DNA of 64,000 bases from the IMG/VR virus record IMGVR_UViG_3300045988_168118. One strand, given 5' to 3'. The translations under genes were made by a program, and so were the position numbers. The stretch comes from a virus. The notes under the pieces were generated by a model, which was not told where the DNA came from, ran no database searches, and saw only the letters and a list, made by a program, of their open reading frames with translations. The first letter of the stretch is position 1. Each line of letters starts with the position of its first letter. Shown piece by piece: positions 1 through 64,000 of the stretch.

Positions 1-120
1 CAGCTCGATTTCATGGCTGAGAAAGTTAAGTGCTTCTTCTTTTGGTTCAAAGTCACTTTCTTCCAGAAAAGCTCTAATGGTTTCAAACCAATCTTTTTTT
101 GTCATTTTGTCTTTCATCAT
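1..120 (-). CDS. Early hypothetical protein, N-terminal part only (gene runs past the window start). Paralog of the 1389..1802 product.
   Basis: Minus-strand translation from ATG at 120 reads MKDKMTKKDWFETIRAFLEESDFEPKEEALNFLSHEIEL, similar to MTKKDFFKLLAGIVEKTEDFDKKTETLDFINHEIELL in 1389..1802. AGAGG lies 8 nt upstream and a consensus promoter sits at 155-183. Confidence 0.4.
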   Translation of the reverse strand, partial: MMKDKMTKKDWFETIRAFLEESDFEPKEEALNFLSHEIEL

Positions 121-154
121 ATTCATTACCTCTTTCTTTCTTTTGATATATTTA

Positions 155-183
155 TTATAGCATACTTTTTTGTTTTTGTCAAT
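155..183 (-). promoter_or_regulatory. Sigma-70-type promoter (TTGACA-17-TATAAT), first copy of a 75-nt duplicated promoter-leader cassette (127-200).
   Basis: On the minus strand, ttgaca at 183-178 and tataat at 160-155 with a 17-nt spacer. The cassette is near-identical to 409-483. Confidence 0.6.
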
Positions 184-213
184 TACTTTTTTATTTTTTT
201 TCTTTTCTGGTGC

Positions 214-402
214 TTACTTAATGTAAGCACCAGCAATAGACTTAACAGAGCCATCAGCATTGAAAAAGATAACATTATTCTGGATAACGTTAATACCTTT
301 ATTCTTTGCAAAATTTCTGAACACAAAGTCTGTATTCCAGAGTTTGATAAAATCAGCTTTTCTCATGCTTGCAAAACCTTTTGTGTAATTCATTGTTCTC
401 AT
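214..402 (-). CDS. Early hypothetical protein, 62 aa, MRTMNYTKGF...
   Basis: The ORF-track start at 492 lies upstream of the promoter. The usable start is ATG at 402, 9 nt after AGAGG and downstream of the 436-464 promoter. Confidence 0.45.
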   Translation of the reverse strand: MRTMNYTKGFASMRKADFIKLWNTDFVFRNFAKNKGINVIQNNVIFFNADGSVKSIAGAYIK

Positions 403-435
403 AGTCAATACCTCTTTCTTTCTTTTGATATATTT

Positions 436-464
436 ATTATAGCATACTTTTTTGCTTTTGTCAA
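436..464 (-). promoter_or_regulatory. Sigma-70-type promoter, second copy of the duplicated cassette (409-483).
   Basis: ttgaca at 464-459 and tataat at 441-436 on the minus strand, 17-nt spacer, followed by the leader gaaagaaagagg. Confidence 0.6.
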
Positions 465-749
465 TTACTTTTTTATTTTTTCTTGTTCCCACAAAACTAC
501 TTGAGTCATAAGCTTACCTTCTTCAATCCAGGCAAGAGAAAAGCTTACAATATTTGGTTGTTTTGGATTAAGATATTCAATAAAATCAATATCAAATTCA
601 AACTCCCATCCTTCTTTTTGATAGGATTCTAATAAATCATTAATAGCATTATAGCTATAATTATAGCTATAACTATCACTATTCCAAAAACCACCTTTTT
701 CTAAATCCGCTTCTAAGCGGTCTAAAATTTTTTCTAACATAAGTACCAC
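465..749 (-). CDS. Early hypothetical protein, 94 aa, acidic with YSYNYSYN.
   Basis: ORF with GGAAGGTGG RBS. Its own promoter is at 787-815. Confidence 0.5.
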   Translation of the reverse strand: MVLMLEKILDRLEADLEKGGFWNSDSYSYNYSYNAINDLLESYQKEGWEFEFDIDFIEYLNPKQPNIVSFSLAWIEEGKLMTQVVLWEQEKIKK

Positions 750-786
750 CTTCCTATTTCTTATTTCTTATTTATTTTATGTATAC

Positions 787-815
787 ATTATATCAAAAGA
801 AAAAATAAAAGTCAA
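787..815 (-). promoter_or_regulatory. Sigma-70-type promoter (TTGACT-17-TATAAT).
   Basis: Reverse complement of 787-815 reads ttgacttttattttttcttttgatataat. Confidence 0.5.
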
Positions 816-1006
816 TGGCATTTTACACAAAATATAATAAAATATTTTGTCTATTTTGACTATTGACAGGTTTAGCATTGTGCATAATAGAGAAAATTGG
901 CGGATTTTGATATAAAATTTTGTTCATTTTACCTATTGACAGAGATTTTTGTGCAAAACGGAGAATTTTGGGATAAAAAGTTTTTTATTTTTGTGCATTT
1001 TTTCTC

Positions 1007-1035
1007 TTGACAAAATCGTCAGCGTATGGTATAAT
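1007..1035 (+). promoter_or_regulatory. Plus-strand consensus promoter (TTGACA 1007-1012, TGgTATAAT 1027-1035), left half of face-to-face promoter unit A.
   Basis: 17-nt spacer and extended -10. Upstream tgtgcattttttctcttgacaaaat is identical to the upstream context of unit C at 4485-4509. No plus-strand gene lies downstream. Confidence 0.55.
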
Positions 1036-1044
1036 GGATATTTC

Positions 1045-1067
1045 GGTCGCCTTGATCCAAGGCGACC
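1045..1067. other. GC-rich hairpin ggtcgcc-ttgatccaa-ggcgacc centred between the two facing promoters of unit A.
   Basis: 7-bp perfect stem. Equivalent hairpins with different sequence but the same position occur in units B (4353-4375) and C (4533-4566). Confidence 0.55.
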
Positions 1068-1071
1068 CGCT

Positions 1072-1100
1072 ATTATACCACACTTTCGGGTGCTTGTCAA
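1072..1100 (-). promoter_or_regulatory. Minus-strand consensus promoter, right half of unit A.
   Basis: Reverse complement reads ttgacaagcacccgaaagtgtggtataat: -35 at 1100-1095, 17-nt spacer, extended -10 TGgTATAAT. Confidence 0.5.
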
Positions 1101-1290
1101 TAGGCAAAATAAACAAAATAAAAAATTTTTTGAGCCTTATTTTTGTTACATTTTCACAAAATTATAGACTGGGACTCTTTGTGCAACAATACCAAAATTA
1201 TAAAAATTTTTTGGCTATTTTTGTAATTTATGTGCATTGACTTTTTTGTTCTCTGGTATTTTTAAATAAAAAACATCCCTCCAGCAGCGG

Positions 1291-1328
1291 ATTTTTTGTG
1301 CAAAAAGTAGAAAAAAAATGCACAAAAA
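1291..1328. repeat. Inverted repeat TTTGTGCA-N20-TGCACAAA, operator-like.
   Basis: ttttttgtgcaaaaagtagaaaaaaaatgcacaaaaaagg. Half-sites recur throughout the islands at 890-1340, 4020-4660 and 7680-7930. Confidence 0.5.
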
Positions 1329-1339
1329 AGGAGGACGGA

Positions 1340-1375
1340 TTTTGTGTAATCCGCCCTCTTGACAAGGTTTATAAG
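1340..1375 (-). terminator. Weak hairpin (cggatt-ttgtgt-aatccg) then U-rich tract on the minus strand, downstream of gene 1389..1802.
   Basis: Minus strand reads cggattacacaaaatccg tcctcctttttt. Confidence 0.3.
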
Positions 1376-1388
1376 TTACTTTTTAGTT

Positions 1389-1802
1389 TTACTCTTCTTT
1401 CTCAGTTTCTTCTTCTTTTGCAAGAGAAAAGTAAGGAACTCTTTTTTCAACTGTCCTGACCACTTTGCCGGCTTCAATCATTTTTTTCAACAGTGCAGAC
1501 AACTTCTGAGAAGAAAGCTTACTCATTTCGGCGTTCTCTTTAATCATTGTAGTTACCGTGACAGGTTTACCAAACAGCTCTAAGGCAATTCCAATAAGTT
1601 CCATAAGCTCCTCATTTTCTTTAATGTGAGCTGTTTTCTTTTTGCCTGGTGCTGAAGATTTCTTATTTAACAGTTCAATCTCGTGATTGATAAAGTCAAG
1701 TGTTTCTGTTTTCTTGTCAAAATCTTCTGTTTTTTCTACGATACCTGCCAGCAGTTTAAAAAAGTCTTTTTTTGTCATTTTGTTTGTGTTTGTCATAATC
1801 AA
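1389..1802 (-). CDS. Early hypothetical protein, 137 aa, possible C-terminal winged-helix region. Paralog of the gene at the window start.
   Basis: ORF with AAAAGGGGAA RBS. Promoter at 1919-1947. A GC-rich leader hairpin gatggtc/gaccatc sits at 1855-1877. Confidence 0.5.
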   Translation of the reverse strand: MIMTNTNKMTKKDFFKLLAGIVEKTEDFDKKTETLDFINHEIELLNKKSSAPGKKKTAHIKENEELMELIGIALELFGKPVTVTTMIKENAEMSKLSSQKLSALLKKMIEAGKVVRTVEKRVPYFSLAKEEETEKEE

Positions 1803-1918
1803 ATTCCCCTTTTCTTTCTTTTAAAATTTTTTTGGTGGCTTGCGGTCGGTGGTCGATGGTCGATTTTGCTGACCATCCGAACCGCTGAAAATATTTTATT
1901 TATTGATTTGCTACAATG

Positions 1919-1947
1919 TTATTATACTACTTTTCTTTGCTATTGTC
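1919..1947 (-). promoter_or_regulatory. Sigma-70-type promoter (TTGACA-17-TATAAT).
   Basis: Reverse complement reads ttgacaatagcaaagaaaagtagtataat. Confidence 0.55.
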
Positions 1948-1957
1948 AAGCATTTTT

Positions 1958-2332
1958 TTATTTTTTCTTTTGTGGTCTATGTTTGATTAACGAAATTGAA
2001 TATTCCGCACCGCCAATTTTGAAAGTAATTTCTTTTTGCGGATTTGCGATTGTCACACTTTCAAAGTTCATTTCCTCAACTTCTTTCAAGTGACTTGCCA
2101 AAATTTCAATGATTTTGACTTTTTCCGCGTCCAATTTTACCTCACGTTTTTTCGTGCTTTTTTTCTCTGGTGTACTCTGAACATAGTTCTTAATGCCTTT
2201 AGCCTTAATTTCCATTTCCGCCATTTCAAGAGCTTCCTCTTTAGTTACCGGTTCTCCATCCGCTTCAAATTCTTTCATCAACTTAATAGCAAGCTTTTCG
2301 ATTGCATCTGCGGTCACTGTTGTTTTAGCCAT
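1958..2332 (-). CDS. Early hypothetical protein, 124 aa, Lys/Glu-rich.
   Basis: ORF. The 63-nt promoter-leader cassette lies upstream at 2358-2419. Confidence 0.5.
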   Translation of the reverse strand: MAKTTVTADAIEKLAIKLMKEFEADGEPVTKEEALEMAEMEIKAKGIKNYVQSTPEKKSTKKREVKLDAEKVKIIEILASHLKEVEEMNFESVTIANPQKEITFKIGGAEYSISLIKHRPQKKK

Positions 2333-2380
2333 GTTATATCACATCCTTTTTAAAATTTACTATTAACTTGTTACAATGGT

Positions 2381-2409
2381 ATTATATCGCATCTTAGCTT
2401 AAAAGTCAA
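2381..2409 (-). promoter_or_regulatory. Sigma-70-type promoter (TTGACT-17-TATAAT), copy 1 of a 63-nt exactly duplicated cassette (2358-2419 = 3149-3210).
   Basis: Placed by the 791-nt offset from the identical copy at 3172-3200. The conserved leader contains the palindrome TTGTAACAA. Confidence 0.55.
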
Positions 2410-3116
2410 GCACTTTCGTGTAATTCTTTTCTTTTTTTCTGCGGCAGTCTCCAACATGACGGCTTAATACTTCTATCCATTTTTTTATGCTGGTCAAAAC
2501 ATTTTTTCATAATTTCAATTTCAATTTTTACATCTTCTAAGCCTGTATGAGATTCTACAAAATCAATATTCTTTTTAATATATTTATAGCATACCTCAGC
2601 GTTAGTTAAAAGATTGCCTTTTTCAGACTCAAATCCGTTTTTCTCAGCAAATTTGATATAGGTGTTTGTACTTAAAATCATCTGACAAGCCATGTTCCAA
2701 ATACAAAAATATTCTGTACCATAAGGGAAAAACCAGCGAATAAAACTTTTGCTATGGTATCTAATAGCATTGTTTAATGCTTTTCTATCAAAATTCATAT
2801 TGTAAGCACCAACTTTTTTCACATTATATTCTCTCATGTCTGCAAACATCTGTTTTCTAATATTGAAAATGCTTTTCATGGTTCTTTTTCCGCTTTTTAA
2901 ATCATCCCAGTATTTCGGAATTTTTTCAGCGTAGTAGGCACTATTCATAGCTTCTTTCAAGTCAATAAATGTCTCAGCGACTACAAAGCTTCTTTCGGTG
3001 ACAATGTTACCGTGTCTATCTGCAATAGCATAGCCAATATCATAAGGGATTGGTTCATTTACACTATTCGCAGTTTCTGTATCCAATACCATGAAAAACT
3101 CTTTTCTTCTACTCAT
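2406..3116 (-). CDS. DEDDh-family 3'-5' exonuclease (DnaQ/epsilon, oligoribonuclease-like).
   Basis: Exo I motif VLDTETAN, Exo II GAYNMNFDRKAL and Exo III HTGLEDV are all present. The likely true start is ATG at 3116 (MSRRKEFF), 9 nt after GAGGA. The track start at 3131 is a TTG. Confidence 0.6.
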   Translation of the reverse strand: MSRRKEFFMVLDTETANSVNEPIPYDIGYAIADRHGNIVTERSFVVAETFIDLKEAMNSAYYAEKIPKYWDDLKSGKRTMKSIFNIRKQMFADMREYNVKKVGAYNMNFDRKALNNAIRYHSKSFIRWFFPYGTEYFCIWNMACQMILSTNTYIKFAEKNGFESEKGNLLTNAEVCYKYIKKNIDFVESHTGLEDVKIEIEIMKKCFDQHKKMDRSIKPSCWRLPQKKRKELHESA

Positions 3117-3171
3117 TTTTGATTTCCTCAACTTTCATTTATTTTTTTTACTATTAACTTGTTACAATGGT

Positions 3172-3200
3172 ATTATATCGCATCTTAGCTTAAAAGTCAA
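3172..3200 (-). promoter_or_regulatory. Sigma-70-type promoter, copy 2 of the 63-nt duplicated cassette.
   Basis: Reverse complement reads cttgacttttaagctaagatgcgatataat. Identical to the copy upstream of 1958..2332. Confidence 0.55.
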
Positions 3201-3210
3201 GCACTTTCGT

Positions 3211-3390
3211 TTATTTTTTAAAATCTTTTAACTGTTGGTTCGTAGACAACTCTTTAATTTTATATTTATGCAACCTATTGTTTAAACAATGAGTGCATGA
3301 ACCATGATTTCTGCATGACATTGACTTTGCTTTTGCTCTGCGGTATTCTTTTCTATGTTCTTTACCACTTCTGATTGCTTTATCCATCAT
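3211..3390 (-). CDS. Small basic Cys/His-rich protein, 59 aa (MMDKAIRSGKEHRKEYRRAKAKSMSCRNHGSCTHCLNNRLHKYKIKELSTNQQLKDFKK), possibly zinc-binding. Not in the ORF track because it is under 60 aa.
   Basis: Read manually from the minus strand. AGGTGA lies 8 nt upstream of ATG at 3390 and the stop TAA is at 3213-3211. Confidence 0.35.
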   Translation of the reverse strand: MMDKAIRSGKEHRKEYRRAKAKSMSCRNHGSCTHCLNNRLHKYKIKELSTNQQLKDFKK

Positions 3391-3407
3391 ATTCTATCAC
3401 CTACTTT

Positions 3408-3881
3408 CTATAAAAAATTTTTTAAGATTTCCATAATATTATTTACATCAAAAGCACCTTTTCCCCACTCGATTCGATTTTTTTCTTCATCATCAAAAAG
3501 CCACCCCTTGCAATCAACGACAGTACTTTTTGGTGTACCATAGTTTACAATTTTGATTTCATCCCATTTAATACTAGGTAAGTGTTTTTCAAGCCATGCA
3601 AGTTTTACACTTGTTACCGCCGTATTATAAGAAGCTGACCCGCTTTTACTTAACCAGCTTACAATACCAATTCTATAGCCATTAGCTTGTAACTTGTGAA
3701 GCACTCTTGCGAAAACTGAAAAATTAAAAAGTGGTTTTGCTACTTTGTATGGTGTAGTGTCTTCTTTTTCCAAATATGCTAACCAGTTTTCCACGCCGTA
3801 GAAGTTAGCAAGTGTGCCGTCCATGTCAAAATAAATAGTTCCCTTTGTGCTCATCATTTCTTTAATTGTATTATCCATCAT
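3408..3881 (-). CDS. HAD-superfamily 5'(3')-deoxyribonucleotidase-like protein (NT5C family).
   Basis: HAD motif I in YFDMDGTLANF, as in the cytosolic deoxyribonucleotidase VDMDGVLADF. The track start at 3893 is a TTG. The real start is probably the ATG-ATG at 3881/3878. Confidence 0.55.
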   Translation of the reverse strand: MMDNTIKEMMSTKGTIYFDMDGTLANFYGVENWLAYLEKEDTTPYKVAKPLFNFSVFARVLHKLQANGYRIGIVSWLSKSGSASYNTAVTSVKLAWLEKHLPSIKWDEIKIVNYGTPKSTVVDCKGWLFDDEEKNRIEWGKGAFDVNNIMEILKNFL

Positions 3882-3993
3882 AATAATTATCAATCCTTTC
3901 TTTTTTGATTATCGCAAGTGCCTTGCGACCGACCGCTCATTATGTAAGCTTTGCTTTATTTCTGATTTAAGTTTAATGTCCTTTGACAAGTAT

Positions 3994-4022
3994 ATATTAC
4001 TACATCTTAGCGAAAAAGTCAA
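3994..4022 (-). promoter_or_regulatory. Probable promoter (TTGACT-17-TAATAT) for 3408..3881, with leader hairpin cgcaag-gca-cttgcg at about 3925-3945.
   Basis: Reverse complement reads ttgactttttcgctaagatgtagtaatat. Confidence 0.4.
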
Positions 4023-4319
4023 ATTTATTTTTTATTGTGCAAAAGTGATGAAATTTTATATAAAAATCATAGTATTTTTGTCAAAATATACAAATGTAGA
4101 AAAATAATGCGGATTTAGGCGGATTCTTGTGCATTTTGCTACCTTAAATATCACATATTGTGTTTCTGCGTGTCAAAAAAGGTATGATTTTTTATTAAAA
4201 TTTCGTCACTTTGCACAAGGTGTAGAAAATTTTGGTATTATTTTATTAAATTTTGTGCATTTTGTATACCATGTCAAAAAATGGGATTTTTTTAATTTAT
4301 TTTTTGTGCAAATTGCCTA

Positions 4320-4348
4320 TTGACAAAAAGGTGCTAGATGTGGTATAA
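4320..4348 (+). promoter_or_regulatory. Plus-strand consensus promoter, left half of unit B.
   Basis: gcctattgaca-aaaaggtgctagatgtgg-tataat: -35 at 4320-4325, -10 at 4343-4348, extended TGg. Preceded by ttttgtgcaaattgcctattgaca. Confidence 0.55.
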
Positions 4349-4394
4349 TAAAATTTCGGGGTGCCCCGACCCCGAACGGACTTTGCCCTCTTTC

Positions 4395-4423
4395 ATTATA
4401 ACATACTCGAGCCACCTTGTCAA
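4395..4423 (-). promoter_or_regulatory. Minus-strand consensus promoter, right half of unit B.
   Basis: Reverse complement reads ttgacaaggtggctcgagtatgttataat (TGtTATAAT). It is followed on the minus strand by gaaagaggg and then the hairpin at 4353-4375 (ttcgggg..ccccgaa). Confidence 0.5.
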
Positions 4424-4501
4424 GAGTTTTTTTCAAAAAAAATGCACAAATTTTGGGATAAAAATTTTGAAAAATTTGTGCATTTTTTCTCTTGACAAAA
4501 T

Positions 4502-4530
4502 GTCTCAACTATGTTATAATGGAAGGCTCG
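4502..4530 (+). promoter_or_regulatory. Plus-strand consensus promoter, left half of unit C.
   Basis: ttgacaaaatgtctcaactatgttataat. Its upstream 25 nt are identical to unit A. Confidence 0.55.
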
Positions 4531-4568
4531 GCTCGCATTGACTGCTCGCGAGCCGGCTATTATAACAC

Positions 4569-4597
4569 ATTTTCCGCGACTTGTCAACCCCTTTTTA
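4569..4597 (-). promoter_or_regulatory. Minus-strand consensus promoter, right half of unit C.
   Basis: Reverse complement reads ttgacaagtcgcggaaaatgtgttataat. The hairpin ggctcgc-attgactgctc-gcgagcc (4533-4566) abuts both -10 elements. Confidence 0.5.
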
Positions 4598-4663
4598 AAA
4601 AATTTTTTATTTTCGTCATTTTGCACAAAAATAAAATTCAGCATTTTGCACAAAAAACAAAAG

Positions 4664-4700
4664 TCTAATTTACTTAGACTTTTGTTATAAAAATTTTTTC
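4664..4700. terminator. Bidirectional rho-independent terminator (caaaagtcta-atttact-tagacttttg with U-runs on both strands).
   Basis: 10-bp stem. It ends the plus-strand transcript from the unit C promoter, roughly 190 nt with no ATG, and the minus-strand gene 4751..4903. Confidence 0.55.
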
Positions 4701-4750
4701 TGCTTATGACTAGTTATTTTCATTATTTATTATTAAATTCACGTGATTTC

Positions 4751-4903
4751 TTATTTTTTTCGTTTCATTATTGCTTCATAAGCAATTTTTACTATTTCTT
4801 TTGAAATGTTTTGATTCTCTGCTATTTTACAGAATATAATTACTGTGTCATTTTCAAATCCTTTTACTTGAATCATTTTATCCATCATCTCTGTCCTTGT
4901 CAT
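4751..4903 (-). CDS. Small early protein, 50 aa (MTRTEMMDKMIQVKGFENDTVIIFCKIAENQNISKEIVKIAYEAIMKRKK). Not in the ORF track.
   Basis: Consensus promoter 4926-4954 and RBS AGAGAGG upstream of ATG at 4903. Confidence 0.35.
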   Translation of the reverse strand: MTRTEMMDKMIQVKGFENDTVIIFCKIAENQNISKEIVKIAYEAIMKRKK

Positions 4904-4925
4904 TATTGTTTTCCTCTCTTTCTTT

Positions 4926-4954
4926 AACTGTCTTTATTATATCACAAGAAGCTG
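4926..4954 (-). promoter_or_regulatory. Sigma-70-type promoter with conserved AAAGAGAGG leader.
   Basis: Reverse complement reads ttgacaaaatcagcttcttgtgatataat. Confidence 0.55.
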
Positions 4955-4971
4955 ATTTTGTCAACCCCTTT

Positions 4972-5205
4972 TTATAAAATTCCTTCAATTTTACAACATC
5001 TTCTGCAAGCATTAATACAATCATTCCATGCGTCATCATCATTTGCGTACTGCGTCAAGATTCTCTCATCCCACCCATCTTCTAACCCACAAGTAAACCA
5101 AACGTCAATGACAATGTCTTCGCTAATATTTTCTCTGATAAAAACATCCATCTGTCTAAGAAGATTCTTTCTAATTCTAACTATCTCTTTTCTTGATACG
5201 CTCAT
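4972..5205 (-). CDS. Early Cys-rich small protein, 77 aa (MSVSRKEIVRIRKNLLRQMDVFIRENISEDIV...CINACRRCCKIEGIL). Paralog of 5222..5509.
   Basis: The start is reassigned to ATG at 5205, after promoter 5236-5264 and RBS AGAGAGG. The track extends it upstream to 5346 through the promoter. Confidence 0.5.
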   Translation of the reverse strand: MSVSRKEIVRIRKNLLRQMDVFIRENISEDIVIDVWFTCGLEDGWDERILTQYANDDDAWNDCINACRRCCKIEGIL

Positions 5206-5221
5206 TTTATTTACCTCTCTT

Positions 5222-5509
5222 TCATTTGATACATTTATTATACCATATTTCCGACTTTTTGTCAACCCCTTTTTTAAAAAAATCAATTCCTTCAATTTCA
5301 AAACATTTGCGATAAGCGTTAATACAATTACACCAAGAATCATCATCGCTTACACACTTTGTTAGAATATCATCATTCCATCCATCTTTAAACAGGGGAA
5401 GCCAAACATTAGTTATTACGTCTTCACTAATGTATTTTCTGATGAATGAATTCATTCGTCTGAGATAATACTTTTTAATTTCAATTATTTCATCTCTTGA
5501 AAACTCCAT
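5222..5509 (-). CDS. Early Cys-rich small protein, 95 aa. Paralog of 4972..5205. Its C-terminus reads through the next promoter.
   Basis: ISEDVITNVWLPLFKDGWNDDILTKCVSDDDSWCNCINAYRKCFEIEG aligns with ISEDIVIDVWFTCGLEDGWDERILTQYANDDDAWNDCINACRRCCKIEG. Promoter 5537-5565. Confidence 0.5.
   Translation of the reverse strand: MEFSRDEIIEIKKYYLRRMNSFIRKYISEDVITNVWLPLFKDGWNDDILTKCVSDDDSWCNCINAYRKCFEIEGIDFFKKGVDKKSEIWYNKCIK
5236..5264 (-). promoter_or_regulatory. Sigma-70-type promoter followed by the ATCAAATGAAAGAGAGG leader.
   Basis: Reverse complement reads ttgacaaaaagtcggaaatatggtataat. Confidence 0.55.
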
Positions 5510-5536
5510 TTTTCCTCTCTTTCATTTGATATATTT

Positions 5537-5565
5537 ATTATACTATAGGTCTTGACTTTTGTCAA
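5537..5565 (-). promoter_or_regulatory. Sigma-70-type promoter whose -35 lies in a perfect palindrome ggtcttgac-tttt-gtcaagacc (5546-5567).
   Basis: Reverse complement reads ttgacaaaagtcaagacctatagtataat, followed by the atcaaatgaaagagagg leader. Confidence 0.55.
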
Positions 5566-5584
5566 GACCTATTTTAAATTAGTT

Positions 5585-5746
5585 TTAAAGAAGTTTTTGA
5601 AGTTTGCCGTCAGCATCAAATTGAAAGCCAATGTTTTCACCATAAGAAGAAAGCTCAGCTTCAAAATAATCCTTTTCCTCATAGCAAATCTCTATGTCGG
5701 CTTTTTTAAAAATCTGTAATAAAATTTCTTTATCTGTTTTTTTCAT
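5585..5746 (-). CDS. Small early protein, 53 aa (MKKTDKEILLQIFKKADIEICYEEKDYFEAELSSYGENIGFQFDADGKLQKLL). Not in the ORF track.
   Basis: Promoter 5783-5811 (TTGACA-17-TATACT) and RBS AAGAGG before ATG at 5746. Confidence 0.3.
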   Translation of the reverse strand: MKKTDKEILLQIFKKADIEICYEEKDYFEAELSSYGENIGFQFDADGKLQKLL

Positions 5747-5782
5747 TTTTATCAACCTCTTTCTCTTTCATTTGATATATTA

Positions 5783-5811
5783 AGTATAGCAGATATTTTT
5801 TATTTTGTCAA
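5783..5811 (-). promoter_or_regulatory. Sigma-70-type promoter (TTGACA-17-TATACT) with ATCAAATGAAAGAGAAAGAGG leader.
   Basis: Reverse complement of 5783-5811. Confidence 0.45.
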
Positions 5812-5873
5812 GCCTTTTTTAAAAAAAGGAAGATTTTTTATCTTCCTTTTTTCCCCATAACTCCATCTTGTTT

Positions 5874-6035
5874 TTATCTCAGTAATCTTAATAAATAGTT
5901 ATTTTCATGCTCTTTCAAAAAAGCGTTAATTTCTTCTATTGTTTCAGCGTAAATCTCGCCTGTCTCAGTGTCTACCAACATCAATTTTTTACTTCCTAAA
6001 AATAATCCTAAATCTAACATATTTAAGCCCTCCAT
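5874..6035 (-). CDS. Tiny ORF, about 53 aa (MEGLNMLDLGLFLGSKKLMLVDTETGEIYAETIEEINAFLKEHENNYLLRLLR), translationally coupled to the ORF upstream of it.
   Basis: TAATG stop/start overlap at 6033-6037. An internal ATG at 6020 is preceded by GGAGGG. Confidence 0.25.
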   Translation of the reverse strand: MEGLNMLDLGLFLGSKKLMLVDTETGEIYAETIEEINAFLKEHENNYLLRLLR

Positions 6036-6154
6036 TAAGAAATTTTTACCAGATAACCGTTTGTATTTTTTTCTACTGAAAAAATGTATTGATTATCTTT
6101 TAAGTATTTTTTTACAGTTTCAAATGCTTTTCGAGTTGTCAGTAACATTGTCAT
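6035..6154 (-). CDS. Tiny ORF, 39 aa (MTMLLTTRKAFETVKKYLKDNQYIFSVEKNTNGYLVKIS).
   Basis: Promoter 6187-6215 (TTGACA-17-TATCAT) and RBS GAGAGG before ATG at 6154. Confidence 0.25.
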   Translation of the reverse strand: MTMLLTTRKAFETVKKYLKDNQYIFSVEKNTNGYLVKIS

Positions 6155-6186
6155 ATTTCTTTACCTCTCTTTCATTTGATAATACT

Positions 6187-6215
6187 ATGATACTATATTT
6201 CCTTGCTTTTGTCAA
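6187..6215 (-). promoter_or_regulatory. Sigma-70-type promoter with ATCAAATGAAAGAGAGG leader.
   Basis: Reverse complement reads ttgacaaaagcaaggaaatatagtatcat. Confidence 0.45.
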
Positions 6216-6264
6216 GCATTTTAGGAAAATTTCTAAAGATTTTTTTATGCGGATTTCCACTGAA

Positions 6265-6330
6265 AAAACCTGAACTTAAGGAGATTGTAGGTGAACCGAC
6301 TCCAAAACTGTCAAGTTCGGGAGTCCCTTT
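6265..6330. terminator. Compound Y-shaped hairpin (cctgaactt...aagttcggg enclosing ggag/ctcc) with U-runs on both strands. Bidirectional terminator or insulator between early transcription units.
   Basis: 9-bp outer stem with one G-U pair, then gggagtcccttttttattt on the plus strand and ttttttcag on the minus strand. Confidence 0.4.
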
Positions 6331-6600
6331 TTTATTTAAGGAATGATTCTAAAGCCTTATAGCATAAATCAGCGTTTTCTTTATCTTTTATGCTAGTACC
6401 TTTAGAAAAGTCATTCATAGCGGCTGTTAGTAATTCCGGCACTGAAATAAATTCAAATACCAGTTGTAAAGCCGCCAATTCATTAAGATTGACTTTTTTT
6501 CATCGGTTCTTTCCTATCTCCTTTTTAAATATTTTATTTTCTTTACATTATTATTATATCAAATTTTTTAATAAAATTCAAAAAAGATACTTTATCTAAA

Positions 6601-6640
6601 TAAGCAAAGAAAAGGGCTGAACCTATTCCGCCCTTTTCCC
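6601..6640. terminator. Rho-independent terminator for the minus-strand gene 6650..6913 (agggc-N12-gccct, U-runs on both sides).
   Basis: Minus strand reads agggcggaataggttcagccct tttctttgcttattt. Confidence 0.45.
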
Positions 6641-6649
6641 GCTTTTCCG

Positions 6650-6913
6650 CTATCCTATTATCTCTGCATCTGTAATAATATCATCTGTCACACTATCAGT
6701 CCCTAAAGAATCCATGTATAATTTAACTTTATCTCTTGCTTTAAAACCGTCCCCGTAGAAACTCCATACATGCCCGTAGCTATCCATAACAACCACTTCA
6801 TTATTAAAAGAGCTAATCACTTTAGCTTCTCTTGTATACTTAGTAAAGCTACCAAAACCGCAAATACTACTTAAAGTTGCACTTACTATTAATCCTAAAA
6901 TCACCTTTTTCAT
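6650..6913 (-). CDS. Small secreted or lipoprotein-like early protein, 87 aa from MKKVILGLIVSATLSSICG.
   Basis: N-terminal signal-peptide-like hydrophobic stretch ending in Cys. The start is reassigned to ATG at 6913, because the track start is a TTG. Probably co-transcribed with 6919..7197. Confidence 0.45.
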   Translation of the reverse strand: MKKVILGLIVSATLSSICGFGSFTKYTREAKVISSFNNEVVVMDSYGHVWSFYGDGFKARDKVKLYMDSLGTDSVTDDIITDAEIIG

Positions 6914-6918
6914 TATGT

Positions 6919-7197
6919 CTAACTCCAACCTCTTTCTTTCTTAATCTTTTCGTATCTTCTTTTTTCTTCTTCTTCAATCTTCTTTTTGTCGTATACTCTA
7001 ACTTTCATTCTAGTATATCCGTCTCTTTTTAAACACCAACGTTCTGTTTTACGTTGTATTACTATCTTGTCGATAGCCCTTTGCTGTACCTCTTGCTTAT
7101 GAGTGTTATAATATTTGATACTCTCAATTTCTAATAAAGTACTTATTGGTCTGTACTTATTTGTTACACTAAACAAAGTGCATTGAATTGTTATCAT
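6919..7197 (-). CDS. Early hypothetical basic protein, 92 aa, with KKKIEEEEKRRYEKIKKERGW C-terminus.
   Basis: ORF with RBS AAAGAGAGGTGA. Promoter 7223-7251. Confidence 0.45.
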   Translation of the reverse strand: MITIQCTLFSVTNKYRPISTLLEIESIKYYNTHKQEVQQRAIDKIVIQRKTERWCLKRDGYTRMKVRVYDKKKIEEEEKRRYEKIKKERGWS

Positions 7198-7222
7198 CTT
7201 ATCACCTCTCTTTTCAAGTATT

Positions 7223-7251
7223 ATTATACTACCTTATTATACCATTGTCAA
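7223..7251 (-). promoter_or_regulatory. Sigma-70-type promoter (TTGACA-17-TATAAT).
   Basis: Reverse complement reads ttgacaatggtataataaggtagtataat. Confidence 0.5.
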
Positions 7252-7262
7252 GCTTTATTTAC

Positions 7263-7640
7263 AGTATTTTTATTTATTTTAATGCATATTTACTCATGTT
7301 ATTAAGATTAATAGTTAGTTTTAAATATATATATTTATATCTTTTTTATAAATAGTAAAATAAAATATAATATAAATATTATCATACTATTTTATTTAGT
7401 ATTATTTTATAAGCTTATTATTATTATTATTATACTATCTTATTATAATTATTATAAGATATTACAGTACCAATGTTAACATTATTATCATTATATTTCT
7501 TCTTTATATATAGTTATAATTGATAAGATTAACAATAATATAAGATAATGTTATTGTTAATTATATTTATGTATTGTATTGTTATAATATTGTATTATTA
7601 TTATTATTATTATTATCTTTCTTTTGTCTTAAGCTTAACC
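7263..7640. repeat. A/T-only tract of about 380 bp and roughly 10% GC, with (ATT)n/(TTA)n microsatellites at 7417-7434 and 7596-7618 and short TATA/ATAAT repeats. No ORF.
   Basis: Seen directly. Stop codons are frequent in all frames. Confidence 0.7.
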
Positions 7641-7679
7641 TCTCATTATAGCACCTTTAGCTCATTCTGTCAATAGACA

Positions 7680-7935
7680 TTTTACACAATTTTTCCTTTA
7701 AAACTTTGTGCAGATTGCCTATTGACATTTTTTGTCTATTGACATTTTACACAAAAATGAGAATATATTTTTGTACACTTTTACTATTGACAGGGTTTGT
7801 CAATAGACATAATGCACAAAATTTTCCACGTATTTTTGTACAATTTTACCTATTGACAAGTTCATTTTAGGAAAATATCTTTGTGCATTTTTTACAAAAA
7901 TTTAGCCAAAAATTTGTGCATTTTGCCTATTGACA
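7680..7935. promoter_or_regulatory. Cluster of at least 6 copies of the 9-10-mer (C/T)CTATTGACA(G/A) in both orientations, interleaved with TTGTGCA/TGCACAA half-sites. Includes the palindrome ctattgacagggtttgtcaatag. Iteron-like or operator array.
   Basis: Copies at about 7727, 7745, 7786, 7800 (reverse), 7850 and 7922. Most lack a good -10 at 17 nt, so they are unlikely all to be promoters. The triple composite tttgtgcaNNttgcctattgaca occurs at 4300, 7717 and 7910. Confidence 0.5.
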
Positions 7936-8451
7936 GGCTTCTCGGAGCGTTGCGAAAGTGTACGCTCCGACGATAGATGGCAAGCTACCAATAGCCAATA
8001 AAAATTCTAATCTTCTTGCTTTATTTTAGTTATTTAAAGAATTTATTTTATTAGTTTAACTCTTTCTCCTCTTTGCTTAAAATAATGTGTTCAAAACTCT
8101 TCTGAACAAAAAGCATATCCTCTTTGGAAAATGATTTGAAAAATTATTTGTTAGGCGGTGTCTTGTTGCTTCTTGCTCAAAAGAGATGCTCAAACTACAG
8201 ACCATACTTAAACATAATGCCGGGGTATATTAAAGGATTAAAATTTTTTACTTTTATAAAAAGATAGTGTTCTCCACAATTCTCTCTCCAAAAATTTTTT
8301 CAAATCTAAAAGTCTAAAAATAAAATCAAAAAACGAGAATTAAAAATCTCTCCAAAAAATTTTTTTAAACAAATTAAAATAAAATAAAATAAAGAGGATT
8401 TTAAAAAAATAAAAATATTTCTCATTTTCTCTTTAAAAACTACCCGCGATA

Positions 8452-9204
8452 TCAAACAAGGCTCCGAAAAGCGTCTAAATTAGATCCATTAGGGATAGCA
8501 AAAATTATTTTTTTAAAAATATAATTATTAGATAATTTCATAAATATCTTTTTAACTTCATTAGGATCTTGACCAAAAGCTCCGCATCCAAAAGCTCCTA
8601 AGATTAGAACATCAATTTTATTTTTCGCCGCAATGTCTAAAATAAAAGAGATTCTTTCTTTTAAAGCCTTAGTATTTTCTTCATCTGTTATCCCATTACG
8701 CTTAGCTTCTTTTTTATTCGGGGCTGCACAAGTAATAATATCACAATTATAAAAATCTTCAAAAAGAATGTTTGGACTATAAATCGCTCTATTCCAATAC
8801 AAACCGCGATTTATTAAGTTTTTATTTTCTCCATAAAAATCTTCTCTTTGCCGCCACAAAATATTATAAAGAATAGACTTATGACATAAGCTTCCTTCTT
8901 GAGTACTACTTCCTTTTAAAAAGCCTCCGCCAGGATATTTAAAAGATGCAAAATTAAGTGCGGCAATCTTACTATCAGGAAATTCAGATACAGCTTTTTT
9001 AATAGCATTAACAGTATCAGTTTCCCATATTTCATAATTAAGATTTTTTTCATTTATTTTCTTCATTTTATTTGCAATAGAACCTGGCACAAAACCACTA
9101 TAATATTTAGTTCTTGCGTTACACCATGCGATTTTATCTGAATATTCTTTTTCCATTTTATAAAAATGATTTATGGCTTGAATAGCTCTTTCTTTTTTAT
9201 TCAT
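8452..9204 (-). CDS. Bacterial-type poly(ADP-ribose) glycohydrolase / macrodomain hydrolase (DUF2263, TIGR02452 family).
   Basis: PARG signature NFASFKYPGGGFLKGSSTQEGSLCHKSILY (GGG-X7-QE) plus the diphosphate loop GAFGCGAFGQDP. It closely mirrors the NFANPxxPGGGFLxGAxAQEExLCRxSxLY and GAWGCGVFGN motifs of bacterial PARGs. The second catalytic Glu is replaced, giving QEG rather than QEE. Confidence 0.65.
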   Translation of the reverse strand: MNKKERAIQAINHFYKMEKEYSDKIAWCNARTKYYSGFVPGSIANKMKKINEKNLNYEIWETDTVNAIKKAVSEFPDSKIAALNFASFKYPGGGFLKGSSTQEGSLCHKSILYNILWRQREDFYGENKNLINRGLYWNRAIYSPNILFEDFYNCDIITCAAPNKKEAKRNGITDEENTKALKERISFILDIAAKNKIDVLILGAFGCGAFGQDPNEVKKIFMKLSNNYIFKKIIFAIPNGSNLDAFRSLV

Positions 9205-9224
9205 CTATTAACATCCTCGTTTTA

Positions 9225-9413
9225 TTAGAACATCGCATTTGCTTGTTCATAATATTTTAATTCTTGAATCCAAGCGATTGGAATTACCATTTCCGCTTTA
9301 GCATATCTTTCTATAGCATCCATAATCTCATTTCTTCTACTATTAATTACTTCTAATCTAAAAGCTTCACGCGGAACCAAACCTGCAACTGTCTTTTTTG
9401 CTTCATTATTCAT
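9225..9413 (-). CDS. Hypothetical protein, 62 aa.
   Basis: ORF packed tightly between the PARG-like and DUF2493 genes, with 2-nt and 20-nt gaps. Confidence 0.4.
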   Translation of the reverse strand: MNNEAKKTVAGLVPREAFRLEVINSRRNEIMDAIERYAKAEMVIPIAWIQELKYYEQANAMF

Positions 9414-9414
9414 A

Positions 9415-9762
9415 TTATTTTCCTCCTATTTTAATTACTTTACCATGCTTTCCATTCATTTTCATTTTCATAATAATTTTTCTAATTATTGCATCTTTTC
9501 CGTCATAAAAAAATATACCAAAATCAATATTTTCTACCATTTTCTGAATTAATTTATCTATGTTGCGATCAAATACATATTCAATAGGAGCACCATTATT
9601 TTCTGCCCATATTTTTCCAATAGACTCCGAGAGCTTCTTCTCCGTATTCCCGCAAACAACAGTAAATAAATAACATTGCGTTTCGCGGATAAAATCTTCC
9701 ATAGTTGCGGAGACTAGGCGATTATCTGCGAAACCGCGACTTCCAAGAATACTAATTTTCAT
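9415..9762 (-). CDS. DUF2493 / SLOG-superfamily (DprA/LOG-like Rossmann) protein.
   Basis: ILGSRGF...VVCGNTEKKLSESIGKIWAENNGAPIEYVF...FFYDGKDAIIRKIIMKMKMNGKHGKVIKI matches the DUF2493 pattern vtGsRdf...vhGgarGaD...waae.gvp.e.f...fwdGkSrGTkhmielakk.gkpv.vi. RBS AAGAGGAAAAAG. Confidence 0.5.
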   Translation of the reverse strand: MKISILGSRGFADNRLVSATMEDFIRETQCYLFTVVCGNTEKKLSESIGKIWAENNGAPIEYVFDRNIDKLIQKMVENIDFGIFFYDGKDAIIRKIIMKMKMNGKHGKVIKIGGK

Positions 9763-9843
9763 TTCTTTTTCCTCTTGTTTTATTTATAAAATAATTATAA
9801 CAAAAATTTTTTAAAAAATCCAATTAAAGTGCTTTAATCAAAT

Positions 9844-9872
9844 TTGACAAAAAAATTTTTTTGTGGTATAAT
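9844..9872 (+). promoter_or_regulatory. Consensus promoter (TTGACA-17-TGgTATAAT) for the plus-strand morphogenesis block. It diverges from the minus-strand promoter of the SLOG-PARG operon, TGtTATAAT at about 9795-9803.
   Basis: tttgacaaaaaaatttttttgtggtataat, 27 nt upstream of RBS AAGGAG and the ATG at 9900. Confidence 0.6.
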
Positions 9873-9899
9873 ATAATTGTAAACTAGAAAGGAGAAATT

Positions 9900-11063
9900 A
9901 TGACACCAATAACATTAGAAGATAAGGCTTTTGAGGAGAATAATGTTTTAGAAGAAGAAAAAAAAATAACAGAAAAACAAATCGAAGAAGAAAATATGCA
10001 AACTACTATTAAACTAGATTATTCTTTAGAAACTCCTGAAGAGCGGAATGAATTAGTTAAAAAAATTATAGATAAGACTCCTTCTGAGCAATTAACACCT
10101 AAATATTTAGAAATATTATCAGATTACATTATTTTTGCTATGGATAAACAAGAGCGGAAACAGAAGCAAATATTAACTGATAATCATATGGTCACAGTTA
10201 ATAAAAGAGAAACTTCTTTTGAAGGATTAGTTGGTCGCTTAGAGAATGGCGAAGATGGCATTTATAATATGATCGCCAATGATAAGAATATTATTTTTAC
10301 ACCTAAATTTCAAATAACTCAACAGGATATTGCGGAAATCCCTGAGTTAAAGCAACTTGTAGACGCGATTGCGGAAGTCGAAAAAGCTGAGAAAAAAGCA
10401 GTTGGTAAAAAGAAATTTTTATTAAAAAAGCAACTTATTGCTATGAGACAAGATCAATATGTAATTAGAAGTGCATACAAGCCGCCAATTTATTGTATGA
10501 ACGCAATTAAAAGTTTTAGCAAAATTGATTTTGATGAAAATGTTTCTATTAGCGGAAATGATGAAATTGAAGATAATAGCTTAGTTTCTTTTTTTAATCC
10601 TAAGCACATATCTGCATTATTATGTAACTATTCCCGCCTAAAAGAAGATGCATGGGGAAAATTCTACAGTGATTCATATTTTTTAATGGAGGATTTAGAT
10701 ACATTAATAGAGAAGACTCTAAGAGATAGTTATCCAATGTATTATGACCTCTTGATTTATAAAATAGACGGAAAACAAAATCTTGAAATTCAGAGTCTGT
10801 TGAATCAAAAACACAATGTAAAACATTCAGTGGAATATATATCATCTTTATGGCGGAATAAAATACCTAAGCTATTGTCAGAGCAAGCTCAGGAAGACTA
10901 TTTAATTTGGTATTACACAACTCAGAAAAAAGGAAAATGGAAAAAATGTTCCCGTTGTGGGGAAATCAAATTAGCTCATAATAAATTTTTTTCAAAGAAT
11001 AAGACAAGTAAAGATCATTTTTACAGTATATGTAAATGTTGTCGAAATAAGAAAAATAAATAA
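9900..11063 (+). CDS. Hypothetical protein, 387 aa, with C-terminal C4 zinc ribbon (CSRCGEIK...CKCC).
   Basis: ORF with RBS AGGAG. First gene of the late block. No family recognised. Confidence 0.55.
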   Translation: MTPITLEDKAFEENNVLEEEKKITEKQIEEENMQTTIKLDYSLETPEERNELVKKIIDKTPSEQLTPKYLEILSDYIIFAMDKQERKQKQILTDNHMVTVNKRETSFEGLVGRLENGEDGIYNMIANDKNIIFTPKFQITQQDIAEIPELKQLVDAIAEVEKAEKKAVGKKKFLLKKQLIAMRQDQYVIRSAYKPPIYCMNAIKSFSKIDFDENVSISGNDEIEDNSLVSFFNPKHISALLCNYSRLKEDAWGKFYSDSYFLMEDLDTLIEKTLRDSYPMYYDLLIYKIDGKQNLEIQSLLNQKHNVKHSVEYISSLWRNKIPKLLSEQAQEDYLIWYYTTQKKGKWKKCSRCGEIKLAHNKFFSKNKTSKDHFYSICKCCRNKKNK

Positions 11064-11075
11064 AGGAGGCTAATA

Positions 11076-12275
11076 ATGAATTATACTTGCAACAAATGCG
11101 GAAAGTCAATGGATGAAATAAATTTTTATACATATAAAAATGGTAAAAAAACAGAATTATGTAAAAAATGTTTAACTATGCATATAAATAATTTTGAACC
11201 TAATACTTTCCTATGGGCATTAGAAAAGATGGATGTTCCATATGTTCCAGAAGAATGGAATATTTTAAGGGATAAAGCCTATGCAAAAGACCCTTATAAA
11301 ATGAATGGGATGTCAGTATTTGGAAAATATCTTTCTAAAATGCGGCTAAAGCAGTGGAAAGATTATAGTTGGGCAGATACAGAAAAGATTGCTCAAGAAA
11401 AAGAAGAAAAGACTCAAAAGGATCTTGAACAACAGAAAAAGTTTGAAGAAAGTATGAAGCAACAGCTTGAAAAAGGTGAAATTTCTGAAGCTGAATACAA
11501 AACGATGGTTTCTACCCCCACTCAAAACGCGGAATTGGCGGTAAAAGCTCCTAAGAATGAGATTGGAACTGACAATTTTTATGATGAAAATAATTTTATA
11601 AGCGAGGATGAATTAATTGATCCCGCCGCGGAATTAACTCAAGAAGATAAGATTTACTTAGCTATGAAATGGGGACGTTTGTATAAACCAAATGAATGGG
11701 TTGAACTAGAGAAAAAATATGAAGAGATGACTAGTTCTTTTGATATTCAAGACTCAGATACTACAGGAACTTTAATTCTTATTTGTAAAACTTATTTAAA
11801 GATGAATCAGGCGATCGATTGCGGTGACATGGATGGCTATCAGAAGTTATCCAGAGTATATGATTCATTACGTAAATCTGCGAAATTCACAGCCGCACAA
11901 AATAAAGAAGTAAAAAGTGATTTTGTAGATTGTATTGGAGAGATGGTTGCCTATTGTGAAAAAAATGGCGGTCAGATTCCAAGGATGAAAATAGATGCAC
12001 CAAATGATATAGTTGATAAAGTTATCATGGATTTAAAAGAGTATACAAGATCATTAATCTATGATGATAAGTCTCTTGCTCAACAGATAGAAAATTATAT
12101 TAAGCAGAGAGAAAATGCTGATGCAATGAAGAAAGATAGAGAAGAAGCTAAAGAAAAAGGCTATAATCAGATAGAAATAAAAGATAGAGATTATCAAGCT
12201 TATTTTGAAAATATTGCAAAAGAAAAAGAAGAAGATGAAAAAATTTATATAGGAGAGGATGAAGACTTTATATGA
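11076..12275 (+). CDS. Putative terminase small subunit, 399 aa, with N-terminal CxxC...CxxC zinc ribbon, coiled-coil and acidic C-terminus.
   Basis: Sits immediately upstream of TerL with an ATGA start/stop overlap at 12272-12275. The function is inferred from position only. Confidence 0.35.
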   Translation: MNYTCNKCGKSMDEINFYTYKNGKKTELCKKCLTMHINNFEPNTFLWALEKMDVPYVPEEWNILRDKAYAKDPYKMNGMSVFGKYLSKMRLKQWKDYSWADTEKIAQEKEEKTQKDLEQQKKFEESMKQQLEKGEISEAEYKTMVSTPTQNAELAVKAPKNEIGTDNFYDENNFISEDELIDPAAELTQEDKIYLAMKWGRLYKPNEWVELEKKYEEMTSSFDIQDSDTTGTLILICKTYLKMNQAIDCGDMDGYQKLSRVYDSLRKSAKFTAAQNKEVKSDFVDCIGEMVAYCEKNGGQIPRMKIDAPNDIVDKVIMDLKEYTRSLIYDDKSLAQQIENYIKQRENADAMKKDREEAKEKGYNQIEIKDRDYQAYFENIAKEKEEDEKIYIGEDEDFI

Positions 12276-12607
12276 GTTTAAAAGGTCTATTAGATTTATC
12301 TGAATCTAGAACCCTTAAGAAACAGGGCATGTCAGAAGAAAGACTAAAAGCTCAACTTCCTCATTTAAGAAATCTAATCGCTTATTATAGAGAATATCCA
12401 GACCTTTTGGTAGACTTTATGAAAGGTCCTGAGAGTACTTTTAAATTCTTTTTTTATCAGAGAATATTTTTAAGGATTACGATGCGGCATAGGTATGTGT
12501 ATGCTACTTTTCCACGTGCGTATAGTAAATCATTCTTATCTATGATGATTCTTATGTTAAGGTGTATTCTCTATCCTAATTCACATTTGTTTGTTACTAC
12601 TGGTGGT
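12272..12607 (+). CDS. terL: Terminase large subunit, exon 1 (ATPase domain with Walker A-like ATFPRAYSKSF).
   Basis: FYQRIFLRIT...ATFPRAYSKSFLSMMILM...HLFVTTGG is TerL N-terminal architecture. The open frame hits a stop 2 codons later. The proposed 5' splice site is after T12607. Confidence 0.6.
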
Positions 12608-13587
12608 AAAATATAATTATAAGTAAAGGAGGAGCATTAAAAATGAGTGCAAAAAACGTCCTAACTAATTTTAATAAAATTGATACTGAAGAAAAAGCTT
12701 ATTGGTTAGGCTTTTTATATGCGGATGGAAGTGTTGGTTCTAAAGAAGATAAAATAGAACTAGGACTAGCAAAAAAAGATTTAAAACATATAGAAAAATT
12801 TAGAGATTTTATGAATATAACTAATAAAATTAGCTATAGAGAAAGAACAAAATCTTATAGAATGAGTTTTAGGAATGCTCAATGTAAACAGGATTTAATA
12901 GATAAAGGGTGCGTTCCTAAAAAATCATTAATTCTTGATTTTCCAAATGAAAAACAAGTACCAAAACATTTAATTAGACATTTTATAAGAGGGTATTTTG
13001 ATGGCGATGGATGGTTTACAAATACAGAAAGTTGTTTTCAAATAGGTATAATCGGAACTGAAAATTTTATAAAAGGTTTTTTGAAATCTATTGAAAATAT
13101 AAATAAAGAAAATAAAATTTTCGATGTTCATAGAGAAAATGGAGCTAAAAGATATGTTTTTGGAGCTTATGAAGATGTTTTAAATTTTTTAAATTGGATT
13201 TATAAAGATTCAAGTATTTATTTGGAAAGAAAATATGCTAGTTATTTAGATTTTATCCAAAATGGAAGTAAGTATCATAAAATAAAATAAAAAATTTTTG
13301 CCGTATATTAAAGAAATTTAATATATGATTATTGCGGAATTAAGCGGGGAGGCTGAGATGCTAATCCGAACCGAAGGCTATAGGAACTATAGTCAGGGGC
13401 AACGCATAGATGGTGAAAAGATATAATCCATCCACGAGTCCGCAACACAGCATTATATAGGAATGCTTGAGACTATCTCACCAATAGTCAAACCTAACGT
13501 AAAACGAGGGTGAAAAGATATGCTAAGCTTATACGAAAAAGAAGTATAAGAACTAAAGGATAAAAAGCCTTTAGGATAATATAACTG
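12608..13587 (+). mobile_element. Group I-like self-splicing intron of about 980 nt interrupting TerL and carrying a LAGLIDADG homing-endonuclease ORF. Boundaries are inferred.
   Basis: The exon 2 frame opens at 13585 with no start codon or RBS, yet encodes conserved TerL sequence (EQAASITIAKIEEICKLIPALNNELDWSRG...SSRGQRRTGGLMEE). Joining after U12607 and G13587 restores the frame to give ...FVTTGG|KEQAASITIAK.... The 3' part of the intron (13300-13587) is non-coding. Confidence 0.55.
12643..13290 (+). CDS. LAGLIDADG homing endonuclease with two motifs, encoded within the intron.
   Basis: Motifs YWLGFLYADGSVG and IRGYFDGDGWF. Own RBS AAGGAGG. Confidence 0.8.
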   Translation: MSAKNVLTNFNKIDTEEKAYWLGFLYADGSVGSKEDKIELGLAKKDLKHIEKFRDFMNITNKISYRERTKSYRMSFRNAQCKQDLIDKGCVPKKSLILDFPNEKQVPKHLIRHFIRGYFDGDGWFTNTESCFQIGIIGTENFIKGFLKSIENINKENKIFDVHRENGAKRYVFGAYEDVLNFLNWIYKDSSIYLERKYASYLDFIQNGSKYHKIK

Positions 13588-14994
13588 AAAGAGCAGGCTG
13601 CCAGTATCACCATAGCGAAAATTGAAGAAATATGTAAGCTTATCCCCGCACTTAATAATGAGCTAGATTGGTCAAGGGGAGCTTCTAAAAAATCAAAAGA
13701 TGATGTTAATTATATCTTTAAAAATGGTTCTTCTATTGATATATTAGCCGCTAAACAATCTTCTAGAGGCCAGCGTAGAACGGGTGGTTTAATGGAAGAA
13801 TGTGTTCTTATAGATGGAGATATATTAAATGAAATAATAATTCCTACAACAAACGTTGATAGATTATTACCAGATGGAACTAGACATAAAGAAGAAATAA
13901 TTAACAAGAGTCAAATATATATTACAACAGCTGGGTGGAAGAATTCATTCGCGTATGACAAACTGACGGAACTTTTGGTTCAGTCTATGATTGAGCCTGA
14001 TAAAGTTATGGTTATGGGTGGAACGTATGAAACGCCTGTTGCGGAAGGGCTTTTAGATGAAGATTTTGTAGATCAGCTCAAATTACAAGGTACATTTAAA
14101 GAAGATTCTTTTGATAGGGAATATCGTTCTAAATGGAGCGGAGATGCAGAAAATGCATTTTATTCTTCTGAAAAGTTTGATAGGTATAGAGTGTTATCCC
14201 AACCAGAATACGAATATAGCGGAAGAAGTAGTAAATCAGCTTATTATGTTATAGGGGTAGACGTCGGACGTATAGGCTGCACAACTGAAGCTTGCATATT
14301 CAAAGTTACCCCTCAACCGCAAGGAACGGCTTTAAAAAGTTTGGTTAATATCTATACTTATGAAGCAGAACATTTTGAGACTCAAGCAATTAATTTAAAA
14401 AAATTATTTTATAAATATAAAGCTAAAATTATCTCTATTGATGCGAATGGCTTGGGTATCGGGCTCATCGACTTCATGACAAGGGCGCAGATTGACCCAG
14501 AAACAGGAGATACTCTTCCGCCATTTGGAGTTGAGGGAGGAACATCAGAGGATGCTATTGCTCCTTACAGAAAAATTAAAGGCGGAGATGTGGAAGATAA
14601 TGCTTTATATTTAATTAAAGCAAACGCACCAATTAACACTGAAGCCTATTCATACACTCAGACTCAAATGTCTAGCGGAAAAATTAAATTTTTGAAAGAT
14701 GAGTCTGAAGCTAAAGCTAAACTAATGTCATCAAAAGTTGGTCAGAATATGGATGCGGATAAAAGAAACGAATATCTAAAACCTTTTGTTTTAACAACAA
14801 TTTTAAGAGAACAAATGCTAAATCTAGTTGAAGAAAATGAAGGAGTTAATATTATTTTAAAACAATCTTCAAGAGGTATAAAGAAAGATAAATTTTCTGC
14901 TTTTATATATGGATTATATTATATAAAGCAGGAAGAAGACCATAAGAAAAAGAAACGAAGTAGAAATATATCAGATTTTATGTTCTTTAACTAA
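13588..14994 (+). CDS. terL: Terminase large subunit, exon 2 (rest of the ATPase domain plus the nuclease domain).
   Basis: Conserved SRGQRRTGGLMEECVLIDGD, ITTAGWKNSFAYDKL and a C-terminal RNase H-like region. The first in-frame ATG is only at 13792. Confidence 0.65.
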   Translation, partial: KEQAASITIAKIEEICKLIPALNNELDWSRGASKKSKDDVNYIFKNGSSIDILAAKQSSRGQRRTGGLMEECVLIDGDILNEIIIPTTNVDRLLPDGTRHKEEIINKSQIYITTAGWKNSFAYDKLTELLVQSMIEPDKVMVMGGTYETPVAEGLLDEDFVDQLKLQGTFKEDSFDREYRSKWSGDAENAFYSSEKFDRYRVLSQPEYEYSGRSSKSAYYVIGVDVGRIGCTTEACIFKVTPQPQGTALKSLVNIYTYEAEHFETQAINLKKLFYKYKAKIISIDANGLGIGLIDFMTRAQIDPETGDTLPPFGVEGGTSEDAIAPYRKIKGGDVEDNALYLIKANAPINTEAYSYTQTQMSSGKIKFLKDESEAKAKLMSSKVGQNMDADKRNEYLKPFVLTTILREQMLNLVEENEGVNIILKQSSRGIKKDKFSAFIYGLYYIKQEEDHKKKKRSRNISDFMFFN

Positions 14995-15067
14995 AACAAA
15001 ATGGACAAATGTTTATAAAAAAGAAGAAATATTTTTAAAGTACTATGAAAAAGAAGGGAGAGTTGCT

Positions 15068-15424
15068 ATGCGAGCAAGTAGAGGTGAAATAAAAATTGAA
15101 GAAATTCTTCAAGAGTCAGGTTTGAATTTTAAAGAAGAGTATATTTTCTCTGACCTTGTAAGTTCTAGTGGTCGACCCCTCAGATTTGATTTTGCGATTT
15201 TAGACGATAATAACGAATTAGATTTTTTAATAGAGTTTCAGGGAATCCAACATTATGAGCCAAAGAGTAAATTTGGCGGAATCTCTGGATTGCGGAAGCA
15301 GCAATATAATGATATGAAGAAGAGAGAATATTGTGCTAAGCACAATATTCCTCTTGTAATCATTCCTTATTGGGATGAAGGTAGACTTGATTATGATTAT
15401 ATTATGACTGCCGCGGGATATTAA
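15068..15424 (+). CDS. DUF559 / Vsr-like PD-(D/E)xK endonuclease, possibly a free-standing homing endonuclease.
   Basis: RFDFAILDDNNELDFLIEFQGIQHYE...PLVIIPYWD matches the DUF559 core rfDF...IEvDG.qH. Lies between TerL and the portal gene. Confidence 0.5.
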   Translation: MRASRGEIKIEEILQESGLNFKEEYIFSDLVSSSGRPLRFDFAILDDNNELDFLIEFQGIQHYEPKSKFGGISGLRKQQYNDMKKREYCAKHNIPLVIIPYWDEGRLDYDYIMTAAGY

Positions 15425-15540
15425 AATTTTTATTTTAATAAATTAGATAAAATTGTATTTTATGTTATACTATACTTAGAAAGGTTAAGGTGTATATCTT
15501 GATAAATAGAGTAGCAGAAATAAAGAAGAAGGGGTTCCAA

Positions 15541-17082
15541 ATGAGTATTAATGACTCCGCAGAAGATATATATACTCAATCTTTTAATGCAGTAGACTTT
15601 TCTAAAATCAAAGTTGGAATAAAAACTTTAGATGATGCTATTGTAAACTTAGGAGAGCTAAAAAAAATTAATCCTAGGTTAGCTGATAAAAAAGAAGTTT
15701 TACGAGCTATTAATAATGGAGACTATGAAACTATGAGAGATATATCTAATTTCTTTTATAAAACTAGTGGTATTTATAATAGACTTTGTAGATATATGGC
15801 ATATTTATATAGATATGATTGGTTAATTACTCCTTATATTAATTCAGATAATTTAAAGCCAGAAAAAGTATTAGATGGATTTAATAAAGCTTTAATGTAT
15901 TTAGATAACTTTGAGGCTAAACGTTTTTTTGGGGAAGTTGCATTAAAAGTTATTAAGAATGGCTGTTATTATGGATATTTGATCCCCCAAAAAGATCGAA
16001 TGGTAATACAAGAATTGCCGCCCAAATATTGCCGTTCAAGATTTAGTGTTAATGGACGTCCTGCGGTAGAGTTTAATATGAGATTTTTTGATGAAGCATT
16101 TAGAGATACAACTCAAAAGATGAAAATGCTAAATCTGTTTCCTGCGGAATTTAAGAAAGCTTATATTCTTTACAAAGAAGGAAAATTAAAAGCTGATTTT
16201 GCTGGAGATACATCTGGGTGGTATCTATTAAACATTGATAACGTAATAAAATTTAACTTGAATGGAGATGATTTTCCAGCTTTCATTTCAGTCATTCCTG
16301 CAATTATAGATCTAGACGCCGCTCAAGAGCTAGATAGAAAAAAAATGCAACAAAAACTATTAAAAATTATCATTCAGAAAATGCCTGTTGATAAAAATGG
16401 AGATTTGGTTTTTGATGTAGAAGAAGCTCAACAGTTACATAATAACGCTGTGAAAATGTTAGGAAAGGCGATTGGAATAGATGTTTTAACTACTTTTGCT
16501 GATGTCGAAGTTGCGGATATGGCTGATAAGAGTTCCACTACTACTGTTGATGAATTGGAAAAGGTTGAGCGTGCAGTTTATAACGAAGCTGGAGTCTCTC
16601 AGATGCAATTTAATACAGATGGAAATATTGCCTTAGAAAAATCTATTTTGAATGACGAAGCTTCCATGTATAATTTATTAATTCAATTTGAAGGGTTTTT
16701 AAATACATTATTAAAGCCTTTTAATAAGAATCCAAAAAAAGTATACTATAAAGCACAGATTTTAACTACAACAATTTATAATTATAAAGAGATGGCTAAA
16801 TTATATAAAGAACAGACTCAATTAGGTTATTCTAAGATGTTACCGCAAATAGCTCTAGGTCAATCTCAAAGTTCAATTTTAGCTAATGCTTATTTTGAAA
16901 ATGATGTTTTAGATTTAGTAAATCTATTTATTCCGCCTTTAATGTCTAGCACTATGAATGTAGAGGCATTAAACCAAGCAAAACCCGCGGAAGATGGAGA
17001 AGAAAAGAAAGCGGGCAGAAAAGAAAAAGCTGATGATGAGAAAAGTGAAAAAACTATGAAAAATATAGAATCTCAAGGTTGA
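15541..17082 (+). CDS. Portal protein (putative).
   Basis: About 515 aa, directly downstream of the terminase. The start is reassigned to ATG at 15541 (MSINDSAEDIY), 7 nt after AAGGGG. The track start at 15490 is a GTG with a poor RBS. Confidence 0.55.
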   Translation: MSINDSAEDIYTQSFNAVDFSKIKVGIKTLDDAIVNLGELKKINPRLADKKEVLRAINNGDYETMRDISNFFYKTSGIYNRLCRYMAYLYRYDWLITPYINSDNLKPEKVLDGFNKALMYLDNFEAKRFFGEVALKVIKNGCYYGYLIPQKDRMVIQELPPKYCRSRFSVNGRPAVEFNMRFFDEAFRDTTQKMKMLNLFPAEFKKAYILYKEGKLKADFAGDTSGWYLLNIDNVIKFNLNGDDFPAFISVIPAIIDLDAAQELDRKKMQQKLLKIIIQKMPVDKNGDLVFDVEEAQQLHNNAVKMLGKAIGIDVLTTFADVEVADMADKSSTTTVDELEKVERAVYNEAGVSQMQFNTDGNIALEKSILNDEASMYNLLIQFEGFLNTLLKPFNKNPKKVYYKAQILTTTIYNYKEMAKLYKEQTQLGYSKMLPQIALGQSQSSILANAYFENDVLDLVNLFIPPLMSSTMNVEALNQAKPAEDGEEKKAGRKEKADDEKSEKTMKNIESQG

Positions 17083-17101
17083 TTAAATTGGAGGTAGCTA
17101 A

Positions 17102-18532
17102 ATGTCAAGAATGAGTATAGCTACAATAGATAGTCCAGAATTTATAAACGTTTCCCCATATAATCCTTTAATTTCAGAATGTGAAATTAAAGTTTTGTAT
17201 TTGGGAGAAAATAGAAATCATAGCTATATAAGTAAAGAAGTAGCTACAGAGATGGCTAATTCATTACCTGGATGTCCTATTGTAGGTTATTTTAAACAAG
17301 ATGTAAAAGATTTTGGCGATCATGGGGATCAAGTGGTAATTGATGAAAATGGAATACATTTTAATTGTCTTACAAAGCCTTATGGATTTGTAGCTCCTAA
17401 TGCTAAAATTTGGTTTCAAAAATTTGAGGATACAGACGATTTTGGAAATTCTATTATTAGAGAATATTTAATGACTACTGGGTTTTTGTGGACAGGGCAG
17501 TTTGAAGAGGCTCAAGCTGTTGTTGAGCATGGAAAACCACATTCTATGGAATTAGATGAAGATTCTTTAAAAGGAGAATGGTCAAAAAATTATAAAACAG
17601 GTATAGACTTTTTTATTATAAATGACGCAATATTTTCAAAATTATGCATTTTAGGAGACAAAGTTGAACCTTGTTTTGAGGGTTCGAACATAACAGCTCC
17701 ATATGTAAGTACATCGTTCACTAAAGTAGATGATAATTTTAAAAAAACTTTATATACTATGATGCATGAATTAAAGGATGCATTAGAAGGAGGACAAATG
17801 GCTTTAGAAAAAGATAATAAAAAAGTTTCTGATGAAAAGGACAAAAAAGAACAAAACTTTTCCGCAGAAAATCAAAATTCTACAGAGGGATTAAATCAAA
17901 CTGATTTTGTAGCTTCTGATAAAGATAAAAAAGAAAAAGAGGAAGCTAAAAAAGATCAGCCTAAAAATGATGAAACCACAAAGACAGAAGAAAATGATGA
18001 AGATAAGAAGAAAAACTTTGTAAAAAAAGAAGAGGATAAAACTGTTAAAGAAGAAAAAACTAATACAGAAGATTCTACTTCAAAGGAAGATAAAAAAGAC
18101 GATAATAAAGCATCTTCTGATGATGATGATGAAGAAGAAAAGAAGAAGAATGATAAATATACTTTATTAGAAGCTCAATATCAAAATTTACAAAGTAAAT
18201 ACTCTGCATTAGAAGAGGATTTTCAATCATTAGTAGCTTTTAAAAATCAAATTGAAAATGAGAAAAAAGATGCTTTAATTAACAGTTTTTATATGCTTTC
18301 AGATGAGGATAAGAAAGATGTAGTTACAAATAAAGCTAAATATTCTTTAGATGATATTGAAGCAAAGTTATCTGTAATTTGTGTTAGAAAGAAAGTTAAT
18401 TTTGATTTAGAAAATACCTCAAAAAATGAAAAAGATAATCCTGTTACAACTTTTAGCCTAGAAGAACAGGATAGCTCTATCCCAGCGTGGATAAATGCTT
18501 TAAAAAATACTCGAAACAGTAGAAATGATTAA
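17102..18532 (+). CDS. Scaffolding-like protein: N-terminal domain, long acidic K/E/D low-complexity linker and C-terminal coiled coil.
   Basis: Composition and position between the portal and capsid genes. RBS GGAGG. Confidence 0.35.
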   Translation: MSRMSIATIDSPEFINVSPYNPLISECEIKVLYLGENRNHSYISKEVATEMANSLPGCPIVGYFKQDVKDFGDHGDQVVIDENGIHFNCLTKPYGFVAPNAKIWFQKFEDTDDFGNSIIREYLMTTGFLWTGQFEEAQAVVEHGKPHSMELDEDSLKGEWSKNYKTGIDFFIINDAIFSKLCILGDKVEPCFEGSNITAPYVSTSFTKVDDNFKKTLYTMMHELKDALEGGQMALEKDNKKVSDEKDKKEQNFSAENQNSTEGLNQTDFVASDKDKKEKEEAKKDQPKNDETTKTEENDEDKKKNFVKKEEDKTVKEEKTNTEDSTSKEDKKDDNKASSDDDDEEEKKKNDKYTLLEAQYQNLQSKYSALEEDFQSLVAFKNQIENEKKDALINSFYMLSDEDKKDVVTNKAKYSLDDIEAKLSVICVRKKVNFDLENTSKNEKDNPVTTFSLEEQDSSIPAWINALKNTRNSRND

Positions 18533-18545
18533 GGAGGATATATAG

Positions 18546-19130
18546 ATGGCTACAACAATTAAAAGAGTTGGTTTTGGTCAAGTTGAACCTAATCATTTGT
18601 CAGCTCAAAGAACTTCTCAGATTTACGCACAATTACCAGCAAAATCTGATATTAGTATTCTTGAAAATGGTCAGTATGTAAAATATGACTATGCTAATGG
18701 AGAAGTTAATTTTACTGGCGAAGGTGAATGGATGATGGTGTTCAACGAAGTAAAATTATACGATGATAAGTGGAGAGAGTCTTATAAAGACTTTGCTATG
18801 ATTAAAGATAATTATACTGCGGGAAGCGATGATATTACTCACGATGGCTTAGGTCCGTTTAAAGGTCAGATGGTTCCGCGTGTAATTAAAACAAATGTTG
18901 GAGATATTTATACTACTAATGCTGTTGGTGCTGCAAATACAAGCGGAAAAGCAGAGTATGCTGGTATTGCTCTTGAAGTAGGAGACTTTTTAAAAGTTGA
19001 CACAACAACAGGCTTCTTAGTAAAAGATGAAACAGCAGAAGCTTCAACAGAAAGCATGCTATGGCAAGTAGTAAAAATTTATACTATGGCAGATGGACAA
19101 CCAGCTGTTAAGGTAATGAGAGTTAAATAA
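18546..19130 (+). CDS. Capsid-associated protein (decoration or minor capsid, putative).
   Basis: 194 aa with RBS AAGGAGG, immediately upstream of the major capsid gene. Confidence 0.3.
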   Translation: MATTIKRVGFGQVEPNHLSAQRTSQIYAQLPAKSDISILENGQYVKYDYANGEVNFTGEGEWMMVFNEVKLYDDKWRESYKDFAMIKDNYTAGSDDITHDGLGPFKGQMVPRVIKTNVGDIYTTNAVGAANTSGKAEYAGIALEVGDFLKVDTTTGFLVKDETAEASTESMLWQVVKIYTMADGQPAVKVMRVK

Positions 19131-19145
19131 GGAGGATTATAAGAG

Positions 19146-20174
19146 ATGGCTTTAAGTAGAAAAGATTTATTTACATTAGCTAAAACCGTAGCAAAAGCTA
19201 ATCCTTCTTCTCAGGTTGCTTATTCTTTCGGTAATGAAAAATTTAGCTATGCAGATTTAAACGATACATTAAGAAACGAATTAAGAGAAATCGCGGGAAC
19301 ATACGCACTTTATCGCGAAAATAAGAATACAATTTTTGCTCTTATGGAAGAGACTATTGATGATGTTCTTCCAAAAAAAGTATTAGAGCAATATGGTCAA
19401 TTCGCTGAAATTAAAACATTTAGTCAGGGAGACAAACCTGTATTTACTCAGAGAATTACAGTTGCTTCAAAGAGACGTGCAAAGCAATTTATTACAAAAG
19501 TTGGATTAGCAGGTATTTATGAAGTATTCAAACTGGATGGTAAATCTTATGAAGTTCCTACAAGTGCTTTTGGTGGAGCTGCTCAAATTGGATTTGAAGA
19601 ATTCTTAGATAAACGTATAGATTTCGCGGATGTTCTTGATATTATTATGGAAGGTTTGGATGAAAGCCTTTATCTTGAAATTGAAAGAGCTTTGAAAGGT
19701 GCCGTAACTAATTTACAAGCTAATAACAAGACTACTCAAGGCTCTTTTGTAGAAGCTGAAATGGATAAATTATTAGCTGTAGCAGACTCTTATGGACAAG
19801 CTACCATTTATTGTACATATGAATTCGCGGCTACTATGGTACCTGCTGAGGGTTGGATTTCAGACGCTATGAAAGACCAAAAATGGAATAACGGTTATTT
19901 AGCAAGCTATAAAGGACATAGAGTAATTGTTTTACCTCAGTCTTATGAAGATGAAACTAATAGTAAAAAAGTTATCGACCCATCTTATGCATGGATTATT
20001 CCTACTGGCGGAAATGATAAACCTGTAAAAGTTGCTCTTGAAGGACAGACTATCGTTAGAGAAATTGAAAATGCTGATATGTCAAGAGAAATTCAGGTTT
20101 ACAAGAAAATGGGTGTTGCTGCAATTATCACTAATAATATTTGCGTATATAGAAACACTAGTTTGACTCAATAA
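19146..20174 (+). CDS. Major capsid protein (putative).
   Basis: 342 aa with RBS AAGGAGG. Followed by a strong attenuator hairpin at 20183-20214, as is typical after major capsid genes. Confidence 0.5.
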   Translation: MALSRKDLFTLAKTVAKANPSSQVAYSFGNEKFSYADLNDTLRNELREIAGTYALYRENKNTIFALMEETIDDVLPKKVLEQYGQFAEIKTFSQGDKPVFTQRITVASKRRAKQFITKVGLAGIYEVFKLDGKSYEVPTSAFGGAAQIGFEEFLDKRIDFADVLDIIMEGLDESLYLEIERALKGAVTNLQANNKTTQGSFVEAEMDKLLAVADSYGQATIYCTYEFAATMVPAEGWISDAMKDQKWNNGYLASYKGHRVIVLPQSYEDETNSKKVIDPSYAWIIPTGGNDKPVKVALEGQTIVREIENADMSREIQVYKKMGVAAIITNNICVYRNTSLTQ

Positions 20175-20182
20175 TTTAATAT

Positions 20183-20214
20183 GGGGAAGATAATATATCT
20201 TCCCCAATATTTTT
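20183..20214 (+). terminator. Rho-independent terminator or attenuator after the capsid gene (ggggaagata-ata-tatcttcccc followed by a U-run).
   Basis: 10-bp stem then aatattttt. Confidence 0.6.
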
Positions 20215-20243
20215 ATATATATTTAGAGATAAAAGGAGAAAAT

Positions 20244-20813
20244 ATGTTAGAGAAAGATACTTTAATCAAAGTTATAAATAGAGATAATGGAACTGTTGGT
20301 TATACAATTCCTGACTTAGGAAATTTACATCGTAATTTTCAGCCAAGAGAAGAAAAAGAAGTTACTATGGATGAGTTGAGAAAGCTATCTTATTTACCAG
20401 GCGGAATAGTTATTTTAAAAGACTGTTTAATCATTAAAAACAAAGAGGCTTTAGAAGAATTACTTCCAGAAGTCGAGCCAGAATATTTTTATTCAGAAGA
20501 AGATATTAAAAAATTACTTTTAACAGGTTCATTAGATCAGCTTATGGATTGCTTAGACTTTGCTCCTATTGGTGTTATTGATTTAATTAAAGAGTTGGCA
20601 GTTAAGTTAAAAATTAATGATATTAGTAAGAGAGAAGCTATTTTTGAGAAGACTGGTTTTAATGTAAATAAGGCTATTGAAATTAATAAAGAAACAGATG
20701 AAAATGAAATTCCTAAAGAAAAAGCTAGAAGAACTACCCCAGTTTCTTCAACTTCAACTGCGACAGGAAGAAGAACAGCTCCGCCAAAATACAAAGTAAC
20801 AGTTACAAAATAA
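20244..20813 (+). CDS. Hypothetical head or head-tail joining protein, 189 aa.
   Basis: The start is reassigned to ATG at 20244 (MLEKDTLIKV), after RBS AAAGGAG. The track start at 20181 lies inside the terminator hairpin. Confidence 0.45.
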   Translation: MLEKDTLIKVINRDNGTVGYTIPDLGNLHRNFQPREEKEVTMDELRKLSYLPGGIVILKDCLIIKNKEALEELLPEVEPEYFYSEEDIKKLLLTGSLDQLMDCLDFAPIGVIDLIKELAVKLKINDISKREAIFEKTGFNVNKAIEINKETDENEIPKEKARRTTPVSSTSTATGRRTAPPKYKVTVTK

Positions 20814-20832
20814 AACATAAAGGGAGGCAATT

Positions 20833-21402
20833 ATGAATAATATTAATAAAACTCCTTTTTCTAAAGTTTATGATTGTTTTTTATCAACTAAGGTAACAGA
20901 CGATATGTACTTAGAATTAACTGAATTAGAGACGTTTCGTATGTTGCAAGATCTCTTGCTTTCCGCAATGTATAAATTTGAATTTCCGCGAGTTAATCTT
21001 TATGACTATGAAGAAGATTCTTTTGTAGATGAATCTACTTATAAAGGCGTTGAAAGTAACAATATAGAAGTTAAAGCTTTTATTTATTCAGGTGGTTTTT
21101 TTAATAGTTTTTTAACTCAAGAGGAAATTAACATTCTTGCGGTTTACATGGTTGTAGAGTGGATAGGATATCAGTTAGCTTCGATTGAAAATACTAGACT
21201 TAAATATAGCGGTTCAGATTTTAAATTTACTTCTCAGGCAAATCATATGCATAAATTATTAGCAATTAAGAAAGATTATGAAAGAGAAGGATTTCATTTA
21301 CAGAGATTGTATAAAAGAAGAAAAGTTGATAAAAAAGGCATTGTGCGTTCAACCTTCAATATTATTATGGAACCAATAGAGGAGGAGCGTCATGATACTT
21401 AA
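20833..21402 (+). CDS. Hypothetical head-tail connector protein.
   Basis: ORF with RBS AAGGGAGG. Confidence 0.4.
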   Translation: MNNINKTPFSKVYDCFLSTKVTDDMYLELTELETFRMLQDLLLSAMYKFEFPRVNLYDYEEDSFVDESTYKGVESNNIEVKAFIYSGGFFNSFLTQEEINILAVYMVVEWIGYQLASIENTRLKYSGSDFKFTSQANHMHKLLAIKKDYEREGFHLQRLYKRRKVDKKGIVRSTFNIIMEPIEEERHDT

Positions 21403-21697
21403 GTATGGTGCGGAAATAGATAAATCCGCTATTGATAAAAATCTAAATAGAATTACAAATCAAATCTATAAGTTATTGCCAAGTAGAGAAGAAAAATCAG
21501 ATTGGCAAAAACCATTAACTACTATTATTGAGGAGCTGGCGGGAATGGATAGATTGTTATTTGACCAGCATGAAGTTCTGTTTCCGCTCTTGTGTAAATT
21601 AGAAGGACTATTCCTACTATCAGAAGATAAAGACTTTTTTCTTTATAGAAGAACTATCTTTGAATGTTTAGGATTGATAAATAATATAAAGATATGA
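21392..21697 (+). CDS. Hypothetical head-tail joining protein, 101 aa.
   Basis: Overlaps both neighbours, with an ATGA overlap at 21694. Confidence 0.4.
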   Translation: MILKYGAEIDKSAIDKNLNRITNQIYKLLPSREEKSDWQKPLTTIIEELAGMDRLLFDQHEVLFPLLCKLEGLFLLSEDKDFFLYRRTIFECLGLINNIKI

Positions 21698-22653
21698 ATG
21701 GATTAGATAATTTAAAAACTAGACTTAATTATTATGGCGGAAGTAAGGAACAAAGGCTTATTAATGATAAGCTCAGGTCATTAAAAAAAGCTATGTATTC
21801 TTATCAAGGTCAAACCGCGATTCTTGAAGATGGACGAGAGTTTAAGTGCTTAATTAACCCAAATAAATTAAATCCAGATTATGATAATAAAATACTTTCT
21901 ATACCTTATAGAGATGTATGTTTAAATAAAAGTAGACTAGGGAAAACTTCTGAAGCAGAAGAGGAGTTGGGGATAAAGTCTGGAGACATTATCTCTTGGA
22001 AAGAGACTAATACTAAATGGATTATTTATTTACCTTTTTTAGAAGAAGTTGCTTATTTTAGAGCGGAGATTAGAAAGTGCGAGGCTCAAGCTGAATTAAA
22101 CGGGAAGAAATATTGGATTTATATTAGAGGCCCTGTAGAAACTACTATTCAATGGAATAAAAAGAATAATACAGTTTGGAATGACTTAAATAATACCTTA
22201 GTTTTTTATATTACTAAGAATAAGGAAACTTTAGATTTTTTTCATAGATTTAAGTTATTGAAGATAGAAGGACAAACTTGGGAAGTCCAAGACACGAATA
22301 TCTTTTATGGGGAAGGTATTATTAAAGTTACTGTAAAAGAATATTATGAGAATCCGCTTCAAGATTATTATGAAGAGAGAGAAAAAGAAAAAAAAGAAGA
22401 TTCAACAACAGAATCTGATATAGCCGGAGATGTTGAAGTATATCCATATGATATAAAGGAATATTCTTTAAAAGGAGATTTTAAAGAAGGCACTTGGAGT
22501 ATAAATAATAATAAAGCAAAAATTATAGAAATAAAAGATAATTCTGCTATTGTAGAAGTAGTAACTGGAAAAAGTGGAGAATTTATTTTGGCTTACAGTG
22601 AAAAAGATCAAGGAAAAGTTTTAACTTTAAAAGTAAAAATCAATTCTTTGTAA
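21694..22653 (+). CDS. Hypothetical structural protein, 319 aa.
   Basis: ORF translationally coupled to the preceding gene. Confidence 0.4.
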   Translation: MNGLDNLKTRLNYYGGSKEQRLINDKLRSLKKAMYSYQGQTAILEDGREFKCLINPNKLNPDYDNKILSIPYRDVCLNKSRLGKTSEAEEELGIKSGDIISWKETNTKWIIYLPFLEEVAYFRAEIRKCEAQAELNGKKYWIYIRGPVETTIQWNKKNNTVWNDLNNTLVFYITKNKETLDFFHRFKLLKIEGQTWEVQDTNIFYGEGIIKVTVKEYYENPLQDYYEEREKEKKEDSTTESDIAGDVEVYPYDIKEYSLKGDFKEGTWSINNNKAKIIEIKDNSAIVEVVTGKSGEFILAYSEKDQGKVLTLKVKINSL

Positions 22654-22680
22654 AATATAAATGGAGATAAAAGGAGTAAT

Positions 22681-23265
22681 ATGAAAAGAAATTTAGCCGT
22701 AACGAATATTCAATCATCTTTTCTCTCTTGTGAAAAAGATACTGAAAGAATATTAAAAAAGCTTTTTGTTGAAAGTAAACCTTATAGTGATGATCTAAAA
22801 AGACTTTTGGTAATAAACACTAAAGATTGTTTAGATAATAAAGAAGATGAACAGTATAAAAAAAGATTAACTGAAATGACTCTTGGAAAAATGATTGAGC
22901 AGGGTTATGTTAAATTAAAACCTAAGCTTAGACTTCCTGAACATGAAGAAATTAAATCTTATATAATTGTTTCTTATGATAATTTTACACCCAATAGAAC
23001 AAATCCAGAATTTAGAGATTGTACGATTAATTTTGACGTATTATGTCATACTGATTATTGGGATATAGGAAACTATAGAGTGAGACCGCTTAAAATTTGC
23101 GGTTATATAGATGGGCTTTTGAATAATACAAAATTAACAGGAATTGGAGAATTGCAGTTGGTAAGATGTAATGAATTGCTTTTAGATGAAGACTTAAGCG
23201 GATATAGTTTAACTTATAAAGCAATTCATGGCAGTGATGATAAGATTCCTTCTGAGGAAGAATAA
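22681..23265 (+). CDS. Hypothetical structural protein, 194 aa.
   Basis: RBS AAAAGGAG. Confidence 0.4.
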   Translation: MKRNLAVTNIQSSFLSCEKDTERILKKLFVESKPYSDDLKRLLVINTKDCLDNKEDEQYKKRLTEMTLGKMIEQGYVKLKPKLRLPEHEEIKSYIIVSYDNFTPNRTNPEFRDCTINFDVLCHTDYWDIGNYRVRPLKICGYIDGLLNNTKLTGIGELQLVRCNELLLDEDLSGYSLTYKAIHGSDDKIPSEEE

Positions 23266-24008
23266 TGAATAATGATTTACTTTTATTGTCTGGTAATGAT
23301 ATTGCTTTTACAGAAGCTCAACTCACTGTACATCAACCTATTATTAAAGAAATTGCTTATATTGGAGAAGAAACTTTTTTTATGGGATGCGAATTTCTAA
23401 ATTTTTCAAAAGATAATTTAAGTAAAGAGGACAAAGTTAATTTAAGAAATAAAACTAATTTTGAAATATTAATGTCAATAATGAAAAGCAAAAATGTTAT
23501 TGCCCAACAGAATAAAAACTGTGCTCTATTAGTGCTAATGTTATTATTCCCAGAATATAGTTTATCATTAGATATGTTTATGGAACAAATTGTTCTAAAA
23601 AAAGATGGAAAAGAATATTTTATCAATAATAAAAATTATGAAGCATTTAAAAGTATTCTAATCTCTGTCTTTTGTTTAGATAAAAACAAAGATGATGTAT
23701 CTTCATATAATCCTGGTAATGACGCAGCTAGAAAAATCGCGGAAAAGCTGAAAAAAGGTCGAGCTAAAGTTGCATCTTTAAAAGGTGATTCTCAAAAAAT
23801 TTCTATTTTAGAAAGATATATTTCTATCTTAGCTGTTGGAGAAAATAAAGATATAAATTCTTTAATGCAATATACTGTTTATCAATTATTTGACGAGTTC
23901 CAGCGGTTTGAACTAAAGCAAAGCCATGATACATACCTTAAGGCTAAATTAGCTGGAGCTAAAGATTTGGATGAAGTAGAAAATTGGATGAAAAATATCC
24001 ATCCATAA
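23265..24008 (+). CDS. Hypothetical structural protein, 247 aa.
   Basis: ATGA-type overlap with the previous gene. Confidence 0.4.
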   Translation: MNNDLLLLSGNDIAFTEAQLTVHQPIIKEIAYIGEETFFMGCEFLNFSKDNLSKEDKVNLRNKTNFEILMSIMKSKNVIAQQNKNCALLVLMLLFPEYSLSLDMFMEQIVLKKDGKEYFINNKNYEAFKSILISVFCLDKNKDDVSSYNPGNDAARKIAEKLKKGRAKVASLKGDSQKISILERYISILAVGENKDINSLMQYTVYQLFDEFQRFELKQSHDTYLKAKLAGAKDLDEVENWMKNIHP

Positions 24009-24092
24009 TATTACTTTTATGTATAAAGATAACTTAAAAAAGTTATTTTTAAAAGATAAATTAAGAATTTTATATAAGGAGGATAATGCGTT

Positions 24093-25037
24093 ATGAAGTT
24101 TGGCGTTAGAGAGATTTGTGATGTAGTGTTTAAAGCGAAAGCAAATGTCACTATTGGTAATACTAAATTCGTCAAAGGTCAGCCTGTACTTTATATAGAT
24201 ACAGCAAAAACTTCTACCTTAGAAGGTGCTGCAACCACAGTCTATGCACAGGGTGGAAAAGGAAACACTAGACTGATCGCGTGGGAAGGTGAAAAGACTT
24301 TAACTTTTACAGTTGAAGATGCCCTATTATCACCTATTGGTTTTGCTGTACTTTCTGGAGCAGGCTTAATTAAAGCTGATAGTAAGAATTTAGTCCATGT
24401 TCATATGACAACTGATGTAATCGCGGGAGCAGAAGGTGTTTGTGAAATCACTTATGAAGCTTTTGATGATGAAACAACAACAATCTGTAATACAACAGAT
24501 GTTCCTGTATTTGGTACTGTTTTAGATGGTTCTGGCTCAGGTATTAAATTCTTAGGAGCAGGTACATTTGAAGCAGCAACCGCAACGGTAAATGTAAAAT
24601 CTGCTACTATAGAAAATGCTATTGAAGTATCAAACGGTAAAACTTGTCAGATTAAATTTACAGGTGCGGTTGAAGGTCAGGTAGTAAGAATTGATTATTA
24701 CATTATTAAATCTGCAGGTGCTCAGACCATCACTATTGATGCTGAAAACTTTGCTGGTTACTACTATGTAGAGGCTAGTACATTATTTAGACGTCAGGAT
24801 ACTGGAGTAGATATGCCTGCTGAATTAGTTATTCCGAATGTAAAAATTCAGTCTAACTTTACATTCACTATGGCGGCTACTGGAGATCCATCTACATTTA
24901 CTTTTACGATGGATGCTTTCCCAGGATATACAATGTTTGATAGAACAAAGAAAGTTCTTTGTGCAATTCAAATTATTGGTACGGACGCAGTAGATGATGC
25001 TGAAGATACTGGTCATACAAACCATCAAAAAGGTTGA
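24093..25037 (+). CDS. Major tail (tube) protein (putative), with a Thr/Gly-rich Ig-like C-terminal part.
   Basis: 314 aa with RBS AAGGAGG. Followed by an attenuator terminator and lies upstream of the chaperone-like and tape-measure genes. Confidence 0.45.
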   Translation: MKFGVREICDVVFKAKANVTIGNTKFVKGQPVLYIDTAKTSTLEGAATTVYAQGGKGNTRLIAWEGEKTLTFTVEDALLSPIGFAVLSGAGLIKADSKNLVHVHMTTDVIAGAEGVCEITYEAFDDETTTICNTTDVPVFGTVLDGSGSGIKFLGAGTFEAATATVNVKSATIENAIEVSNGKTCQIKFTGAVEGQVVRIDYYIIKSAGAQTITIDAENFAGYYYVEASTLFRRQDTGVDMPAELVIPNVKIQSNFTFTMAATGDPSTFTFTMDAFPGYTMFDRTKKVLCAIQIIGTDAVDDAEDTGHTNHQKG

Positions 25038-25046
25038 TAATTAAAT

Positions 25047-25078
25047 AGGAGAGTTTAATAACTCTCCTATTTTTTTTT
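25047..25078 (+). terminator. Rho-independent terminator or attenuator after the tail tube gene (aggagagtt-taat-aactctcct followed by a T9 run).
   Basis: 9-bp stem then tatttttttttat. Confidence 0.6.
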
Positions 25079-25098
25079 ATTTATGGAGGAAGTATAAT

Positions 25099-26280
25099 AT
25101 GGCAAAAACTAAAATGGATGTTAATGAGAAAGATATTGATAAAATGGAAGATACTGTTCTAGATGCTATGGATGAACCTGTTAAAGAAGTTGTTAAAGGC
25201 AATTTAAAAAAAATGAGAGAGGAAGCTCAAATCTATTTAAGTAAATTAGACGAATTAAAAGATGGAGTTAAAGATATAGAAGATAGGATTAAAAAACTAA
25301 AAGAATTTAGACATCAATATTCTAATAAAGTAAAAGTTCCAGGTAGAAAAAAAGCAGTGTCAGAATATGAATTAATGGATGAATATGTGCATGCAAGAGC
25401 AGAAAAGAATAGACTTTTAGCTGGAGATATTCCTAAACAACTTTATGAAAGTAGTTTTAAGTTTCAAAAAGCTTTAAATGAATTTTTAGATCAAAAAGTA
25501 ACAATGGTTTATGTATATAGATATAAAAATCAAGCACCTGTTTTATATGAAATACTGAATGAAGATATATTAAAATTTGGAGATGCTTCAAAGTCTGGAT
25601 TTACAGCTAGATATAAGGCAACTCAAAAACAAATAGAAAATATGTTAGAAAGTAAAGCTATTCAGCAGTTAGAAATAGGGAATGATTTTAATTTCAATCT
25701 TAATAACTTAAATCAAACATATGATGAAGTTATGTTTAGGTTTAGAAAAAGTAAAAAAGTAACAGGTGGTCATTATATTATATTATGGCAAAATCCATTA
25801 AAAACTTGGCATCAGGCTTTTATATCTTCAGAAGGTGATATTAATGAAACTTACGCTTCTATTGTTTTGGCAAATAGACAAGAGCCTAGCTTTGAAATAA
25901 CTGAAAGCGATATTCTGTTACAATTAGAACTTTTTGTAAAGGACTTTATTGACGAAGTTTTAAAAGTAAATAGTTTATCTGGGGCGTTAGAAGGAGATTT
26001 AGAGATAGGAGAAATTGAATATGGAATTAAATCTGCTGGTGCTTCAGCATTAGGGCTGCAACAATTAGCAGATTTAGCAAAAAGTATTGTAGAAGATGAA
26101 AATTATAGTGAAGAAGAATTATTAAAGAAGAAAAAAGAATTTAAAGAGAACAAACAGACAAGAAATAAACTTTTAGAATCATTAGAAGATCAAGTTGATA
26201 AGAGTATAAAAGAAGCAATAATAGATGCATACCAGATGGGTGGAAAAAGAGCTTTAAACAGAGCAAAAAAATTAACTTGA
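25099..26280 (+). CDS. Hypothetical K/E-rich coiled-coil protein, 393 aa, in the tail-assembly position.
   Basis: RBS GGAGGAAG. Confidence 0.4.
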   Translation: MAKTKMDVNEKDIDKMEDTVLDAMDEPVKEVVKGNLKKMREEAQIYLSKLDELKDGVKDIEDRIKKLKEFRHQYSNKVKVPGRKKAVSEYELMDEYVHARAEKNRLLAGDIPKQLYESSFKFQKALNEFLDQKVTMVYVYRYKNQAPVLYEILNEDILKFGDASKSGFTARYKATQKQIENMLESKAIQQLEIGNDFNFNLNNLNQTYDEVMFRFRKSKKVTGGHYIILWQNPLKTWHQAFISSEGDINETYASIVLANRQEPSFEITESDILLQLELFVKDFIDEVLKVNSLSGALEGDLEIGEIEYGIKSAGASALGLQQLADLAKSIVEDENYSEEELLKKKKEFKENKQTRNKLLESLEDQVDKSIKEAIIDAYQMGGKRALNRAKKLT

Positions 26281-26342
26281 CAAAAGAAAAATTTTATAGT
26301 ATAATATTCTTATAAGATGAGACAAAAGGAGAAATAAATAAA

Positions 26343-26876
26343 ATGAAAGTAAGTTATGCAAATTTAAAATTAAAAACTAAAGATGAAATTAAAACTTTTA
26401 ATTTTAATAATACAGAAATAGAAGTTAAACAATATTTACCTATTGAAGATAAATATGATTTAGTTATGATTACTTTACAAAAAGCAGAAGAAAATGGTAT
26501 TTATAATGCTTTAAAATTAGATATGTATTTTCATTTGCATTTAGTTTATATGTATACTAATTTAAGTTTTACAGAAAAACAAAAAGAGAATGAAATGAAA
26601 ATTTATGATACTTTAGAGAGCAATGGTTTTATTGATAAAATGATTGAAGTTATTCCTGAAGAAGAATATAATGCTTTATTCACTTTTATGGATGAAATAA
26701 TGCTTAATACTTTAAATTATACCAATACCGCGGGAGCCGTTATTCAAAGTATTATAAATGATTTACCTAAAAACGCAAAAGTTGCTAAAGATATAGTTGA
26801 TTCTTTTGATAAAGAAAAATATCAAGAGGTAATTGAATTTGCGAAAGCGGCTAATGGAAATCGTCCAATTGGGTAA
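26343..26876 (+). CDS. Hypothetical protein, 177 aa, possibly a tail assembly chaperone.
   Basis: Sits immediately upstream of the tape-measure gene. No frameshift partner is evident. Confidence 0.35.
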   Translation: MKVSYANLKLKTKDEIKTFNFNNTEIEVKQYLPIEDKYDLVMITLQKAEENGIYNALKLDMYFHLHLVYMYTNLSFTEKQKENEMKIYDTLESNGFIDKMIEVIPEEEYNALFTFMDEIMLNTLNYTNTAGAVIQSIINDLPKNAKVAKDIVDSFDKEKYQEVIEFAKAANGNRPIG

Positions 26877-26959
26877 GATAAATTAATAAAAATGCCTTTA
26901 TTATCATATTATGGTAGTAAAGGTATTTTTTTATGCGTAATTTTAGGAGGTAAAAGGAT

Positions 26960-29900
26960 ATGGCGGCTACAAATCGTATTGATTTTACAGTTGGCTTTAA
27001 TACAGACCAAAGCGGTTTATCAACCATTAAGAAGTCATTAGAAGAAATTCAAAAGATGACTTCTAGTGATTTGATGAGTTTAAATAAAGGTATGGATTTA
27101 AGCGAAGCCAATAGCAGATTAACCCAGATAAAAGAATCTGCTAGTCAAGTTCAAAAAGCGTTAGATAAAGCTTTTAACGCAAATTTAGGAACATTAAATG
27201 TTTCTAAATTTAATAACGAATTAAAAAATTTAGATATAAACAAAATTTATAATGATTTTAATAGTGCGGGTTCGGCAGGACAAACTGCATTTAAAAATAT
27301 GACAACTCAGGTTTTAACTACTAATATGCAGTTAAAACAAACTCATAGCTTCTTAGAAAATATGGCTACAACTTTGTCTAATACTATTAAATGGAATATT
27401 GCGTCTGGAGCTATGAACGCATTAACTAATAATGTACAACAAGCAGTTAATTATGTTGAGAAATTAGATACTTCATTAAATAATATTAGAGTCGTAACTG
27501 GCAAATCTGCGGAAGAGATGCGTGATTTCGCGGAATCTGCAAGTCAAACCGCCCAGGAACTATCTGCAAGTACGAGAGATATAACTGAAGGAGCTTTAAT
27601 TTACTATCAACAGGGTGATACAGATGAAAATGCTCTTGCTAAAGCTGAGATTACTCAGAAAACCGCGAATGTATCTCAGATTAGCTCAGAACAGGCTGCG
27701 GAATATTTAACTGCGGTTTGGAATGGTTATAAAGTAGCTAATGAAGCTGCGGCTGAAGGAATGGACGTTTATGAAAAATATGTAGATAAGTTAGCGGCTG
27801 TAGCAGCTACAACTGCGTCAGACTTGGCTGAATCTTCTATGGCTATTTCTAAAGTGGCTTCCGCAGCAAGTTCTATGGGTGTTGACTTTGATCAGTTAAA
27901 TGCTCAGATTGCGACTATTATTTCTGTTACCCGCCAAGCACCAGAATCAGTAGGTACAGCTTTAAAAACAATTTATGCTCGTATGGGTGATCTAGCTGTT
28001 GATGGTGTTGATGAATTTGGAGTTTCTCTTGGTGAAGTTTCTGGAAAGATGAAAACAATGGGCATTGACATCTTAGATGAGAATGGTCATCTAAAAGAGA
28101 TGGGAAATGTTATTGAAGAAGTAGCAGGTAAGTGGAGTACTTGGACAGACGAACAAAGACAAGCGGCAGCAGTTGCAATCGCGGGTAAGAGACAGTATAA
28201 TAACTTAATTGCTTTATTTGATAACTGGGATATGTACACTGATGCTTTAGACACTTCTAAAAATGCATTGGGAACTCTTGAAGAGCAACAAGATATTTAT
28301 TCTGAAAGAACAGAAGCTCATATCCAAAGAATGAGAACTACTTTCGAGGATTTATATGACTCTTTATTAAAGCCAGAAGCTATTAATGAAGTTGTTGATG
28401 GAATTACTTTTGTTGTAGATAAAATTGCAACATTGGTTGATAATATCGGCGGTGGTAAGACTGTTCTTGCTGAGTTAGGATCTTTAGGTGTAAGAGTATT
28501 TAGTAAACAAATCGCTGGTGGTATTTCTACAACTATAGCTAATTTTAAAAATGTAAAATCTAATGCTGAACAACTTAATGCTCAGTTAGAGATTCTACAA
28601 CAGTATAAAGGATTATCTGCATTAGACGAAGATACTAAAGAATTAGTAAATATGAAGCAAGAGATTGTGGATTTAGGATCTGTTGCTACTACTGAACAAC
28701 AGAACATTGCTAACGGTTTTATTGAACAAATAAATGCTTTGCAAAATCAAAAGAAACAGTTAGAAGAGAATGAGGAAGCTGCAAAAAATCTTTATAAGGC
28801 TTTAACTAATGAAGAATTAGACTTAGATAGCCTTAGAGGGAAGGGCGAAGGAGCAAAAAATACAGATACATATGACAAAATTAAGAAGCAAGTAGATGAG
28901 ACTCAGAAACAATATAAAAGTTTGAATAAAGAAGCCTCTAATTATGCTGGGGCTTTGACTTTAGCTACTTTTAATCAAAGACAAGCTTCTAAAGATAATT
29001 CAAAGCAAGAAGAGGCAATTAAATCTTATGAAGCTTTAACTACCGCTGTAAAAAATTATAATGATGAAGTAAAAAAAATAGTTTCTTCAAGTCCAGAAGT
29101 CGCAAGTGCTTATGAAAATTTTAATAAGAAATTAAAAGAGTATAGTGAACTCACAGGAAATGCTGAAAAATCGGTAGGAGAATTAATTGCGACTTACCCA
29201 GAATTAAGCAAAGCTTTCAAAGAGGTAACAGAAGCAAGTAAAGATTATGCTAGTCAAGCGGCAAGTGATGCACAGAAGGTTATGAAAACTGCACAAGATG
29301 TCGCTGCAGGGACAGGGGAAAAAGTAAAAGAAAAGTTAGATGAGTCTCGCTCTGCATGGAAAAGCTTTATAGATGATGTAAGAAATACTGCGGTTATTCA
29401 ATCAGCTTTAGACATAGCGGGTTCTATTGGAGAAATAGGTTCTTCTATAGCTGGTTTAAAAGGAGTATGGGATGTTTTTTCAGATGAATCTTTATCTACA
29501 ACAGAGAAATTAGGACAATCCTTTACTATTTTGCTTTCTACTTTACCGCTTCTTATAAATGGGATTCAAGGACTTCAAGCAGGTCTTATAACTTTGGCTC
29601 AAACTGCAATTCCAGCTCTAGCTGGCTCTTCTTTAACTGCGGGGGAAGCATTTTTAGCATTATTTTCAGCCTCTTGGATTGGTTGGGCTGCGGCGGCGGC
29701 AGCAGCGATTGGGATAGTAGTATTCGCTATAGACAAAATGACTGTAAGTGCAAAAGAAGCAAAAGAAGCTTTAGAGAGTCAATTTGAAGAATATGAGAAG
29801 GCTCAACAGGAAGTAGACGAATTAAATTCTAAATTAGAAACGACGCAAGAAAGATTAAAAGAACTGTATCAAATTTCTCCAGATGAACTTACTCTTGCAC

Positions 29901-32900
29901 AAAAGGAAGAATTAAGAACCTTAGAAGCTCAAAACGCGGCATTAGCAACACAGCTTGAGCTAAGAAAGAAAGTTGCAAAAGCTGAGGAAAAGAAAACAGT
30001 AGAAGCCGCAGAACAAGCCGCAAAAAAAGACGCATATGGTAAAGAACTTGACGCAGCATCGGTAGACGCGTCAGTAGATAGAAGCCAATTAGCAGAGGTA
30101 TCTGGAGTAGATATTGGAAATGGAAGGAAAGTTCAAGATATACTTCTTGATGACTCTGTTGCTAAGTTTCAACTAGGCGATGAGAAAGCTTATAAGGAAT
30201 ATAAAGCTGAAGTAGAATACTCTATTTCTGAAATTAGAGAATTACTAGCGAAAAAGAATACTGGAATCAATTATGATCAGAGAGAAGCTTTAAGTGCTTA
30301 TGTAAATAACTTAGAGCATACTCTATCAGCAGTAAATAAGAAATGGGAAAATTCTTCTGGTGAAGTTTCTAAAAGTTTAACAGACGCGTATAATAACGCT
30401 TTAAAACAGATTCCTTTGTTAGAAGAAGCTGGTTCAGAATATGTTGACTATTACTATAATATTGTCGAACAGTATTATAGAAAGACAGATACATTAGGTT
30501 TCGCTACTAAGCAAGCTTTCGGTGAAGCTTTAAGTGAAAATAAAGAAGCTTTTGATAAAATGAAAGCGGAGATAGAAAAAGAAGGCGGAATTGATGTATT
30601 ATTAGCGGATGATGGCAAAAAGCTACGAAATGTTATAGGTAGTAATGCTTTTGAATCTTTAAAAGAATACTCTACTCAAACAGGACTTTCTTTAGAAACT
30701 TTATTAAAGAGTCTTGATGAGATTGATGCTAAATATGATGATATTAAAGATGGAGCATCTATTGCAGCTAACACAGAGAAAAAAGAAATTGAAGAACTAA
30801 CGAAAAAACAAGAAGAGTATCAAGAAGAATTAGATAAAAAATCTGTAATTGGAGATATTTCTTCTCAGTTGGCTAGTGAAGGTAGCTTAGATAAATTAAG
30901 TAAAACCAAAGAAGGAAAGGCTACTTTAGAGACTTTTAATCAGATGTTAGAGGAAACCGCAGGCATCTATAATAAAAATGTAAGTGCGGCTCAAGAGTTT
31001 GAAGAAGCTGCTACTAGAGGTGTTCTTGGACAAATAGAATACCTAGAAGATTTAAGAGAAGCAGATTCTAATTATTATACTGAAGTTATCGAGTTAGAAA
31101 AACAAAAATTAGAAGCGGAATTAGATTCTAATAAAAAAATATTAGAAGGATATGCACAGAGAAAAACTGAATTAACTATGCATATCAATCAGCTAGAGGA
31201 TATAAGAGAGAAAGAAGGTTCTCTTAGCAAAGAACAACTAGATGAGCTTAGTAATGCTCAAGTTGAATTAGAAGCAGTTACAGAAAAATATAATGAATAT
31301 CAAAACGCTGTTTCAGATACAAAGAAAGAAATAGAGGATACTGATTGGGAATTAAAAATTGATTTAGCTGGGGTTGAAGAAATCTTAAGCATTGGTGATT
31401 CTGTTCTAAGTGAATCTGATAAAATTAGAGAAGCTGCGATGATGATTGGAGAGGGATATATCGTTGCATCTGAAGATGCTAAAAAATTAGCAGAAGTTTT
31501 CCCTGAGATACTAGATGGTGCCCAGGTAATGGCAGATGGACAAATTCAACTTCAAGAAGATGTTGCTAAAGATGCATTAGGTAATCAAGAAAGTATCCTT
31601 GATGGCGATGTAGAATCTACTAACGCTAGAATAGAAAATGAGATTCAACTATTGACTGCAAAAAAAGAATCTGCTGAAGCCGAATTAGCGATGGCTAAGT
31701 CTGTTGCTGAAGGTGGAGTAAAATTAACTAAAGAACAAATAGAGAAAATTTCTAATGGGCGTCAACAACTAACTAATTATTTAATGAAGTTAGGTTTAGA
31801 AGAAACTGATGCTAATAAAGCAGTAGCTGCCGCGATGTCAGGTAATATGGATGAATATAATCGTATTACTGCGAATGTTTCAGATGATGTAGCTCATAAC
31901 TTAGCACAATCTTTATCTGATGCAGCAACGTCAGCTAAGGAAAATTCTTCTAATATGGTTACTTCGGTTTCTGCGGTAGGCGAACAGGCAAGTAAAGTGG
32001 CTAACCAAATTAAAAATATGCCTAAAGGAATCAAAACTGATGTTTCGAAAGTGAATGTTGGAGGTGGAGGAACAGGAGGTTCGAACTTTACAGCTACCAC
32101 AAATAAGGGAGATTTTAAAGGAGTCGATCCGGTTGAATCTTCTGCTTCTTTACCAGAAATAGATGAGTGGATAAGTGATCTTGAGCTAGATATTTCCACT
32201 TATGAACAAAGCATTTCTAGAATGAGAGCATTACAAGCAACTTTGTATGAAAATGCTGGTTCAACCAAAAAAGCCCTCGATAGTGCAAAATCTGGTTTAG
32301 GTGGTTCAACACCTTTTGAAAAAGATAAAAGTAGTAAAGGTGGAAAAGGTGGTAGTGGAGGAAAAGGCTCTTCATCAGATGCACAAGCAGATACGATGGA
32401 TTTATTGCAAGATGAGGCTGAAGTATATCACGACATAGATCTTCAAATAAAAGATATCACAAAAGACTTAGATGCTTTACAGAAAAAACAAGAAAAGCTT
32501 GCTGGTAAAGAACTAACTAAAAATCTTCAAGAACAGTTAGATTTATTAGAAAAGCAAAAAGAAGCGTATGCTACAAAAATAGAGGTAGCTAAAATTAGGT
32601 CTAGTACGTATAAATCTGCACTTAAAGCAGAAGGAGTCACTTTTAACGCAGATGGAGACATAACTAATTATTTTAAAATTATGCAAACTAAAATGGATAA
32701 TGTCAATAAAATGATTACTAAATATAATGGCATGTCCAAAGAAGAGCAAAAGAAATATAAGCAAACAGTTGAAGCTGCAAAAAAGGATTATGAGAAATTT
32801 AAAAAGATTCTTAGCAAATATGAAGAGTTAAATGCAGATGAAAAAGAGATAGAAAAACAACAGCAAGAAATAGAAGATAAAGCTACAGAAGTAAGAATTA

Positions 32901-35488
32901 AGAAGTTTACTTTAAAAGTTGACTTAGCTCTTGATACAGCTCAAGCAGAGAGAGATTTTAATGCTTTTAAAAAGAAAGTTATTGATGGCATAAAAGATGA
33001 TGACTTCGCGGGTCAAGCTAACGCTTTACTATCTAATTTTAGTTCATATGTAAAGCCAGATGGTACAGGCGAGATTCAAGCTTTAACAGATCAGCTTAAT
33101 AAAACTAAAAGTGAAATTGAAATTATGGAAGCTGGCGGAAAATCAACTATTTATGGAGATAACCTTGCTAAAGCTTATGAAGATTTAGAGAAGTATGAAA
33201 AAAATGCGGAAACCGCGTTAGAAAATTATGCACAAATATCAAAGGATATTGAAGAGACTTATTTAAGTGCAATAGATAAAGCTCAAGAAAAACTAGACGA
33301 ACAATCAGAACAATATGAATTTATATCTGATTTAATTGACCATGATAAAGATGTAATTGGTTTAATTTATGGCGATAAAGCTTATTCTCAATTAGCTAAA
33401 TATTATGAGATGCAAAGAAAAAATAATAATGATAATTTGGACTTTGCAAGAAAACAGGTAGAATTCTGGAAACAGAGAATGGATAACGAAGAAAAAGATT
33501 CCAAAGCTTGGAAAGAATATAAAGCTAATTATGAAAAAGCGGTTACTGATTTAAACTCAAAAGTTAAGAGTTCTATTGAGGAAGTTATTGAAGAATACAA
33601 AAATACTATAAATAAAATCTTTGAAGATATTAACAAGAGACTAACCAATGGAAGCGGATTAGATCATGTTAAAGATCAATGGGATTTAATTAACAAAAAT
33701 GCAGATATGTATTTGGATAGTATCAATTCTTCTTTTGAAATTCAAAAACTTCAAAATAAGTATTTAGATTCTATTGATAATACAAGTAGTTTATCTGCTC
33801 AAAAGAAATTGAATAACCTGATGAATGAGCAAATTGAAATGCTTAAAGCTAAGGAAAAATTGACTCAATATGACGTAGATCGTGCTAATGCACTATACGA
33901 AATAGCTTTAAAAGAAATTGCTTTGCAAGATGCTCAAAAAAATAAGTCAAAAATGAGATTGAGACGTGATTCTCAAGGAAATTATAGTTATCAATATGTT
34001 TCTGATGAAGACAGTATAGCTCAAGCACAGCAAGAGCTATTAGAAGCTCAAAATTCTCTCTATAATTTGGATAAAGACAAGTATAAGAGTAATTTAGATG
34101 AAATCTATAGCACTTATTCTGAATTCCAACAGAAATTATTAGAACTGTATTCAGATACTACCCTTGCAGATGAAGAAAGAGAAGAAAAGAAAAAATTATT
34201 AGCAGAACAATATGGCGAAATAATAAATAACTTAGTTGAACAAAATGAGCAAGTTAAGCAGAATCTTCAGGATACAACTTTCCAAGAATTAGCTAAAAAG
34301 TATAATACCGATGTAGCTAACTTCCAAGCAATGTCAGATGAGGAAAAGAGAATCTTAATGGAGAGCATGATTCCGCAATGGAATTCAGGCGTTCAGCAAA
34401 TGACTGATAAATTTGCGGGAGAAGGCGGTTTTATTCCAACTTGTGAAAATGCCTTTAAACAGCTAGATGAAGCTTTACTTACTTATAGAAATAACTTGAG
34501 TGAGACAAGCGAACGTTCAGGGGTAGATTTCAACAAGATTGCTGAAGGATATGATATGAATATCCAAAAAGCTAAAGAGCTTCTTGAGGAAAATGATAAG
34601 TTACTTGAAAAATACAAGGCTCAATTAGAAGCTGTTCAAGATGTACTTCAAGAAGTAAAACAGTTAGAAGAAGCTTATAGAGGTGTTGCGGCAGCTGCTA
34701 TTTCTGCGGTTACAGAAGCTAATAAATTAAAGCAACAGAAGGATAAGGAAGCGAGAGAAGCAGCAGATAAAGAGGCTGCTGAAAATGGCAAAAGCGGAGA
34801 TAATAAAAAGAATAACAAAAGTAATAAAGGTGAAGGAAAGAATACAATCGTTGATGTCAAAGCGGATCCTTCTGATACTCCAGCAAGTGCAGTTGACATG
34901 GACGAAGGTAGTAAGAAATTTAAAATTGGAGATAAGGTTAAATTACTAAAAGGAAAAAGATATTATTATACGTCTGAAGGAGCTGAACCTTCAGGAAATA
35001 GAGGAGCTGGACAGAATAAACCTGGTACGATTACTCAGATTGAAAAGGGAGCTAAAAAGCCTATTCATGTTCAGAGTAATGATGGTCCATTCGGGTGGCT
35101 TACGAAAGATGATATCAAGAAATTTGATACTGGCGGATACACTGGAGCATGGAACGGAAATGAGGGAAAAGTTGGTATTCTTCATCAAAAAGAATTAGTT
35201 TTGAATAAAGAAGATACTAAAAATTTCTTATCTGCTATGAATGTTGTTAGAAGTTTAGACAGTGTTTTAGATACAATTAATGCATCTATGATGGATAGAC
35301 TGATTGGGCTACTAGCTCAGACTACTACTTCTTTGAGCGGCTTTTCCGCATCTCAAGATTTGACTATTGACCAGAAAGTCCAAATAGAAGCTTCTTTCCC
35401 GAATGTTCAAAATTCTGGAGAAATTGAAAAGGCATTTAAAAATTTAGTAAATTATGCAAGTCAACACGCATATGATACTAAACGTTAA
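26960..35488 (+). CDS. Tail tape-measure protein, 2842 aa.
   Basis: Giant ORF rich in coiled-coil and Ala/Gln/Glu/Lys with almost no Cys, followed by a terminator and sited between the tail tube and fibre genes. A conserved tape-measure-like C-terminal block reads FDTGGYTGAWNGNEGKVGILHQKELVLNKEDT. RBS AGGAGG. Confidence 0.8.
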   Translation: MAATNRIDFTVGFNTDQSGLSTIKKSLEEIQKMTSSDLMSLNKGMDLSEANSRLTQIKESASQVQKALDKAFNANLGTLNVSKFNNELKNLDINKIYNDFNSAGSAGQTAFKNMTTQVLTTNMQLKQTHSFLENMATTLSNTIKWNIASGAMNALTNNVQQAVNYVEKLDTSLNNIRVVTGKSAEEMRDFAESASQTAQELSASTRDITEGALIYYQQGDTDENALAKAEITQKTANVSQISSEQAAEYLTAVWNGYKVANEAAAEGMDVYEKYVDKLAAVAATTASDLAESSMAISKVASAASSMGVDFDQLNAQIATIISVTRQAPESVGTALKTIYARMGDLAVDGVDEFGVSLGEVSGKMKTMGIDILDENGHLKEMGNVIEEVAGKWSTWTDEQRQAAAVAIAGKRQYNNLIALFDNWDMYTDALDTSKNALGTLEEQQDIYSERTEAHIQRMRTTFEDLYDSLLKPEAINEVVDGITFVVDKIATLVDNIGGGKTVLAELGSLGVRVFSKQIAGGISTTIANFKNVKSNAEQLNAQLEILQQYKGLSALDEDTKELVNMKQEIVDLGSVATTEQQNIANGFIEQINALQNQKKQLEENEEAAKNLYKALTNEELDLDSLRGKGEGAKNTDTYDKIKKQVDETQKQYKSLNKEASNYAGALTLATFNQRQASKDNSKQEEAIKSYEALTTAVKNYNDEVKKIVSSSPEVASAYENFNKKLKEYSELTGNAEKSVGELIATYPELSKAFKEVTEASKDYASQAASDAQKVMKTAQDVAAGTGEKVKEKLDESRSAWKSFIDDVRNTAVIQSALDIAGSIGEIGSSIAGLKGVWDVFSDESLSTTEKLGQSFTILLSTLPLLINGIQGLQAGLITLAQTAIPALAGSSLTAGEAFLALFSASWIGWAAAAAAAIGIVVFAIDKMTVSAKEAKEALESQFEEYEKAQQEVDELNSKLETTQERLKELYQISPDELTLAQKEELRTLEAQNAALATQLELRKKVAKAEEKKTVEAAEQAAKKDAYGKELDAASVDASVDRSQLAEVSGVDIGNGRKVQDILLDDSVAKFQLGDEKAYKEYKAEVEYSISEIRELLAKKNTGINYDQREALSAYVNNLEHTLSAVNKKWENSSGEVSKSLTDAYNNALKQIPLLEEAGSEYVDYYYNIVEQYYRKTDTLGFATKQAFGEALSENKEAFDKMKAEIEKEGGIDVLLADDGKKLRNVIGSNAFESLKEYSTQTGLSLETLLKSLDEIDAKYDDIKDGASIAANTEKKEIEELTKKQEEYQEELDKKSVIGDISSQLASEGSLDKLSKTKEGKATLETFNQMLEETAGIYNKNVSAAQEFEEAATRGVLGQIEYLEDLREADSNYYTEVIELEKQKLEAELDSNKKILEGYAQRKTELTMHINQLEDIREKEGSLSKEQLDELSNAQVELEAVTEKYNEYQNAVSDTKKEIEDTDWELKIDLAGVEEILSIGDSVLSESDKIREAAMMIGEGYIVASEDAKKLAEVFPEILDGAQVMADGQIQLQEDVAKDALGNQESILDGDVESTNARIENEIQLLTAKKESAEAELAMAKSVAEGGVKLTKEQIEKISNGRQQLTNYLMKLGLEETDANKAVAAAMSGNMDEYNRITANVSDDVAHNLAQSLSDAATSAKENSSNMVTSVSAVGEQASKVANQIKNMPKGIKTDVSKVNVGGGGTGGSNFTATTNKGDFKGVDPVESSASLPEIDEWISDLELDISTYEQSISRMRALQATLYENAGSTKKALDSAKSGLGGSTPFEKDKSSKGGKGGSGGKGSSSDAQADTMDLLQDEAEVYHDIDLQIKDITKDLDALQKKQEKLAGKELTKNLQEQLDLLEKQKEAYATKIEVAKIRSSTYKSALKAEGVTFNADGDITNYFKIMQTKMDNVNKMITKYNGMSKEEQKKYKQTVEAAKKDYEKFKKILSKYEELNADEKEIEKQQQEIEDKATEVRIKKFTLKVDLALDTAQAERDFNAFKKKVIDGIKDDDFAGQANALLSNFSSYVKPDGTGEIQALTDQLNKTKSEIEIMEAGGKSTIYGDNLAKAYEDLEKYEKNAETALENYAQISKDIEETYLSAIDKAQEKLDEQSEQYEFISDLIDHDKDVIGLIYGDKAYSQLAKYYEMQRKNNNDNLDFARKQVEFWKQRMDNEEKDSKAWKEYKANYEKAVTDLNSKVKSSIEEVIEEYKNTINKIFEDINKRLTNGSGLDHVKDQWDLINKNADMYLDSINSSFEIQKLQNKYLDSIDNTSSLSAQKKLNNLMNEQIEMLKAKEKLTQYDVDRANALYEIALKEIALQDAQKNKSKMRLRRDSQGNYSYQYVSDEDSIAQAQQELLEAQNSLYNLDKDKYKSNLDEIYSTYSEFQQKLLELYSDTTLADEEREEKKKLLAEQYGEIINNLVEQNEQVKQNLQDTTFQELAKKYNTDVANFQAMSDEEKRILMESMIPQWNSGVQQMTDKFAGEGGFIPTCENAFKQLDEALLTYRNNLSETSERSGVDFNKIAEGYDMNIQKAKELLEENDKLLEKYKAQLEAVQDVLQEVKQLEEAYRGVAAAAISAVTEANKLKQQKDKEAREAADKEAAENGKSGDNKKNNKSNKGEGKNTIVDVKADPSDTPASAVDMDEGSKKFKIGDKVKLLKGKRYYYTSEGAEPSGNRGAGQNKPGTITQIEKGAKKPIHVQSNDGPFGWLTKDDIKKFDTGGYTGAWNGNEGKVGILHQKELVLNKEDTKNFLSAMNVVRSLDSVLDTINASMMDRLIGLLAQTTTSLSGFSASQDLTIDQKVQIEASFPNVQNSGEIEKAFKNLVNYASQHAYDTKR

Positions 35489-35490
35489 AT

Positions 35491-35524
35491 AAGAGAGGCT
35501 TTATACCTCTCTTATTTTTTTTTG
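35491..35524 (+). terminator. Rho-independent terminator after the tape-measure gene (agagagg-N-cctctct followed by a T10 run).
   Basis: aagagaggctttatacctctcttatttttttttgg. Confidence 0.6.
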
Positions 35525-35593
35525 GACATTTTTATTTAAAAATCTTTAATAAAAAATTATATTTTATATAAAGAGAGAAAAGGAGTGTATAAG

Positions 35594-38500
35594 TTGAGCA
35601 ATAACATAGAAAGCAATATTTGCAAAGCTATTGATATTATCGTAAAGAAAGCAGTAAATCAAGCTAGTTATGATAAGACAATTCAAGCAACGATTCTTTC
35701 GTGTATAGATGCTACTATTGGTAAATACAAAGTAAAGTATCAAGATAGCATTTTTTATGCATACTCAGGAAATTCTGATACCACTTATACAGATGGTTCT
35801 AATGTCTATATACTAATTCCTGGTAACGATATGAAAAAAGATAAGACTATTTTAGGTACAACAAAAAAACTAGGTATTAACTATATAGCTACTTCAGAAG
35901 GAGAGGAAAGTTATGAACCTATTGGTAATAACTGTATTTCTTCATCTACTGTTTTTGGATTAAGTTCATATTCAAAAGGCGAACAAGAGAAAATCTTATA
36001 TAGTAGAGATTTTCCAAATAAGAATTTAATAAAAGTAGATAGTGCATCTGCGGAAGAATATATAAAACAATCTGCAAATTTAGTTTGCAGCATGAAAGTA
36101 AGGACACTACTGCCGCCAGAACAACAGAGTAGAGGTAACTATGGTATTATCTTTGCGTTAGATTTTTTAGATAATGCGACTAATAAAATTATAACGAGAA
36201 ATTATGTTATAGATGTGGATAAAATGACAGGTAATCCTTATAAATTGGTTTACTCAACCAAACAATATGGTATTTTTGATATAGATGGAATAAATTTCAA
36301 ATCTATAAAAGAAATTAAATTATTTTGTTATAATTTCCCGAATAGCAAGGAGAATTATATTGATGATATTTTTATAGAAGATTTGCAATTTTATGGAGTT
36401 GCAAAACTTAGCGAGGAGGATATTAATGGTTGTAGTTTAAGTATCATAACTCCGCAAGGTAATTTTTTCAATAAAAATGCAAATAAAAATGATTATAAAA
36501 AGCTACAAGCACAAGTTAGAGTTAAAGGTAAAGTTATAGATAATAATTCTCAAAAACTTCCTTTCTATTGGTTTGTGGAAGATATTAATATTACATCAAA
36601 AAGTTTAGGTTATCATAAGTATGGCGGTCAGGGTTGGAGATGTCTAAATAAGTATAATATTATTCAAGATGCAAATGAAGAAAATGGAGAAGCCGCGATA
36701 GTAGAATATGTTGCTCTTGATTCTGAATATAAAGTTTGTTTTGAAGATGTAATTGCAAAAGAGACTAAATATAAATGCGTTGTTATTTACGATGAGAGTG
36801 CTTTAGAAAAACAGATTGTGATTAAAAATTATAATTCTAATTATCAATTTTCATTAGTATCTGATTTAGGAGAGCAGTTTTATTATGATGTTGGTTATCC
36901 TACTTTAACTTGTTTAATGAATGGAGAACAAATAAAAGATACGAGTAATTATGAATTTTCTTGGATTACTGTTGATAGCATAGGCGGTTTTAGTAATCTT
37001 GAAGAGACGACCGCGGAAAATGAAGAATATAATAACGCAGTTAAGAATAAAAAAGATTTAGAAAAAGCTATTAGTGATGGTACAAAATATTACGAAGTTG
37101 TAAAGGATGAATTAGACAGATATAATGCTGTTATAGAGAAATATAATACAATAACAAGAGTAGAAAAAGATAAGATCATTCATATAGATGTGCGTTCTAT
37201 TACACGAAATAAAACTTATAAATGTGCGGTATATTATATTAGAAATGGAAGTAAAACCTTCCTAGGATCAGCATCAATCACTTTAACTAATTCTTTAAGC
37301 ACAGAAGGTTTATATACTTTAGTTATTAATAATGGTATCCAAACTTTTAAATATAATGAAAATGGAATTAGTCCAGCTTCTAAATCATTAGAGAAACCTA
37401 TTACTTTGCAAGCTTTAACTTTTACTATTTATAATAATTTAGGTCAACCTATTGATGATGAAGTGGCTAAACATTGCAAAATTAAATGGATTGTTCCTTC
37501 TAAAAACACTATGTTAAAGATTTCATCTGATTATAATAATGTCAAAGATGAAGATTTAATCAATAATACAACAACATATAATAATATTACAACATTAACA
37601 TATGGTATTGAAGATAAGTATTCTGTTAATAAGGTTAGAAATAATATTCAATTAGCAGTAGAATATAAAGAGATGAATCTAATTGCGGAGACTAACTTTA
37701 CTTTTGTTAAAGAAGGAGAACCTGGAACAAATGGAACTGACATTGTGTGCAAGATAGTTCCAAATGTTAAAGATGGAGAGCCTATTCCAGTATATCCAAT
37801 CCTTACTAAAAGCGGTGCTAACTATAGTTTTAATTTTAATAAGAAAGATAATGCGTCTAATTTTAAAATTGAAATATGGAAAGATGGAGAAATAGTTTTT
37901 AGCGGAAGTACTACGTCAGGTAATACGACAGTAGTTTGGAGCGTATTAAAAAATAAATATGGACTTGATTATGGGAATTCTAGCGGTACAGATTATTCTT
38001 TCATACAAATTAATCCTCAGAATGGAAATGTTTCATTAATTTCTACAAATGGGAAGCCTTTACCTTGGGATGATCACTCTGGAGTTGCTAATATTATAAA
38101 AGCTACAGTAAAATACGATGGAATAACTTATTATGCTACTATGCCAATTATAGTTGCGGAAATTTATGATGACAACTATAAAGTTAATTTAAAAGATTAT
38201 ACTGGTTTTAGATATGTTATTTATAATGCGGATGGAAGGAAACCTAAATATGATAATGCTACTCCTTTTACTTTAGAAGTTAAGAAACGTATGCAAGAAG
38301 CTAATGGTTATGTGGATATTAGTATCAATTCAAAAACTAATTATACATGGGATAGAAAAGGAAGCATTTTAGAATATCACCAAAGTTCTGGAATTAATGA
38401 TTTAACTTGTTGGGAAGAAAAATCTTCTTTACATTTAATAGATATTAGTCCAACAAACATTCCAATAAATCAGCGTAGCTATAAGCCTGTTGATGATTAT

Positions 38501-40339
38501 GATGGACAATGTGTAAATAATGGTATAGTATGTACAATAAAAGATGAAACTAATGAAAGTAAAATTATTGCGAATATTTATATACCAGTACATTTATACT
38601 TAAATAGATTTAATAATGCGGCTATAAATGATTGGGATGGTAATAGTGTTAATGTAAATAGCGATGGCGGATTTATTCTATCTCCGCAAGTTGGAGCAGG
38701 AGTAAAAGATAATAACAATGCTTTTACAGGTATTGTTATGGGAAAAGTACAAGAAGCTAATCAGAATAATATTGAGATAGGATTATTCGGATATAATAAA
38801 GGTCAAAGAAATATATTTTTAGACGCTGAAACGGGTAAAGCTGTTTTTGGTGTTAATAATGGCGGACAAATTATTTTAAATCCATCTGAGGGAAAAGCTG
38901 AGATAAAATCTGGAAATTATAATGATTCAGGAGAACAAAAAGGCGGTATGTTAATTGATTTAACTACGCCAAAAATCAACTTTGGTACAGGTAATTTCAG
39001 TGTTAATAGCAGTGGTTATTTAACAGCAAAAGGTGGAGGAAGTATTGCTGGATGGAAAATCGGTAATACAGCATTAACTTCTGACAATAATAAAGTTTCT
39101 TTTAACTCCTTAAGCGAAAAGGCTGATGGTACATCTATAGTAATAAAAGCTGGCGATTATTTTACTGTAGATTTTAACGGTAAGATAAAAGCTGCTAAAG
39201 GAATACTTGGTAGCGGTACTTCTCCTATTACAATAGGAAAGGGAGAAGGTACAAGTGAAGGAAAAAGTGCTTTATATAGTAAAAAAACATCAAAAGATAG
39301 TAGTAGTGATGGTTTTTATCTAGGAACGGATGGATTTGCTCTTGGTAATCGACATGATACATGGGTAAAAGATGAGGCAAAAACAGTTAGTAGTTTTCAA
39401 GTTGACACAGACGGCACTGTTTACATGAAGGAAGGATATATTGGAGGTAGTGACCAAGGAAATCCTCCTCTGAGGATAACTGAAAGTAGTATTAGATATA
39501 AAAAGACATCTTATAATGAAGAAAAGAACGAGGGATTTTATCTAGGTCCTTCAGGAATTGGACTAGGTCAAGGTAAGTTTACAGTTAATAACAAAGGAAA
39601 ACTAACTGCAACGAGCGGAAGCATTGGAGGATGGACGATTAACGATTCTAGCTTAACTGGAAAAGATGATGGAGAGAAAATGACTTTAAGTCCAACGACA
39701 GGTATAAATTTTAATAGCGTCTTTACAGTTGATCAGAATGGAGTTTTAAACGCAACGAGTGGAAGCGTTGGAGGATGGACTCTTGGTAAGGAATTCTTAA
39801 AAGGAGGCAACTTAACTTTAGATAATACTGGAGCTATAACTGGAAAGAATTGGAGTATTACTGCTGATGGAGTTGCTAAGTTTACTAATGAAGCAAGTTT
39901 TTCAAACATTTCTGCAACAGGAGGTTCAGTAGCAGGAAAAATTGTTGGAAGCGGTATTAATGGAGCACATCTTAATAATACCTCAGTTGCCAAGGAGAAA
40001 TTCGATGATAATGTTAAAACTTGGATACAAGATTTAATTGCAGATAGGGTAACAATATTAAAAGCTTTAAACGTAGATACTAAAAGCGGAGGCTATTTAC
40101 GTGTTGGAATAGAAGCTAACCGCGTGGTGATGGGTAATGTACGTTTTGAAGGAGGTATTGAATTAGAAGGAGAAGACGGAAGAAGTGGAACAGGAGTAGA
40201 TGGTAGTGTAAGTTGTATTACTGAAATATCTGTAGATAACGCTGAATTTGACGAGAAAACTAAAAAAGTTACAGTTAATTTAACTAAAAAAACACAAACA
40301 CTTACATTTGTTAAAGGTATTTGCACAGGATTGAAGTAA
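35594..40339 (+). CDS. Large tail fibre or distal tail structural protein, about 1580 aa, with C-terminal repeated modules (GSIAGWKIGNTALTS / GSIGGWTINDSSLTG / GSVGGWTLGKEFLKG).
   Basis: The likely start is TTG at 35594, 9 nt after AAAGGAG. The track shows GTG at 35585. Asn/Gly/Thr-rich beta-rich composition, with three or more tandem copies of a roughly 45-aa repeat near 39000-39800. Confidence 0.5.
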   Translation: MSNNIESNICKAIDIIVKKAVNQASYDKTIQATILSCIDATIGKYKVKYQDSIFYAYSGNSDTTYTDGSNVYILIPGNDMKKDKTILGTTKKLGINYIATSEGEESYEPIGNNCISSSTVFGLSSYSKGEQEKILYSRDFPNKNLIKVDSASAEEYIKQSANLVCSMKVRTLLPPEQQSRGNYGIIFALDFLDNATNKIITRNYVIDVDKMTGNPYKLVYSTKQYGIFDIDGINFKSIKEIKLFCYNFPNSKENYIDDIFIEDLQFYGVAKLSEEDINGCSLSIITPQGNFFNKNANKNDYKKLQAQVRVKGKVIDNNSQKLPFYWFVEDINITSKSLGYHKYGGQGWRCLNKYNIIQDANEENGEAAIVEYVALDSEYKVCFEDVIAKETKYKCVVIYDESALEKQIVIKNYNSNYQFSLVSDLGEQFYYDVGYPTLTCLMNGEQIKDTSNYEFSWITVDSIGGFSNLEETTAENEEYNNAVKNKKDLEKAISDGTKYYEVVKDELDRYNAVIEKYNTITRVEKDKIIHIDVRSITRNKTYKCAVYYIRNGSKTFLGSASITLTNSLSTEGLYTLVINNGIQTFKYNENGISPASKSLEKPITLQALTFTIYNNLGQPIDDEVAKHCKIKWIVPSKNTMLKISSDYNNVKDEDLINNTTTYNNITTLTYGIEDKYSVNKVRNNIQLAVEYKEMNLIAETNFTFVKEGEPGTNGTDIVCKIVPNVKDGEPIPVYPILTKSGANYSFNFNKKDNASNFKIEIWKDGEIVFSGSTTSGNTTVVWSVLKNKYGLDYGNSSGTDYSFIQINPQNGNVSLISTNGKPLPWDDHSGVANIIKATVKYDGITYYATMPIIVAEIYDDNYKVNLKDYTGFRYVIYNADGRKPKYDNATPFTLEVKKRMQEANGYVDISINSKTNYTWDRKGSILEYHQSSGINDLTCWEEKSSLHLIDISPTNIPINQRSYKPVDDYDGQCVNNGIVCTIKDETNESKIIANIYIPVHLYLNRFNNAAINDWDGNSVNVNSDGGFILSPQVGAGVKDNNNAFTGIVMGKVQEANQNNIEIGLFGYNKGQRNIFLDAETGKAVFGVNNGGQIILNPSEGKAEIKSGNYNDSGEQKGGMLIDLTTPKINFGTGNFSVNSSGYLTAKGGGSIAGWKIGNTALTSDNNKVSFNSLSEKADGTSIVIKAGDYFTVDFNGKIKAAKGILGSGTSPITIGKGEGTSEGKSALYSKKTSKDSSSDGFYLGTDGFALGNRHDTWVKDEAKTVSSFQVDTDGTVYMKEGYIGGSDQGNPPLRITESSIRYKKTSYNEEKNEGFYLGPSGIGLGQGKFTVNNKGKLTATSGSIGGWTINDSSLTGKDDGEKMTLSPTTGINFNSVFTVDQNGVLNATSGSVGGWTLGKEFLKGGNLTLDNTGAITGKNWSITADGVAKFTNEASFSNISATGGSVAGKIVGSGINGAHLNNTSVAKEKFDDNVKTWIQDLIADRVTILKALNVDTKSGGYLRVGIEANRVVMGNVRFEGGIELEGEDGRSGTGVDGSVSCITEISVDNAEFDEKTKKVTVNLTKKTQTLTFVKGICTGLK

Positions 40340-40366
40340 CAAACAATATAAGAAGGAGAAAACTTA

Positions 40367-40617
40367 TGGAACAAGATTTAATTATAAAGATGCATAGTAA
40401 TTTATGTAATGAAATTAATTCAACAAATTTGCCAATTAGTGCAAAATATTTTGTTATAAAAGATATATTTGAAGAAATTCAACTTGCATATTATAAATGT
40501 TATTCTCAATATCAAAATAATATGCAGCAAAAAAAAGAAGAATCTGAAAAAATAACTCTTCAAATTCCTATAGAAAACGATAATAGCAAAGAAGATTTAG
40601 AAGAAAAGGAGAATTAA
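40367..40617 (+). CDS. Hypothetical protein, 83 aa.
   Basis: The start is reassigned to ATG at 40367 (MEQDLIIK), after AAGGAG. Confidence 0.4.
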
Positions 40618-40618
40618 T

Positions 40619-41002
40619 ATGGTAGATGTATTAATGGTATTTTTAAAATTAGTTATTATGGTTGTTGTTCCAGTAGCAACATCAGTTTTAACATTCTTAT
40701 TAAAAACTTATCTTGAAGAACTGATTAACAAAAATGTTCAAAATGAAACTGCGGATGCTCTAAAGAAAGGACTAAATATTATTTTAGATTCAGTTAATTA
40801 TGTTCAACAGACATACGTAGATAATTTAAAGAAAGAAGATAAGTTTACTGCGGAAGCTCAGTCTAAAGCTCTTCAAAGTGCAAAACAACGTGCTATTGAA
40901 TTAATGAATACTGATGTCCAATCCGCGATTGAAGCTAGTTACGGTAATTTGGATACTTATGTTACTACAGTAATAGAAAGTTTAATAAAGAAAAATAAAT
41001 AA
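40619..41002 (+). CDS. Holin-like small membrane protein, 127 aa, with one N-terminal transmembrane segment (LL-H-family-like).
   Basis: VLMVFLKLVIMVVVPVATSVLTFLL hydrophobic segment, then an amphipathic charged tail. RBS AAAGGAG. Confidence 0.35.
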   Translation: MVDVLMVFLKLVIMVVVPVATSVLTFLLKTYLEELINKNVQNETADALKKGLNIILDSVNYVQQTYVDNLKKEDKFTAEAQSKALQSAKQRAIELMNTDVQSAIEASYGNLDTYVTTVIESLIKKNK

Positions 41003-41013
41003 GAAAGGGGAGA

Positions 41014-41037
41014 GGCGGGTTCATCCCGCCTATTTTT
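41014..41037 (+). terminator. Rho-independent terminator (ggcggg-ttcat-cccgcc followed by tattttt).
   Basis: Seen directly after the holin-like gene. Confidence 0.6.
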
Positions 41038-41040
41038 AGT

Positions 41041-42441
41041 ATGGATAAAATTAAATTAGCAAAAATATCTTTAGATGATGGTGCTAGTTATGGTGAAGAA
41101 ATTCCTATTGGTGTAGAGGCTTCTAATGTAGATTTACCAGATGGAACTAATTTAGGTGATTATTTAGAAGATATGAAGATTGCGAATGAACTTAAAGCAA
41201 GTTTAAAATCTGCCAGATTACGTAATTATCAAGGAGAAGTTCCTGTTGGGGCGAGAAGCTTGACTATTGGATCAAATAATAGAGCAGTTGGAGAAGATTC
41301 TTTTGCAGAAGGAAAAGCAACCTATGCAGTAGGTAATTTTTGCCATGCTGAAGGTAATGGTACTACTGCGGGTTTTAAAGACACATCAACTGGTAAAACA
41401 ACTTATGCAGCACATGCTGAAGGCGGTAATACTCAAGCTTTAGGAATGTATTCTCATGCAGAAGGATATAATACAATAGCTAAAGCAAATATGTCTCATT
41501 GTGAGGGTTTTGGCGGAGAAGCAAGAGGTACTAGTTCTCATGTAGAAGGACTTGGAACTATTTCTCATGCTTCATATCAGCACGTACAAGGAAAATATAA
41601 TGTAGAAGATATTGAAAATAAGTATGCCCATATTGTAGGCGGTGGCACAGGTAGTTCTGAGGATCAAAGAAAAAATATTCACACTCTTGATTGGTATGGT
41701 AATGCTGTATATTCAGGAGATGTTACTATAACTGTTGAAGGAGAGCAAATACCTCTATCTTCTATAGTTGATGTTTTTCGTACTGGAGCTGCAGCTCATA
41801 ATTCAGTATACAGAGGAAAGTTCTTAGGGGATACTATTACTCCAGAACAAGCTTCTGCGATTAATGATGGGACTTTTAAAAATTTATATTTAGGCGATTA
41901 TTGGACTGTTAATGGAGTCAATTATAGGATAGCGGATTTTGATTATTGGATAAATAAAGGCTTTCCAGAGGTTGATAAAACAAAAGTTCATCATCTTGCT
42001 ATTGTTCCAGATAGTTGTTTAGCTACTGGACAAATGAATTCTTCCCTTACTACTAATGGTGGATATATAGGTTCTGGAATGAAAACAAATATATTAAATA
42101 CTGTTACATCAAATTTACCAGATACTTTTAAATCAAGAATACTATCTCGTAGAATTATGGCTGAAGGAACTTGGACTATCACTACATTAGATCTGATGAA
42201 TGAAGTGATGGTATATGGCTGCTATGTTTATACCCATAACAATAATAAACAAACCTCTGACAGTAGACAATTAAATTTATTTCGTTTCAATTCAGGTTTA
42301 CTAAATATCAATAGTGATTATTGGTTGAGAGATGTATCAAGCGAAACTAAGTTTTGCTTAATTTCTCAATATGGAGATGCGAGTAGAGATGATGCCACTA
42401 ACACTTATGGTGTTAGACCTATTTTTGCGATAGGTGGCTAA
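41041..42441 (+). CDS. Tail fibre or receptor-binding protein with YadA-head-like degenerate repeats (AVGxxSFAEG / SHAEG / SHCEG / SHVEG) and a distinct C-terminal domain.
   Basis: Repeats NNRAVGEDSFAEGKATYAVGNFCHAEGNGTTAG...AAHAEGGNTQALGMYSHAEGYNTIAKANMSHCEGFGGEARGTSSHVEGLG. There is no Shine-Dalgarno before the ATG, which lies 3 nt after the terminator. Confidence 0.45.
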   Translation: MDKIKLAKISLDDGASYGEEIPIGVEASNVDLPDGTNLGDYLEDMKIANELKASLKSARLRNYQGEVPVGARSLTIGSNNRAVGEDSFAEGKATYAVGNFCHAEGNGTTAGFKDTSTGKTTYAAHAEGGNTQALGMYSHAEGYNTIAKANMSHCEGFGGEARGTSSHVEGLGTISHASYQHVQGKYNVEDIENKYAHIVGGGTGSSEDQRKNIHTLDWYGNAVYSGDVTITVEGEQIPLSSIVDVFRTGAAAHNSVYRGKFLGDTITPEQASAINDGTFKNLYLGDYWTVNGVNYRIADFDYWINKGFPEVDKTKVHHLAIVPDSCLATGQMNSSLTTNGGYIGSGMKTNILNTVTSNLPDTFKSRILSRRIMAEGTWTITTLDLMNEVMVYGCYVYTHNNNKQTSDSRQLNLFRFNSGLLNINSDYWLRDVSSETKFCLISQYGDASRDDATNTYGVRPIFAIGG

Positions 42442-42539
42442 TATAGGTTTTTAGTAGCTCTATATGGGTAGAACTATTTAATTACTTTTTTCTTTTTTTA
42501 AAATATTGTGAAGAAAGACAAAATAGGAGGGCAAGTTTT

Positions 42540-43022
42540 GTGATAGAGCTATTAGCAAAATATTCTTTATCAGAAATTGCGGCTTTTTTAATCACTTTTG
42601 CTTTGGCTATAAAAGGAGTTATTTCTTTTTATGATTGGGCAACTGAACGATTAAAAAAGGCTTTTAGTAAAGAGACGCAGAGAGATAAAGAAAAAGAAGT
42701 ATTAGAAGAGAGATTGGTTTATGGAGCTGATAAAATGCGGGCTTTAGACAAACAACAGAAACAAACTAATGAACAATTAAAAGCAATTCATAAACAATTA
42801 GAAATGTTAATTTCTTCTGATAAAGATGATATAAAAGCTGATTTAACTAAAGATCATCATTATTTTTGTTATAAAAAAAAGTGGATAGATGATTATAGCT
42901 TAGATTGTATGCAAAGAAGATTTGAAAGATATGTAGAAGAAGGCGGCAATTCTTTTATTGAAAAATTGATGGATGAAGTTAAAGATTTACCAAACCAGCC
43001 GCCTTCTGATTTAGATAATTGA
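42540..43022 (+). CDS. Membrane-anchored hypothetical protein, 160 aa, with an N-terminal transmembrane segment and coiled coil.
   Basis: GTG start 8 nt after AGGAGGG. The transmembrane segment reads IAAFLITFALAIKGVISF. Confidence 0.4.
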   Translation: MIELLAKYSLSEIAAFLITFALAIKGVISFYDWATERLKKAFSKETQRDKEKEVLEERLVYGADKMRALDKQQKQTNEQLKAIHKQLEMLISSDKDDIKADLTKDHHYFCYKKKWIDDYSLDCMQRRFERYVEEGGNSFIEKLMDEVKDLPNQPPSDLDN

Positions 43023-43054
43023 ATTAAATTAAAGAGAAAAAAGGAGAAAATAAT

Positions 43055-45775
43055 ATGGCAAGCATAGGAAATAATTTATATCCCCCAATTATAGATACAT
43101 TTATGCCAGCCTTTGTACGAACTCAAACTTGTAGAGTTTATTTTTCATTGTCAAGATATAATGATATAAAAGAAGTAATGAACGCACAGATTATCGTAAG
43201 TAATCAAAGTACTAACGCATCTGTATTAGATTCCGTCACTTACCCCGCGGGCATAAAAGTATCTAATATTTTGATTGATTCAGAAAGAAATGCTGATGAT
43301 AAATATTATGTAGAAATAAATCCCTCAGATTTAGCAGGAAATAGGGGGTTTGGAGTTAATCAATTTTATAAAGTTCAAATTCGTTTTACTAGTATAAATG
43401 CTACTAGTTTTCCAAGCGATACCAATAAAATAGCTAGTTGGTTATCAAGTAATGAAAGTTATTTTTCTGAATGGTCTACGGTTTGTGTTATTAAAGGTAT
43501 AGAGAAGCCACAATTATCTATTGTAGGATTCGAGAATGGATTAGACCAAGAAATTATTTTTACAAATCAAGTTACATCAATAGTAGGTTCAATGTATTAT
43601 TCTGCTAATTCTACTCTTGAAAAAGAATTTTTAAAAACCTATCAAATTCAAATTTATAATAGTGAGACAGAGGGAGCAAAGCCTGTTATAGATAGTGGGA
43701 TTTTGTATTCTAATCCATATAGTCCTAATGAAATTAATTATACTTTAAATTATCAACTAGAAGAAGGGACTCAGTATAGAGTAGATATTACTTACACTAC
43801 AAATAATTATTATACTTCTACGCAATCGTATAATTTCATTATTATTAGTTATGGAATAGATAGGTTAAATGCTACTATAACCGCATTAGATGATCTTGAT
43901 GAAGGGCGAGTTAAAATTCATATATTAAGTACAAAAGATGAAACTTTTTTTGGAAACGTTACAATCAGAAGAACCTCCAGTAGCAGTAATTTTCAAGTTT
44001 GGGAAGATATATATACAATTAGTATTGTTGCGAGTGAAAAACTGGATTTAACTTGGTACGATTACACTGTTGAGAGCGGCATTTGGTATAAGTATTGTGC
44101 TCAGAAAACAAATGGGCGTGGAGATCGAGGTCCGATAATTCAAATTGATAGTCCAATCATGTTAAATCTTGAAGATAGTTATTTAAGTGCGAACGGAAAA
44201 CATTTAAAATTAAAATTTGATAATCAGATTTCTTCTTTCCAACATACTATTTCAGAAACTAAGACGGACACCATAGGCTCTCAATTTCCATATATTAGAA
44301 GAAATGGCAATATGAATTATCGTCAGTTTCCTATCACTGGATTGATAACTAGCTTTTGCGATGAACAAGAATTATTTACTAGCAAAGATGAAATTTATGG
44401 TGAAAGTAAAAATCTTTATAAAGAATATAACAGTGAACAGAATATTTCTGATTATAGAGATTTTATATATGAGAAGAAGTTTCGAGATAAGGTATTGGAT
44501 TTTTTATATGAAGATTCTGTTAAACTTTTTAGGTCAACAACAGAAGGAAATATATTAGTTAAGTTAATGGATGTTACTTTAACCCCTAATCAAACATTAG
44601 GTAGAATGTTATATTCATTTTCCGCGAACGCATATGAAATAGATGAAAGCAATTTGGTCAATTATAATAAATATAATATTCAACTAAGTGGAGAAACAGT
44701 ATCATATATAGAAGGTACTTTTTCTAAAATTGGTCAACTATATGGAGAATTTAGAAAGAATACTAATATTTTTTCTGTAATTTCAGAAAAATATGCAGAA
44801 TTTAGTAAAACAGGTGTAGTAAATGTTCCTCAATATTTAAGCTATTTGAAAGTTGAATTTAATTCAAAGCCTTATTTAATTGTAGATGGGAGTAATCCCC
44901 GCCCTGCATTACCAAATGAAAAATCAAATAATCTAGTTCAAGGATATATAGTGACGATTAATGGAAAAAATATCATAGTAAAAGAACGCGGTTTTTATGA
45001 ACTAAGAGATGATGGTATTAATATAACTTCATTAGTTTTTCCTGTTGATTGTAATGTTACTATTGATTATGTTTACGTTTATACAAAAGAAGAAGATACT
45101 CGTAGAAAAGTTGATAGAGTTTATTATACTCAAAAGATTGGTCAATTATTTGGTACTTTTGGTATAAAAGATCTTTTAATAAACAAAGTTTACTCAAAAT
45201 ATTTTGAAGATACTAAAACATATTATCAAAAATTAGTTTCTATAAATGGAATTAATGTAGAAGCTAATCCAGGAGTTGTTATTTATGTACAAGATTCAGA
45301 AGATGAAAGTTTATTTAGACACGTAATTGGAGAGACTGGAGTTTTACAGCTATATAGTGATGATGCGATTATTCAAGGTTTTTATTTTGGTGGATTTCAC
45401 TTAACTGAATTTACTGGAGAGAATTTAGAAGTTATGGATTTGGATAATCAATATATAGAAACTGGCATTGAAGCAAACGATTTTAATGAGATAAAAAATC
45501 CTATTCCAAATGGGGTCTATAGAATAAAAAATTATGGGATACATAGTGATAAATATGAAAATCCAATGTTATTTTTGTCATCAAATAAAGGAATAGTTAA
45601 AGATTCAGTAACTCAAAAGTATATATTGCTATTGAGACAGTTAATCAATAATAGATTCATTTATTTTAGAGACAAATGGTATGTATTTAATGATAACGGA
45701 GATGTTCTTTGTCCAATAGATGCATTAATAGATTATTTTTGTGAAGTAGAGAAAGGAGAGTATTCAGTAACATGA
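43055..45775 (+). CDS. Large tail or baseplate structural protein, 906 aa.
   Basis: RBS AAAAGGAG. Asn/Tyr/Ser-rich. Confidence 0.45.
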   Translation: MASIGNNLYPPIIDTFMPAFVRTQTCRVYFSLSRYNDIKEVMNAQIIVSNQSTNASVLDSVTYPAGIKVSNILIDSERNADDKYYVEINPSDLAGNRGFGVNQFYKVQIRFTSINATSFPSDTNKIASWLSSNESYFSEWSTVCVIKGIEKPQLSIVGFENGLDQEIIFTNQVTSIVGSMYYSANSTLEKEFLKTYQIQIYNSETEGAKPVIDSGILYSNPYSPNEINYTLNYQLEEGTQYRVDITYTTNNYYTSTQSYNFIIISYGIDRLNATITALDDLDEGRVKIHILSTKDETFFGNVTIRRTSSSSNFQVWEDIYTISIVASEKLDLTWYDYTVESGIWYKYCAQKTNGRGDRGPIIQIDSPIMLNLEDSYLSANGKHLKLKFDNQISSFQHTISETKTDTIGSQFPYIRRNGNMNYRQFPITGLITSFCDEQELFTSKDEIYGESKNLYKEYNSEQNISDYRDFIYEKKFRDKVLDFLYEDSVKLFRSTTEGNILVKLMDVTLTPNQTLGRMLYSFSANAYEIDESNLVNYNKYNIQLSGETVSYIEGTFSKIGQLYGEFRKNTNIFSVISEKYAEFSKTGVVNVPQYLSYLKVEFNSKPYLIVDGSNPRPALPNEKSNNLVQGYIVTINGKNIIVKERGFYELRDDGINITSLVFPVDCNVTIDYVYVYTKEEDTRRKVDRVYYTQKIGQLFGTFGIKDLLINKVYSKYFEDTKTYYQKLVSINGINVEANPGVVIYVQDSEDESLFRHVIGETGVLQLYSDDAIIQGFYFGGFHLTEFTGENLEVMDLDNQYIETGIEANDFNEIKNPIPNGVYRIKNYGIHSDKYENPMLFLSSNKGIVKDSVTQKYILLLRQLINNRFIYFRDKWYVFNDNGDVLCPIDALIDYFCEVEKGEYSVT

Positions 45776-47799
45776 GATATCCTTATTTAAAAGACTCTTC
45801 TTTTTTAAGAGAAATTGATAAATTAAGAATAAAAGAACAATTTGTAAAAATTGTACTATTAGATTTTTATGAAAATTCAATAAGAGAAATACAAGGAAAA
45901 GCTATAAGTGGTAGCTTAAATTTAGAAGGGGAATCAAATATTAGAAGGACTTGCAATTTAACTATGGTTGCAAGTCCTTTTGAAAATGACTTAACTAATA
46001 TAAATAATCTTATTTCTATAAATAAAAAGATTCAATTAGAAATAGGAATTTTAAATACTACAAAAAAATATCAAGAGTACAAAATAATCTGGTTTCCACA
46101 AGGCGTTTTCGTTAATATCAATTCATCTATTTCACATTCTACTAGTGACGTAACTATATCATTACAGATGAAAGATAAAATGTGTTTACTTAATGGAGAG
46201 TGTGGAGGTACTATTTCTGCTTCTACAACTTTTCACGAATATGAGACAACTGATGAAAATGGCAATATAGTAATAAGTAATCCAACAATTTATCAGATTA
46301 TTCAAGAAGTAGTTAATCATTTTGGCGGAGAACAATTAAGTAAAATTATTATTAGCGATATTGATTCCCGCATTAAGAAAGTTATGAAGTGGACAGGAAG
46401 TTCTCCTTTCTACTTAATAAAAAAAATGAAAAATAATACTATTCAATATTTGCCTACTACTAACGCAGATGAGCTTACAAAAGAAGATGTCCAAGAATAT
46501 AAGATATATGAATATGGAGAAGATATAGGATATGTATACGCGGATTTTGTTTATCCAGGAGAATTAATTGGAGATGCCGGAAGTACTGTATGTGATATTT
46601 TGGACTCTATTAAAGACACTTTAGGGAATTATGAATATTTTTATGATGTAGAAGGAAATTTTATTTTTCAAGAAATTAAAAATTATTTAAACAATTCTCA
46701 AGCAAAAGTTGAATTAAATAGTATGTCAAATGATAATTATTTAATTGATATGAGTAAAGGTAAGTCTGTTTATACTTTTGATGATGGCTGTTCAGTTACT
46801 TCTTATTCCAATAACCCGCAATATGGAATGATAAAAAATGATTTTATAGTATGGGGTATGAAAGAAAATGAGAATGGAAATACAATGCCTATTCGTTATC
46901 ATTTAGCTATTGATTCTAAGCCTAAAGTTGGAAATACTTATAAATGTTTTTTCTATGAAGATCCAGATGATAAAATTAAAAAGGCTAAATGCCCTATTAC
47001 TTTTCCTACTTTTTCTGATTTTCCAAAAGAAGGTAAAGCAGATGTTTTTTACATGGCTAAAGATTCAGGCATAATATATAAGTGGACTACTTCAGAAAAT
47101 GGAGATGAAAAATATATTGCTATAGAAAATCAATTAACTTCCATTACTACTTCTGATTGGCGGACTGAGTTATATTTATCTGGTGTTAATGGAGAGCCTT
47201 TGGGTTCAGATTCTAATTATTATTATACTGAACTATTGAATGAGTGGCCTAAGCTCTATGATATTGAGAACGGGAAATTTTATGATGAAAACCTAAAAAC
47301 GCCAAGTGATATAGACTATTTTTTAGATTTCATAGATTCTTCAGCGTCAATTTCTGAACTTAGTGTATCTAATATAGGAAGAAGAACTAAAGTTATTAAT
47401 GACGATAAGATAAACTGTATTTTTGAACCAGAGATTCCCGACTTAGTATTATTAAATTTAGCTGATAAAAATGTTGAAGAGTTAAGAATAGAATGTGATA
47501 ACAAAGGACAAGATTATGTACAGTTGGAAGATAGAATTTTTAATATGATTGTCGCAGGAGGGAAATCTAATTCCGCGTATAATATGGTTCGAGAACTTCT
47601 ATATCAATATACTAGTTATAATGAAAGTATTACAATAGATGCATTACCAATTTATTATTTAGAGCCTAATGTTAGAATTACAGTAAGAGATAGTCTAAGT
47701 GGAATCTACGGAGACTATATGATAAAAAGTATTTCTCTTCCATTAGACATATCTAGTACAATGTCGATATCTTGTACAAGAGCTTTAGAAAGATTTTAA
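45772..47799 (+). CDS. Baseplate hub or tail-associated (Tal-like) protein (putative), 675 aa.
   Basis: The N-terminus (KIVLLDFYENSIREIQGKAISGSLNLEGESNIRRTCNLTMVAS) resembles the conserved N-terminal domain of siphovirus tail-associated proteins. ATGA overlap with the previous gene. Confidence 0.4.
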   Translation: MRYPYLKDSSFLREIDKLRIKEQFVKIVLLDFYENSIREIQGKAISGSLNLEGESNIRRTCNLTMVASPFENDLTNINNLISINKKIQLEIGILNTTKKYQEYKIIWFPQGVFVNINSSISHSTSDVTISLQMKDKMCLLNGECGGTISASTTFHEYETTDENGNIVISNPTIYQIIQEVVNHFGGEQLSKIIISDIDSRIKKVMKWTGSSPFYLIKKMKNNTIQYLPTTNADELTKEDVQEYKIYEYGEDIGYVYADFVYPGELIGDAGSTVCDILDSIKDTLGNYEYFYDVEGNFIFQEIKNYLNNSQAKVELNSMSNDNYLIDMSKGKSVYTFDDGCSVTSYSNNPQYGMIKNDFIVWGMKENENGNTMPIRYHLAIDSKPKVGNTYKCFFYEDPDDKIKKAKCPITFPTFSDFPKEGKADVFYMAKDSGIIYKWTTSENGDEKYIAIENQLTSITTSDWRTELYLSGVNGEPLGSDSNYYYTELLNEWPKLYDIENGKFYDENLKTPSDIDYFLDFIDSSASISELSVSNIGRRTKVINDDKINCIFEPEIPDLVLLNLADKNVEELRIECDNKGQDYVQLEDRIFNMIVAGGKSNSAYNMVRELLYQYTSYNESITIDALPIYYLEPNVRITVRDSLSGIYGDYMIKSISLPLDISSTMSISCTRALERF

Positions 47800-47820
47800 T
47801 AATAAGAAAGGAGAAAACTT

Positions 47821-48561
47821 ATGTATCAAATAGGTCAATTTCGTAGAACTCAATTACCTATAGATAGATACAAAATTACCAAACAAGGTGAAATTGTAAG
47901 CGTAAAAAGCCACTTTAAAAGCAGCAATGGGGAAGAAGATGACTCTTTTGTTTTTGAAAACAAAGGACTTTTATTAGAAGGTAGTAATGTTTTAGATAAT
48001 CAAACTAGCTATTATTTAAAGTTTACTGTTTATAAGAAAACTTCTGGAGAACAAAGTTTTGACTTAATTTTAAAGAATAGTGATGTTTCAAACAAAGAAA
48101 CTCAGACTATAGAGTCTTTTGTTGCGGCGAAGCTAGTAGAGGGAGAAAAAAATAATAAAGTAACTTTCGAAGTAATTATTTCTCCTAATTCAACATATAA
48201 TCAAATTGTTTTTGATTTAGATAGAACTTCAATAGATTTAAAAGAAGCTAATCAAGAGAAAGAGGATGTAGTTGGAAGAGTTATGAATATTGAAGTTAAT
48301 GATTTTTATGCTATTCATAATATAATTGAAGATTTATCTTCTAATCTTAATTATTCTGATTTAGAAGAGCTAGCTAAAATCGGCGTACAAGGGCCGCCTG
48401 GATTGATTATGTGTATCAATAGGGAACAAATTAGAATAGGTAGAACTGGAATATATGAATTAAATAATGGGATGAAGATTCAATCTATTGGTTTTGTTTT
48501 AAAAAAATCTGATTTTTATTTAGATGGAACTGATTATTTCATAATGGATTTCCAGTATTAA
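47821..48561 (+). CDS. Hypothetical baseplate or tail protein, 246 aa.
   Basis: RBS AAAGGAG. Confidence 0.4.
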   Translation: MYQIGQFRRTQLPIDRYKITKQGEIVSVKSHFKSSNGEEDDSFVFENKGLLLEGSNVLDNQTSYYLKFTVYKKTSGEQSFDLILKNSDVSNKETQTIESFVAAKLVEGEKNNKVTFEVIISPNSTYNQIVFDLDRTSIDLKEANQEKEDVVGRVMNIEVNDFYAIHNIIEDLSSNLNYSDLEELAKIGVQGPPGLIMCINREQIRIGRTGIYELNNGMKIQSIGFVLKKSDFYLDGTDYFIMDFQY

Positions 48562-48571
48562 GGAGGTTAGA

Positions 48572-50164
48572 ATGTTAGGAAGTTTTTATGGAGGTAAACC
48601 AGGAGTCTCTTTTATCATTGTAAAGAGCTATTTGTCTATCGAGGCAATGAAAAATGATTTTAAACAAGGTCCGCTCTTTAGTGAAGTTACTTTTGGGGAA
48701 TATGTTTTAATCAATACTGAGAACAAAAATGATCCTGATAATGGAAAGGTTTTTAGAAGAGGATTAAATTATACTGATACGAAAACTGCGGGAGCTATTT
48801 ATATAGGTGCTATTGTCGGACCTGCGGGAAGAGCTCCGATGCTAGAAGTTACTACTTTAGATATAATAAAAGATAAACAAATTGAAGAAGGCTTTGAATA
48901 TAGAAAAGGTGAAGGCTCTTATACCTTAAGCGGAAAAGATTTATTACCAGGTAAAGTAGATGGAGAAGACCAATATAATGATGAAATTCAATGGGGATAC
49001 TGCTCTGTTAGAAATGCAAATGGAGAAGATACTACTGCATATATTGGTTTTAAATTTCCTTATTTAGTAGTTGACTTTAAAGCTAATTCAGTTAGTCCAT
49101 ATTATAATAGAAGTAATGACACAGCTAATTTTACTAATAATAATTTAGTTGAAAGAGCTGATGATAAGTCTCATCCTTTTTATGAAGAATGGGATATTAA
49201 AATTCCAAAAGGAATAAAAGGAGACTCTTTAAAAAACTTAAGAGTAATGGTTGCTGATGATTCAGTCCAATATGAAAACTTAAGTAAAAAAGCAGATGAT
49301 ATCGCCAATAGTAGAAAAGTTCTAGTATATGATTATTATAATTATGATGCTAATGCGAATGGTGAATTAACTCCTATTTACTTAGGAGATTATAATATGA
49401 TTGAAGATATCTATATAGATGGAGTAACAGGCAAGATTACTATTAATTATACACATGATGATGACTATGGTAAATTTTTACAATTTGTTAATGGAATTTC
49501 AATAGCGGAAAATGGAACTGTCACTCTTAGCTATACAGGCGGTGCTTCAGATGTAGTTTTATCTACTAAATTAAAATGGATTTCTAATGTAACGGTAAAC
49601 ACTGGAACTCAAGAGGGAAATGGCACTCAGAAAATCGCTGTAACTTATAATGATGGAACTTCTAGTGAAATTGGAAATCCATTAAATTATATTATGAGAA
49701 TAGCGGTAAATGAAGAAAATTATCATTTGTTAATTCTTTATAGCGATCCCGCCCGCAGACAAAGTTTAATTTCATCTGGACAAGCAGTTACTTATAATGG
49801 AATTCAAGGATGGTTAGATTTAGGTTCAGTAAAAGATAAGGGTGGATTATTAGTAGGTCCGCGTATAAAAATCTCAGACTTAGGATTGACAAGTAGTGCA
49901 ACTACACAACAGATTGCTGCGGCTTTAAAACGTTTATATCCAAATGGTTTTTCAGATGCAGATAAAGGAAAAGTTGCAGTTATAGAGTTTGATGAAACAA
50001 TAAAAGACTATTATGGATTCGATTATGATAGTAATGAATGGTATTACATCGCGGGTTCTGCTTTAATTAATATTCCTATTGTAGTAGGTAAAGAGAATGA
50101 TGCAGATATAGAATCAAAGATAAATGATTTACCTGAAGGTGGTATCTGGTTTGTAATAGACTAA
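48572..50164 (+). CDS. Hypothetical baseplate or tail protein, 530 aa.
   Basis: RBS AAGGAGG. Confidence 0.4.
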   Translation: MLGSFYGGKPGVSFIIVKSYLSIEAMKNDFKQGPLFSEVTFGEYVLINTENKNDPDNGKVFRRGLNYTDTKTAGAIYIGAIVGPAGRAPMLEVTTLDIIKDKQIEEGFEYRKGEGSYTLSGKDLLPGKVDGEDQYNDEIQWGYCSVRNANGEDTTAYIGFKFPYLVVDFKANSVSPYYNRSNDTANFTNNNLVERADDKSHPFYEEWDIKIPKGIKGDSLKNLRVMVADDSVQYENLSKKADDIANSRKVLVYDYYNYDANANGELTPIYLGDYNMIEDIYIDGVTGKITINYTHDDDYGKFLQFVNGISIAENGTVTLSYTGGASDVVLSTKLKWISNVTVNTGTQEGNGTQKIAVTYNDGTSSEIGNPLNYIMRIAVNEENYHLLILYSDPARRQSLISSGQAVTYNGIQGWLDLGSVKDKGGLLVGPRIKISDLGLTSSATTQQIAAALKRLYPNGFSDADKGKVAVIEFDETIKDYYGFDYDSNEWYYIAGSALINIPIVVGKENDADIESKINDLPEGGIWFVID

Positions 50165-50176
50165 AGGAGTTAAAAT

Positions 50177-50467
50177 ATGAGTGATACAAGTGTTAATAAA
50201 TTCTTTGGTCAGATACGAGGACCTTTTACCAAAGACCAAGAAATTATAGAATTAATTAGAACTATGACTAACTATAGAAATTTAAGTTATTTAAAAAAAG
50301 TAGGTATTCAAACAAATGTAAGAAACGAGATAGAAATAAATGGTCATATCTTTGAAATAGGTAAAACTGGTATTTTGGAGAGTGATTATGATAATAAAAT
50401 TACTTCTTTAAAATTTAAGCAGGATGTTGATGAATATACTATTGTAGATTTTATTTGTAATAAATGA
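50177..50467 (+). CDS. Hypothetical protein, 96 aa.
   Basis: RBS AAAGGAG. Confidence 0.4.
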   Translation: MSDTSVNKFFGQIRGPFTKDQEIIELIRTMTNYRNLSYLKKVGIQTNVRNEIEINGHIFEIGKTGILESDYDNKITSLKFKQDVDEYTIVDFICNK

Positions 50468-50481
50468 AAGGAGTGTGTTAG

Positions 50482-51045
50482 ATGGCGGAAACAAGCAGTT
50501 CATTTAAAGTTAAACAAAAAGATGGCACTTTTAAAGATTTTAAATTTAAAGTAGATACAATAAATGTAAAGTTATTCGACCAGTATCAAGGTACTCAAGG
50601 ATTGGATAATTTAGAAGATTTTTTAAAGGCTGAAAAAGAATGGACAAGTAGCGGAAATCTTAATTATGAGATCTCAGATGGTACTGTCATTAGATTGACC
50701 ATTACCCCAGCCGCGAAAAAATTAGCAAATTGTCTTTATATTTTTTCTGAGTATAATGGTCATCCTATGGAAGTAAAACAGATTCCTGTAAATATGGTAG
50801 ATTATGAAAATAAGATAATTCAATTATCCTATACTATTGTAGATCCCATTACCCATGCTATGACTATTTTTCAATATAATCTAACTTGGGAAAATGATAA
50901 AAATACTTTAACAGTTTCTGATGTTCGTACAGCAGAATTAAAAGTAATTATAGAATCCGATGATAGCAAAAATTTAGATTTTCAAGTGGTAGAAGGAAAA
51001 AATAATAAAGCTTATAGATTAAGACAATTATGCCTTTCAAGATAG
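50482..51045 (+). CDS. Hypothetical protein, 187 aa.
   Basis: RBS AAAGGAG. Last gene before the strong terminator. Confidence 0.4.
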   Translation: MAETSSSFKVKQKDGTFKDFKFKVDTINVKLFDQYQGTQGLDNLEDFLKAEKEWTSSGNLNYEISDGTVIRLTITPAAKKLANCLYIFSEYNGHPMEVKQIPVNMVDYENKIIQLSYTIVDPITHAMTIFQYNLTWENDKNTLTVSDVRTAELKVIIESDDSKNLDFQVVEGKNNKAYRLRQLCLSR

Positions 51046-51054
51046 TAAAATGCT

Positions 51055-51097
51055 AGCCAAGAATAATATTTATTGTTATTCTTGGCTATTTTTTTGT
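51055..51097 (+). terminator. Strong rho-independent terminator (agccaagaataa-tatttattg-ttattcttggct followed by a T7 run).
   Basis: 12-bp perfect stem. Confidence 0.65.
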
Positions 51098-51251
51098 TTT
51101 ATACAGAATTTTATACGTGCTTTTTATTTTCTTACTTTAGGAGCCAAATTTACTTTTTAAATAAATTTTAATGAAAATTTCGGGCAAAGTATAAAATTTA
51201 TTACCAGTCATTTTTCATATACCATTGCAAGGGAAAGGAGTGAAAAGTAAA

Positions 51252-51734
51252 ATGTATCAAAATTTACAACAACTGCAAAACAGTCCTTATTACCAATACC
51301 CTTATAATCAACAATATCAACGCCTGGCACAATTAGAGCAACAACAACAGATGAATACTCCGTATAATACTATGGTTTCTCAAAATCAAAGTTTTTTAAA
51401 AGGTAGACCAGTAGTATCCATGGAGGAAGCCCGTGCCGCACAGATTGATTTAGATGGTTCGTTGTTTATTTTTACTGACATAGGAAATAAAAAGATTTAT
51501 ACTAAACAGATAAATCTTGATGGAACTGCTACTTTAAACACTTACTCTCTTGTAGAAAATGTAGCACCAATAGAAAGTTATGTCACTAAAACTGAATTTG
51601 AAAAAGCCATCTCATCAATTAGAGAAGAAATGGTTAAAAAGGAAACATTAGAAAGGAATGTAGATAATGACTCAATTAAACAGCAACAATCTGGAACAAC
51701 TAAAAAAGCAGTTTGCAAATCATCCTCTTTTTAA
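51252..51734 (+). CDS. Gln/Tyr/Asn-rich hypothetical protein, 160 aa (MYQNLQQLQNSPYYQYPYNQQYQ...).
   Basis: Start at ATG 51252, after GGAGTGAAAAG. The track start at 51225 is a TTG. Low-complexity Q/Y-rich N-terminus. Confidence 0.45.
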   Translation: MYQNLQQLQNSPYYQYPYNQQYQRLAQLEQQQQMNTPYNTMVSQNQSFLKGRPVVSMEEARAAQIDLDGSLFIFTDIGNKKIYTKQINLDGTATLNTYSLVENVAPIESYVTKTEFEKAISSIREEMVKKETLERNVDNDSIKQQQSGTTKKAVCKSSSF

Positions 51735-51864
51735 TAGAGCAGAACAAATGGTATCTGGAAAAACACCAGAAGAGATAGAGCAAATTGCAAAAAATTTATG
51801 CCAGCAAAGAGGAATTAATTTTGATGAAGCATGGAAAATGTTTCAGCAACAATTTAGATTTTAG
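51667..51864 (+). CDS. Small helical hypothetical protein, 65 aa, overlapping the previous gene by 68 nt in another frame.
   Basis: ORF whose own RBS-like GAAAGGA lies about 10 nt upstream. Confidence 0.3.
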   Translation: MTQLNSNNLEQLKKQFANHPLFNRAEQMVSGKTPEEIEQIAKNLCQQRGINFDEAWKMFQQQFRF

Positions 51865-51918
51865 CGTACAAGGCTTTTATGGAAAACAAATTATAAATTA
51901 TAAAAAAGGAGATTTATT

Positions 51919-52677
51919 ATGGGAATGATGAATGATGGATTAAGTATCGCTGATGCTATGGCTTTAGCAAAAGATGGAGATTGCACTGGATTCGGCGGAA
52001 ATGGCACTTGGATTTGGGTGTTCTTCTTATTTTTCTTGTTAGCTTGGGGCGGAAATGGCTTCTTTGGTAATAGAAGTGGAGTAGACAGTGCCGCAGTTCA
52101 AGGAGCTTTAACAAGAGCAGATTTATTTGAAGGATTTAACAACAGCGACGTTCAAAGACAATTACAAGGATTATCTAATGGACTTTGTGATGGATTCTAC
52201 GCTCAAAATACAACTATGTTAAATGGTTTTAATACTGTTGGTAGAGAGCTTTGTCAAGGTTTTGGCGGAGTCAATAGTAATATGAGTTTAGGTTTTGCAG
52301 GAATCCAATCTGCAATTAATGATGCAAAATTTGCGGATCAGCAATGCTGCTGTGAAACGAATCGCAACATAGACGCGGTTCGCTATGAAAACTCTCGTAA
52401 TACTTGCGATATTGTAAATGCAATTCGTGAAGATGGAAATACTACAAGAGCGTTAATCAATGCTAATACAATGCAAGATTTAAGAGATAAATTAGCAGAT
52501 AGAGATAGAGATCTTATGACCGCAAATTTTCAATTAAGTCAACAGGCTCAAAGTGCTAATTTGATTGGAACTTTAAGACCTTATCCACAACCAGCTTATA
52601 TTACTTGCTCTCCATATGAAGCTTCCTTATTAGGAAACAGAATTTATAATGGATATAACGGATGCGGCTGTAACTAA
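51919..52677 (+). CDS. Cys-rich membrane protein, 252 aa. It has one transmembrane segment flanked by GGNG motifs, a CCCE motif and a C-terminal NGYNGCGCN.
   Basis: RBS AAAGGAG. Hydrophobic WIWVFFLFFLLAW. Contains 13 Cys residues including QQCCCETNRN. No family recognised. Confidence 0.45.
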   Translation: MGMMNDGLSIADAMALAKDGDCTGFGGNGTWIWVFFLFFLLAWGGNGFFGNRSGVDSAAVQGALTRADLFEGFNNSDVQRQLQGLSNGLCDGFYAQNTTMLNGFNTVGRELCQGFGGVNSNMSLGFAGIQSAINDAKFADQQCCCETNRNIDAVRYENSRNTCDIVNAIREDGNTTRALINANTMQDLRDKLADRDRDLMTANFQLSQQAQSANLIGTLRPYPQPAYITCSPYEASLLGNRIYNGYNGCGCN

Positions 52678-52729
52678 TCTTAATAGAATACGGGCGGAGA
52701 TTCTCCGCCCAAGAAAGGAAATATAAAAT

Positions 52730-53179
52730 ATGGGATATACAATAAACAAAGCATATCAAAAAAGCGTATTAAATGCTGTATCTACTGCAAATGAGACTTT
52801 AACAACAGGACAACTTCTACCATTTACTAATATTAATATTTTAAATGGATGTTCTATCAATTACATTGCTGGTTCTTCTTCAATTCAGTTAAAGAAACCA
52901 GGAGTTTATCTAATCAGTGTAGACGCTATCGCTGCAGAGTCTGGAACTGCGGGAACTGTTACTATGCAATTACAAAAGAACGGAGTTAATGTAGAAGGAG
53001 CAACAAGTAGTTCTAATTCCGCGGCAGTAACAGACTTTAATGGAATGTCTTTTTCAACTGTTATTAAAGTTTTACCTTCTTGTGCTTCTATTGATAATAC
53101 TACTACTCTAACTGTATTAAATACTGGCGTAGGAGCTATTTATTCTAATACTAATATAACTGTAGTTAAATTATGTTAA
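52730..53179 (+). CDS. BclA-C-terminal-domain-like (C1q/TNF-like jelly-roll) protein, 149 aa, with no collagen-like repeats.
   Basis: GVYLISVDAIAAESGTAGTVTMQLQKNGVNVEGATSSSNSAAV...LTVLNTGVGAIYSNTNITVVKL parallels the BclA C-terminal pattern GFYKIEVIAANTATASVLGGLTIQVNGVPVPGTGSS...ASIIIEKVA. Confidence 0.45.
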   Translation: MGYTINKAYQKSVLNAVSTANETLTTGQLLPFTNINILNGCSINYIAGSSSIQLKKPGVYLISVDAIAAESGTAGTVTMQLQKNGVNVEGATSSSNSAAVTDFNGMSFSTVIKVLPSCASIDNTTTLTVLNTGVGAIYSNTNITVVKLC

Positions 53180-53194
53180 TGAGGAGGCTATGTT

Positions 53195-53743
53195 ATGGCA
53201 GAAACAATATCTCCGAAAGCAACAATAGAAGAAAATACAAATGAGGACATGATGGTTAAGATGATGGAGCAGAACTTAGAAGGAGTAATGTTTCATTTAT
53301 TTGAAACAGACTTATATGATTTATTAAAATTACCTGGATTTAAGGCTTTACATTACCACCAATCACAAGAAGAGACTGAAACTCTTGAGCTTTTAAAACA
53401 TAAATATATTGAGAAATATAAAAAATTTCCAATCTTAAAAACAAAAAGTATTGACCGTTGGGAAGAAAACGAGGATTTATATAAAGATTTATCTGAAGAA
53501 AAAATTATTTCTTTAGTGAAAGAATCTATGAAACAATATGCTGATTGGGAAAGCGAAGTTTTAGAACATCTATTACAATGGAAAAGAAATGTAGAAGATA
53601 GAAAGATCGTGCATAAAATGATAGAAGATGTCATGCAAGAGATAAAGCATATAGAAACATTAATGGACATCTTAGAAGAACATGATTATAATTATCAATG
53701 TATCTGTGAAATCTCTGATTACCTTAGTCGTAGATATAAATAA
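53195..53743 (+). CDS. Hypothetical acidic helical protein, 182 aa.
   Basis: RBS GAGGAGG. Last plus-strand gene. Confidence 0.4.
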   Translation: MAETISPKATIEENTNEDMMVKMMEQNLEGVMFHLFETDLYDLLKLPGFKALHYHQSQEETETLELLKHKYIEKYKKFPILKTKSIDRWEENEDLYKDLSEEKIISLVKESMKQYADWESEVLEHLLQWKRNVEDRKIVHKMIEDVMQEIKHIETLMDILEEHDYNYQCICEISDYLSRRYK

Positions 53744-53744
53744 T

Positions 53745-53772
53745 GGGAGCTATTTAGCTCCCATATTTTTTT
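53745..53772. terminator. Bidirectional terminator between the converging late and replication blocks (gggagct-attt-agctccc, then T8 on the plus strand and an A-run on the other side).
   Basis: Seen directly. Confidence 0.6.
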
Positions 53773-54265
53773 ATTCCCAAATAATCTTATTATTTAAAAG
53801 AATATATGCATAACCTATTCCTATAGCATCTGCTTCATCATCATTTACTTTAATATTAAATTTTTCTTCTACAAATCGAATATCTTCAAGCTTTAATTCT
53901 TCTCTTTTGATTCCTTTTCCTGTGCGGATTCCACATGCAGAACGCCATTCACTTGGGTATAAATATTCAATTTTTATTTGTGGAAAATTATCATGTACAG
54001 TAAAAGCTATCGCTGCTTGAAGCCACATCAAAACACGATGAGTTTGAATATTTTGCAATCCATTTTCTGGTCTAACTTCCTCCAAAATAATTTTATCTAT
54101 AGAATATTTCTTTAAAATTTCAATTAGTCCTTCTATCATTTTTTTTATTCTTGCGATAACATCTTTTGAAGAAGCCGTAATACAAGTATGATAAGTTAGT
54201 TTATTATTTTCAAAAATAGCAAATCCGCTACTTTTGGAACTTGCATCTATTGATAATATGTTCAT
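53771..54265 (-). CDS. RuvC-like Holliday junction resolvase.
   Basis: MNILSIDASSKSSGFAIFEN with the first catalytic Asp. Acidic residues in ILEEVRP and VNDDEADAIGIGY are typical of phage RuvC resolvases. RBS AAAGGAG. Own promoter at 54294-54322. Confidence 0.65.
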   Translation of the reverse strand: MNILSIDASSKSSGFAIFENNKLTYHTCITASSKDVIARIKKMIEGLIEILKKYSIDKIILEEVRPENGLQNIQTHRVLMWLQAAIAFTVHDNFPQIKIEYLYPSEWRSACGIRTGKGIKREELKLEDIRFVEEKFNIKVNDDEADAIGIGYAYILLNNKIIWE

Positions 54266-54293
54266 ATTTAATCTCCTTTATTTTTCTATCTAA

Positions 54294-54322
54294 ATTATAA
54301 CATATTATTCTAACTCTGTCAA
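54294..54322 (-). promoter_or_regulatory. Consensus promoter (TTGACA-17-TGtTATAAT) for the resolvase gene.
   Basis: Reverse complement reads ttgacagagttagaataatatgttataat. Confidence 0.55.
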
Positions 54323-54344
54323 ATTTTATTTAAACAAAAAAAAT

Positions 54345-54377
54345 AGAGTATATAATAATATATATATTATATACTCT
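54345..54377 (-). terminator. A/T-rich near-perfect 33-nt palindrome (AGAGTATATAATA...TATTATATACTCT) with a U-run on the minus strand. Terminator after dut.
   Basis: Seen directly. The stem is entirely A/T apart from the AGAG/CTCT clamp. Confidence 0.4.
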
Positions 54378-54386
54378 ACTTAATAT

Positions 54387-54830
54387 TTATTTGGAACCGG
54401 TAGAACCAAAGCCCCCTGCCCCTCTGCTGGTATCTGTGAGAGAGTCAGTCTCTTCAAAAGTAGCTGGAATAAAAGGCATAATAATCAGTTGTGCTATTCT
54501 TTCTCCAGCCTCTACTACCATTGCTTTATCAGAATCATTATGAACGGCTACAATATATTCGCCCCGATAATCTGGGTCACAAGCACCTACACAGTTAGCT
54601 GGACGTAATCCTTTTTTTGTAGCCAATCCGCTTCTCGCGAAAATGGCTCCAAAAGTGTTTTCCTCTAATTCAATAGCAAGTCCAGTACCTATCTTTACAG
54701 TTTTATGAGGAGGAATTTCTATATCATACGCGGTCGCCGCGTATAAATCATAACCTGCGGCGTATTCGCTTCCGCGTGTAGGAATTTTTGCTAAATCATT
54801 TAAACGTTTTATTTTTACTTTATTTGCCAT
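54387..54830 (-). CDS. dut: dUTP diphosphatase (trimeric dUTPase).
   Basis: All five dUTPase motifs are present: AGYDLYA, ARSGLA, GACDPDYRGE, RIAQLII and RGAGGFGSTG. Confidence 0.85.
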   Translation of the reverse strand: MANKVKIKRLNDLAKIPTRGSEYAAGYDLYAATAYDIEIPPHKTVKIGTGLAIELEENTFGAIFARSGLATKKGLRPANCVGACDPDYRGEYIVAVHNDSDKAMVVEAGERIAQLIIMPFIPATFEETDSLTDTSRGAGGFGSTGSK

Positions 54831-55081
54831 TAAAAAACTCCTTTTTTAGTATATTCAATATCAATCTCACTATCTGGCTCTTGTTCATTATTAAAAAGTT
54901 TTACAACTTCAAAACGAATCCATTCATCAATTATTTCGCCTTTTGATTTTTTCTCTTTTTTGGTACTACTATATTTAGCTACCGTAAAATGCGGATCGGC
55001 TTTTAATTCTTTAAGAAAATCTTCTACTTCTCTTTCATTACTTAATCTATATGTTTCTACTACTTTTGTTAAATATCTCAT
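54830..55081 (-). CDS. Hypothetical protein, 83 aa.
   Basis: ORF with TAATG overlap with dut. Confidence 0.4.
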   Translation of the reverse strand: MRYLTKVVETYRLSNEREVEDFLKELKADPHFTVAKYSSTKKEKKSKGEIIDEWIRFEVVKLFNNEQEPDSEIDIEYTKKGVF

Positions 55082-55092
55082 TATAATTCTCC

Positions 55093-55350
55093 CTAAATTA
55101 AATTAATTTGAATTGAGTTTTTATTATATTTAGAAAATTCTGCTTCTTTAATTTTTTTACTAATGCCTTTTGTATATTGCTTAGGTCCAGTCAAATCTAC
55201 CTGAGTAATATTATACTTTTCTACAAAAGCAAAGATAATTTCATTTACCTCGTCTATTGTAGGATAAGCCATATCAATTTTATTACCATTTTCATAAACG
55301 TAAAAGCTTTGTTCCAAATCAAAAGGTCTTAATATTCCAATTATTTTCAT
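55093..55350 (-). CDS. Hypothetical protein, 85 aa.
   Basis: ORF in an operon with its neighbours. Confidence 0.4.
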   Translation of the reverse strand: MKIIGILRPFDLEQSFYVYENGNKIDMAYPTIDEVNEIIFAFVEKYNITQVDLTGPKQYTKGISKKIKEAEFSKYNKNSIQINLI

Positions 55351-55351
55351 A

Positions 55352-55720
55352 TTACACCTCTATAATAGCTTCATCATATGGAAATAAATAATAGCAATAT
55401 GCATCATTATTCATTTTAATCCAAATTTCAAAAGCTTCTTGTATTTCGTCTACTTTACTAATATCTAAAACTTCCCCTCTATTGAGTAAACACTCTTTTA
55501 ATTCTTCTGTTGCCTTTTCCGCGGAAGCATGATTGTTTATTTTAAAAATAGTGTAATCCTTTGCTTCATTGCAAAGTAGCATAAAATACATTTTATTATT
55601 TTTAAAAAATTTAGTTACCTGTTTTAATTTATTAGTCAAAGCAGGATAAGAAAGTTTTTTTTCTTTTTTCATAAGGTTTTTGTTAATATCGTATAAAGTT
55701 CCTAAACTAACTTCTCCCAT
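55352..55720 (-). CDS. Hypothetical protein, 122 aa.
   Basis: ORF. Confidence 0.4.
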   Translation of the reverse strand: MGEVSLGTLYDINKNLMKKEKKLSYPALTNKLKQVTKFFKNNKMYFMLLCNEAKDYTIFKINNHASAEKATEELKECLLNRGEVLDISKVDEIQEAFEIWIKMNNDAYCYYLFPYDEAIIEV

Positions 55721-55755
55721 TTTTTTACTCCTTATTTATTATAATATATTTTTAT

Positions 55756-56235
55756 TTAAAAGTCAATTCCTTTTTTTAATATTCGTTGATTGCGGCTGCC
55801 TCTTAGCCAGAGAGAATAATCTTTCTGTTCTTCTATAAAAGGTCCATCTATTAAATAGTTTATATTTAATAATATATATTTTAAATCTTTATTATTTTTA
55901 ATATCTAGCTGATTTAAAGTATATCCAGTCCATAAAAAAATTTTTATATTTGGATATTTTTTCCTTACTTCTTGAATAATATTTTTAACTAATGGAATAT
56001 TCTCTGGGCAGAGAGGTTCTCCGCCCAAGATAGAAAAATTTCGCATGACTCCATTGGCATTAATAGCTTCTATTATTGTTTTAGTTAGATTTTCTATTTC
56101 TTTTCCACCAGAAAAGCTCCAAGTTTGAGGATTGAAGCACCCCTTGCAGTGATGTGGACATCCTTGAACAAATAGAGAAACACATACCCCTATTCCATTC
56201 ACGACATCATTTTTTATAATTCCAGATATTTTCAT
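55756..56235 (-). CDS. nrdG: Anaerobic ribonucleotide reductase activating protein (radical SAM).
   Basis: CPHHCKGC (CxxxCxxC) cluster near the N-terminus, a size of 159 aa, and a position adjacent to nrdD. Confidence 0.8.
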   Translation of the reverse strand: MKISGIIKNDVVNGIGVCVSLFVQGCPHHCKGCFNPQTWSFSGGKEIENLTKTIIEAINANGVMRNFSILGGEPLCPENIPLVKNIIQEVRKKYPNIKIFLWTGYTLNQLDIKNNKDLKYILLNINYLIDGPFIEEQKDYSLWLRGSRNQRILKKGIDF

Positions 56236-56248
56236 ATTTATTTTTCTC

Positions 56249-58594
56249 CTAACGATGACGAACTCTCATTTTTACTTCTGCTTGCTTTCCAGGATTAAAT
56301 GCAGTTGAATAATCTCCTGTTAAATATCCTGTTACACGTCTTAATCTTTGAAAATTTTTGCTATGGCAAATAGGACAATTATTATCAAATTCTCCAGTAA
56401 AACCGCAGTCTAAGCAAGTGTCGTTAGGAACATTCACTGCGAAATAAGGAATGTCGTGATCCATGGCATAATTTACTATTGTTTCAAGTGCATCAAGATT
56501 ATTTTTTATCCCACCATCTAATTCAACGTAGGTAATACAACCTGCAGAAGAATACCCCGTTAGTTGAGATTCAATATCAATTTTTTCAAAAGGAGACATT
56601 TCTTTCCATACTGGCACATGCATTGAATTTGTGAAAAAATCTTTGTCACTTACGTTTTCTATTACTCCATACTTATCTTTAAATTTGTTCATAGCAGTAT
56701 AGCATAAGTTTTCTGCGGGAGTAAAATAAACTCCAAAATTAAGATGATATTTACACTTAAATTCATTGCATTTATCTGAAAATAGCTGTTCAATCTTTTT
56801 TGCTAATTTCATACCTTCTGGAGAAGTGTGATCTTTTCCAATTAATAATTGTAAAGTCTCCGCTAAGCCTAATTGACCTATTGCAAGAGTCCCATGCTTT
56901 AAAGCACTTCTTATTCCCTCTTCTGGGACGTATCCTGCAATAACTCCATTTTCATACATAAATTTCGCGGAATCTGGAGATTGCGAGCAAATCCACTCAA
57001 AGCGTTCAATTAACATATCTTTTGCTTCATCTATTTTTTTATCTAAAAGAGTTAAGAAATTATCAATGGCTAATCCTTCTAAATATTCTGTAAAAGGCTC
57101 TGAATTTTTTAAACTAGTTTCTTTAACTTCCATTGCTAAAGTAGGCATAATGATTGTCACAGGACAAATATTACCTCTTCCATCCTTAAGTTGATTTAAT
57201 CCATTAATATCCCAACCATTTGCAGTTCTACATCCCATCGTTGAGAAATAAGTGCTAGGATCGTCTTTATTATACCCTGCATTACCAGTCCAATCTACAT
57301 TTGCGTAGTTTGGGTATAATCGAGTGGCAGTACTTTTTAATGCAAGTCTATATAAATCATAATTAGGATCTTCAGGAGCTCGATTGACGCCTTTCATACA
57401 TTGAAAAATTCCGCATGGAAAAATAGAAGTTCTATGTAGTTTTCCTACTCCATTAATAGAACCTTGTAATAAGGCTTTTATTATCATTCTTCCCTCTGGT
57501 AAAGTGCAAGTTCCATAATTAATACTTGTAAAAGGCAACTGATTCCCACTTCTACTTTGGAGAGAATTTAAATTATGATACAATCCCTCTACTGCTTGTT
57601 CACATTCTTTTTTAGTCATATCTAAAGCATATCTATATGCTCTAGGACATTCTTTAAAATATTCGCTTTCAATAGATTGTTTTTCCATCCAATGAGGAGA
57701 ATCTACTTTTTTAGATCCGACTGTCTGTTTTTCTGCCTTTGTTTTATAATTATTTTGAAGTCTTTTAAAAACACCTTCAGGCATATCCTCTATTTTAAAA
57801 CCTGCCCATCCGTCATCCTCGCAATAAAATAAGCCATTTAGATAATGTTTTACGAAACTTTTTCTTACATATGGCACCATAGTCCAATCAAGATGAGTCG
57901 CTGAAACGCCTCCAAATTGCTGTAAAGATTGAAGTTGAAAAATTACCGCGACTAATTGAAAAGCTGTACTTAAACTTCTTGCAGGGCGAATGTCTACTTG
58001 TCTGGTATTAAAACCTTCTGCTAGTAATTTATCAAAAGGGATACTTAAACAATTATGCATACCTACAGCGTAGGATCCTAAATCATGGATATAAATTTCA
58101 TTATTAATATGATTTTTTTTAGAAAGATTTGAAACGCAATAATCTAAAGCATATTGTTTCATTAAAGCATCACTGGCTTCTCCCATACGACCTCCAAAAG
58201 AACGCTCATCCACATTTGCGTTTTGATTTTGGACATCTATCGCGTTAATTTTACTGGCAATCATCATTTGATTTCTTTTTATATTTTTTTTATATCTATA
58301 TGTAATATATGCTCTAGCAACATCTTTTCGTTTAGTTGACATAAGACCATTTTCTACTAAATCTTGAATTTCTTCTACTGTTAAATAAGAAGAGTTATTT
58401 TTTTCATCATTAGAATGGTTTTGCTTCTCACGCTCTTTACAAGTTTCTAGTATATAGTCTGCTATATTACCAGCTTTAATATAAGCATAGTCTGATACAT
58501 CTCCGTCTACTTCTTTAAAAGCAGATAACACTGCATCAATAATTTTATTTTGATCAAATGCAACAGTTTCTCCATTTCTTTTAATAATTTTCAT
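56249..58594 (-). CDS. nrdD: Anaerobic (class III) ribonucleoside-triphosphate reductase.
   Basis: N-terminal ATP-cone (MKIIKRNGETVAFDQNKI), C-terminal zinc ribbon (CLDCGF...CPICHS) and glycyl-radical motif RVTGYLTG near the C-terminus. 781 aa. Confidence 0.85.
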   Translation of the reverse strand: MKIIKRNGETVAFDQNKIIDAVLSAFKEVDGDVSDYAYIKAGNIADYILETCKEREKQNHSNDEKNNSSYLTVEEIQDLVENGLMSTKRKDVARAYITYRYKKNIKRNQMMIASKINAIDVQNQNANVDERSFGGRMGEASDALMKQYALDYCVSNLSKKNHINNEIYIHDLGSYAVGMHNCLSIPFDKLLAEGFNTRQVDIRPARSLSTAFQLVAVIFQLQSLQQFGGVSATHLDWTMVPYVRKSFVKHYLNGLFYCEDDGWAGFKIEDMPEGVFKRLQNNYKTKAEKQTVGSKKVDSPHWMEKQSIESEYFKECPRAYRYALDMTKKECEQAVEGLYHNLNSLQSRSGNQLPFTSINYGTCTLPEGRMIIKALLQGSINGVGKLHRTSIFPCGIFQCMKGVNRAPEDPNYDLYRLALKSTATRLYPNYANVDWTGNAGYNKDDPSTYFSTMGCRTANGWDINGLNQLKDGRGNICPVTIIMPTLAMEVKETSLKNSEPFTEYLEGLAIDNFLTLLDKKIDEAKDMLIERFEWICSQSPDSAKFMYENGVIAGYVPEEGIRSALKHGTLAIGQLGLAETLQLLIGKDHTSPEGMKLAKKIEQLFSDKCNEFKCKYHLNFGVYFTPAENLCYTAMNKFKDKYGVIENVSDKDFFTNSMHVPVWKEMSPFEKIDIESQLTGYSSAGCITYVELDGGIKNNLDALETIVNYAMDHDIPYFAVNVPNDTCLDCGFTGEFDNNCPICHSKNFQRLRRVTGYLTGDYSTAFNPGKQAEVKMRVRHR

Positions 58595-58667
58595 AATTAT
58601 CCTCCTAATTATATTATTATTTTAAGGTTTATAATATACATAATTTTTATTTATTAAACATTATTAG

Positions 58668-59258
58668 TTATTGCCCATGCATAAAATCTACAATAGGCTC
58701 AAAAGAGTCAAACATACTAGGGGCATAATCAGATTCATTATAAAAAGTTACATATTCAAAATTAATGTCTGAAAAATCTCTTTCATCAGCAAGGAACCTT
58801 CGACAAATTTCTTTACAATCTGGATTATATTCTCTTCTTAAAGCTCTTTTTAATCTTTCTTTTCCTGGCACTTCTATTAAAACTGGTAGTACCTCTATTC
58901 TTTCATCTATCAATAGTTGTCTAATTCCCGCGATACTAAAAACACCTACATTTATCTTATCTTTATCTAACTCTTGGATAGAAGTGCCATATACCCATTT
59001 TTTAAAATAAACTGCATCTATTATATCTTTATTGCGAATTCGTCTGTCAAAATCCTCACGATATAAAAAATAATAATCTACGCCATCTCTTTCGTATTCT
59101 CTTGGCGGTCTAGTAGTACAACTAATAATTTCTTTTATTTCTGAATGATTGCAACACATTCGTTTTTTTATAGTATCTTTTCCTGCACCGCTCTTTCCGA
59201 ACAGTGCAAGAACTTTATATTTTGACATTCTATTCTCCTTCCATACCATATCTAACAT
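58668..59258 (-). CDS. Guanylate-kinase-like nucleoside monophosphate kinase.
   Basis: P-loop LFGKSGAGKDT, then SCTTRPPREYERDGVDYYF (the S-TTR-PR-GE-G-DY-F guanylate kinase signature). Confidence 0.6.
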   Translation of the reverse strand: MLDMVWKENRMSKYKVLALFGKSGAGKDTIKKRMCCNHSEIKEIISCTTRPPREYERDGVDYYFLYREDFDRRIRNKDIIDAVYFKKWVYGTSIQELDKDKINVGVFSIAGIRQLLIDERIEVLPVLIEVPGKERLKRALRREYNPDCKEICRRFLADERDFSDINFEYVTFYNESDYAPSMFDSFEPIVDFMHGQ

Positions 59259-62200
59259 GCTCTAGTTTCATATCTGAACCATTAACGTCAATAATTTTGT
59301 AGAGCTGATGGGTAGGGGTGTGTTTATACGATTTAGTCTGAAATGTATCTCCACGCCTAAACCCAGTACACATTACTTTTGTTCCTCTTTGAAACCAGCC
59401 TTTTTCCATAACTTTTTTAGTTCCATCTTCTTGTTTTTCAGAAATTTGTCTTCCAAACATAGCAAAATAATCTTTTGTAAATTTTACATTAACAACTCCA
59501 GAAGTTGTTAATAATGATATTGAAGAACGAGCATCATTTTTACTAATTACAGTACCAATGATTTTATAAGTTTTGTAAATAGGAATTTCTTTTCCATTTC
59601 TTTTGAAAAAATAATCTACAACAGGCTCTTCGGGTAATTTAGAGAAATCTGAAATTCCATATTTTGAAGTATCAATATTTATTAACTCATGCGGATGATA
59701 GTAAAAACATAAGCTTTCCATTTCCCACGCTGAGATATTTCCTTTAGCATATTTATTCCAAGAGTCAAGAAATAAAGCCTCATTAAATTCTTTTAATACT
59801 GTCTGTTGATTTTCTTTAAGCCAGTCTCTAGCTCTATCCATGCCTTTTTGATACTTTTTATCCCATTTGTTTTGTAAAATACAAACGCATCCGTTTATTA
59901 CTTCAAGATCTTCCATATCATACCTTTGATTGTAGAATTTTTCACAAGCATCATCAAAGACATAATATTTTCCAACTTTTTTCTCAGTCTTTAGATATTT
60001 ATTAAAGAAAAATAATCTTTTCATACTATCTAAAGAAGGTGGAATTAAGTCTTTTTGAATTAAACCATTAAAGTTTTGTAGCGTTAATCTTTTCTTTGGC
60101 TCGCTAACAACAGATAAATAATATATCATTACAAGCACTCTTGGCTCAACATTTAATTCTTTTGCCCATTCTAATTCTAGTTTATCAAAGGCTCCGCTCT
60201 TTATTAAAGAAATCATTGCAGATTTATTTAAAGGACATCTTATCATAAAATCTTTAATACTTTTATATGGTCTACCAGAAAAAATCTGCTCAATAATTGG
60301 TGTGCCTACATTACTCAATGCTTTCATTCCAAAAAGAATTTCGTTATTTTCAGCATCTGGTTTAAAACTATAATCAGATTTATTTATATCAACTAAGGAA
60401 ACCTTAATTCCTCTATCAATTATTTCCCCTAAAGCTTGAGCCATTTTAGCATAATCTGTTGTTTTTTCTTTCTTCTTTTCTTCACTTTCATCTGTTATTT
60501 CATATTCAATTTCATCATCTTTTTCTTTATATGTTTCGATAGACCCGCTATTTACAATAAGACAGGCTGTATTCCAGTATATAATTGGATATTTATAAGC
60601 CAAATTCATTTCTTGTAAAGCAACCAAAGAATACGCTAAACAGTGACTTCGATTAAAAGAATATCCTCTCTGTACCTTAAGTAAAACATCCCAAACATAA
60701 TGTGCTAAAGTCTCTGAACAATTATTTTTTTTAATATTTTCGTAAAAAATATCTTCACATTCTTGAAAGAGTTTTCCCTGTTTTTTAGCAATACCTTTAC
60801 GACACTTGTCAGCAAAAGTAAGAGAATTCCCTCCTAGTCTTGGCTCTTGTACTAAAGACATCAATCCTTCTTGAGATTCGCATATTCCATTAGTAATTGC
60901 TGAGTGATTAGAAAGCCACTTTATCTCTTCTTTTGATAAACCATACCTTTCCATTTCTCTTATCCACACATTAATGTCTTTTCTATAAATTGCCCACATT
61001 TCAAGAGGGGTTTTACTATTTTTGTCAGGAGCCATTAAACGAATAACAGAATTAAGTACACTTAAATCGTTGACTGATCTTGGCTTAGCTAATTTAATCC
61101 CTTGAATTCCGCTTTGTTGCTCCATCTGAAATAATGATAAGATTTTATGATTCCACACCATTTCCCACATCTTTAAATCATCTCTTTCAATGTTATATAC
61201 ACCTATAACTTCTTCGTATGTCTCTCTTAAAGTAGGTTTTTTAATAATCTTTTTATCCTCAATTAGTAGATTTAGACAAGCGTGAATTTTGTCCATAGCT
61301 TCTACAGATAAAGCGTCATATTTTATTAGACTTACTTCCTCCGCATCATGGAGATCAAATTGTGTTGTAATTGTACCATCCGGTGCTCTCATTAAGGCAG
61401 TAGATTTAGTAAAAGGCTCATCTACAAAAATTACTCCGCCAGCATGAATACCAGTTCCGCATATGAGTCCTTCAATTCCTTGAGCTACTTCCCATAAATC
61501 GGGATAATTGTTTGTCATCTCATTAACAAATATTGTATTAGGTTTAAAATCTTTTTCCTTATTTCCATAAAAAACTTCTTTTAAAGTTCTAAGCTGTCCT
61601 CTATCAGAAGGAATCAAAGATGCCAAATAACTTGCTATATCATTATCATATCCTAACCCTCTCGCAGCGGTAAGAATAGCTGCTTTTGATTTTTCCGTTC
61701 TAAAGGTTAGAACATTTGCTACCCTATCTTCACCGTAAAATTCTCTAAATTTATTTAAAACCTGTGGACGACGTCCGCCCTCTATATCAAAATCTATGTC
61801 CAGAACAGAAACTCTTTCTGGATTTAAGAAACGCCAAGCATAACATTTAGTTTCTTCTCTTAAAGGGTTAATTTGAGTTATACCTAAACAATATAACAAA
61901 ATAAAACCAACCCCTGAGCCTCTTCCTGGACCTACTATGGAACCCGCTTCCCAACATAAATCTATAATTTTTTGAAGATTAAGATAATATGCTGACCAAT
62001 GCGTTTTATTAACATTAGAAGATAACCACGTAGTTTCGAGATTACTATTTATTTCATTATAAGCTTCTTTATTTTGTAAATCAGGGTGAGTTAATATACC
62101 ATGAATTATTGCTTTTACTAGTACTTTATCCCCAATATAATCAGAATCTAAAAAAGTTTTAAAGAATGGTATACGATCAATCCATTCTTCAGTTACTTCA

Positions 62201-63144
62201 ATAGAAGAATAATCATTCCATTGCAAAGTAGGAATTTTAAGAGGCTTTTTAATGTCAAAGTCTTCACATAAATCTCTCACTTTTTCGATGTTATGAAAGC
62301 CTCTTTCTATCTCTTGAGAAGTAAGACTTAAATGTTTGATTAAATCCTCTGTATCCATTAAATAAGTTGTGGCGTAAAAAGAATCTACTTCTCTTTCTCC
62401 TTCTTTTGCTTTTAAGAAAGCTTTATGTATTTCTCTATCTTCCGCTTTAAGATAATGTGTATCACAAGTTATTATATAATCTATATTTAATTCTCTTGAT
62501 ATATCTATAAGTTTAGAATTAACATAAGTTTGTTCTACTGAAGCAGAAGGCTGTAGCTCAAGATAAAAATAATCTTTTCCGCCAAAGGTATGACACATTA
62601 GTTTACACCAATTAAGAATTTTTTCCCATAATTTATCATCATTAGATTGCTTATACTCAAGTAATTTAGTTGGTAGAAATCCACCCAAACATGCAGTACT
62701 CGCAACAACATGACCTGGATTAGCACCGATAATTTCTATTATATCTCTATAATAGGTTGGAACTCTACGCATGCCTCTACTTTTGTAGCTTCTTAACCAT
62801 GCTCGCGTAGATAATTCACAAATTTGTTGAAAGCCTATTTTATCTTTTGCTAATAATACAAAATGATAATACTTATCTTCCTCAGTTATAAAATTATCTT
62901 TATTTAAGCCGTCTCTGCATAAATAAATTTCATTTCCCATAATAATTTTAATTTTGTCTTTAAGTTTGTCTTTTATTTTAGAGATTTTAACAGCAGAGGC
63001 AATAGTCTCATGATCTGTTATTGCAACAACAGAATGACCTAATTCAATGGCTCTGTTAATTAAATCTTCTTCTTTAATAATACAATCTCTTAAACGAAAA
63101 TTAGACATTTGGGTATGATTATGTAAAGAGCCTGTATAGTTCAT
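59230..63144 (-). CDS. dnaE: DNA polymerase III alpha subunit (DnaE-type, with N-terminal PHP domain).
   Basis: PHP motifs SLHNHTQMS...VAITDHETIASA and the palm motif GPGRGSGVGFILLYCLGITQINPL. 1304 aa. Confidence 0.85.
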   Translation of the reverse strand: MNYTGSLHNHTQMSNFRLRDCIIKEEDLINRAIELGHSVVAITDHETIASAVKISKIKDKLKDKIKIIMGNEIYLCRDGLNKDNFITEEDKYYHFVLLAKDKIGFQQICELSTRAWLRSYKSRGMRRVPTYYRDIIEIIGANPGHVVASTACLGGFLPTKLLEYKQSNDDKLWEKILNWCKLMCHTFGGKDYFYLELQPSASVEQTYVNSKLIDISRELNIDYIITCDTHYLKAEDREIHKAFLKAKEGEREVDSFYATTYLMDTEDLIKHLSLTSQEIERGFHNIEKVRDLCEDFDIKKPLKIPTLQWNDYSSIEVTEEWIDRIPFFKTFLDSDYIGDKVLVKAIIHGILTHPDLQNKEAYNEINSNLETTWLSSNVNKTHWSAYYLNLQKIIDLCWEAGSIVGPGRGSGVGFILLYCLGITQINPLREETKCYAWRFLNPERVSVLDIDFDIEGGRRPQVLNKFREFYGEDRVANVLTFRTEKSKAAILTAARGLGYDNDIASYLASLIPSDRGQLRTLKEVFYGNKEKDFKPNTIFVNEMTNNYPDLWEVAQGIEGLICGTGIHAGGVIFVDEPFTKSTALMRAPDGTITTQFDLHDAEEVSLIKYDALSVEAMDKIHACLNLLIEDKKIIKKPTLRETYEEVIGVYNIERDDLKMWEMVWNHKILSLFQMEQQSGIQGIKLAKPRSVNDLSVLNSVIRLMAPDKNSKTPLEMWAIYRKDINVWIREMERYGLSKEEIKWLSNHSAITNGICESQEGLMSLVQEPRLGGNSLTFADKCRKGIAKKQGKLFQECEDIFYENIKKNNCSETLAHYVWDVLLKVQRGYSFNRSHCLAYSLVALQEMNLAYKYPIIYWNTACLIVNSGSIETYKEKDDEIEYEITDESEEKKKEKTTDYAKMAQALGEIIDRGIKVSLVDINKSDYSFKPDAENNEILFGMKALSNVGTPIIEQIFSGRPYKSIKDFMIRCPLNKSAMISLIKSGAFDKLELEWAKELNVEPRVLVMIYYLSVVSEPKKRLTLQNFNGLIQKDLIPPSLDSMKRLFFFNKYLKTEKKVGKYYVFDDACEKFYNQRYDMEDLEVINGCVCILQNKWDKKYQKGMDRARDWLKENQQTVLKEFNEALFLDSWNKYAKGNISAWEMESLCFYYHPHELINIDTSKYGISDFSKLPEEPVVDYFFKRNGKEIPIYKTYKIIGTVISKNDARSSISLLTTSGVVNVKFTKDYFAMFGRQISEKQEDGTKKVMEKGWFQRGTKVMCTGFRRGDTFQTKSYKHTPTHQLYKIIDVNGSDMKLEHVRYGMEGE

Positions 63145-63228
63145 TTTAATTAACCCCGCTTATTTGTATAATACTATTTCTATTAAATTAAATAAATAAA
63201 ATTATTTATACTATTAAAATATATTATA

Positions 63229-63402
63229 TTATATTATATTTTTTTTATTATTGTCAATACATCTTTTACATTTAATCATTTCTATAGAGTCCCTACCAAG
63301 CTCTCTATAGAAAAGATTATATCCTTCAAAAAGAAAAAGCCTATTACATTTATTACATCTTTTTGGGATAATTGCATACTTATCATAATAAGTTATTGTC
63401 AT
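63229..63402 (-). CDS. Small C4 zinc-ribbon protein, 57 aa (MTITYYDKYAIIPKRCNKCNRLFLFEGYNLFYRELGRDSIEMIKCKRCIDNNKKNII). Not in the ORF track.
   Basis: Manual translation with CxxC-N31-CxxC. RBS AAGGAATGA. Lies between the helicase and dnaE. Confidence 0.3.
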   Translation of the reverse strand: MTITYYDKYAIIPKRCNKCNRLFLFEGYNLFYRELGRDSIEMIKCKRCIDNNKKNII

Positions 63403-63405
63403 ATT

Positions 63406-63990
63406 TTATTCATTCCTTATTAAAACTAATTTTTCGCTTGCCCGTGTAACTGTAGTGTATAGCCAACGTGCATGTTCTGTCTTGTCAAAAGGAAAAGCTT
63501 CCTCAATAACTAAGACTTTATCCCATTCACTTCCTTGCGACTTATGTCCCGTAATAGCGTACGCGTATGCGAATTCTTTAGGAACTACATCTCCAATTTT
63601 ATTTTTTAGTTTCCCTAATTGATAAGCTACTTTCCAATCACAGCATCTTTCTCCATTTAAAATTAGTTGTTTATCTACAAGAACATAATTAAATGAAGTA
63701 TTTTTATCAATAATAAAATCTGAGCTAATCATCTCTAATTTACGTTTATCAGCTTTTATAAATCGCGGAATTGTATAAAAAGTTTCAAAAGGGTTTTTTA
63801 AATAGCCAATAGTTCCATTTACTAATGAGTCTCCATTTTCATTAATATCATCCCAATAATTTCTTAAACAGATAACTTTATCTCCATCTTCTGGGAGTGA
63901 TCCCCGCTCCAATAAAGCTCTCATCTGGTTATTGATATTTTGACGAGTCGCATTTGTTCCTACCAAAATTTGATCCGCCCAAGTAAGCAT
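63406..63990 (-). CDS. SF1 DNA helicase (RecD/Dda-like), C-terminal part only. The gene continues beyond the window end.
   Basis: Helicase motifs V and VI (AYAITGHKSQGSEWDKVLV and LYTTVTRASEKLVLI). Walker A is absent from this fragment. Confidence 0.6.
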   Translation of the reverse strand: MLTWADQILVGTNATRQNINNQMRALLERGSLPEDGDKVICLRNYWDDINENGDSLVNGTIGYLKNPFETFYTIPRFIKADKRKLEMISSDFIIDKNTSFNYVLVDKQLILNGERCCDWKVAYQLGKLKNKIGDVVPKEFAYAYAITGHKSQGSEWDKVLVIEEAFPFDKTEHARWLYTTVTRASEKLVLIRNE

Positions 63991-64000
63991 CCCTGTATTT

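Follow-up and report, generated by a model that had tools for sequence, protein, structure and literature searches.

Perfect promoters facing each other across GC-rich hairpins in the early region of a phAss-1-like phage

The first 10 kb of the viral DNA studied here (IMG/VR record IMGVR_UViG_3300045988_168118; "the window" denotes the complete stretch of 64,000 nucleotides) hold three rightward promoters, each opposed by a perfect minus-strand promoter with a GC-rich hairpin between the two, an arrangement that was missed in the earlier note on this DNA. Judging from the comparison of related contigs, the arrangement recurs in the early regions of a large set of uncultured phages of the gut, the phAss-1-like phages, probably as a control unit, and keeps a fixed orientation relative to the genes. 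Our favored, albeit tentative, reading is that the two promoters of a pair exclude each other and yield short counter-transcripts with a 5' hairpin, with local control of transcription as the outcome. Short regulatory RNAs are, on the sequence features described below, a more likely product of the unit than long antisense transcripts.

The rightward promoters, termed P_L, are located on the plus strand at 1007-1035, 4320-4349 and 4492-4520 and match the sigma-70/sigmaA-type consensus in 12/12 positions (TTGACA-N17/18-TGnTATAAT, with an 18-bp spacer in the 4320 promoter), as do the facing promoters, termed P_R, at 1100, 4423 and 4587 on the minus strand. The earlier note had reported at least three full-consensus rightward promoters, at 1007, 4320 and 4502; the first two positions are confirmed and the third is corrected by 10 nt to 4492. 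All six promoters of the three pairs carry the extended -10 TG that is typical of strong Firmicute promoters. The host is uncultured; for phAss-1, Clostridia have been inferred (PMC10607447). The pattern TTGACA-N16-18-TATAAT occurs 18 times in the window as opposed to 0.25 times expected from shuffles, and 15 of these 18 perfect promoters reside within 1-9900. This excess is far above what chance would give, and the three rightward promoters can be taken as real. A perfect sigmaA-type promoter at 9844-9872 on the plus strand serves a phage sigma-factor gene (9900-11063); no other plus-strand consensus promoter of the first 10 kb has a gene downstream. Every credible gene between 1 and 9800 is indeed encoded on the minus strand, as had been stated before: both GC skew and AT skew stay below zero until about 10 kb, and Pfam/PHROG matches are confined to minus-strand ORFs, namely genes for an exonuclease-like protein (2406-3131), an NT5C-like deoxyribonucleotidase (3408-3893), PARG (8452-9204) and, as a weak match, SLOG (9415-9762). 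A plus-strand ORF of 163 aa (13-504) has no Pfam/PHROG family match and covers two repeated minus-strand promoter/RBS cassettes.

All three pairs lie inside long non-coding spacers that are not filled by any ORF in code 11 or in codes that reassign TAG or TGA to an amino acid, and a search of Rfam returned no family at threshold. The -10 boxes within the pairs are 36, 45 and 38 bp apart, the predicted transcription starts about 22-30 bp, and the GC-rich Watson-Crick hairpin between them (-14 to -19 kcal/mol) sits at the predicted 5' end of both opposed transcripts. A TTGTGCA element is found upstream of -35 boxes on both the P_L and the P_R side. In the first unit, P_L1 (991-1035, plus strand) consists of TTGTGCA at 991-997, the -35 box TTGACA at 1007-1012 and TGg followed by the -10 box TATAAT at 1030-1035, with a predicted start around 1042. 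Hairpin 1 (1045-1067; GGTCGCCTTG-ATC-CAAGGCGACC, GC-rich and Watson-Crick) lies 9 nt past the -10 box of P_L1 and 4 nt past that of P_R1 (1072-1119, minus strand, co-directional with the genes; -10 at 1077-1072, -35 at 1100-1095, upstream TTTGTTTATTTTGCCTA element, predicted start around 1066). Back-to-back with P_L1 is the gene-proximal minus-strand promoter of gene 465-741 (787-838; TTGACT-17-TATAAT with an upstream TTTTGTGTAAAATGCCA element). On the other side, the terminator hairpin of gene 1389-1802 (1331-1358) is strong on the minus strand; on the plus strand, the sequence after it is UUGACAAGG, which would stop the P_L1 RNA only weakly.

The two remaining units share one spacer. P_L2 (4304-4349, plus strand) combines TTGTGCA at 4304-4310, TATTGACA at 4318-4325, an 18-nt spacer and a -10 box at 4344-4349 (predicted start around 4356); it is followed by the GC-rich hairpin 2 (4355-4376; TTCGGGGT-GCCCCG-ACCCCGAA) and faces P_R2 (4395-4449, minus strand; -10 at 4400-4395, -35 at 4423-4418, TTGTGCA at 4449-4443). 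P_L3 (4476-4520, plus strand; TTGTGCA at 4476-4482, -35 at 4492-4497, -10 at 4515-4520, predicted start around 4527) is preceded by 53 nt that are 89% identical to those upstream of P_L1 (repeat family D10) and faces P_R3 (4559-4587, minus strand; -10 at 4564-4559, -35 at 4587-4582) across the GC-rich hairpin 3 (4525-4558), the interior of which is inverted in strain L007 and 13 bp shorter in strain L002, in both cases between identical flanks. The terminator hairpin of gene 4751-4903 (4656-4686) is roughly symmetric (AACAAA...TTTGTT). To the left, a gene-proximal minus-strand promoter read from the sequence (3992-4020; TTGACT-17-TAATAT) precedes the NT5C-like gene. Along the direction of the genes, the order is upstream early-gene terminator, P_R, hairpin, P_L and usually a third promoter, P_gene; P_R is co-directional with the genes, P_L faces it and P_gene serves the next early gene.

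Units with TTGTGCA are also present in roughly 30 further IMG/VR contigs of phAss-1-like phages, the GC content of which is 28-48%. Among the 105 distinct face-to-face perfect promoter pairs found in a scan of IMG/VR, 38 fall into this class, with hairpins of GC 0.5-0.76 in contigs of 28-48% GC; this count includes the phage's own copies and drops to 34 without them. The hairpin-unit class is not represented among 120 face-to-face pairs taken from bacterial genomes. The gap between the -10 boxes amounts to 36-38 bp in 21/34 units, and the leader before the hairpin is some 7-9 nt long and AT-rich on the P_L side and 2-4 nt long on the P_R side. Class-unit stems comprise 5-16 bp (mostly 8-12), are strictly Watson-Crick and equally stable on both strands, and enclose loops of 3-13 nt. 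The motif TGT[GAT][CT]A, which lay outside the pattern used for searching, is present upstream of the -35 box in 12/34 and 16/34 class units as opposed to 1/69 and 2/69 of the other pairs. The early genes flanking the units are the same across relatives. With P_L recognized by the AT-rich leader of 7-9 nt before the hairpin, early-gene homologs are antisense to this promoter type (plus strand here) in 57 of 60 matches from 28 loci. The suggestion that the antisense orientation is programmed therefore stands, because the orientation is fixed across related phages. The leftward gene usually ends 38-90 nt past P_R, with a hairpin plus T/A runs in between, and in compact relatives the neighboring terminator follows only about 20-30 nt past the facing promoter. 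A combination of TTGTGCA-N8-TATTGACA and hairpin is kept with one or both -10 boxes lost in L014 (4471), L017 (788/887), L018 (839) and at 7915 in the window. As some relatives lack -10 boxes, what is conserved may be, at its core, a hairpin with a protein-binding site and not a promoter pair.

A spacer further to the right contains, at 7706-7935, a group of clustered TTGTRYA-N7-8-TATTGACA elements that point in either direction and lack -10 boxes. Copies of TATTGACA start at 7720, 7737, 7785, 7851 and 7928 on the plus strand and at 7668 and 7798 on the minus strand; none of the plus-strand copies is followed by a -10 box, the best candidate being TTGACA-17-TATCTT at 7853-7881 (10/12). A perfect minus-strand promoter, P7673 (7645-7690, with an upstream TTGTGTA-N8-TATTGACA element), fires into an AT-rich tract at 7260-7640, and a GC-rich hairpin 7 nt after the TATTGACA copy at 7928-7935 (7942-7970) completes a -10-less unit variant, also seen in L004 and L014-L018. 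The TTGACA elements noted earlier at 7733-7922 thus exist but lack a usable -10 box; sigmaA transcription across the PARG/SLOG operon (8452-9762) is therefore not predicted, contrary to what had been proposed.

For the complete units, we propose that only one RNA polymerase at a time could use a pair, such that P_L and P_R would compete by occlusion and collision. P_L would give rise to a short non-coding counter-transcript of about 100-330 nt with a 5' hairpin that stops or pauses at the neighboring terminator hairpin; its firing would throttle P_R and keep polymerases of the upstream gene from reading through. Expression of the early gene downstream would then depend on the gene's own promoter and on any factor acting on TTGTGCA, and control would be local at the unit instead of a blanket antisense cover of the early genes. 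The predicted length follows from the terminator hairpin of the next gene that succeeds each P_L: predicted P_L3 and P_L2 RNAs ending at 4656-4686 measure about 165 and 335 nt, and P_L RNAs would carry a hairpin at the 5' end, a terminator hairpin at the 3' end and no ORF, nothing coding being found between P_L and the next terminator hairpin. They would overlap only the first 22-30 nt or so of the P_R RNA plus the terminator of the upstream gene, with no translation start, coding end or attenuator of a target in the overlap. Full consensus in both promoters would be unexpected if P_L did no more than damp P_R. TTGTGCA is present upstream of both, and no binding protein or discriminating regulator was identified. 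The plus-strand U-tracts after 1331-1358 and 4656-4686 are weak, so some plus-strand read-through antisense to 1389-1802 and 4751-4903 may occur. A good U-tract or T-run on the P_L side of the neighboring terminator is present in about half of the related units; 10/22 terminators next to units are bidirectional as compared to 45/115 other terminators of the same loci, which is no excess and gives no sign of selection for short P_L RNAs.

These weak stops bear on the proposal of the earlier note that long plus-strand antisense transcripts collide or pair with the early RNAs (1389-3881, 4751-7197, PARG/SLOG) and shut them off. The conserved antisense orientation fits this proposal, as do the lack of a good P_L-side U-tract in roughly half of the related units and the outcome of terminator prediction, which flagged no canonical plus-strand terminator between P1007 and 1843 or after P4492. 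Still, we regard it as unlikely. Of the three promoters, only P1007 points toward 1389-3881; P4320 and P4492 lie beyond 3881 and are directed away from it, so they are not antisense to this region, and the 7733-7922 elements lack -10 boxes. Strong hairpins stand ahead of each next gene, only 20-30 nt past the facing promoter in compact relatives. Taken together, the long antisense shutoff of 1389-3881 and PARG/SLOG is poorly supported. Moreover, all three promoters are full consensus and would be active from the start of infection alongside the early promoters, implying no delay and no need for the plus-strand activator that had been invoked. Rather doubtful, too, is a DNA-level element, in which the hairpin (as a cruciform) and the TTGTGCA-N8-TATTGACA sites are the functional core, the -35-like boxes are part of the site and -10 boxes are optional; it could take the form of a transcription-activated replication origin or priming site or of an iteron-like site for a phage protein. 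Such an element is in line with the -10-less variants that retain motif and hairpin, with the exclusively Watson-Crick stems of equal stability on either strand, with a hairpin interior that is inverted or shortened between strains of 97% identity, as a hairpin formed in DNA would predict, and with the third spacer and its seven TATTGACA copies, AT-rich tract of about 380 bp and inward-firing promoter. However, no initiator was identified, several copies exist per genome, the DNA downstream of P_L and P_R is GC-rich and not an unwinding element, and perfect extended -10 promoters on either side would be surprising by-products. The fit to a transcription-activated origin of the T4 oriF/oriG or lactococcal c2 ori type is poor, as an AT-rich unwinding element is absent after P_L and P_R and only P7673 fires into an AT-rich tract.

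It is quite unlikely that the head-on pairs serve as a sink or roadblock that stably holds host sigmaA polymerase, the RNAs having no role, and that either insulates neighboring early operons in both directions or titrates polymerase from the host. Every recognition element matches the consensus, TG and the GG(A) discriminator of P_L among them, the first transcribed stretch forms a GC-rich hairpin, and the units are placed exactly between a terminator and the next promoter; but three units are few for titration, and elongating polymerases usually dislodge promoter-bound ones. A single-strand promoter resembling Frpo or sso, in which the folded strand pairs -35 with -35' and -10 with -10' and host polymerase primes either strand, appears very improbable. 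Predicted DNA folds do pair -10 with -10' in 3/3 units and -35 with -35' in 2/3 minimum-energy folds (in unit 3 partly and in the centroid only), with the GC hairpin at the tip and z-scores of -3.6 to -5.4. Yet the spacers are unpaired and the pairing of the boxes is a trivial result of two inverted consensus promoters; no single-stranded stage is known for a large tailed dsDNA phage. In addition, phAss-1 has its own primase gene (PMC10607447). The hairpins also differ from N4-type hairpin promoters (5-7 bp stem, 3-nt loop, virion RNA polymerase), as they lie downstream of ordinary -35/-10 boxes and vary more widely in stem and loop size. A chance or compositional artefact of an AT-rich genome can draw on a GC content of about 30% and the commonness of weak promoter-like matches (94 versus 58 expected), but is ruled out by the excess of perfect promoters over the shuffled expectation, the 3/3 pairing, the conservation across contigs of 28-48% GC and the fixed orientation.

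If the units indeed work as mutually exclusive promoter pairs, they resemble coliphage 186 pR/pL, P2 Pe/Pc, the Ecl18kI restriction-modification promoters (PMC2760811) and pCF10 prgQ/prgX, where closely facing promoters interfere. Compared with the 186 type, a mere 22-30 bp or so separate the predicted starts, full consensus is found in both promoters and a GC hairpin occupies the overlap; the antisense promoter has no gene, genes for an alternative program not having been found behind P_L, and several units per genome lie between co-directional early genes rather than forming a lysis/lysogeny switch. By prediction, the units are also similar to lambda oop, P22 sar, IS10 RNA-OUT and the pT181/pIP501 counter-transcripts, in which a strong promoter between or inside co-directional genes yields a short non-coding hairpin RNA directed at the sense transcripts. 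Differing from these, the overlap comprises the start of the P_R RNA and the upstream terminator instead of an RBS or attenuator, and conservation of the hairpin sequence is lacking even among the copies of one genome.

Stem-loops at the 5' terminus act as stabilizers in the E. coli ompA and B. subtilis aprE leaders, and early transcripts of Bacillus phage SP82 contain hairpin processing sites. The likeness consists in a stable stem-loop a few nt from the predicted 5' end of early phage transcripts with strong expression, with the difference that one palindromic hairpin would serve both opposed transcripts here. The SPO1 host-takeover module and the T5 pre-early region contain many consensus host promoters and small early genes, each with promoter and terminator. 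Hairpin-centered head-on promoter pairs have, as far as we know and searched, not been described for SPO1 or T5, and no protein or DNA similarity to SPO1/T5-type phages was found in the early region studied here. The likeness is one of layout, with an early deoxyribonucleotidase (compare T5 dmp), an exonuclease-like protein and long repeat-rich non-coding stretches.

The rightward consensus promoters in the leftward gene block at 1-9800 are, with high confidence, functional parts of a conserved unit in which two perfect promoters face each other across a GC-rich hairpin. The window originates from a large tailed phage with a GC content of about 30%, in which genes reside on the minus strand at 1-9800, on the plus strand from 9900 to about 53.7 kb (encoding a sigma factor, terminase, portal, a 2842-aa protein and others) and again on the minus strand beyond. 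A near-identity search found no deposited phage matching 1-9800. Of the named phages, the uncultured gut phage phAss-1 (OQ749652; portal identity 39%) is the nearest relative; GenBank classifies it under 'code 15 clade', and its authors have suggested Clostridia as hosts (PMC10607447). Two IMG/VR contigs, L002 and L007, represent strains of the window phage with about 97% identity. Relatives of phAss-1 reportedly read TAG as sense; 41 long ORFs of the window end with TAA (28), TGA (9) or TAG (4), code 11 leaves its very long ORFs uninterrupted, and a tRNA search found no tRNA genes in the window.

Between 1 and 9800 every credible gene lies on the minus strand, family matches are confined to minus-strand ORFs, and GC skew and AT skew are negative as far as about 10 kb. 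A long plus-strand ORF (13-504) is without family match and spans two repeated minus-strand promoter/RBS cassettes. Family matches identify an NT5C-like deoxyribonucleotidase (3408-3893, minus), PARG (8452-9204, minus), more weakly SLOG (9415-9762, minus), and an exonuclease-like protein of 241 aa (2406-3131, minus; PHROG 192 'DNA polymerase exonuclease subunit', E 3e-6), in which DnaQ-like exonuclease motifs (DTET..., NFD, HTGLED) are recognizable by eye. The exonuclease and deoxyribonucleotidase genes are the most widely conserved early genes, and their combination recalls the pre-early host-DNA degradation set of T5.

The window contains 18 perfect TTGACA-N16-18-TATAAT promoters, compared with 0.25 expected, and 15 of the 18 fall into the first 9.9 kb. 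Perfect host-type promoters beyond the early region are found at 26277-26305 (plus; inside the structural block, between ORFs 25099-26280 and 26343-26876), 54294-54322 (minus) and 63228-63257 (minus). On the plus strand of the early region, promoters at 1007-1035, 4320-4349 and 4492-4520 each carry an extended -10 TG, which confirms the observation, made in an earlier note, of plus-strand promoters among minus-strand genes; the positions 1007 and 4320 listed there are exact, while '4502' is a slip for 4492. The sigma-factor gene is served by a fourth perfect plus-strand promoter, at 9844, and the phage sigma factor is therefore an early product. This promoter is arranged back-to-back with a weaker minus-strand promoter, TTGGAT-18-TATAAT (about 9794-9823), of the SLOG/PARG operon. 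A repeated cassette of consensus promoter, leader and RBS (117-199, 399-481, 4905-4978, 5206-5279, 5506-5579, 5752-5825 and 6156-6229; 70-96% identity) stands before a series of small minus-strand genes that are partly paralogous (4978-5086 versus 5285-5393, 71%). The cassette promoters are devoid of the TTGTGCA element found in the head-on pairs, and the early promoters therefore comprise two classes or more.

All three rightward promoters are paired with perfect minus-strand partners, at 1100-1072, 4423-4395 and 4587-4559, the distance from -10 to -10 being 36, 45 and 38 bp, respectively, and the gap is filled by a GC-rich hairpin of -14 to -19 kcal/mol. The pairs are situated in the long non-coding spacers 790-1388 and 3894-4750. 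Read in gene direction, the order is upstream early gene, terminator, a promoter in gene direction (P_R), hairpin, and the antisense promoter (P_L) firing back toward P_R, followed by an inverted TTGTGCA pair, usually a gene-proximal promoter, and the next early gene. Unit 1 serves the gene at 465-741, which has a promoter of its own at 815-787. Units 2 and 3 form a tandem ahead of the deoxyribonucleotidase gene, which likewise has its own promoter, at 4020-3992. TTGTGCA, which precedes the -35 box of unit promoters by 8-9 nt, is present in 26 copies in the window versus 7.1 expected, and 19 of these lie in the three non-coding spacers (790-1388, 3894-4750 and 7198-8451); for TATTGACA the figures are 14 copies versus 3.3, with 11 in the same spacers. 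The binding sites of DnaA, Rex, CRP or sigma-54 do not appear to fit TTGTGCA. A reading of TTGTGCA and TATTGACA as -35 and -10 for the phage sigma is rejected, since 8 bp is not enough space between them and upstream regions of late genes lack the motif. A search of the spacers for ORFs, using code 11 or treating TAG or TGA as sense codons, gave nothing convincing, and tblastn 'hits' of spacer ORFs in relatives reflect frame-shifting DNA conservation of the promoters, not hidden genes. No Rfam family was detected in the spacers at gathering; at E<=1 only two sub-threshold plant miRNA-precursor models appeared, reflecting hairpin shape.

The sequence elements and geometry of the unit are conserved beyond the window phage. 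Two such pairs are present in phAss-1 and others in the more distant relatives L012 and L014, contigs found via the sigma factor. A pattern scan of IMG/VR for perfect face-to-face promoters returned at least 105 distinct pairs, of which at least 38 belong to a GC-hairpin class (at least 34 without the window phage's own copies). Here, both promoters bear the extended -10 TG, the middle has a GC fraction of 0.5-0.76 and a hairpin of -9 to -36 kcal/mol, and the contigs, mostly 80-197 kb in length, range from 28 to 48% GC. Several shared features lay outside the search pattern of the scan: an AT-rich leader (GGAAATTTC) of 7-9 nt between one -10 box and the stem, with 2-4 nt on the other side; TTTGTGCA preceding both -35 boxes; a AAATTTCGGGA motif further upstream; and, past the short-leader promoter, an A-run, a hairpin, often a T-run and then a gene 3' end. 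The stems are Watson-Crick paired and equally stable on both strands. Among the matches listed, the gap between the -10 boxes is 36-38 bp in 21 of 34 class units, and TGT[GAT][CT]A accompanies 12/34 and 16/34 class promoters versus 1/69 and 2/69 in other face-to-face pairs.

Homologues of the window's early genes are present in class loci; the 137-aa protein encoded at 1389-1802 is among those conserved beside the units. As an ORF-coverage test of flanking gene strand was too noisy in GC-richer loci, homologue orientation was used instead: 57 of 60 homologue matches at 28 loci are antisense to the long-leader promoter, which is the plus-strand one in all three window units. The antisense orientation is thus a conserved, directional property. 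In distant searches of a deposited phage collection with spacer 1 and the unit of locus L121, only phAss-1 aligned over the unit. Divergence between strains is mosaic (0.3-7.6% per segment), and low spacer divergence is therefore not decisive for selection. A corresponding scan of bacterial genomes gave at least 120 pairs, mostly clostridial. The 120 listed have AT-rich, operator-like middles and flank divergent genes, and none of them belongs to the GC-hairpin/TTGTGCA class. A separate, highly conserved face-to-face consensus pair with a 41-45-bp AT-rich middle (…ATAATGTATCAATATGGAA…) occurs in Ruminococcus MAGs (loci L139, L145, L149, L151, L153, L154, L170, L180, L187, L194, L208, L217, L218 and L235), and IMG/VR holds further recurrent families, e.g. 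one with a …ACGGTTTTCCGT… middle in L019, L036, L057 and L088. Head-on consensus pairs are thus common and belong to several sequence families.

How might the unit work? Open complexes formed at starts no more than about 22-30 bp from each other would have overlapping footprints, so that a unit should accommodate a single polymerase at any moment, bound in one of the two orientations. We tentatively propose, at somewhat less than even confidence, that P_L is a counter-promoter that would throttle P_R and oppose read-through from the upstream gene. Its predicted non-coding RNA would start 0-4 nt ahead of the hairpin, cross P_R and extend to the terminator hairpin of the upstream gene. The lengths predicted for P1007 and P4492 are about 320 and about 165 nt, compared with about 100-110 nt in compact relatives. 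In the window this model places plus-strand starts near 1042, 4356 and 4527, minus-strand starts near 1066, 4388 and 4552, and plus-strand RNA ends near 1360 and 4690. The hairpin would form the 5' stem-loop of both the P_L and the P_R RNA. The earlier note had instead envisaged programmed antisense transcription that could shut off early genes once a plus-strand activator appears, or bring about derepression. The antisense orientation it stressed is indeed conserved, but shutoff by long transcripts is only partly supported. Promoters at full consensus require no activator and should act at the same time as the early promoters; P4320 and P4492, taken to be antisense to 1389-3881, are both located to the right of 3881; and the elements at 7733-7922 are without -10 boxes. 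A hairpin before each next gene argues against long transcripts, but the plus-strand U-tracts of these hairpins are weak in the window, and unit-adjacent terminators are no more bidirectional than others in a test weakened by a stem-extension rule that absorbs A/T runs. Antisense read-through into 1389-1802 or 4751-4903 is therefore possible.

The unit may alternatively act at the DNA level, as a protein-bound, hairpin-centred element serving as origin or barrier. Such a role would accommodate copies at window 7915-7970 and in several relatives that keep TTGTGCA-N8-TATTGACA and, 4-9 nt later, a GC hairpin, with one or both -10 boxes missing; in L014-L016 such an element precedes the sigma gene by about 500 nt. 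It would also accommodate the fate of hairpin 3, whose interior (window 4525-4558) is exactly inverted in strain L007 (3960-3993) and 13 bp shorter in strain L002 (around 4620), the surrounding 440 bp being identical between strains save for homopolymer lengths. This suggests hairpin formation in DNA, e.g. through template switching or cruciform processing. The predicted refolding of the single-stranded unit into a promoter-like duplex is a trivial consequence of two inverted promoters. We consider it unlikely that RNA output is secondary and that the unit is primarily a hitherto undescribed cis-element of phAss-1-like gut phages, acting either as a polymerase-loaded cruciform for bidirectional priming or origin function or as a programmable two-way transcription barrier under a phage protein binding the TTGTGCA/TATTGACA arms, with the -10-less copies at 7706-7970 as its non-transcribing form. 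In the 1.25-kb non-coding spacer 7198-8451, an extremely AT-rich tract of about 380 bp (7260-7640) includes (ATT)n runs, and a perfect promoter at 7673 points into this tract. The spacer also has a GC hairpin at 7942-7970 and, within 7668-7935, seven TATTGACA or TTGTRYA-N8-TATTGACA copies facing either way. By its layout the spacer resembles iterons plus an unwinding element and is a candidate origin or regulatory hub. The further TTGACA elements noted earlier at 7733-7922 exist as TATTGACA copies, those on the plus strand lacking a usable -10. In the distant relatives L015 (1082-1440), L016 (318-420) and L014 (9460-9620), back-to-back TTTGTGCA-N8-AATTGACA and two GC hairpins are followed by about 120 nt of strongly T/G-rich sequence and a GC-richer, possibly structured segment. 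These arrays, just upstream of the sigma-factor gene, may correspond to window 7915-8450 or encode a non-coding RNA.

What looked odd at first, promoters firing rightward among leftward genes, becomes a defined, testable regulatory unit common to an abundant, uncultured clade of gut phages probably infecting Clostridia. The unit also provides a sequence signature by which their early regions can be located in metagenomes. It also cautions that an antisense consensus promoter need not mean long antisense RNA. If mutual exclusion holds true, the unit would constitute a natural, extreme case of transcriptional interference between two full-strength promoters starting about 22-30 bp apart, open to study in vitro with purified polymerase and without host culture. 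Literature searches returned nothing relevant describing the unit's architecture or motif. The closest functional counterparts of the unit among known systems are face-to-face interference switches such as 186 pR/pL, P2 Pe/Pc, Ecl18kI and pCF10, from which it differs in that no gene lies behind P_L. It is also akin to short cis-antisense RNAs such as lambda oop, P22 sar and IS10 RNA-OUT; unlike these, the predicted P_L RNA overlaps neither a translation start nor an attenuator.

Follow-up and report, generated by a model that had tools for sequence, protein, structure and literature searches.

The window, a 64-kb stretch of DNA, comes from a large, uncultivated gut siphovirus of about 137 kb whose host is probably an anaerobic Firmicute, and its first kilobases belong to the leftward early, host-takeover-like region of the phage. 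Three islands lie in this region (780-1340, 4020-4660 and 7680-7935; 1,458 nt in total, 2.3% of the window), and their intergenic status, proposed in the original prediction, was supported by independent gene calls on four near-identical contigs, in which all three are empty. That prediction had overlooked that the islands are, by their motifs, non-coding clusters of strong host-type (sigma-70/sigma-A) early promoters of consensus sequence, several of them orphans. Fourteen perfect (12/12) promoters fall within the first 9 kb, and promoters with at most one mismatch number 21 in 1-10 kb versus 8 in the remaining 54 kb. Perfect TTGACA/TATAAT pairs were found at 1007 (+), 1100 (-), 4320 (+), 4423 (-), 4492 (+), 4587 (-) and 7673 (-), with an 11/12 match at 815 (-); all eight combine a TTGACA-like -35, a 16-18-nt spacer and a TATAAT-like -10, the features by which sigma-70/sigma-A promoters were recognized. 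The early region is also rich in duplicated promoter/5'-UTR cassettes and paralogous small genes, and the replication genes are located at 54-64 kb of the window.

Searched for near-identical DNA among 50,697 phage records, the first 9 kb gave no match, nor did scanning the entire window for Rfam families (gathering threshold) and tRNAs; Pfam detected no DNA-binding domain in ten early proteins, and a sigma-like 387-aa protein produced nothing significant against the sequences of solved structures. An N4-like virion RNA polymerase acting on hairpin promoters was ruled out, the 2842-aa protein being a tape measure and the 1304-aa protein a DNA polymerase. Kinship with SPbeta was likewise ruled out; the closest cultured relatives are the ~140-kb Enterococcus EF1/VRE9 phages and Geobacillus virus E3.

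The heptamer TTGTGCA (hereafter the box) recurs throughout the islands, in part exactly 16 nt upstream of a -35 hexamer (the -16 register). In island 1, the promoter of gene 465..749 (787..831, minus strand; TTGACT-17-TATAAT) has a degenerate box, TTGTGTA, 15 nt upstream of its -35 and off the -16 register. It is followed by two orphan composite units on the plus strand, TTGTCTA-N9-TTGACA at 847..868, with a degenerate box and no usable -10, and TTGTTCA-N9-TTGACA at 920..941, with no -10; between them a free-standing box (878..884, plus strand) forms with its next two bases TGTGCATAA, a DnaA-box-like 9-mer and the sole such case. At 949..975 (+) a free box precedes AATTTTGGGAT; the far-upstream element TGCACAAATTTYGGGAT recurs in relatives (GGGAT at -37/-38). 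Module A comes next, with an antisense promoter at 991..1035 (+; box 991-997, -35 1007-1012, -10 1030-1035, then the GGATATTT spacer), a GC hairpin at 1045..1067 (10-bp stem, RNA fold -17.8 kcal/mol) and a sense promoter at 1072..1116 (-; -10 1072-1077, -35 1095-1100, degenerate box TTGTTTA at 1110-1116). Beyond another free-standing box (1179..1185, plus strand) lies the inverted repeat TTTTTTGTGCA-N16-TGCACAAAAAA at 1292..1329. This repeat had been noticed before and is real (TTTGTGCA at 1295-1302, TGCACAAA at 1319-1326), but its spacer is 16 nt and not 20, and its arms extend to 11 nt each (1292-1302 and 1319-1329); the left arm with its following bases (TTGTGCAAAAAGTAGAAA) is also found upstream of promoters in the related contig L021. 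The intrinsic terminator of gene 1389..1802 (1331..1358, minus strand) has the box 1319-1325 in its T-run and GCGGATT in one stem arm. That early gene (-) encodes a 137-aa protein with a predicted C-terminal winged helix and has its own box-less promoter at 1921-1949, and the early gene 1958..2332 (-) encodes a 124-aa protein.

Island 2 contains four free boxes, at 4035-4041 (+), 4127-4133 (+), 4212-4218 (-) and 4253-4259 (+), none of them 16 nt upstream of a -35, together with two copies of GCGGATT at 4109 and 4119. Module B consists of an antisense promoter at 4304..4349 (+; TTGTGCAAATTGCCTATTGACA, 18-nt spacer, TATAAT), a GC hairpin at 4355..4376 and a sense promoter at 4395..4449 (-; -10 4395-4400, -35 4418-4423, box 4443-4449 in the -26 register). 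Module C has its antisense promoter at 4476..4520 (+; box 4476-4482, -35 4492-4497, -10 4515-4520), its GC hairpin at 4525..4558 and a box-less sense promoter at 4559..4587 (-). The segment 4615..4686 (-) holds the terminator hairpin of gene 4751..4903 (4656-4686) and, after it on the minus strand, two direct copies of TTTTTGTGCAAAATG with boxes at 4622-4628 and 4647-4653, so that the direct repeat anticipated by the original prediction (CATTTTGCACAAAAA at 4615-4629 and 4640-4654) is real. Next to island 3, a perfect leftward promoter (7645..7689, minus strand; box variant TTGTGTA at -16) would transcribe into a 360-nt AT-rich tract (7260-7620), which lies inside a non-coding stretch of ~1.25 kb. 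The island itself comprises two overlapping units without a -10 at 7706..7744 (+; -35 hexamers at 7722 and 7739, the first unit being TTGTGCAGATTGCCTATTGACA), a palindromic pair of -10-less units at 7771..7819 (TTGTACA-N9-TTGACA, 5 nt, TGTCAA-N9-TGCACAA), a unit with TTGTACA at -17, a -35 at 7853 and a weak -10, TATCTT, followed by a free box at 7881-7887 (7836..7887, plus strand), and the -10-less unit TTGTGCATTTTGCCTATTGACA at 7914..7970 (+), in which a GC hairpin (7942-7970) begins 6 nt downstream, an arrangement that recurs in relatives.

Three motif families had been proposed for the islands, and two of them proved to be both enriched over shuffled sequence and conserved in relatives, whereas the third, GCGGATT, is not island-specific. 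TTGTGCA occurs 26 times in the window versus 7.1 expected, and 19 of these copies are in the islands, where shuffled sequence gives 0.13 and none of 2000 shuffles reaches 19; by region, there are 20 copies versus 1.0 expected in 1-10 kb, and 6 versus 5.7 expected in 10-64 kb. The 9-mer CTATTGACA, for which at least ten copies had been claimed, is present 11 times in the window (0.5 expected from dinucleotide shuffles), 10 of them inside the islands as originally bounded and the 11th just outside, at 7668-7676. It is not, however, a family separate from the promoter hexamers, but the -35 hexamer TTGACA plus 3 nt, locked 16 nt from the box. The resulting composite 22-mer, TTGTGCA-N9-TTGACA, has 11 copies in the window when degenerate boxes are included, and the predicted fusions of TGTGCA with gcctattgaca were located at 4304-4325, 7706-7727 and 7914-7935. 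GCGGATT was found at the places given for it (18 copies in the window versus 3.4 expected), but 14 of the 18 lie outside the islands; it abuts TTGTGCA only at 1287 and 4119, its copy at 1348 is the arm of a terminator stem, and it had no positional preference near 1,326 promoters of relatives.

Within the islands, 6 of the 19 boxes start exactly 16 nt upstream of TTGACA and 13 are outside this register. The register was analyzed in 80 relative loci anchored on the exonuclease gene, which at least 351 contigs carry, and thus chosen independently of the motif, which contain 1,991 strong promoters. TTGTGCA was concentrated at -16 (108), -17 (38) and -26/-27 (53), and its inverse, TGCACAA, at -49/-50 (71) and -39/-40 (35). 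The distance from the box to the -35 downstream of it is 16 nt or a helical turn more, which places its centre near -48 from the start site, and the second, inverted copy has its centre near -71 or -81; the spacing between inverted TGTGCA copies is variable (3, 16 and ~30 nt).

Also overlooked earlier were the three face-to-face promoter pairs, in which perfect TTGACA-17/18-TATAAT promoters meet head-on around a GC-rich hairpin. The gaps between the two -10 hexamers are 36 (A), 45 (B) and 38 nt (C) in the window and 36-38 nt in relatives, so that module B falls outside this norm. Convergent promoter pairs in relatives have gaps of 30-39 nt in 46 of 66 cases, whereas tandem pairs have no such peak; in the window and in relatives alike, the gaps are those of the convergent pair of a face-to-face interference switch. 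The predicted start sites of the facing promoters are ~22-30 bp apart; they fall at about 1042 (+) and 1065 (-) in module A, 4356 (+) in module B, and 4527 (+) and 4552 (-) in module C. The hairpin stem evidently covaries in relatives, with 93% of its positions paired versus 68% in shuffles (0 of 500 reach this value), 31-40% when the partners are slid, and 44 double-change cells. Polarity is absolute: in relatives, 40 of 40 modules have the promoter next to the A/T spacer pointing against the early genes, and the window is identical in this respect. All elements of these antisense promoters are perfect, down to a GG discriminator, and their predicted starts fall just before the covarying stem. 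The two promoters of a module differ in discriminator and initiating nucleotide (G/C-rich in the sense direction, GGAAATT in the antisense direction), and the hairpin has a GC-rich stem; in an intrinsic terminator a U-run comes directly after such a stem, and here the tail is AAUUUCC or AAAUUUUU in the sense direction and absent in the antisense direction. The units at 847, 920, 7706, 7723, 7771, 7798 and 7914 have no -10 (best match with 3-5 mismatches), as is also the case for 25 of 121 box-plus-35 units in relatives, many of which lie 6-9 nt from a hairpin that abuts a reverse promoter. A literature search (motif, convergent early promoters, phAss-1) revealed no description of either the box or the module.

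The module and box layout is common to hundreds of related phage contigs; in L021, seven gene promoters within 6 kb carry the box, and relatives at ~70% identity keep the box array, the adjoining AT-rich tract and the GC hairpin at the position of island 3. A 20-base pattern matched 98 stretches in IMG/VR and only 38 contigs in 185,579 species genomes, all 38 from metagenome bins or uncultured isolates and none from a cultured strain, a distribution that marks the box as phage-borne. The cultured Enterococcus phage EF1 shares gene order and strong promoters with the window, yet has 1 box versus 4.1 expected and no winged-helix gene, and T-rich sequence without the GTGC core occupies the box position; phAss-1 is negative like EF1, whereas MT835855 possesses the winged-helix gene and 16 boxes versus 1.7 expected. 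By this pattern of presence and absence the box is a clade-specific element. Box-poor relatives were screened for alternative boxes without revealing a general pattern, only L219 having a palindromic motif of its own.

Two early proteins are candidates for binding the box. The 1389..1802 product, originally described as wH-like, is indeed modelled as a winged helix (pLDDT 75) whose recognition helix, QKLSALL, is invariant, and it is a candidate binder on structural grounds. Compared with the sequences of solved structures, it gave nothing significant. Its gene is present in 35 of 44 box-rich versus 24 of 36 box-poor loci, a weak difference confounded by phylogeny and by the 8-kb flanks. A Z-alpha (Z-DNA-binding) identity was rejected for this protein: the fold matches (TM 0.86 on target, E = 0.025), but the triad is absent, with Ser, Lys and Phe/Tyr at the positions of ADAR1 N173/Y177/W195 in a manual alignment. 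The family of the 124-aa protein (1958..2332), our second candidate, shows the best co-occurrence among the gene families tested (41 of 44 box-rich versus 20 of 36 box-poor loci, p = 1e-4); its structure model had no fold match in Foldseek, all E values being 0.9 or worse.

Taken together, we favor with moderate confidence a joint reading in which the islands combine sigma-A-type early promoters, a box for a clade-specific protein that contacts RNA polymerase, and promoter-interference modules. TGTGCA, put forward at the outset as the best candidate element, is indeed the informative one: relatives conserve it, and its best reading is that of a putative protein-binding regulatory site. The accompanying idea of an operator array is apt insofar as a repeated, conserved site occurs in early promoter regions, but the position of the box upstream of the -35 and its ~10-nt phasing suit a factor that contacts RNA polymerase better than an operator of the classical kind, which overlaps the core promoter so that a bound repressor occludes polymerase. 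The -35 hexamer is, however, part of the conserved 22-mer. No integrase or repressor was detected among the window proteins scanned (PHROGs, Pfam) or among the genes called in the 10 kb left of the window. The 13 of 19 island boxes off the -16 register and the inverted pairs argue for an independent binder over an element purely intrinsic to the polymerase. Such a sequence-specific DNA-binding protein would touch RNA polymerase, through alpha-CTD or sigma region 4, and modulate the box promoters once the first, box-less early genes had been expressed. Against this, the box promoters are already of perfect consensus, so that an activator seems unnecessary.

Within the modules, the antisense box promoter faces the sense promoter across the GC hairpin, and judging from E. 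coli footprint sizes two polymerases could probably not sit on both promoters at once, so the sense promoter may be gated through interference from the antisense one. Where the -10 is missing, this gate would be formed by a bound factor or by polymerase in a closed complex, and the box-binding factor would set the balance between sense and antisense transcription. A bolder proposal, which we regard as tentative and rather improbable, is that the ~95-bp module (box, consensus promoter, 7-nt A/T spacer, GC hairpin, reverse consensus promoter) is a self-contained polymerase mutual-exclusion gate that reads host state or a phage factor; given the different discriminators and initiating nucleotides, it could sense host physiology (GTP versus ATP, supercoiling, free polymerase). 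If so, the module would decide the expression of each early gene block, in the -10-less versions the factor would close this gate by itself, and the large gut-phage clade would possess a previously unrecognised device.

The most serious of the other explanations, plausible though not probable, dispenses with a dedicated factor and takes the T-tract/TGTGCA sequence as an UP-like or DNA-shape element (flexible TG/CA steps, phased T-tracts), by which host polymerase, through alpha-CTD and upstream wrapping, would capture the promoters right after DNA entry, the -10-less units serving as docking or decoy sites. Direct recognition by RNA polymerase would also fit the strict register with the -35, its 10-nt phasing and the perfect TTGACA kept in -10-less units; the box lies within the zone where alpha-CTD binds UP elements (-38 to -59), the cultured EF1 is T-rich at the same place without the GTGC core, and upstream curved DNA reportedly strengthens the early promoters of Bacillus phage SP82. 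UP elements, however, are made of A/T only, yet here a G/C-containing heptamer is conserved to the base, and we therefore rejected identity with an UP element in spite of the fitting position. Nor would this explanation account for the two thirds of island boxes off the -16 register, the tight palindromes such as TTGTGCAATTTGCACAA in relatives, or the lack of the element in related phages with an identical promoter consensus. It is unlikely, in turn, that the modules are genes for very short hairpin or antisense RNAs acting in trans or in cis (e.g., as decoys, early-mRNA regulators or primers), with the box merely part of their promoters. Perfect antisense promoters that start just before a covarying stem, their absolute polarity and similar antisense promoter-plus-hairpin units in EF1 speak for it, but in the antisense direction the hairpin is not followed by a U-tract and a defined short RNA is therefore not predicted, and -10-less units keep the hairpin. 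Different phages moreover have unrelated hairpin sequences, an argument against an RNA that acts in trans by its sequence, nothing was found in Rfam, and G-U pairs do not favor the antisense strand (15 versus 26 on the other), a count that is not decisive.

Origin iterons beside an AT-rich unwinding tract, with the winged-helix protein as initiator, are a still less probable explanation of the box arrays, although island 3 in particular, with its seven 22-mer-like units next to 360 nt of AT-rich DNA, invites it, the array, tract and GC hairpin keep their place in ~70%-identity relatives, and the winged-helix fold is common among replication initiators. The iteron alternative, raised in the original prediction, fits poorly with a box that many phages have ahead of single early genes, at a constant distance from the -35, as in the seven promoters within 6 kb of L021, and with three separate islands instead of one; unit spacing is also irregular (17-77 nt) and orientation mixed, and next to the islands there is no gene for an initiator or a helicase loader, replication being encoded at 54-64 kb. 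A DnaA box (TTATNCACA 9-mer) was discarded, given that only 879-887 (TGTGCATAA) fits and elsewhere TGTGCA is followed by A/T-variable bases and then TTGCC, and so were the Rex (TTGTGAA-N4-TTCACAA) and CRP-FNR (TGTGA-N6-TCACA) sites, from which the half-site TGTGCA and the variable inverted spacing differ. We give hardly any credence to the view that orphan units are decaying duplicates of promoter cassettes without a function of their own: the early region is indeed full of duplicated cassettes and paralogous small genes, and several boxes are degenerate (TTGTCTA, TTGTTCA, TTGTACA, TTGTTTA), but these units combine a perfect box and -35 with no trace of a -10, and the -10-less arrangement beside a hairpin recurs in many distant contigs and is syntenic in ~70%-identity relatives.

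Human and animal guts have yielded at least 350 contigs of uncultivated phages that share the element. The 22-mer offers a specific tag for this phage clade in metagenome bins, where the contigs now carry many bacterial names, and the conserved box in fixed register is a concrete handle for finding a factor that times early transcription. The face-to-face module represents a compact natural promoter-interference design that could be reused in synthetic biology.

Several known systems resemble the reading of a polymerase-contacting factor combined with promoter interference. The SPO1 host-takeover module and the SP82 early promoters, reportedly described by Stewart et al. 1998 and by McAllister and Achberger 1988-89, likewise combine many small early genes, each with a very strong sigma-A promoter and a strong ribosome-binding site, and upstream DNA that adds to promoter strength; the phages are unrelated, however, that analyzed here being a siphovirus with a 2842-aa tape measure protein, and we know of no TTGTGCA box or face-to-face promoter/hairpin modules in SPO1 or SP82. 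Protein p4 of phi29 binds inverted-repeat sites upstream of the -35 at A2c and A3 and contacts alpha-CTD, repressing a strong promoter by blocking escape and activating a weak one. The inverted-repeat sites upstream of the -35 are similar here, whereas the site sequence and the protein family differ, p4 not being a winged helix. Like UP elements, which are A/T-only, and like the Spx/alpha-CTD element of Bacillus subtilis, -45AGCA-42 just upstream of the -35 (PMC2801614), the box is short and keeps a constant distance from the -35, upstream of it in the alpha-CTD zone; the Spx element comprises 4 nt and lies ~3 nt nearer to the -35, and the GCA resemblance is loose. The Spx reading was dropped; the literature match was a mutagenesis primer and not a natural site. 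In SPbeta, a ~134-kb siphovirus, about ten early genes have the conserved 15-bp SPBRE in their promoter regions; the element was recognized in silico well ahead of its binder, the MrpR master repressor, and serves lysogeny maintenance through this recombinase-like repressor (PMC10516654). The likeness is one of layout, a short conserved element repeated at early promoters, and in the window and flanks examined here no integrase or repressor was seen. Finally, in the face-to-face switches P2 Pe/Pc, coliphage 186 pR/pL and the Ecl18kI restriction-modification system, convergent promoters tens of bp apart interfere, and how much one of them yields depends on a DNA-binding protein at its partner (PMC3675496, PMC2760811). 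Those are single switches tied to lysogeny or restriction-modification control, whereas the module described here is present several times per early region, keeps a constant 36-38-nt gap and a covarying GC hairpin, and has a -10 on one side only in some of its copies.

The gene content of this DNA, the size of near-identical contigs (up to 135-140 kb) and its closest cultured relatives, the Enterococcus phages EF1 and VRE9 (~140 kb, ~30-45% amino-acid identity), identify it as the early region, resembling a host-takeover module, of a large siphovirus that infects an anaerobic Firmicute and has not been cultivated; phAss-1, from the human gut virome, is also related. The window (~30% G+C) carries at 1-9800 small leftward genes, almost all with their own consensus promoter and a strong ribosome-binding site, and its first 9 kb contain 14 perfect TTGACA-17/18-TATAAT matches. 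A gene at 9900-11063 encodes a 387-aa sigma-like protein (phrog_5767, a PHROG family called 'sigma factor', E = 1.5e-51) with a Cys-rich C-terminal tail (CxxC...CxxC), for which no Pfam sigma domain or solved relative was found. Rightward of it follow genes for a small-terminase-like protein, a split large terminase, the portal and a tape measure protein of 2842 aa. Beyond these, the minus strand encodes an anaerobic ribonucleotide reductase and a DNA polymerase of 1304 aa. The large-terminase gene is apparently split within 12272-14994 into an N-terminal piece of 114 aa (12272-12616) and a C-terminal piece of 400 aa (13792-14994), separated by a 215-aa ORF (12643-13290) and ~500 non-coding nt. 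A group I intron or a comparable insertion is the likely cause; the homologous position in EF1 is annotated 'HNH homing endonuclease # Phage intron'.

A promoter/5'-UTR cassette has been duplicated among the small early genes, TTGACA-17-TATAAT-AAATATATCAAA(A/T)GAAAGA(A)AGAGGT (154-182, 436-464, 4936-4964, 5237-5265, 5537-5565 and others), and several of its bearers are paralogues, e.g. 4972-5200 and 5222-5509. Two early genes, at 8452-9204 and 9415-9762, encode a microbial-type PARG/macro-domain protein (Pfam PF10021, E = 3e-23) and a SLOG/YspA-like product, possibly counter-defence enzymes that remove ADP-ribose.

Three islands (780-1340, 4020-4660 and 7680-7935) had been described as intergenic arrays of three motif families, and gene callers indeed place no genes there on four related contigs. 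Two families were enriched over shuffled background as predicted: the box TTGTGCA (26 copies in the window against 7.1 expected, 19 of them within the 1,458 nt of the islands, where shuffling of the islands themselves gives 0.13) and CTATTGACA (11 copies against 0.5, every one inside the islands or at their edge). The direct repeat (4615-4654) and three fusions of the box with GCCTATTGACA were as claimed, and the inverted repeat is present with a spacer of 16 nt, not 20. The third family fell away: GCGGATT is over-represented window-wide (18 against 3.4) but is not an island motif, with 14 copies elsewhere, one copy being the arm of a terminator, and around 1,326 promoters of relatives it favoured no position.

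Alignment of every TTGACA in the early region defined a composite unit, TTGTGCA-N9-TTGACA, in which the box or a 1-2-base variant begins 16 nt upstream of the -35 hexamer (commonest form, TTGTGCA-nn-TTGCCTA-TTGACA); CTATTGACA therefore represents the -35 hexamer extended by three bases of this unit and not a family of its own. The window holds 11 such units, five with a perfect -10 and six with none. Boxes also occur in either orientation and frequently at a distance from any -35: of the 19 in the islands, 13 fall outside the -16 register. Most ordinary gene promoters in the region lack the box, reading aaaaaGGGG-TTGACA or similar; the promoter of the sigma-like gene (9844) is likewise a perfect host-type promoter without a box.

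Islands 1 and 2 contain face-to-face pairs of perfect promoters at 1007+/1100-, 4320+/4423- and 4492+/4587-, with gaps between the -10 elements of 36, 45 and 38 nt and a GC-rich hairpin between the facing promoters in all three. Among fetched loci, 46 of 66 convergent pairs had a gap of 30-39 nt, a spacing for which tandem pairs showed no preference. The modules are asymmetric, with 7-8 A/T-rich bases (GGAAATT) from one -10 to the stem and 2-4 from the other, and the promoter on the A/T-spacer side was antisense to the early genes in 40 of 40 modules of a gene-anchored sample; polarity is the same in the window and in related contigs L135, L112 and L125. Module hairpins (69% G+C, in genomes of ~30-40%) are dissimilar between phages (median ungapped identity 0.35), yet 93% of stem cells are paired versus 68% in shuffles (0/500 reach the observed value) and 31-40% when partners are slid, with compensatory changes in five of six stem pairs. 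The stem is kept despite unrelated sequences.

The 20-base pattern TTGTGCANNTTGCCTATTGACA matched 98 IMG/VR stretches. In the genomes of 185,579 species (one each) it was confined to 38 contigs, some of them 140-180 kb long, and each of the 38 came from a metagenome bin or an uncultured isolate; the pattern is therefore carried by phages and does not belong to host promoters. Contigs carrying the 22-nt unit (L099-L136), several of 140-180 kb, bear disparate public bin names (Treponema, Bacteroidales, Alphaproteobacteria, Endomicrobiaceae, many Clostridia) and are probably mis-binned phage contigs. One relative (L021, ~179 kb) has a box promoter before each of seven consecutive small genes, with a second, inverted TGCACAA ~33 nt further upstream. 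Across 1,991 strong promoters from 80 loci, obtained via a neighbouring exonuclease-like gene and not via the motif, TTGTGCA peaked at -16 (108), -17 (38) and -26/-27 (53), and TGCACAA at -49/-50 (71) and -39/-40 (35); these ~10-nt steps imply that the sites have to lie on a single helix face with respect to the polymerase. The box is not enriched in EF1 (1 box against 4.1 expected) or phAss-1 (2 against 5.8), related phages whose promoters follow this consensus too.

Other upstream motifs recur in relatives poor in the box (TTAGATGT/ACATCTAA in contig L219, AAGTGTAAAGT in L183), and a 119-aa family (MAVSRKVERE...) is confined to such loci (13/36 versus 0/44 box-rich); sub-clades may use different box/factor pairs. 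In EF1, short GC hairpins follow antisense promoters at 6540-6650 and 8500-8610, with the far-upstream element TTTTGGGATA / TTTTAGGATA and without the TTGTGCA core, and this cultured phage may be usable as an experimental model for such units.

Geometry and its conservation are what we observed, and from them we infer the rest. In the independent, gene-anchored sample, 96 of 121 box-N9-TTGACW units had a good -10 and 25 had none. Many of the latter are separated by 6-9 nt from a hairpin directly next to a reverse promoter; 7914-7970 in the window has this arrangement but no reverse promoter after it. Decay of duplicates does not explain perfect box and -35 units without a -10 in many distant phages, and their retention argues for a role of the unit that would not require firing. 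The box could be a factor-free UP-like or DNA-shape element, a possibility consistent with the strict register, the perfect TTGACA of units lacking a -10 and the T-rich stretch that EF1 has in that position; it does not look like an UP element, however, because it is a base-specific heptamer containing G and C. This specificity, its occurrence in both orientations and often off the -35, and its absence from relatives of the same consensus make it look like a site for a clade-specific DNA-binding protein. The iterons offered as an alternative in the original prediction fit island 3 superficially, an AT-rich tract adjoining it, and poorly match three separate islands and the same box at many gene promoters.

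Such a box-bound protein may contact RNA polymerase, to judge from the constant register and the 10-nt phasing on the upstream side of the -35; this is how p4 of phage phi29 and class I activators act. Module start sites would lie ~22-30 bp apart, and an E. coli open complex reaches ~20 bp downstream of the start site, so two polymerases in one module would be expected to exclude each other. The antisense promoter might then gate the sense promoter, by analogy with the face-to-face systems of P2, 186 and Ecl18kI. Antisense promoters could instead make short hairpin or antisense RNAs, a possible reading against which stand the lack of a terminator after the hairpin in that direction and of any favouring of the antisense strand by G-U pairs.

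Two early proteins are candidate binders. The 137-aa product of 1389..1802 (-), adjoining island 1, is modelled as a helical hairpin plus winged helix (pLDDT 75) with weak Foldseek matches to ArsR/SmtB, HxlR, MarR and Z-alpha winged helices (E >= 0.019), and its putative recognition helix, QKLSALL, does not vary across a family of 247 proteins. Among 136 loci fetched by motif, 46 have the gene for this protein close to the motif; the gene was not found in cultured phages and is weakly linked to box enrichment in the 80 gene-anchored loci (35/44 box-rich versus 24/36 box-poor). An unbiased scan over all gene families in these loci gave the 124-aa product of 1958..2332 (-) as the best positive associate (41/44 versus 20/36, p = 1e-4); no known fold could be recognised in its structure model. 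The 5' leader of the winged-helix gene (1803-1920) is unusually G+C-rich and repetitive (ggtcggtggtcgatggtcg ... gaccatccgaaccgc) and may be structured.

The island-3 box array is syntenic in relatives at ~70% identity, with an AT-rich tract and GC hairpin adjoining there too. In the window this flank (7260-7620) is an extremely A+T-rich, microsatellite-like tract (TTA/TAT repeats) downstream of perfect promoter 7673-, from which it is predicted to be transcribed. A similar tract on contig L139 (14790-14880) closes the early region ~4 kb left of the window start and adjoins 1.2 kb of non-coding DNA in which a 44-nt direct repeat flanks a long palindrome. Nearby lie the ends of two IMG/VR contigs of this phage, and these may reflect a genome end or a repeat that breaks assembly. 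At 7990-8450, ~460 nt without ORFs hold repeated TCTCTCCAAAAAATTTTTT-like segments, and the homologous place in L097 has a different, 31-nt tandem repeat.

Box and module are thus widespread in uncultivated gut phages, and the literature searched contained no description of either. In SPbeta, MrpR binds the repeated element SPBRE at ~ten early promoters (PMC10516654). This system, the phi29 p4 sites, the strong-promoter host-takeover module of SPO1 and face-to-face promoter switches are the closest known cases in concept; what sets the present phages apart from all four is this box in its register and a promoter-hairpin-promoter module repeated with fixed spacing and polarity.

Follow-up and report, generated by a model that had tools for sequence, protein, structure and literature searches.

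Why would a phage set full-consensus promoters against the flow of its own early genes, each aimed across a GC-rich hairpin at a second such promoter? The question is raised by IMG/VR virus record IMGVR_UViG_3300045988_168118, of which we analyzed a stretch of 64,000 nucleotides (hereafter the window; all coordinates and strands are those of this stretch). The window has a GC content of ∼30%, and its first 9.8 kb form an early region made up of small ORFs on the - strand, nearly all with a - strand consensus promoter of their own. From 9.9 kb onward the genes lie on the + strand, namely those for a phage sigma factor, terminase, portal, and tape measure protein, and 54-64 kb is taken up by a - strand replication block (NrdD and a large DNA polymerase). 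Sequence searches of Pfam, PHROGs, and PDB with the small ORFs neighboring the units described here returned mostly no matches.

Three pairs of full-consensus sigma-A/sigma-70 promoters stand face to face in the window, at 1007-1100 (unit A), 4320-4423 (unit B), and 4492-4587 (unit C), where chance would be expected to supply none. All six promoters match the hexamers at 12/12 positions, carry the TG of an extended -10, and have a spacer of 17 nt (18 nt for the + strand promoter of unit B), which makes each of them a housekeeping sigma-70/sigma-A promoter (TTGACA, 17±1 bp, TATAAT, optional TG). We refer to the + strand promoter, which is antisense to the early genes, as P2, and to the - strand promoter, which has the sense orientation, as P1. 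In unit A, P2 (TTGACA-17-TGgTATAAT) occupies 1007..1035 on the + strand, with a box TTTGTGCA-N9 matched ahead of it at 990-1006 (+), and P1 occupies 1072..1100 on the - strand, with an upstream box at 1095-1117 (-) found by the box scan. The whole unit (GGGA box, TTTGTGCA box, P2, hairpin, P1, and box) extends over 963..1122 (+) and scores 133.5 bits (nhmmer, E 2e-40) against the family profile introduced below. Unit B has P2 at 4320..4349 (+; box at 4303-4325) and P1 at 4395..4423 (-); unit C has P2 at 4492..4520 (+; box at 4475-4497) and P1 at 4559..4587 (-).

Searching the window for the composite pattern TTGACA-N17-TATAAT-N25-50-ATTATA-N17-TGTCAA gave two matches, where 100 dinucleotide-preserving shuffles predict 0.00; unit B escapes the pattern only because of its 18-nt spacer. 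Within the early region, the only full-consensus promoters on the + strand are those at 1007, 4320, and 4492, and each faces a full-consensus promoter on the - strand (1100, 4423, and 4587, respectively). An earlier note on this DNA, made from the letters alone, had proposed such convergent full-consensus pairs, and the three pairs and the shuffles bear it out; its coordinates were right for units A and B, and those of its third unit (4502-4597) were off by 10. Please note that all start sites and RNA ends mentioned in this article are predicted from consensus geometry, with the start taken ∼7 nt after the -10.

Inside every pair lies a GC-rich hairpin. That of unit A, GGTCGCCTTG-atc-CAAGGCGACC at 1045..1067, has a 10-bp stem and a 3-nt loop and folds at -17.8 kcal/mol on the + strand (z -4.2) and -18.3 on the - strand (z ∼-4). 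The unit B hairpin (TTCGGGG(T)...(A)CCCCGAA, 4355..4376) has an 8-bp stem (-14.4 kcal/mol, z -1.7) and resembles a terminator on the - strand, where AUUUUAUUAU comes after it. In unit C (GGC.CGGCTCGC ... GCGAGCCGGCT, 4525..4558), the stem is of 8+3 bp (-19.1 kcal/mol, z -2.5). The arrangement had been described as a symmetric element with the hairpin exactly between the promoters, a description that has to be abandoned: the unit A stem begins 9 nt past the -10 of P2 and finishes only 4 nt short of the -10 of P1, and unit B has ∼18-20 extra nt between hairpin and P1 relative to the other units. Rfam at gathering thresholds and a tRNA scan gave no matches anywhere in the window.

How far does this arrangement extend beyond one genome? 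A scan of IMG/VR for the face-to-face pattern gave at least 119 loci, and among the matches listed, one class combines a GC-rich stem with a distance of 36-39 nt from one -10 box to the other, in the layout TATAAT-GGAAATTTC-[stem-loop]-(C)GCC-ATTATA. The family profile was built from that class; it has 164 columns, covers ∼160 bp per unit, and takes in the upstream box TTTGTGyA, 9 nt before the -35, on both sides. With this profile, nhmmer found 58 distinct full units, and a looser requirement (P2 plus a GC hairpin) gave 92 distinct modules, at 3-6 per genome. Their sources are viral contigs with 29-48% GC, the deposited phage phAss-1 (OQ749652), and four MAG contigs, which are short and resemble mis-binned phage. 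P2 is a 12/12 match in 87 of the 92 modules, and P1 reaches at least 10/12 in 53. The earlier picture of a paired-promoter architecture therefore stands for P2 and its hairpin and fails for the facing promoter, which is absent (≤8/12) from 35 of the 92, giving half modules such as those seen in relatives L048, L078, L096, and L116. On the sequences compared, the constant core is the antisense promoter P2 with the hairpin at its start, and the facing P1 is frequent but optional.

In phAss-1 (136 kb), the modules are restricted to a single early region of ∼8 kb, with positions of 128.7-135.0 kb and 0.47 kb. This phage was the only match in blastn searches of INPHARED phage records that used unit A and a unit of 46% GC as queries, and the phAss-1 paper mentions no promoters or repeats. 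Its annotation has a “hypothetical protein” CDS drawn across a unit. Two IMG/VR contigs encode a portal protein 100% identical to that of the window, and the exact protein of ORF 1389-1802 is also present on contigs up to 140 kb. In phages of 29-48% GC, the units flank homologues of ORF 3408-3893 (NT5C-like), ORF 2406-3131 (PHROG 20187), and ORF 1389-1802; since the same early genes are flanked in distant members, the cassette is inherited vertically within a broad clade.

Two other origins were considered and rejected. Face-to-face consensus pairs are common on Clostridia MAG contigs, where most of them fall into different sequence classes, frequently with spacers that are palindromic and operator-like; this cassette family accounts for just 4 of 120 such pairs, all of them on short phage-like contigs, and so we do not regard it as a host chromosomal element. 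Similarly, recent transposition of the MITE kind is contradicted by copies in the same genome, which differ everywhere outside the functional motifs. The earlier note knew of no described phage element of this layout, and the literature that we searched likewise holds no matching description of face-to-face or convergent early promoters with a hairpin. The cassette is previously undescribed and is widely conserved in a large group of uncultured gut phages.

The way in which these units vary is evidence for selection on both promoters and stem. When close relatives are compared, it is the 17-nt spacers and the loops that carry substitutions, and the hexamers are spared. In 35 distinct units from many genomes, 83% of stem cells are paired, versus 68.5% after shuffling and 30-48% when slid; 34 stem cells show double changes versus 11 expected, and the observed covariation score is reached by 0 of 500 shuffles. 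A comparison of the orthologous units L106_6077/L063_3458 with L035_2176 reveals three fully compensated pair swaps (A-T to G-C, G-C to C-G, and C-G to G-C; CGAGCGCC...GGCGCTCG vs CGGCCGCG...CGCGGCCG) between flanks of ∼92% identity. The suggestion that stem sequences change while the structure is kept, as covariation, is thus supported by units from many genomes. Folding energy lies below the dinucleotide-shuffle mean in 50 of 53 full units (mean z -1.9), and in 43 of them the distance from -10 to -10 is 36-39 nt. The asymmetry of the element is itself conserved: in the 53 units, 7-9 nt separate the -10 of P2 from the start of the main helix, and 1-4 nt separate its end from the -10 of P1.

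Stems are almost purely Watson-Crick. Counting G-U pairs (66 on the P2 strand vs 48 on the P1 strand) gives no significant strand preference; either both RNAs or the DNA could be where the stem acts. The loops are of 3-13 nt, and their sequence is not conserved. Changes in the stem are also seen at the level of DNA: the inner 20 bp of the unit C hairpin are inverted in a 97%-identical relative (L051), and in another (L075) a deletion of 13 nt from this hairpin leaves 25 nt between the -10 boxes, with both promoters kept and the hairpin much reduced. A canonical intrinsic terminator was one candidate for the hairpin, and it was rejected. Where such a terminator would have at least 5 U in the 8 nt right after the stem, the 53 full units have a mean of ∼3 U in 9 nt in both directions, and only unit B on the - strand passed the terminator scan. 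As the canonical U-tract is missing, any block to read-through by the hairpin is speculative.

Modules of one genome all share the same orientation, against early transcription. The great majority of strong promoters outside the modules are on the other strand (424 opposite to the P2 strand vs 69 on it), and four relatives (L063, L078, L093, and L106) have none on the P2 strand versus 16-22 opposite. By these counts, P2 is essentially the sole class of strong promoter firing against the flow of early transcription. What, then, does it fire into? Read in the gene direction, the order in L106 is upstream gene, hairpin terminator, P1, stem-loop, GAAATTTC linker, and reversed P2, then TGCACAAA ... 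TCCCGAAA ... TTTGTGCA, and finally a gene-proximal promoter (P3), RBS, and gene, with the T-run of the hairpin terminator merging into the TTTGTGyA box of P1. The P3 arrangement repeats that of the window, where the gene-proximal sense promoter of ORF 465-749 is found at 787..815 on the - strand (11/12 with TG, and with an upstream TTTGTGTA box). Neither P1 nor P2 is followed by an RBS and ATG; the separate P3 precedes the gene. Behind P2, the window offers only ORFs of 11-14 codons without an RBS.

Relatives of 44-46% GC have a terminator beside P1 that is flanked by an A-run and a T-run and would therefore also stop transcripts from P2; the predicted P2 RNA to this bidirectional terminator measures 104-115 nt in most detected cases. 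Half modules would yield a P2 RNA of ∼60-80 nt with two hairpins, or one that runs antisense into the upstream gene. In the window, units A and C have no good + strand terminator within ∼130 nt of P2, and the picture of a short RNA consequently rests mainly on the relatives.

The upstream boxes deserve attention in their own right. The window contains 12 copies of the 23-bp motif TTTGTRYA-N9-TTGACA, in both orientations, against 0.11 expected, and 26 copies of TTGTGCA against 7.1; 19 of the 26 fall in three non-coding islands (878-1325, 4035-4653, and 7706-7920). Two boxes of 23 bp (TTTGTnyA-N9-TTGACA; 842..945, +) stand as orphans between unit A and P3 and have no -10, and neither do most of the seven copies clustered at 7668-7935, an array adjoining an extremely AT-rich stretch of ∼350 bp (7260-7640). 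A degenerate fourth unit at ∼7913..7975 (+) consists of box, TTGACA, 6 nt, and a hairpin TCGGAGCG...CGCTCCGA (tcggagcg/cgctccga), with no -10 on either side. Such a short variant (box-TTGACA-∼7 nt-hairpin, sometimes continued by 7 nt-TGTCAA-box) is conserved without a -10 in L010, L063, L077, L085, L086, and L093 as well as in the window. Lacking a -10, it cannot initiate transcription, which points to a protein that reads the box. The product of ORF 1389-1802, whose model (pLDDT 76) has a C-terminal winged helix-turn-helix, is a candidate box-binder. Its fold gives weak matches only to ArsR, MarR, HxlR, and Z-alpha (Foldseek E ≥0.015), and one source labels a relative as HxlR-family; we offer this protein as a lead, not a result.

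What we infer from all this, tentatively and with a little less than even confidence, is a promoter/stem-loop cassette like the PeSLs (promoter-early stem-loops) of T4-type phages, to which a dedicated antisense promoter has been added, working through convergent-promoter competition, insulation, short hairpin-capped RNAs, and regulation by box arrays. The units would be copies of this cassette, which a clade of large lytic phages infecting gut Clostridia would carry between the transcription units of its early (host-takeover/ORFan) region. A full unit would run from the terminator of the preceding gene through P1 with its TTTGTGyA box, 1-4 nt, the GC-rich stem-loop, and an A/T linker of the GAAATTTC type to the reversed P2, after which a box-rich spacer would lead to the gene-proximal P3 and the next gene. 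P2 would start at the foot of the stem, 0-3 nt ahead of it, and produce a non-coding RNA with a complete 5'-terminal hairpin, transcribed head-on toward the upstream gene and into its end; among relatives of 44-46% GC, this RNA would stop after ∼105-111 nt at the bidirectional terminator of that gene. With its start 3-6 nt within the stem, P1 would give a transcript that lacks the full hairpin, whereas RNA reading through from upstream would contain it. Computed from these predicted starts, 93% of the hairpin folding energy is kept in the P2-started RNA and 64% in the P1-started RNA. The proposal that the + transcript begins at the foot of the hairpin and the - transcript within it accordingly holds by geometry.

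The predicted starts of P1 and P2 are on opposite strands, with ∼23 bp between them. Since the DNA protected by an open complex reaches from roughly -55 to +20, the two promoters could not be occupied at once, and competition and interference should follow; as both could not be open together, a polymerase that fires would have to cross the other promoter. The net effect would be to insulate and throttle neighboring early transcription units, with the TTGTGCA box arrays the likely point at which a DNA-binding protein sets the balance. Among the roles entertained in the earlier note, transcriptional interference and a 5' stem-loop fit best, and a nut/put-like RNA is unlikely for reasons given below. 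Some further points speak against this reading. A strong sense promoter directly before an insulator is not obviously useful, the conserved variant without a -10 cannot work via transcription initiation, and L075 retains both promoters despite its much reduced hairpin.

The alternatives divide over whether RNA, protein site, or DNA is what matters. Perhaps the RNA is the product: P2 modules would be multicopy genes for abundant, stable small RNAs made right after infection, each consisting of a GC hairpin at the 5' end, a short single-stranded part, and a terminator hairpin, which would act in trans as regulators or decoys (against host RNases or defense systems, for example), with P1 a secondary addition. 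We consider this unlikely, while granting it several points. P2 with its hairpin is the invariant core, and a hairpin 0-3 nt from the predicted 5' end has the classic geometry of a 5' stabilizer; that 5' stem-loops protect RNA is established knowledge. The half modules of L096, L116, and L048 would give the ∼60-80 nt RNAs with two hairpins, and likely counter-defense proteins are encoded around (PARG/macro, the NT5C-like nucleotidase, and a SLOG protein). However, the primary sequence of the RNA is not conserved beyond what the opposite-strand promoter needs, stems and loops vary even among copies in the same genome, which would be unusual for a trans-acting RNA with a specific partner, Rfam has no match, and units A and C lack a nearby terminator. 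The same variability weighs against the hairpin as a nut/put-like cis-acting RNA that makes the P1 polymerase resistant to the many terminators between early genes. Units placed every 1-4 kb, each with a hairpin immediately after an early promoter, would suit that role, but loops and stems so poorly conserved leave no motif specific for a protein or polymerase, and neither a conserved boxA/boxB loop nor a two-stem put fold (nor any Rfam match) was found. In addition, P1 starts within the stem, retaining ∼64% of its stability, and is missing altogether from 35 of 92 modules. We judge this to be very improbable indeed.

If the boxes come first, the 23-bp motifs might be iteron- or operator-like protein sites, and the units parts of one or more replication origins or of control regions activated by transcription or primed by short transcripts, in which face-to-face promoters supply primers for both leading strands. 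T4 and ColE1 do use promoter-derived RNAs as primers. The excess of boxes in both orientations (12 vs 0.11), the seven-copy array at 7668-7935 beside the AT-rich 7260-7640, the conserved box-hairpin-box variants without a -10, and the conserved early protein of winged-helix fold encoded beside units in many relatives are all consistent with this. When the array was considered as an iteron origin, its boxes were seen to double as -35/upstream elements, and an initiator was not found. Most boxes are promoters first, because a perfect extended -10 stands exactly 17 bp on; the 3-6 units of a genome are co-oriented and each lies between early genes, the replication genes of the window are ∼50 kb off, the winged-helix protein has no link to the box, and its fold match is weak (Foldseek E ≥0.015). 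An origin therefore strikes us as distinctly unlikely. Slightly more doubtful still is a purely DNA-level element, a conserved 160-bp linker with a palindrome that would aid recombination and shuffling of early ORFan cassettes, as has been proposed for PeSLs (PMC2839356); on this view, the promoters would be early promoters of the usual kind, and the hairpin would serve as a site for recombination or a cruciform. The inversion of 20 bp and deletion of 13 nt described above, the nearly pure Watson-Crick stems, and the homology breakpoints and inserted homing-endonuclease-like gene that abut a unit in L106 versus L063 and L035 all speak for it; for recombination or mini-circle formation of the kind attributed to PeSLs, the stem changes and this mosaic junction are indirect hints. 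Against it, copies in the same genome share only promoter consensus and boxes, too little for efficient homologous exchange, and the strict asymmetry, perfect antisense promoter, and compensatory stem changes would be left unexplained.

An equally long shot is a programmable polymerase gate, in which a perfect antisense promoter is fused to a hairpin, or else a burst of 5'-hairpin RNA as a host-takeover or anti-defense agent. In such a gate, P1 would initiate with G in the GC-rich discriminator/stem and P2 with A or U in the A/T linker, the two could not be occupied together, and the pair would then read GTP/ATP initiating-nucleotide levels, supercoiling, or the box-binding winged-helix protein, and whole early transcription units would be flipped between sense expression and antisense blockade. 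Two known kinds of structured promoter were tried and rejected. An N4-type hairpin promoter, for which a virion-packaged giant RNA polymerase reads a stem of 5-7 bp with a 3-nt loop, is contradicted by the 2842-aa ORF, which is the tape measure protein (PF10145) and not a virion RNA polymerase, by loops that are variable and not fixed at 3 nt, and by the sigma factor that the phage encodes instead; a single-strand origin of the sso kind, with its promoter formed from a folded palindrome, is contradicted by the two 17-nt spacers of a unit, which are not complementary.

Returning to the cassette with a dedicated antisense promoter, it is important to consider what it offers to the wider community. 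These uncultured phages turn up commonly in gut metagenomes of humans and animals, with contigs up to ∼140-197 kb and exact protein matches on dozens of them. Almost all ORFs of their early regions are ORFans, which makes a conserved non-coding architecture one of the few handles on host takeover. A perfect antisense promoter and covarying hairpin kept across 29-48% GC implies a selected form of early transcription control that is absent from textbooks. For synthetic biology, the units offer compact parts for Clostridia and Bacillus in which very strong promoters are combined with a bidirectional 5' hairpin and insulation is built in. Annotators should be aware that CDS calls may span these units, as in phAss-1.

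How does the cassette compare with known systems? Stem-loops at the 5' terminus stabilize mRNAs such as E. coli ompA and the B. subtilis aprE and ermC leaders, and like them the cassette would place a stable hairpin within a few nt of the 5' end; those hairpins protect coding mRNAs, whereas the fully capped RNA of the cassette is non-coding. Temperate phages make short antisense RNAs, namely the 77-nt oop RNA of lambda and the ∼69-nt sar RNA of P22. Here the likeness lies in a constitutive promoter that converges on early transcription and gives a short RNA ending at a terminator. However, oop and sar are single-copy and have a defined target (the cII 3' end and the ant RBS), whereas P2 RNAs would overlap at most a terminator hairpin and contain no conserved target sequence.

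Convergent promoters with overlapping 5' transcript ends and polymerase interference are well described in coliphages 186 (pR/pL) and P2 (Pe/Pc) (PMC6593788, PMC5001618), and the cassette has this geometry, with predicted starts ∼23 bp apart. In those phages, each promoter drives a gene set, and the pair forms a single-copy lysis-lysogeny switch with repressor operators; the cassette, in contrast, is present in 3-6 copies per genome of an apparently lytic phage, with no genes after P2 and a conserved hairpin in between. Finally, the PeSL cassettes of T4-type phages are promoter/stem-loop motifs (Arbiol et al. 2010, PMC2839356; PMC4122927), for which roles in cassette insulation and recombination have been proposed. 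Like them, our units are repeated composite motifs in a variable early/ORFan region and combine a very strong sigma-70-type promoter, an upstream A/T-rich element, and a GC-rich stem-loop in AT-rich DNA. The stem-loop of a PeSL may also sit past the -10, with the promoter's own RNA escaping it; in one such subclass, it attenuates upstream transcription and is not fully contained in that RNA (PMC2839356), which matches the position of our stem relative to P1. A PeSL, however, has one promoter and ends in a Shine-Dalgarno sequence and start codon, and neither is true of the cassette, whose hosts are Gram-positive anaerobes and whose phages are unrelated to T4. Above all, the constant partner of the stem in the cassette is an antisense promoter without a gene behind it, and it is the sense promoter that is optional.

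At the hairpin of unit C (window 4492-4587), one of the elements in which facing promoters P1 (sense, minus strand) and P2 (antisense, plus strand) surround a GC-rich hairpin, related genomes differ. L051, a 97%-identical relative, has the hairpin's inner 20 bp (GGCTCGCATTGACTGCTCGC) in precisely inverted orientation between flanking arms GGCTC and GAGCC (L051 6504-6541 versus window 4525-4558), and in L075, another related locus, 13 nt of the hairpin are missing (7313-7337). Because of this inversion and this loss, the palindrome appears, from sequence comparison, to be recombinationally active.

In phAss-1 (OQ749652.1), the CDS at 130698-131642 (WIC39738.1, “hypothetical protein”) starts within a promoter-hairpin unit (130670-130825), and its start, or the entire CDS, has probably been mis-called. 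Contig L106 carries an inserted minus-strand ORF adjoining a unit (5246-5833). L063 and L035 lack this ORF but are syntenic apart from it; the protein begins MDYYVYITTNKINGKQYIG and, judged by eye, looks GIY-YIG-like.

Some early genes beside the units are themselves conserved. In many distant relatives, the gene at window 1389-1802 (minus strand) lies directly downstream of a unit. It encodes a 135-aa early protein with a predicted C-terminal winged helix-turn-helix and a 67%-identical paralogue in the same genomes, and is a candidate binder of the 23-bp box (TTTGTRYA-N9-TTGACA). Two further minus-strand early genes, one assigned to PHROG 20187 and faintly matching an exonuclease (2406-3131), the other for an NT5C-like nucleotidase (3408-3893), are conserved and syntenic with units in phages of 29-48% GC; they are markers of the clade that includes phAss-1. 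Where the early region ends, the minus strand also encodes a microbial PARG/macro-domain protein (8452-9204) and a SLOG-family (YspA-like) protein (9415-9762); both genes may serve in counter-defence. Amid the packaging genes sits an ORF resembling LAGLIDADG homing endonucleases (12643-13290, plus strand).

Boxes also occur as an array. After a low-complexity stretch of extreme AT content with ATT runs (7260-7640), the 23-bp box occurs seven times, in either orientation (7668-7935), and a GC hairpin stands as an orphan at 7941-7968. This layout (7260-7975) resembles a regulatory sink, or an iteron array beside an unwinding element. The ~480 bp that come next, downstream of the orphan hairpin and box (7976-8450), contain no ORF of at least 50 aa; this stretch, in which Rfam gave no match, could be a source of non-coding RNA.

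Clostridia genomes and phages commonly contain other classes of paired full-consensus promoters that face each other (bacterial MAG loci L121-L240 and many IMG/VR loci), several with palindromic operator-like spacers, such as ATTACGAAAT...ATTTCGTAAT. These are families distinct from the promoter-hairpin units.

Around the units (878-1325 and 4035-4653), additional conserved motifs are GCGGATT, ahead of several TTGTGCA boxes (e.g., GGCGGATTCTTGTGCA and AGCGGATTTTTTGTGCA), and GGGA(T/A)AAA, ~35 nt upstream of the P2 -35. Ahead of many small minus-strand early ORFs stand repeats of ~75-83 nt, 65-96% identical, that comprise promoter, 5' UTR, and RBS (117-199, 399-481, 4905-4978, 5200-5282, 5500-5582, 5746-5828, and 6156-6229). 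The TTTGTGCA box is absent from these cassettes, which are similar to the PeSL (promoter-early stem-loop) repeats of T4-type phages.
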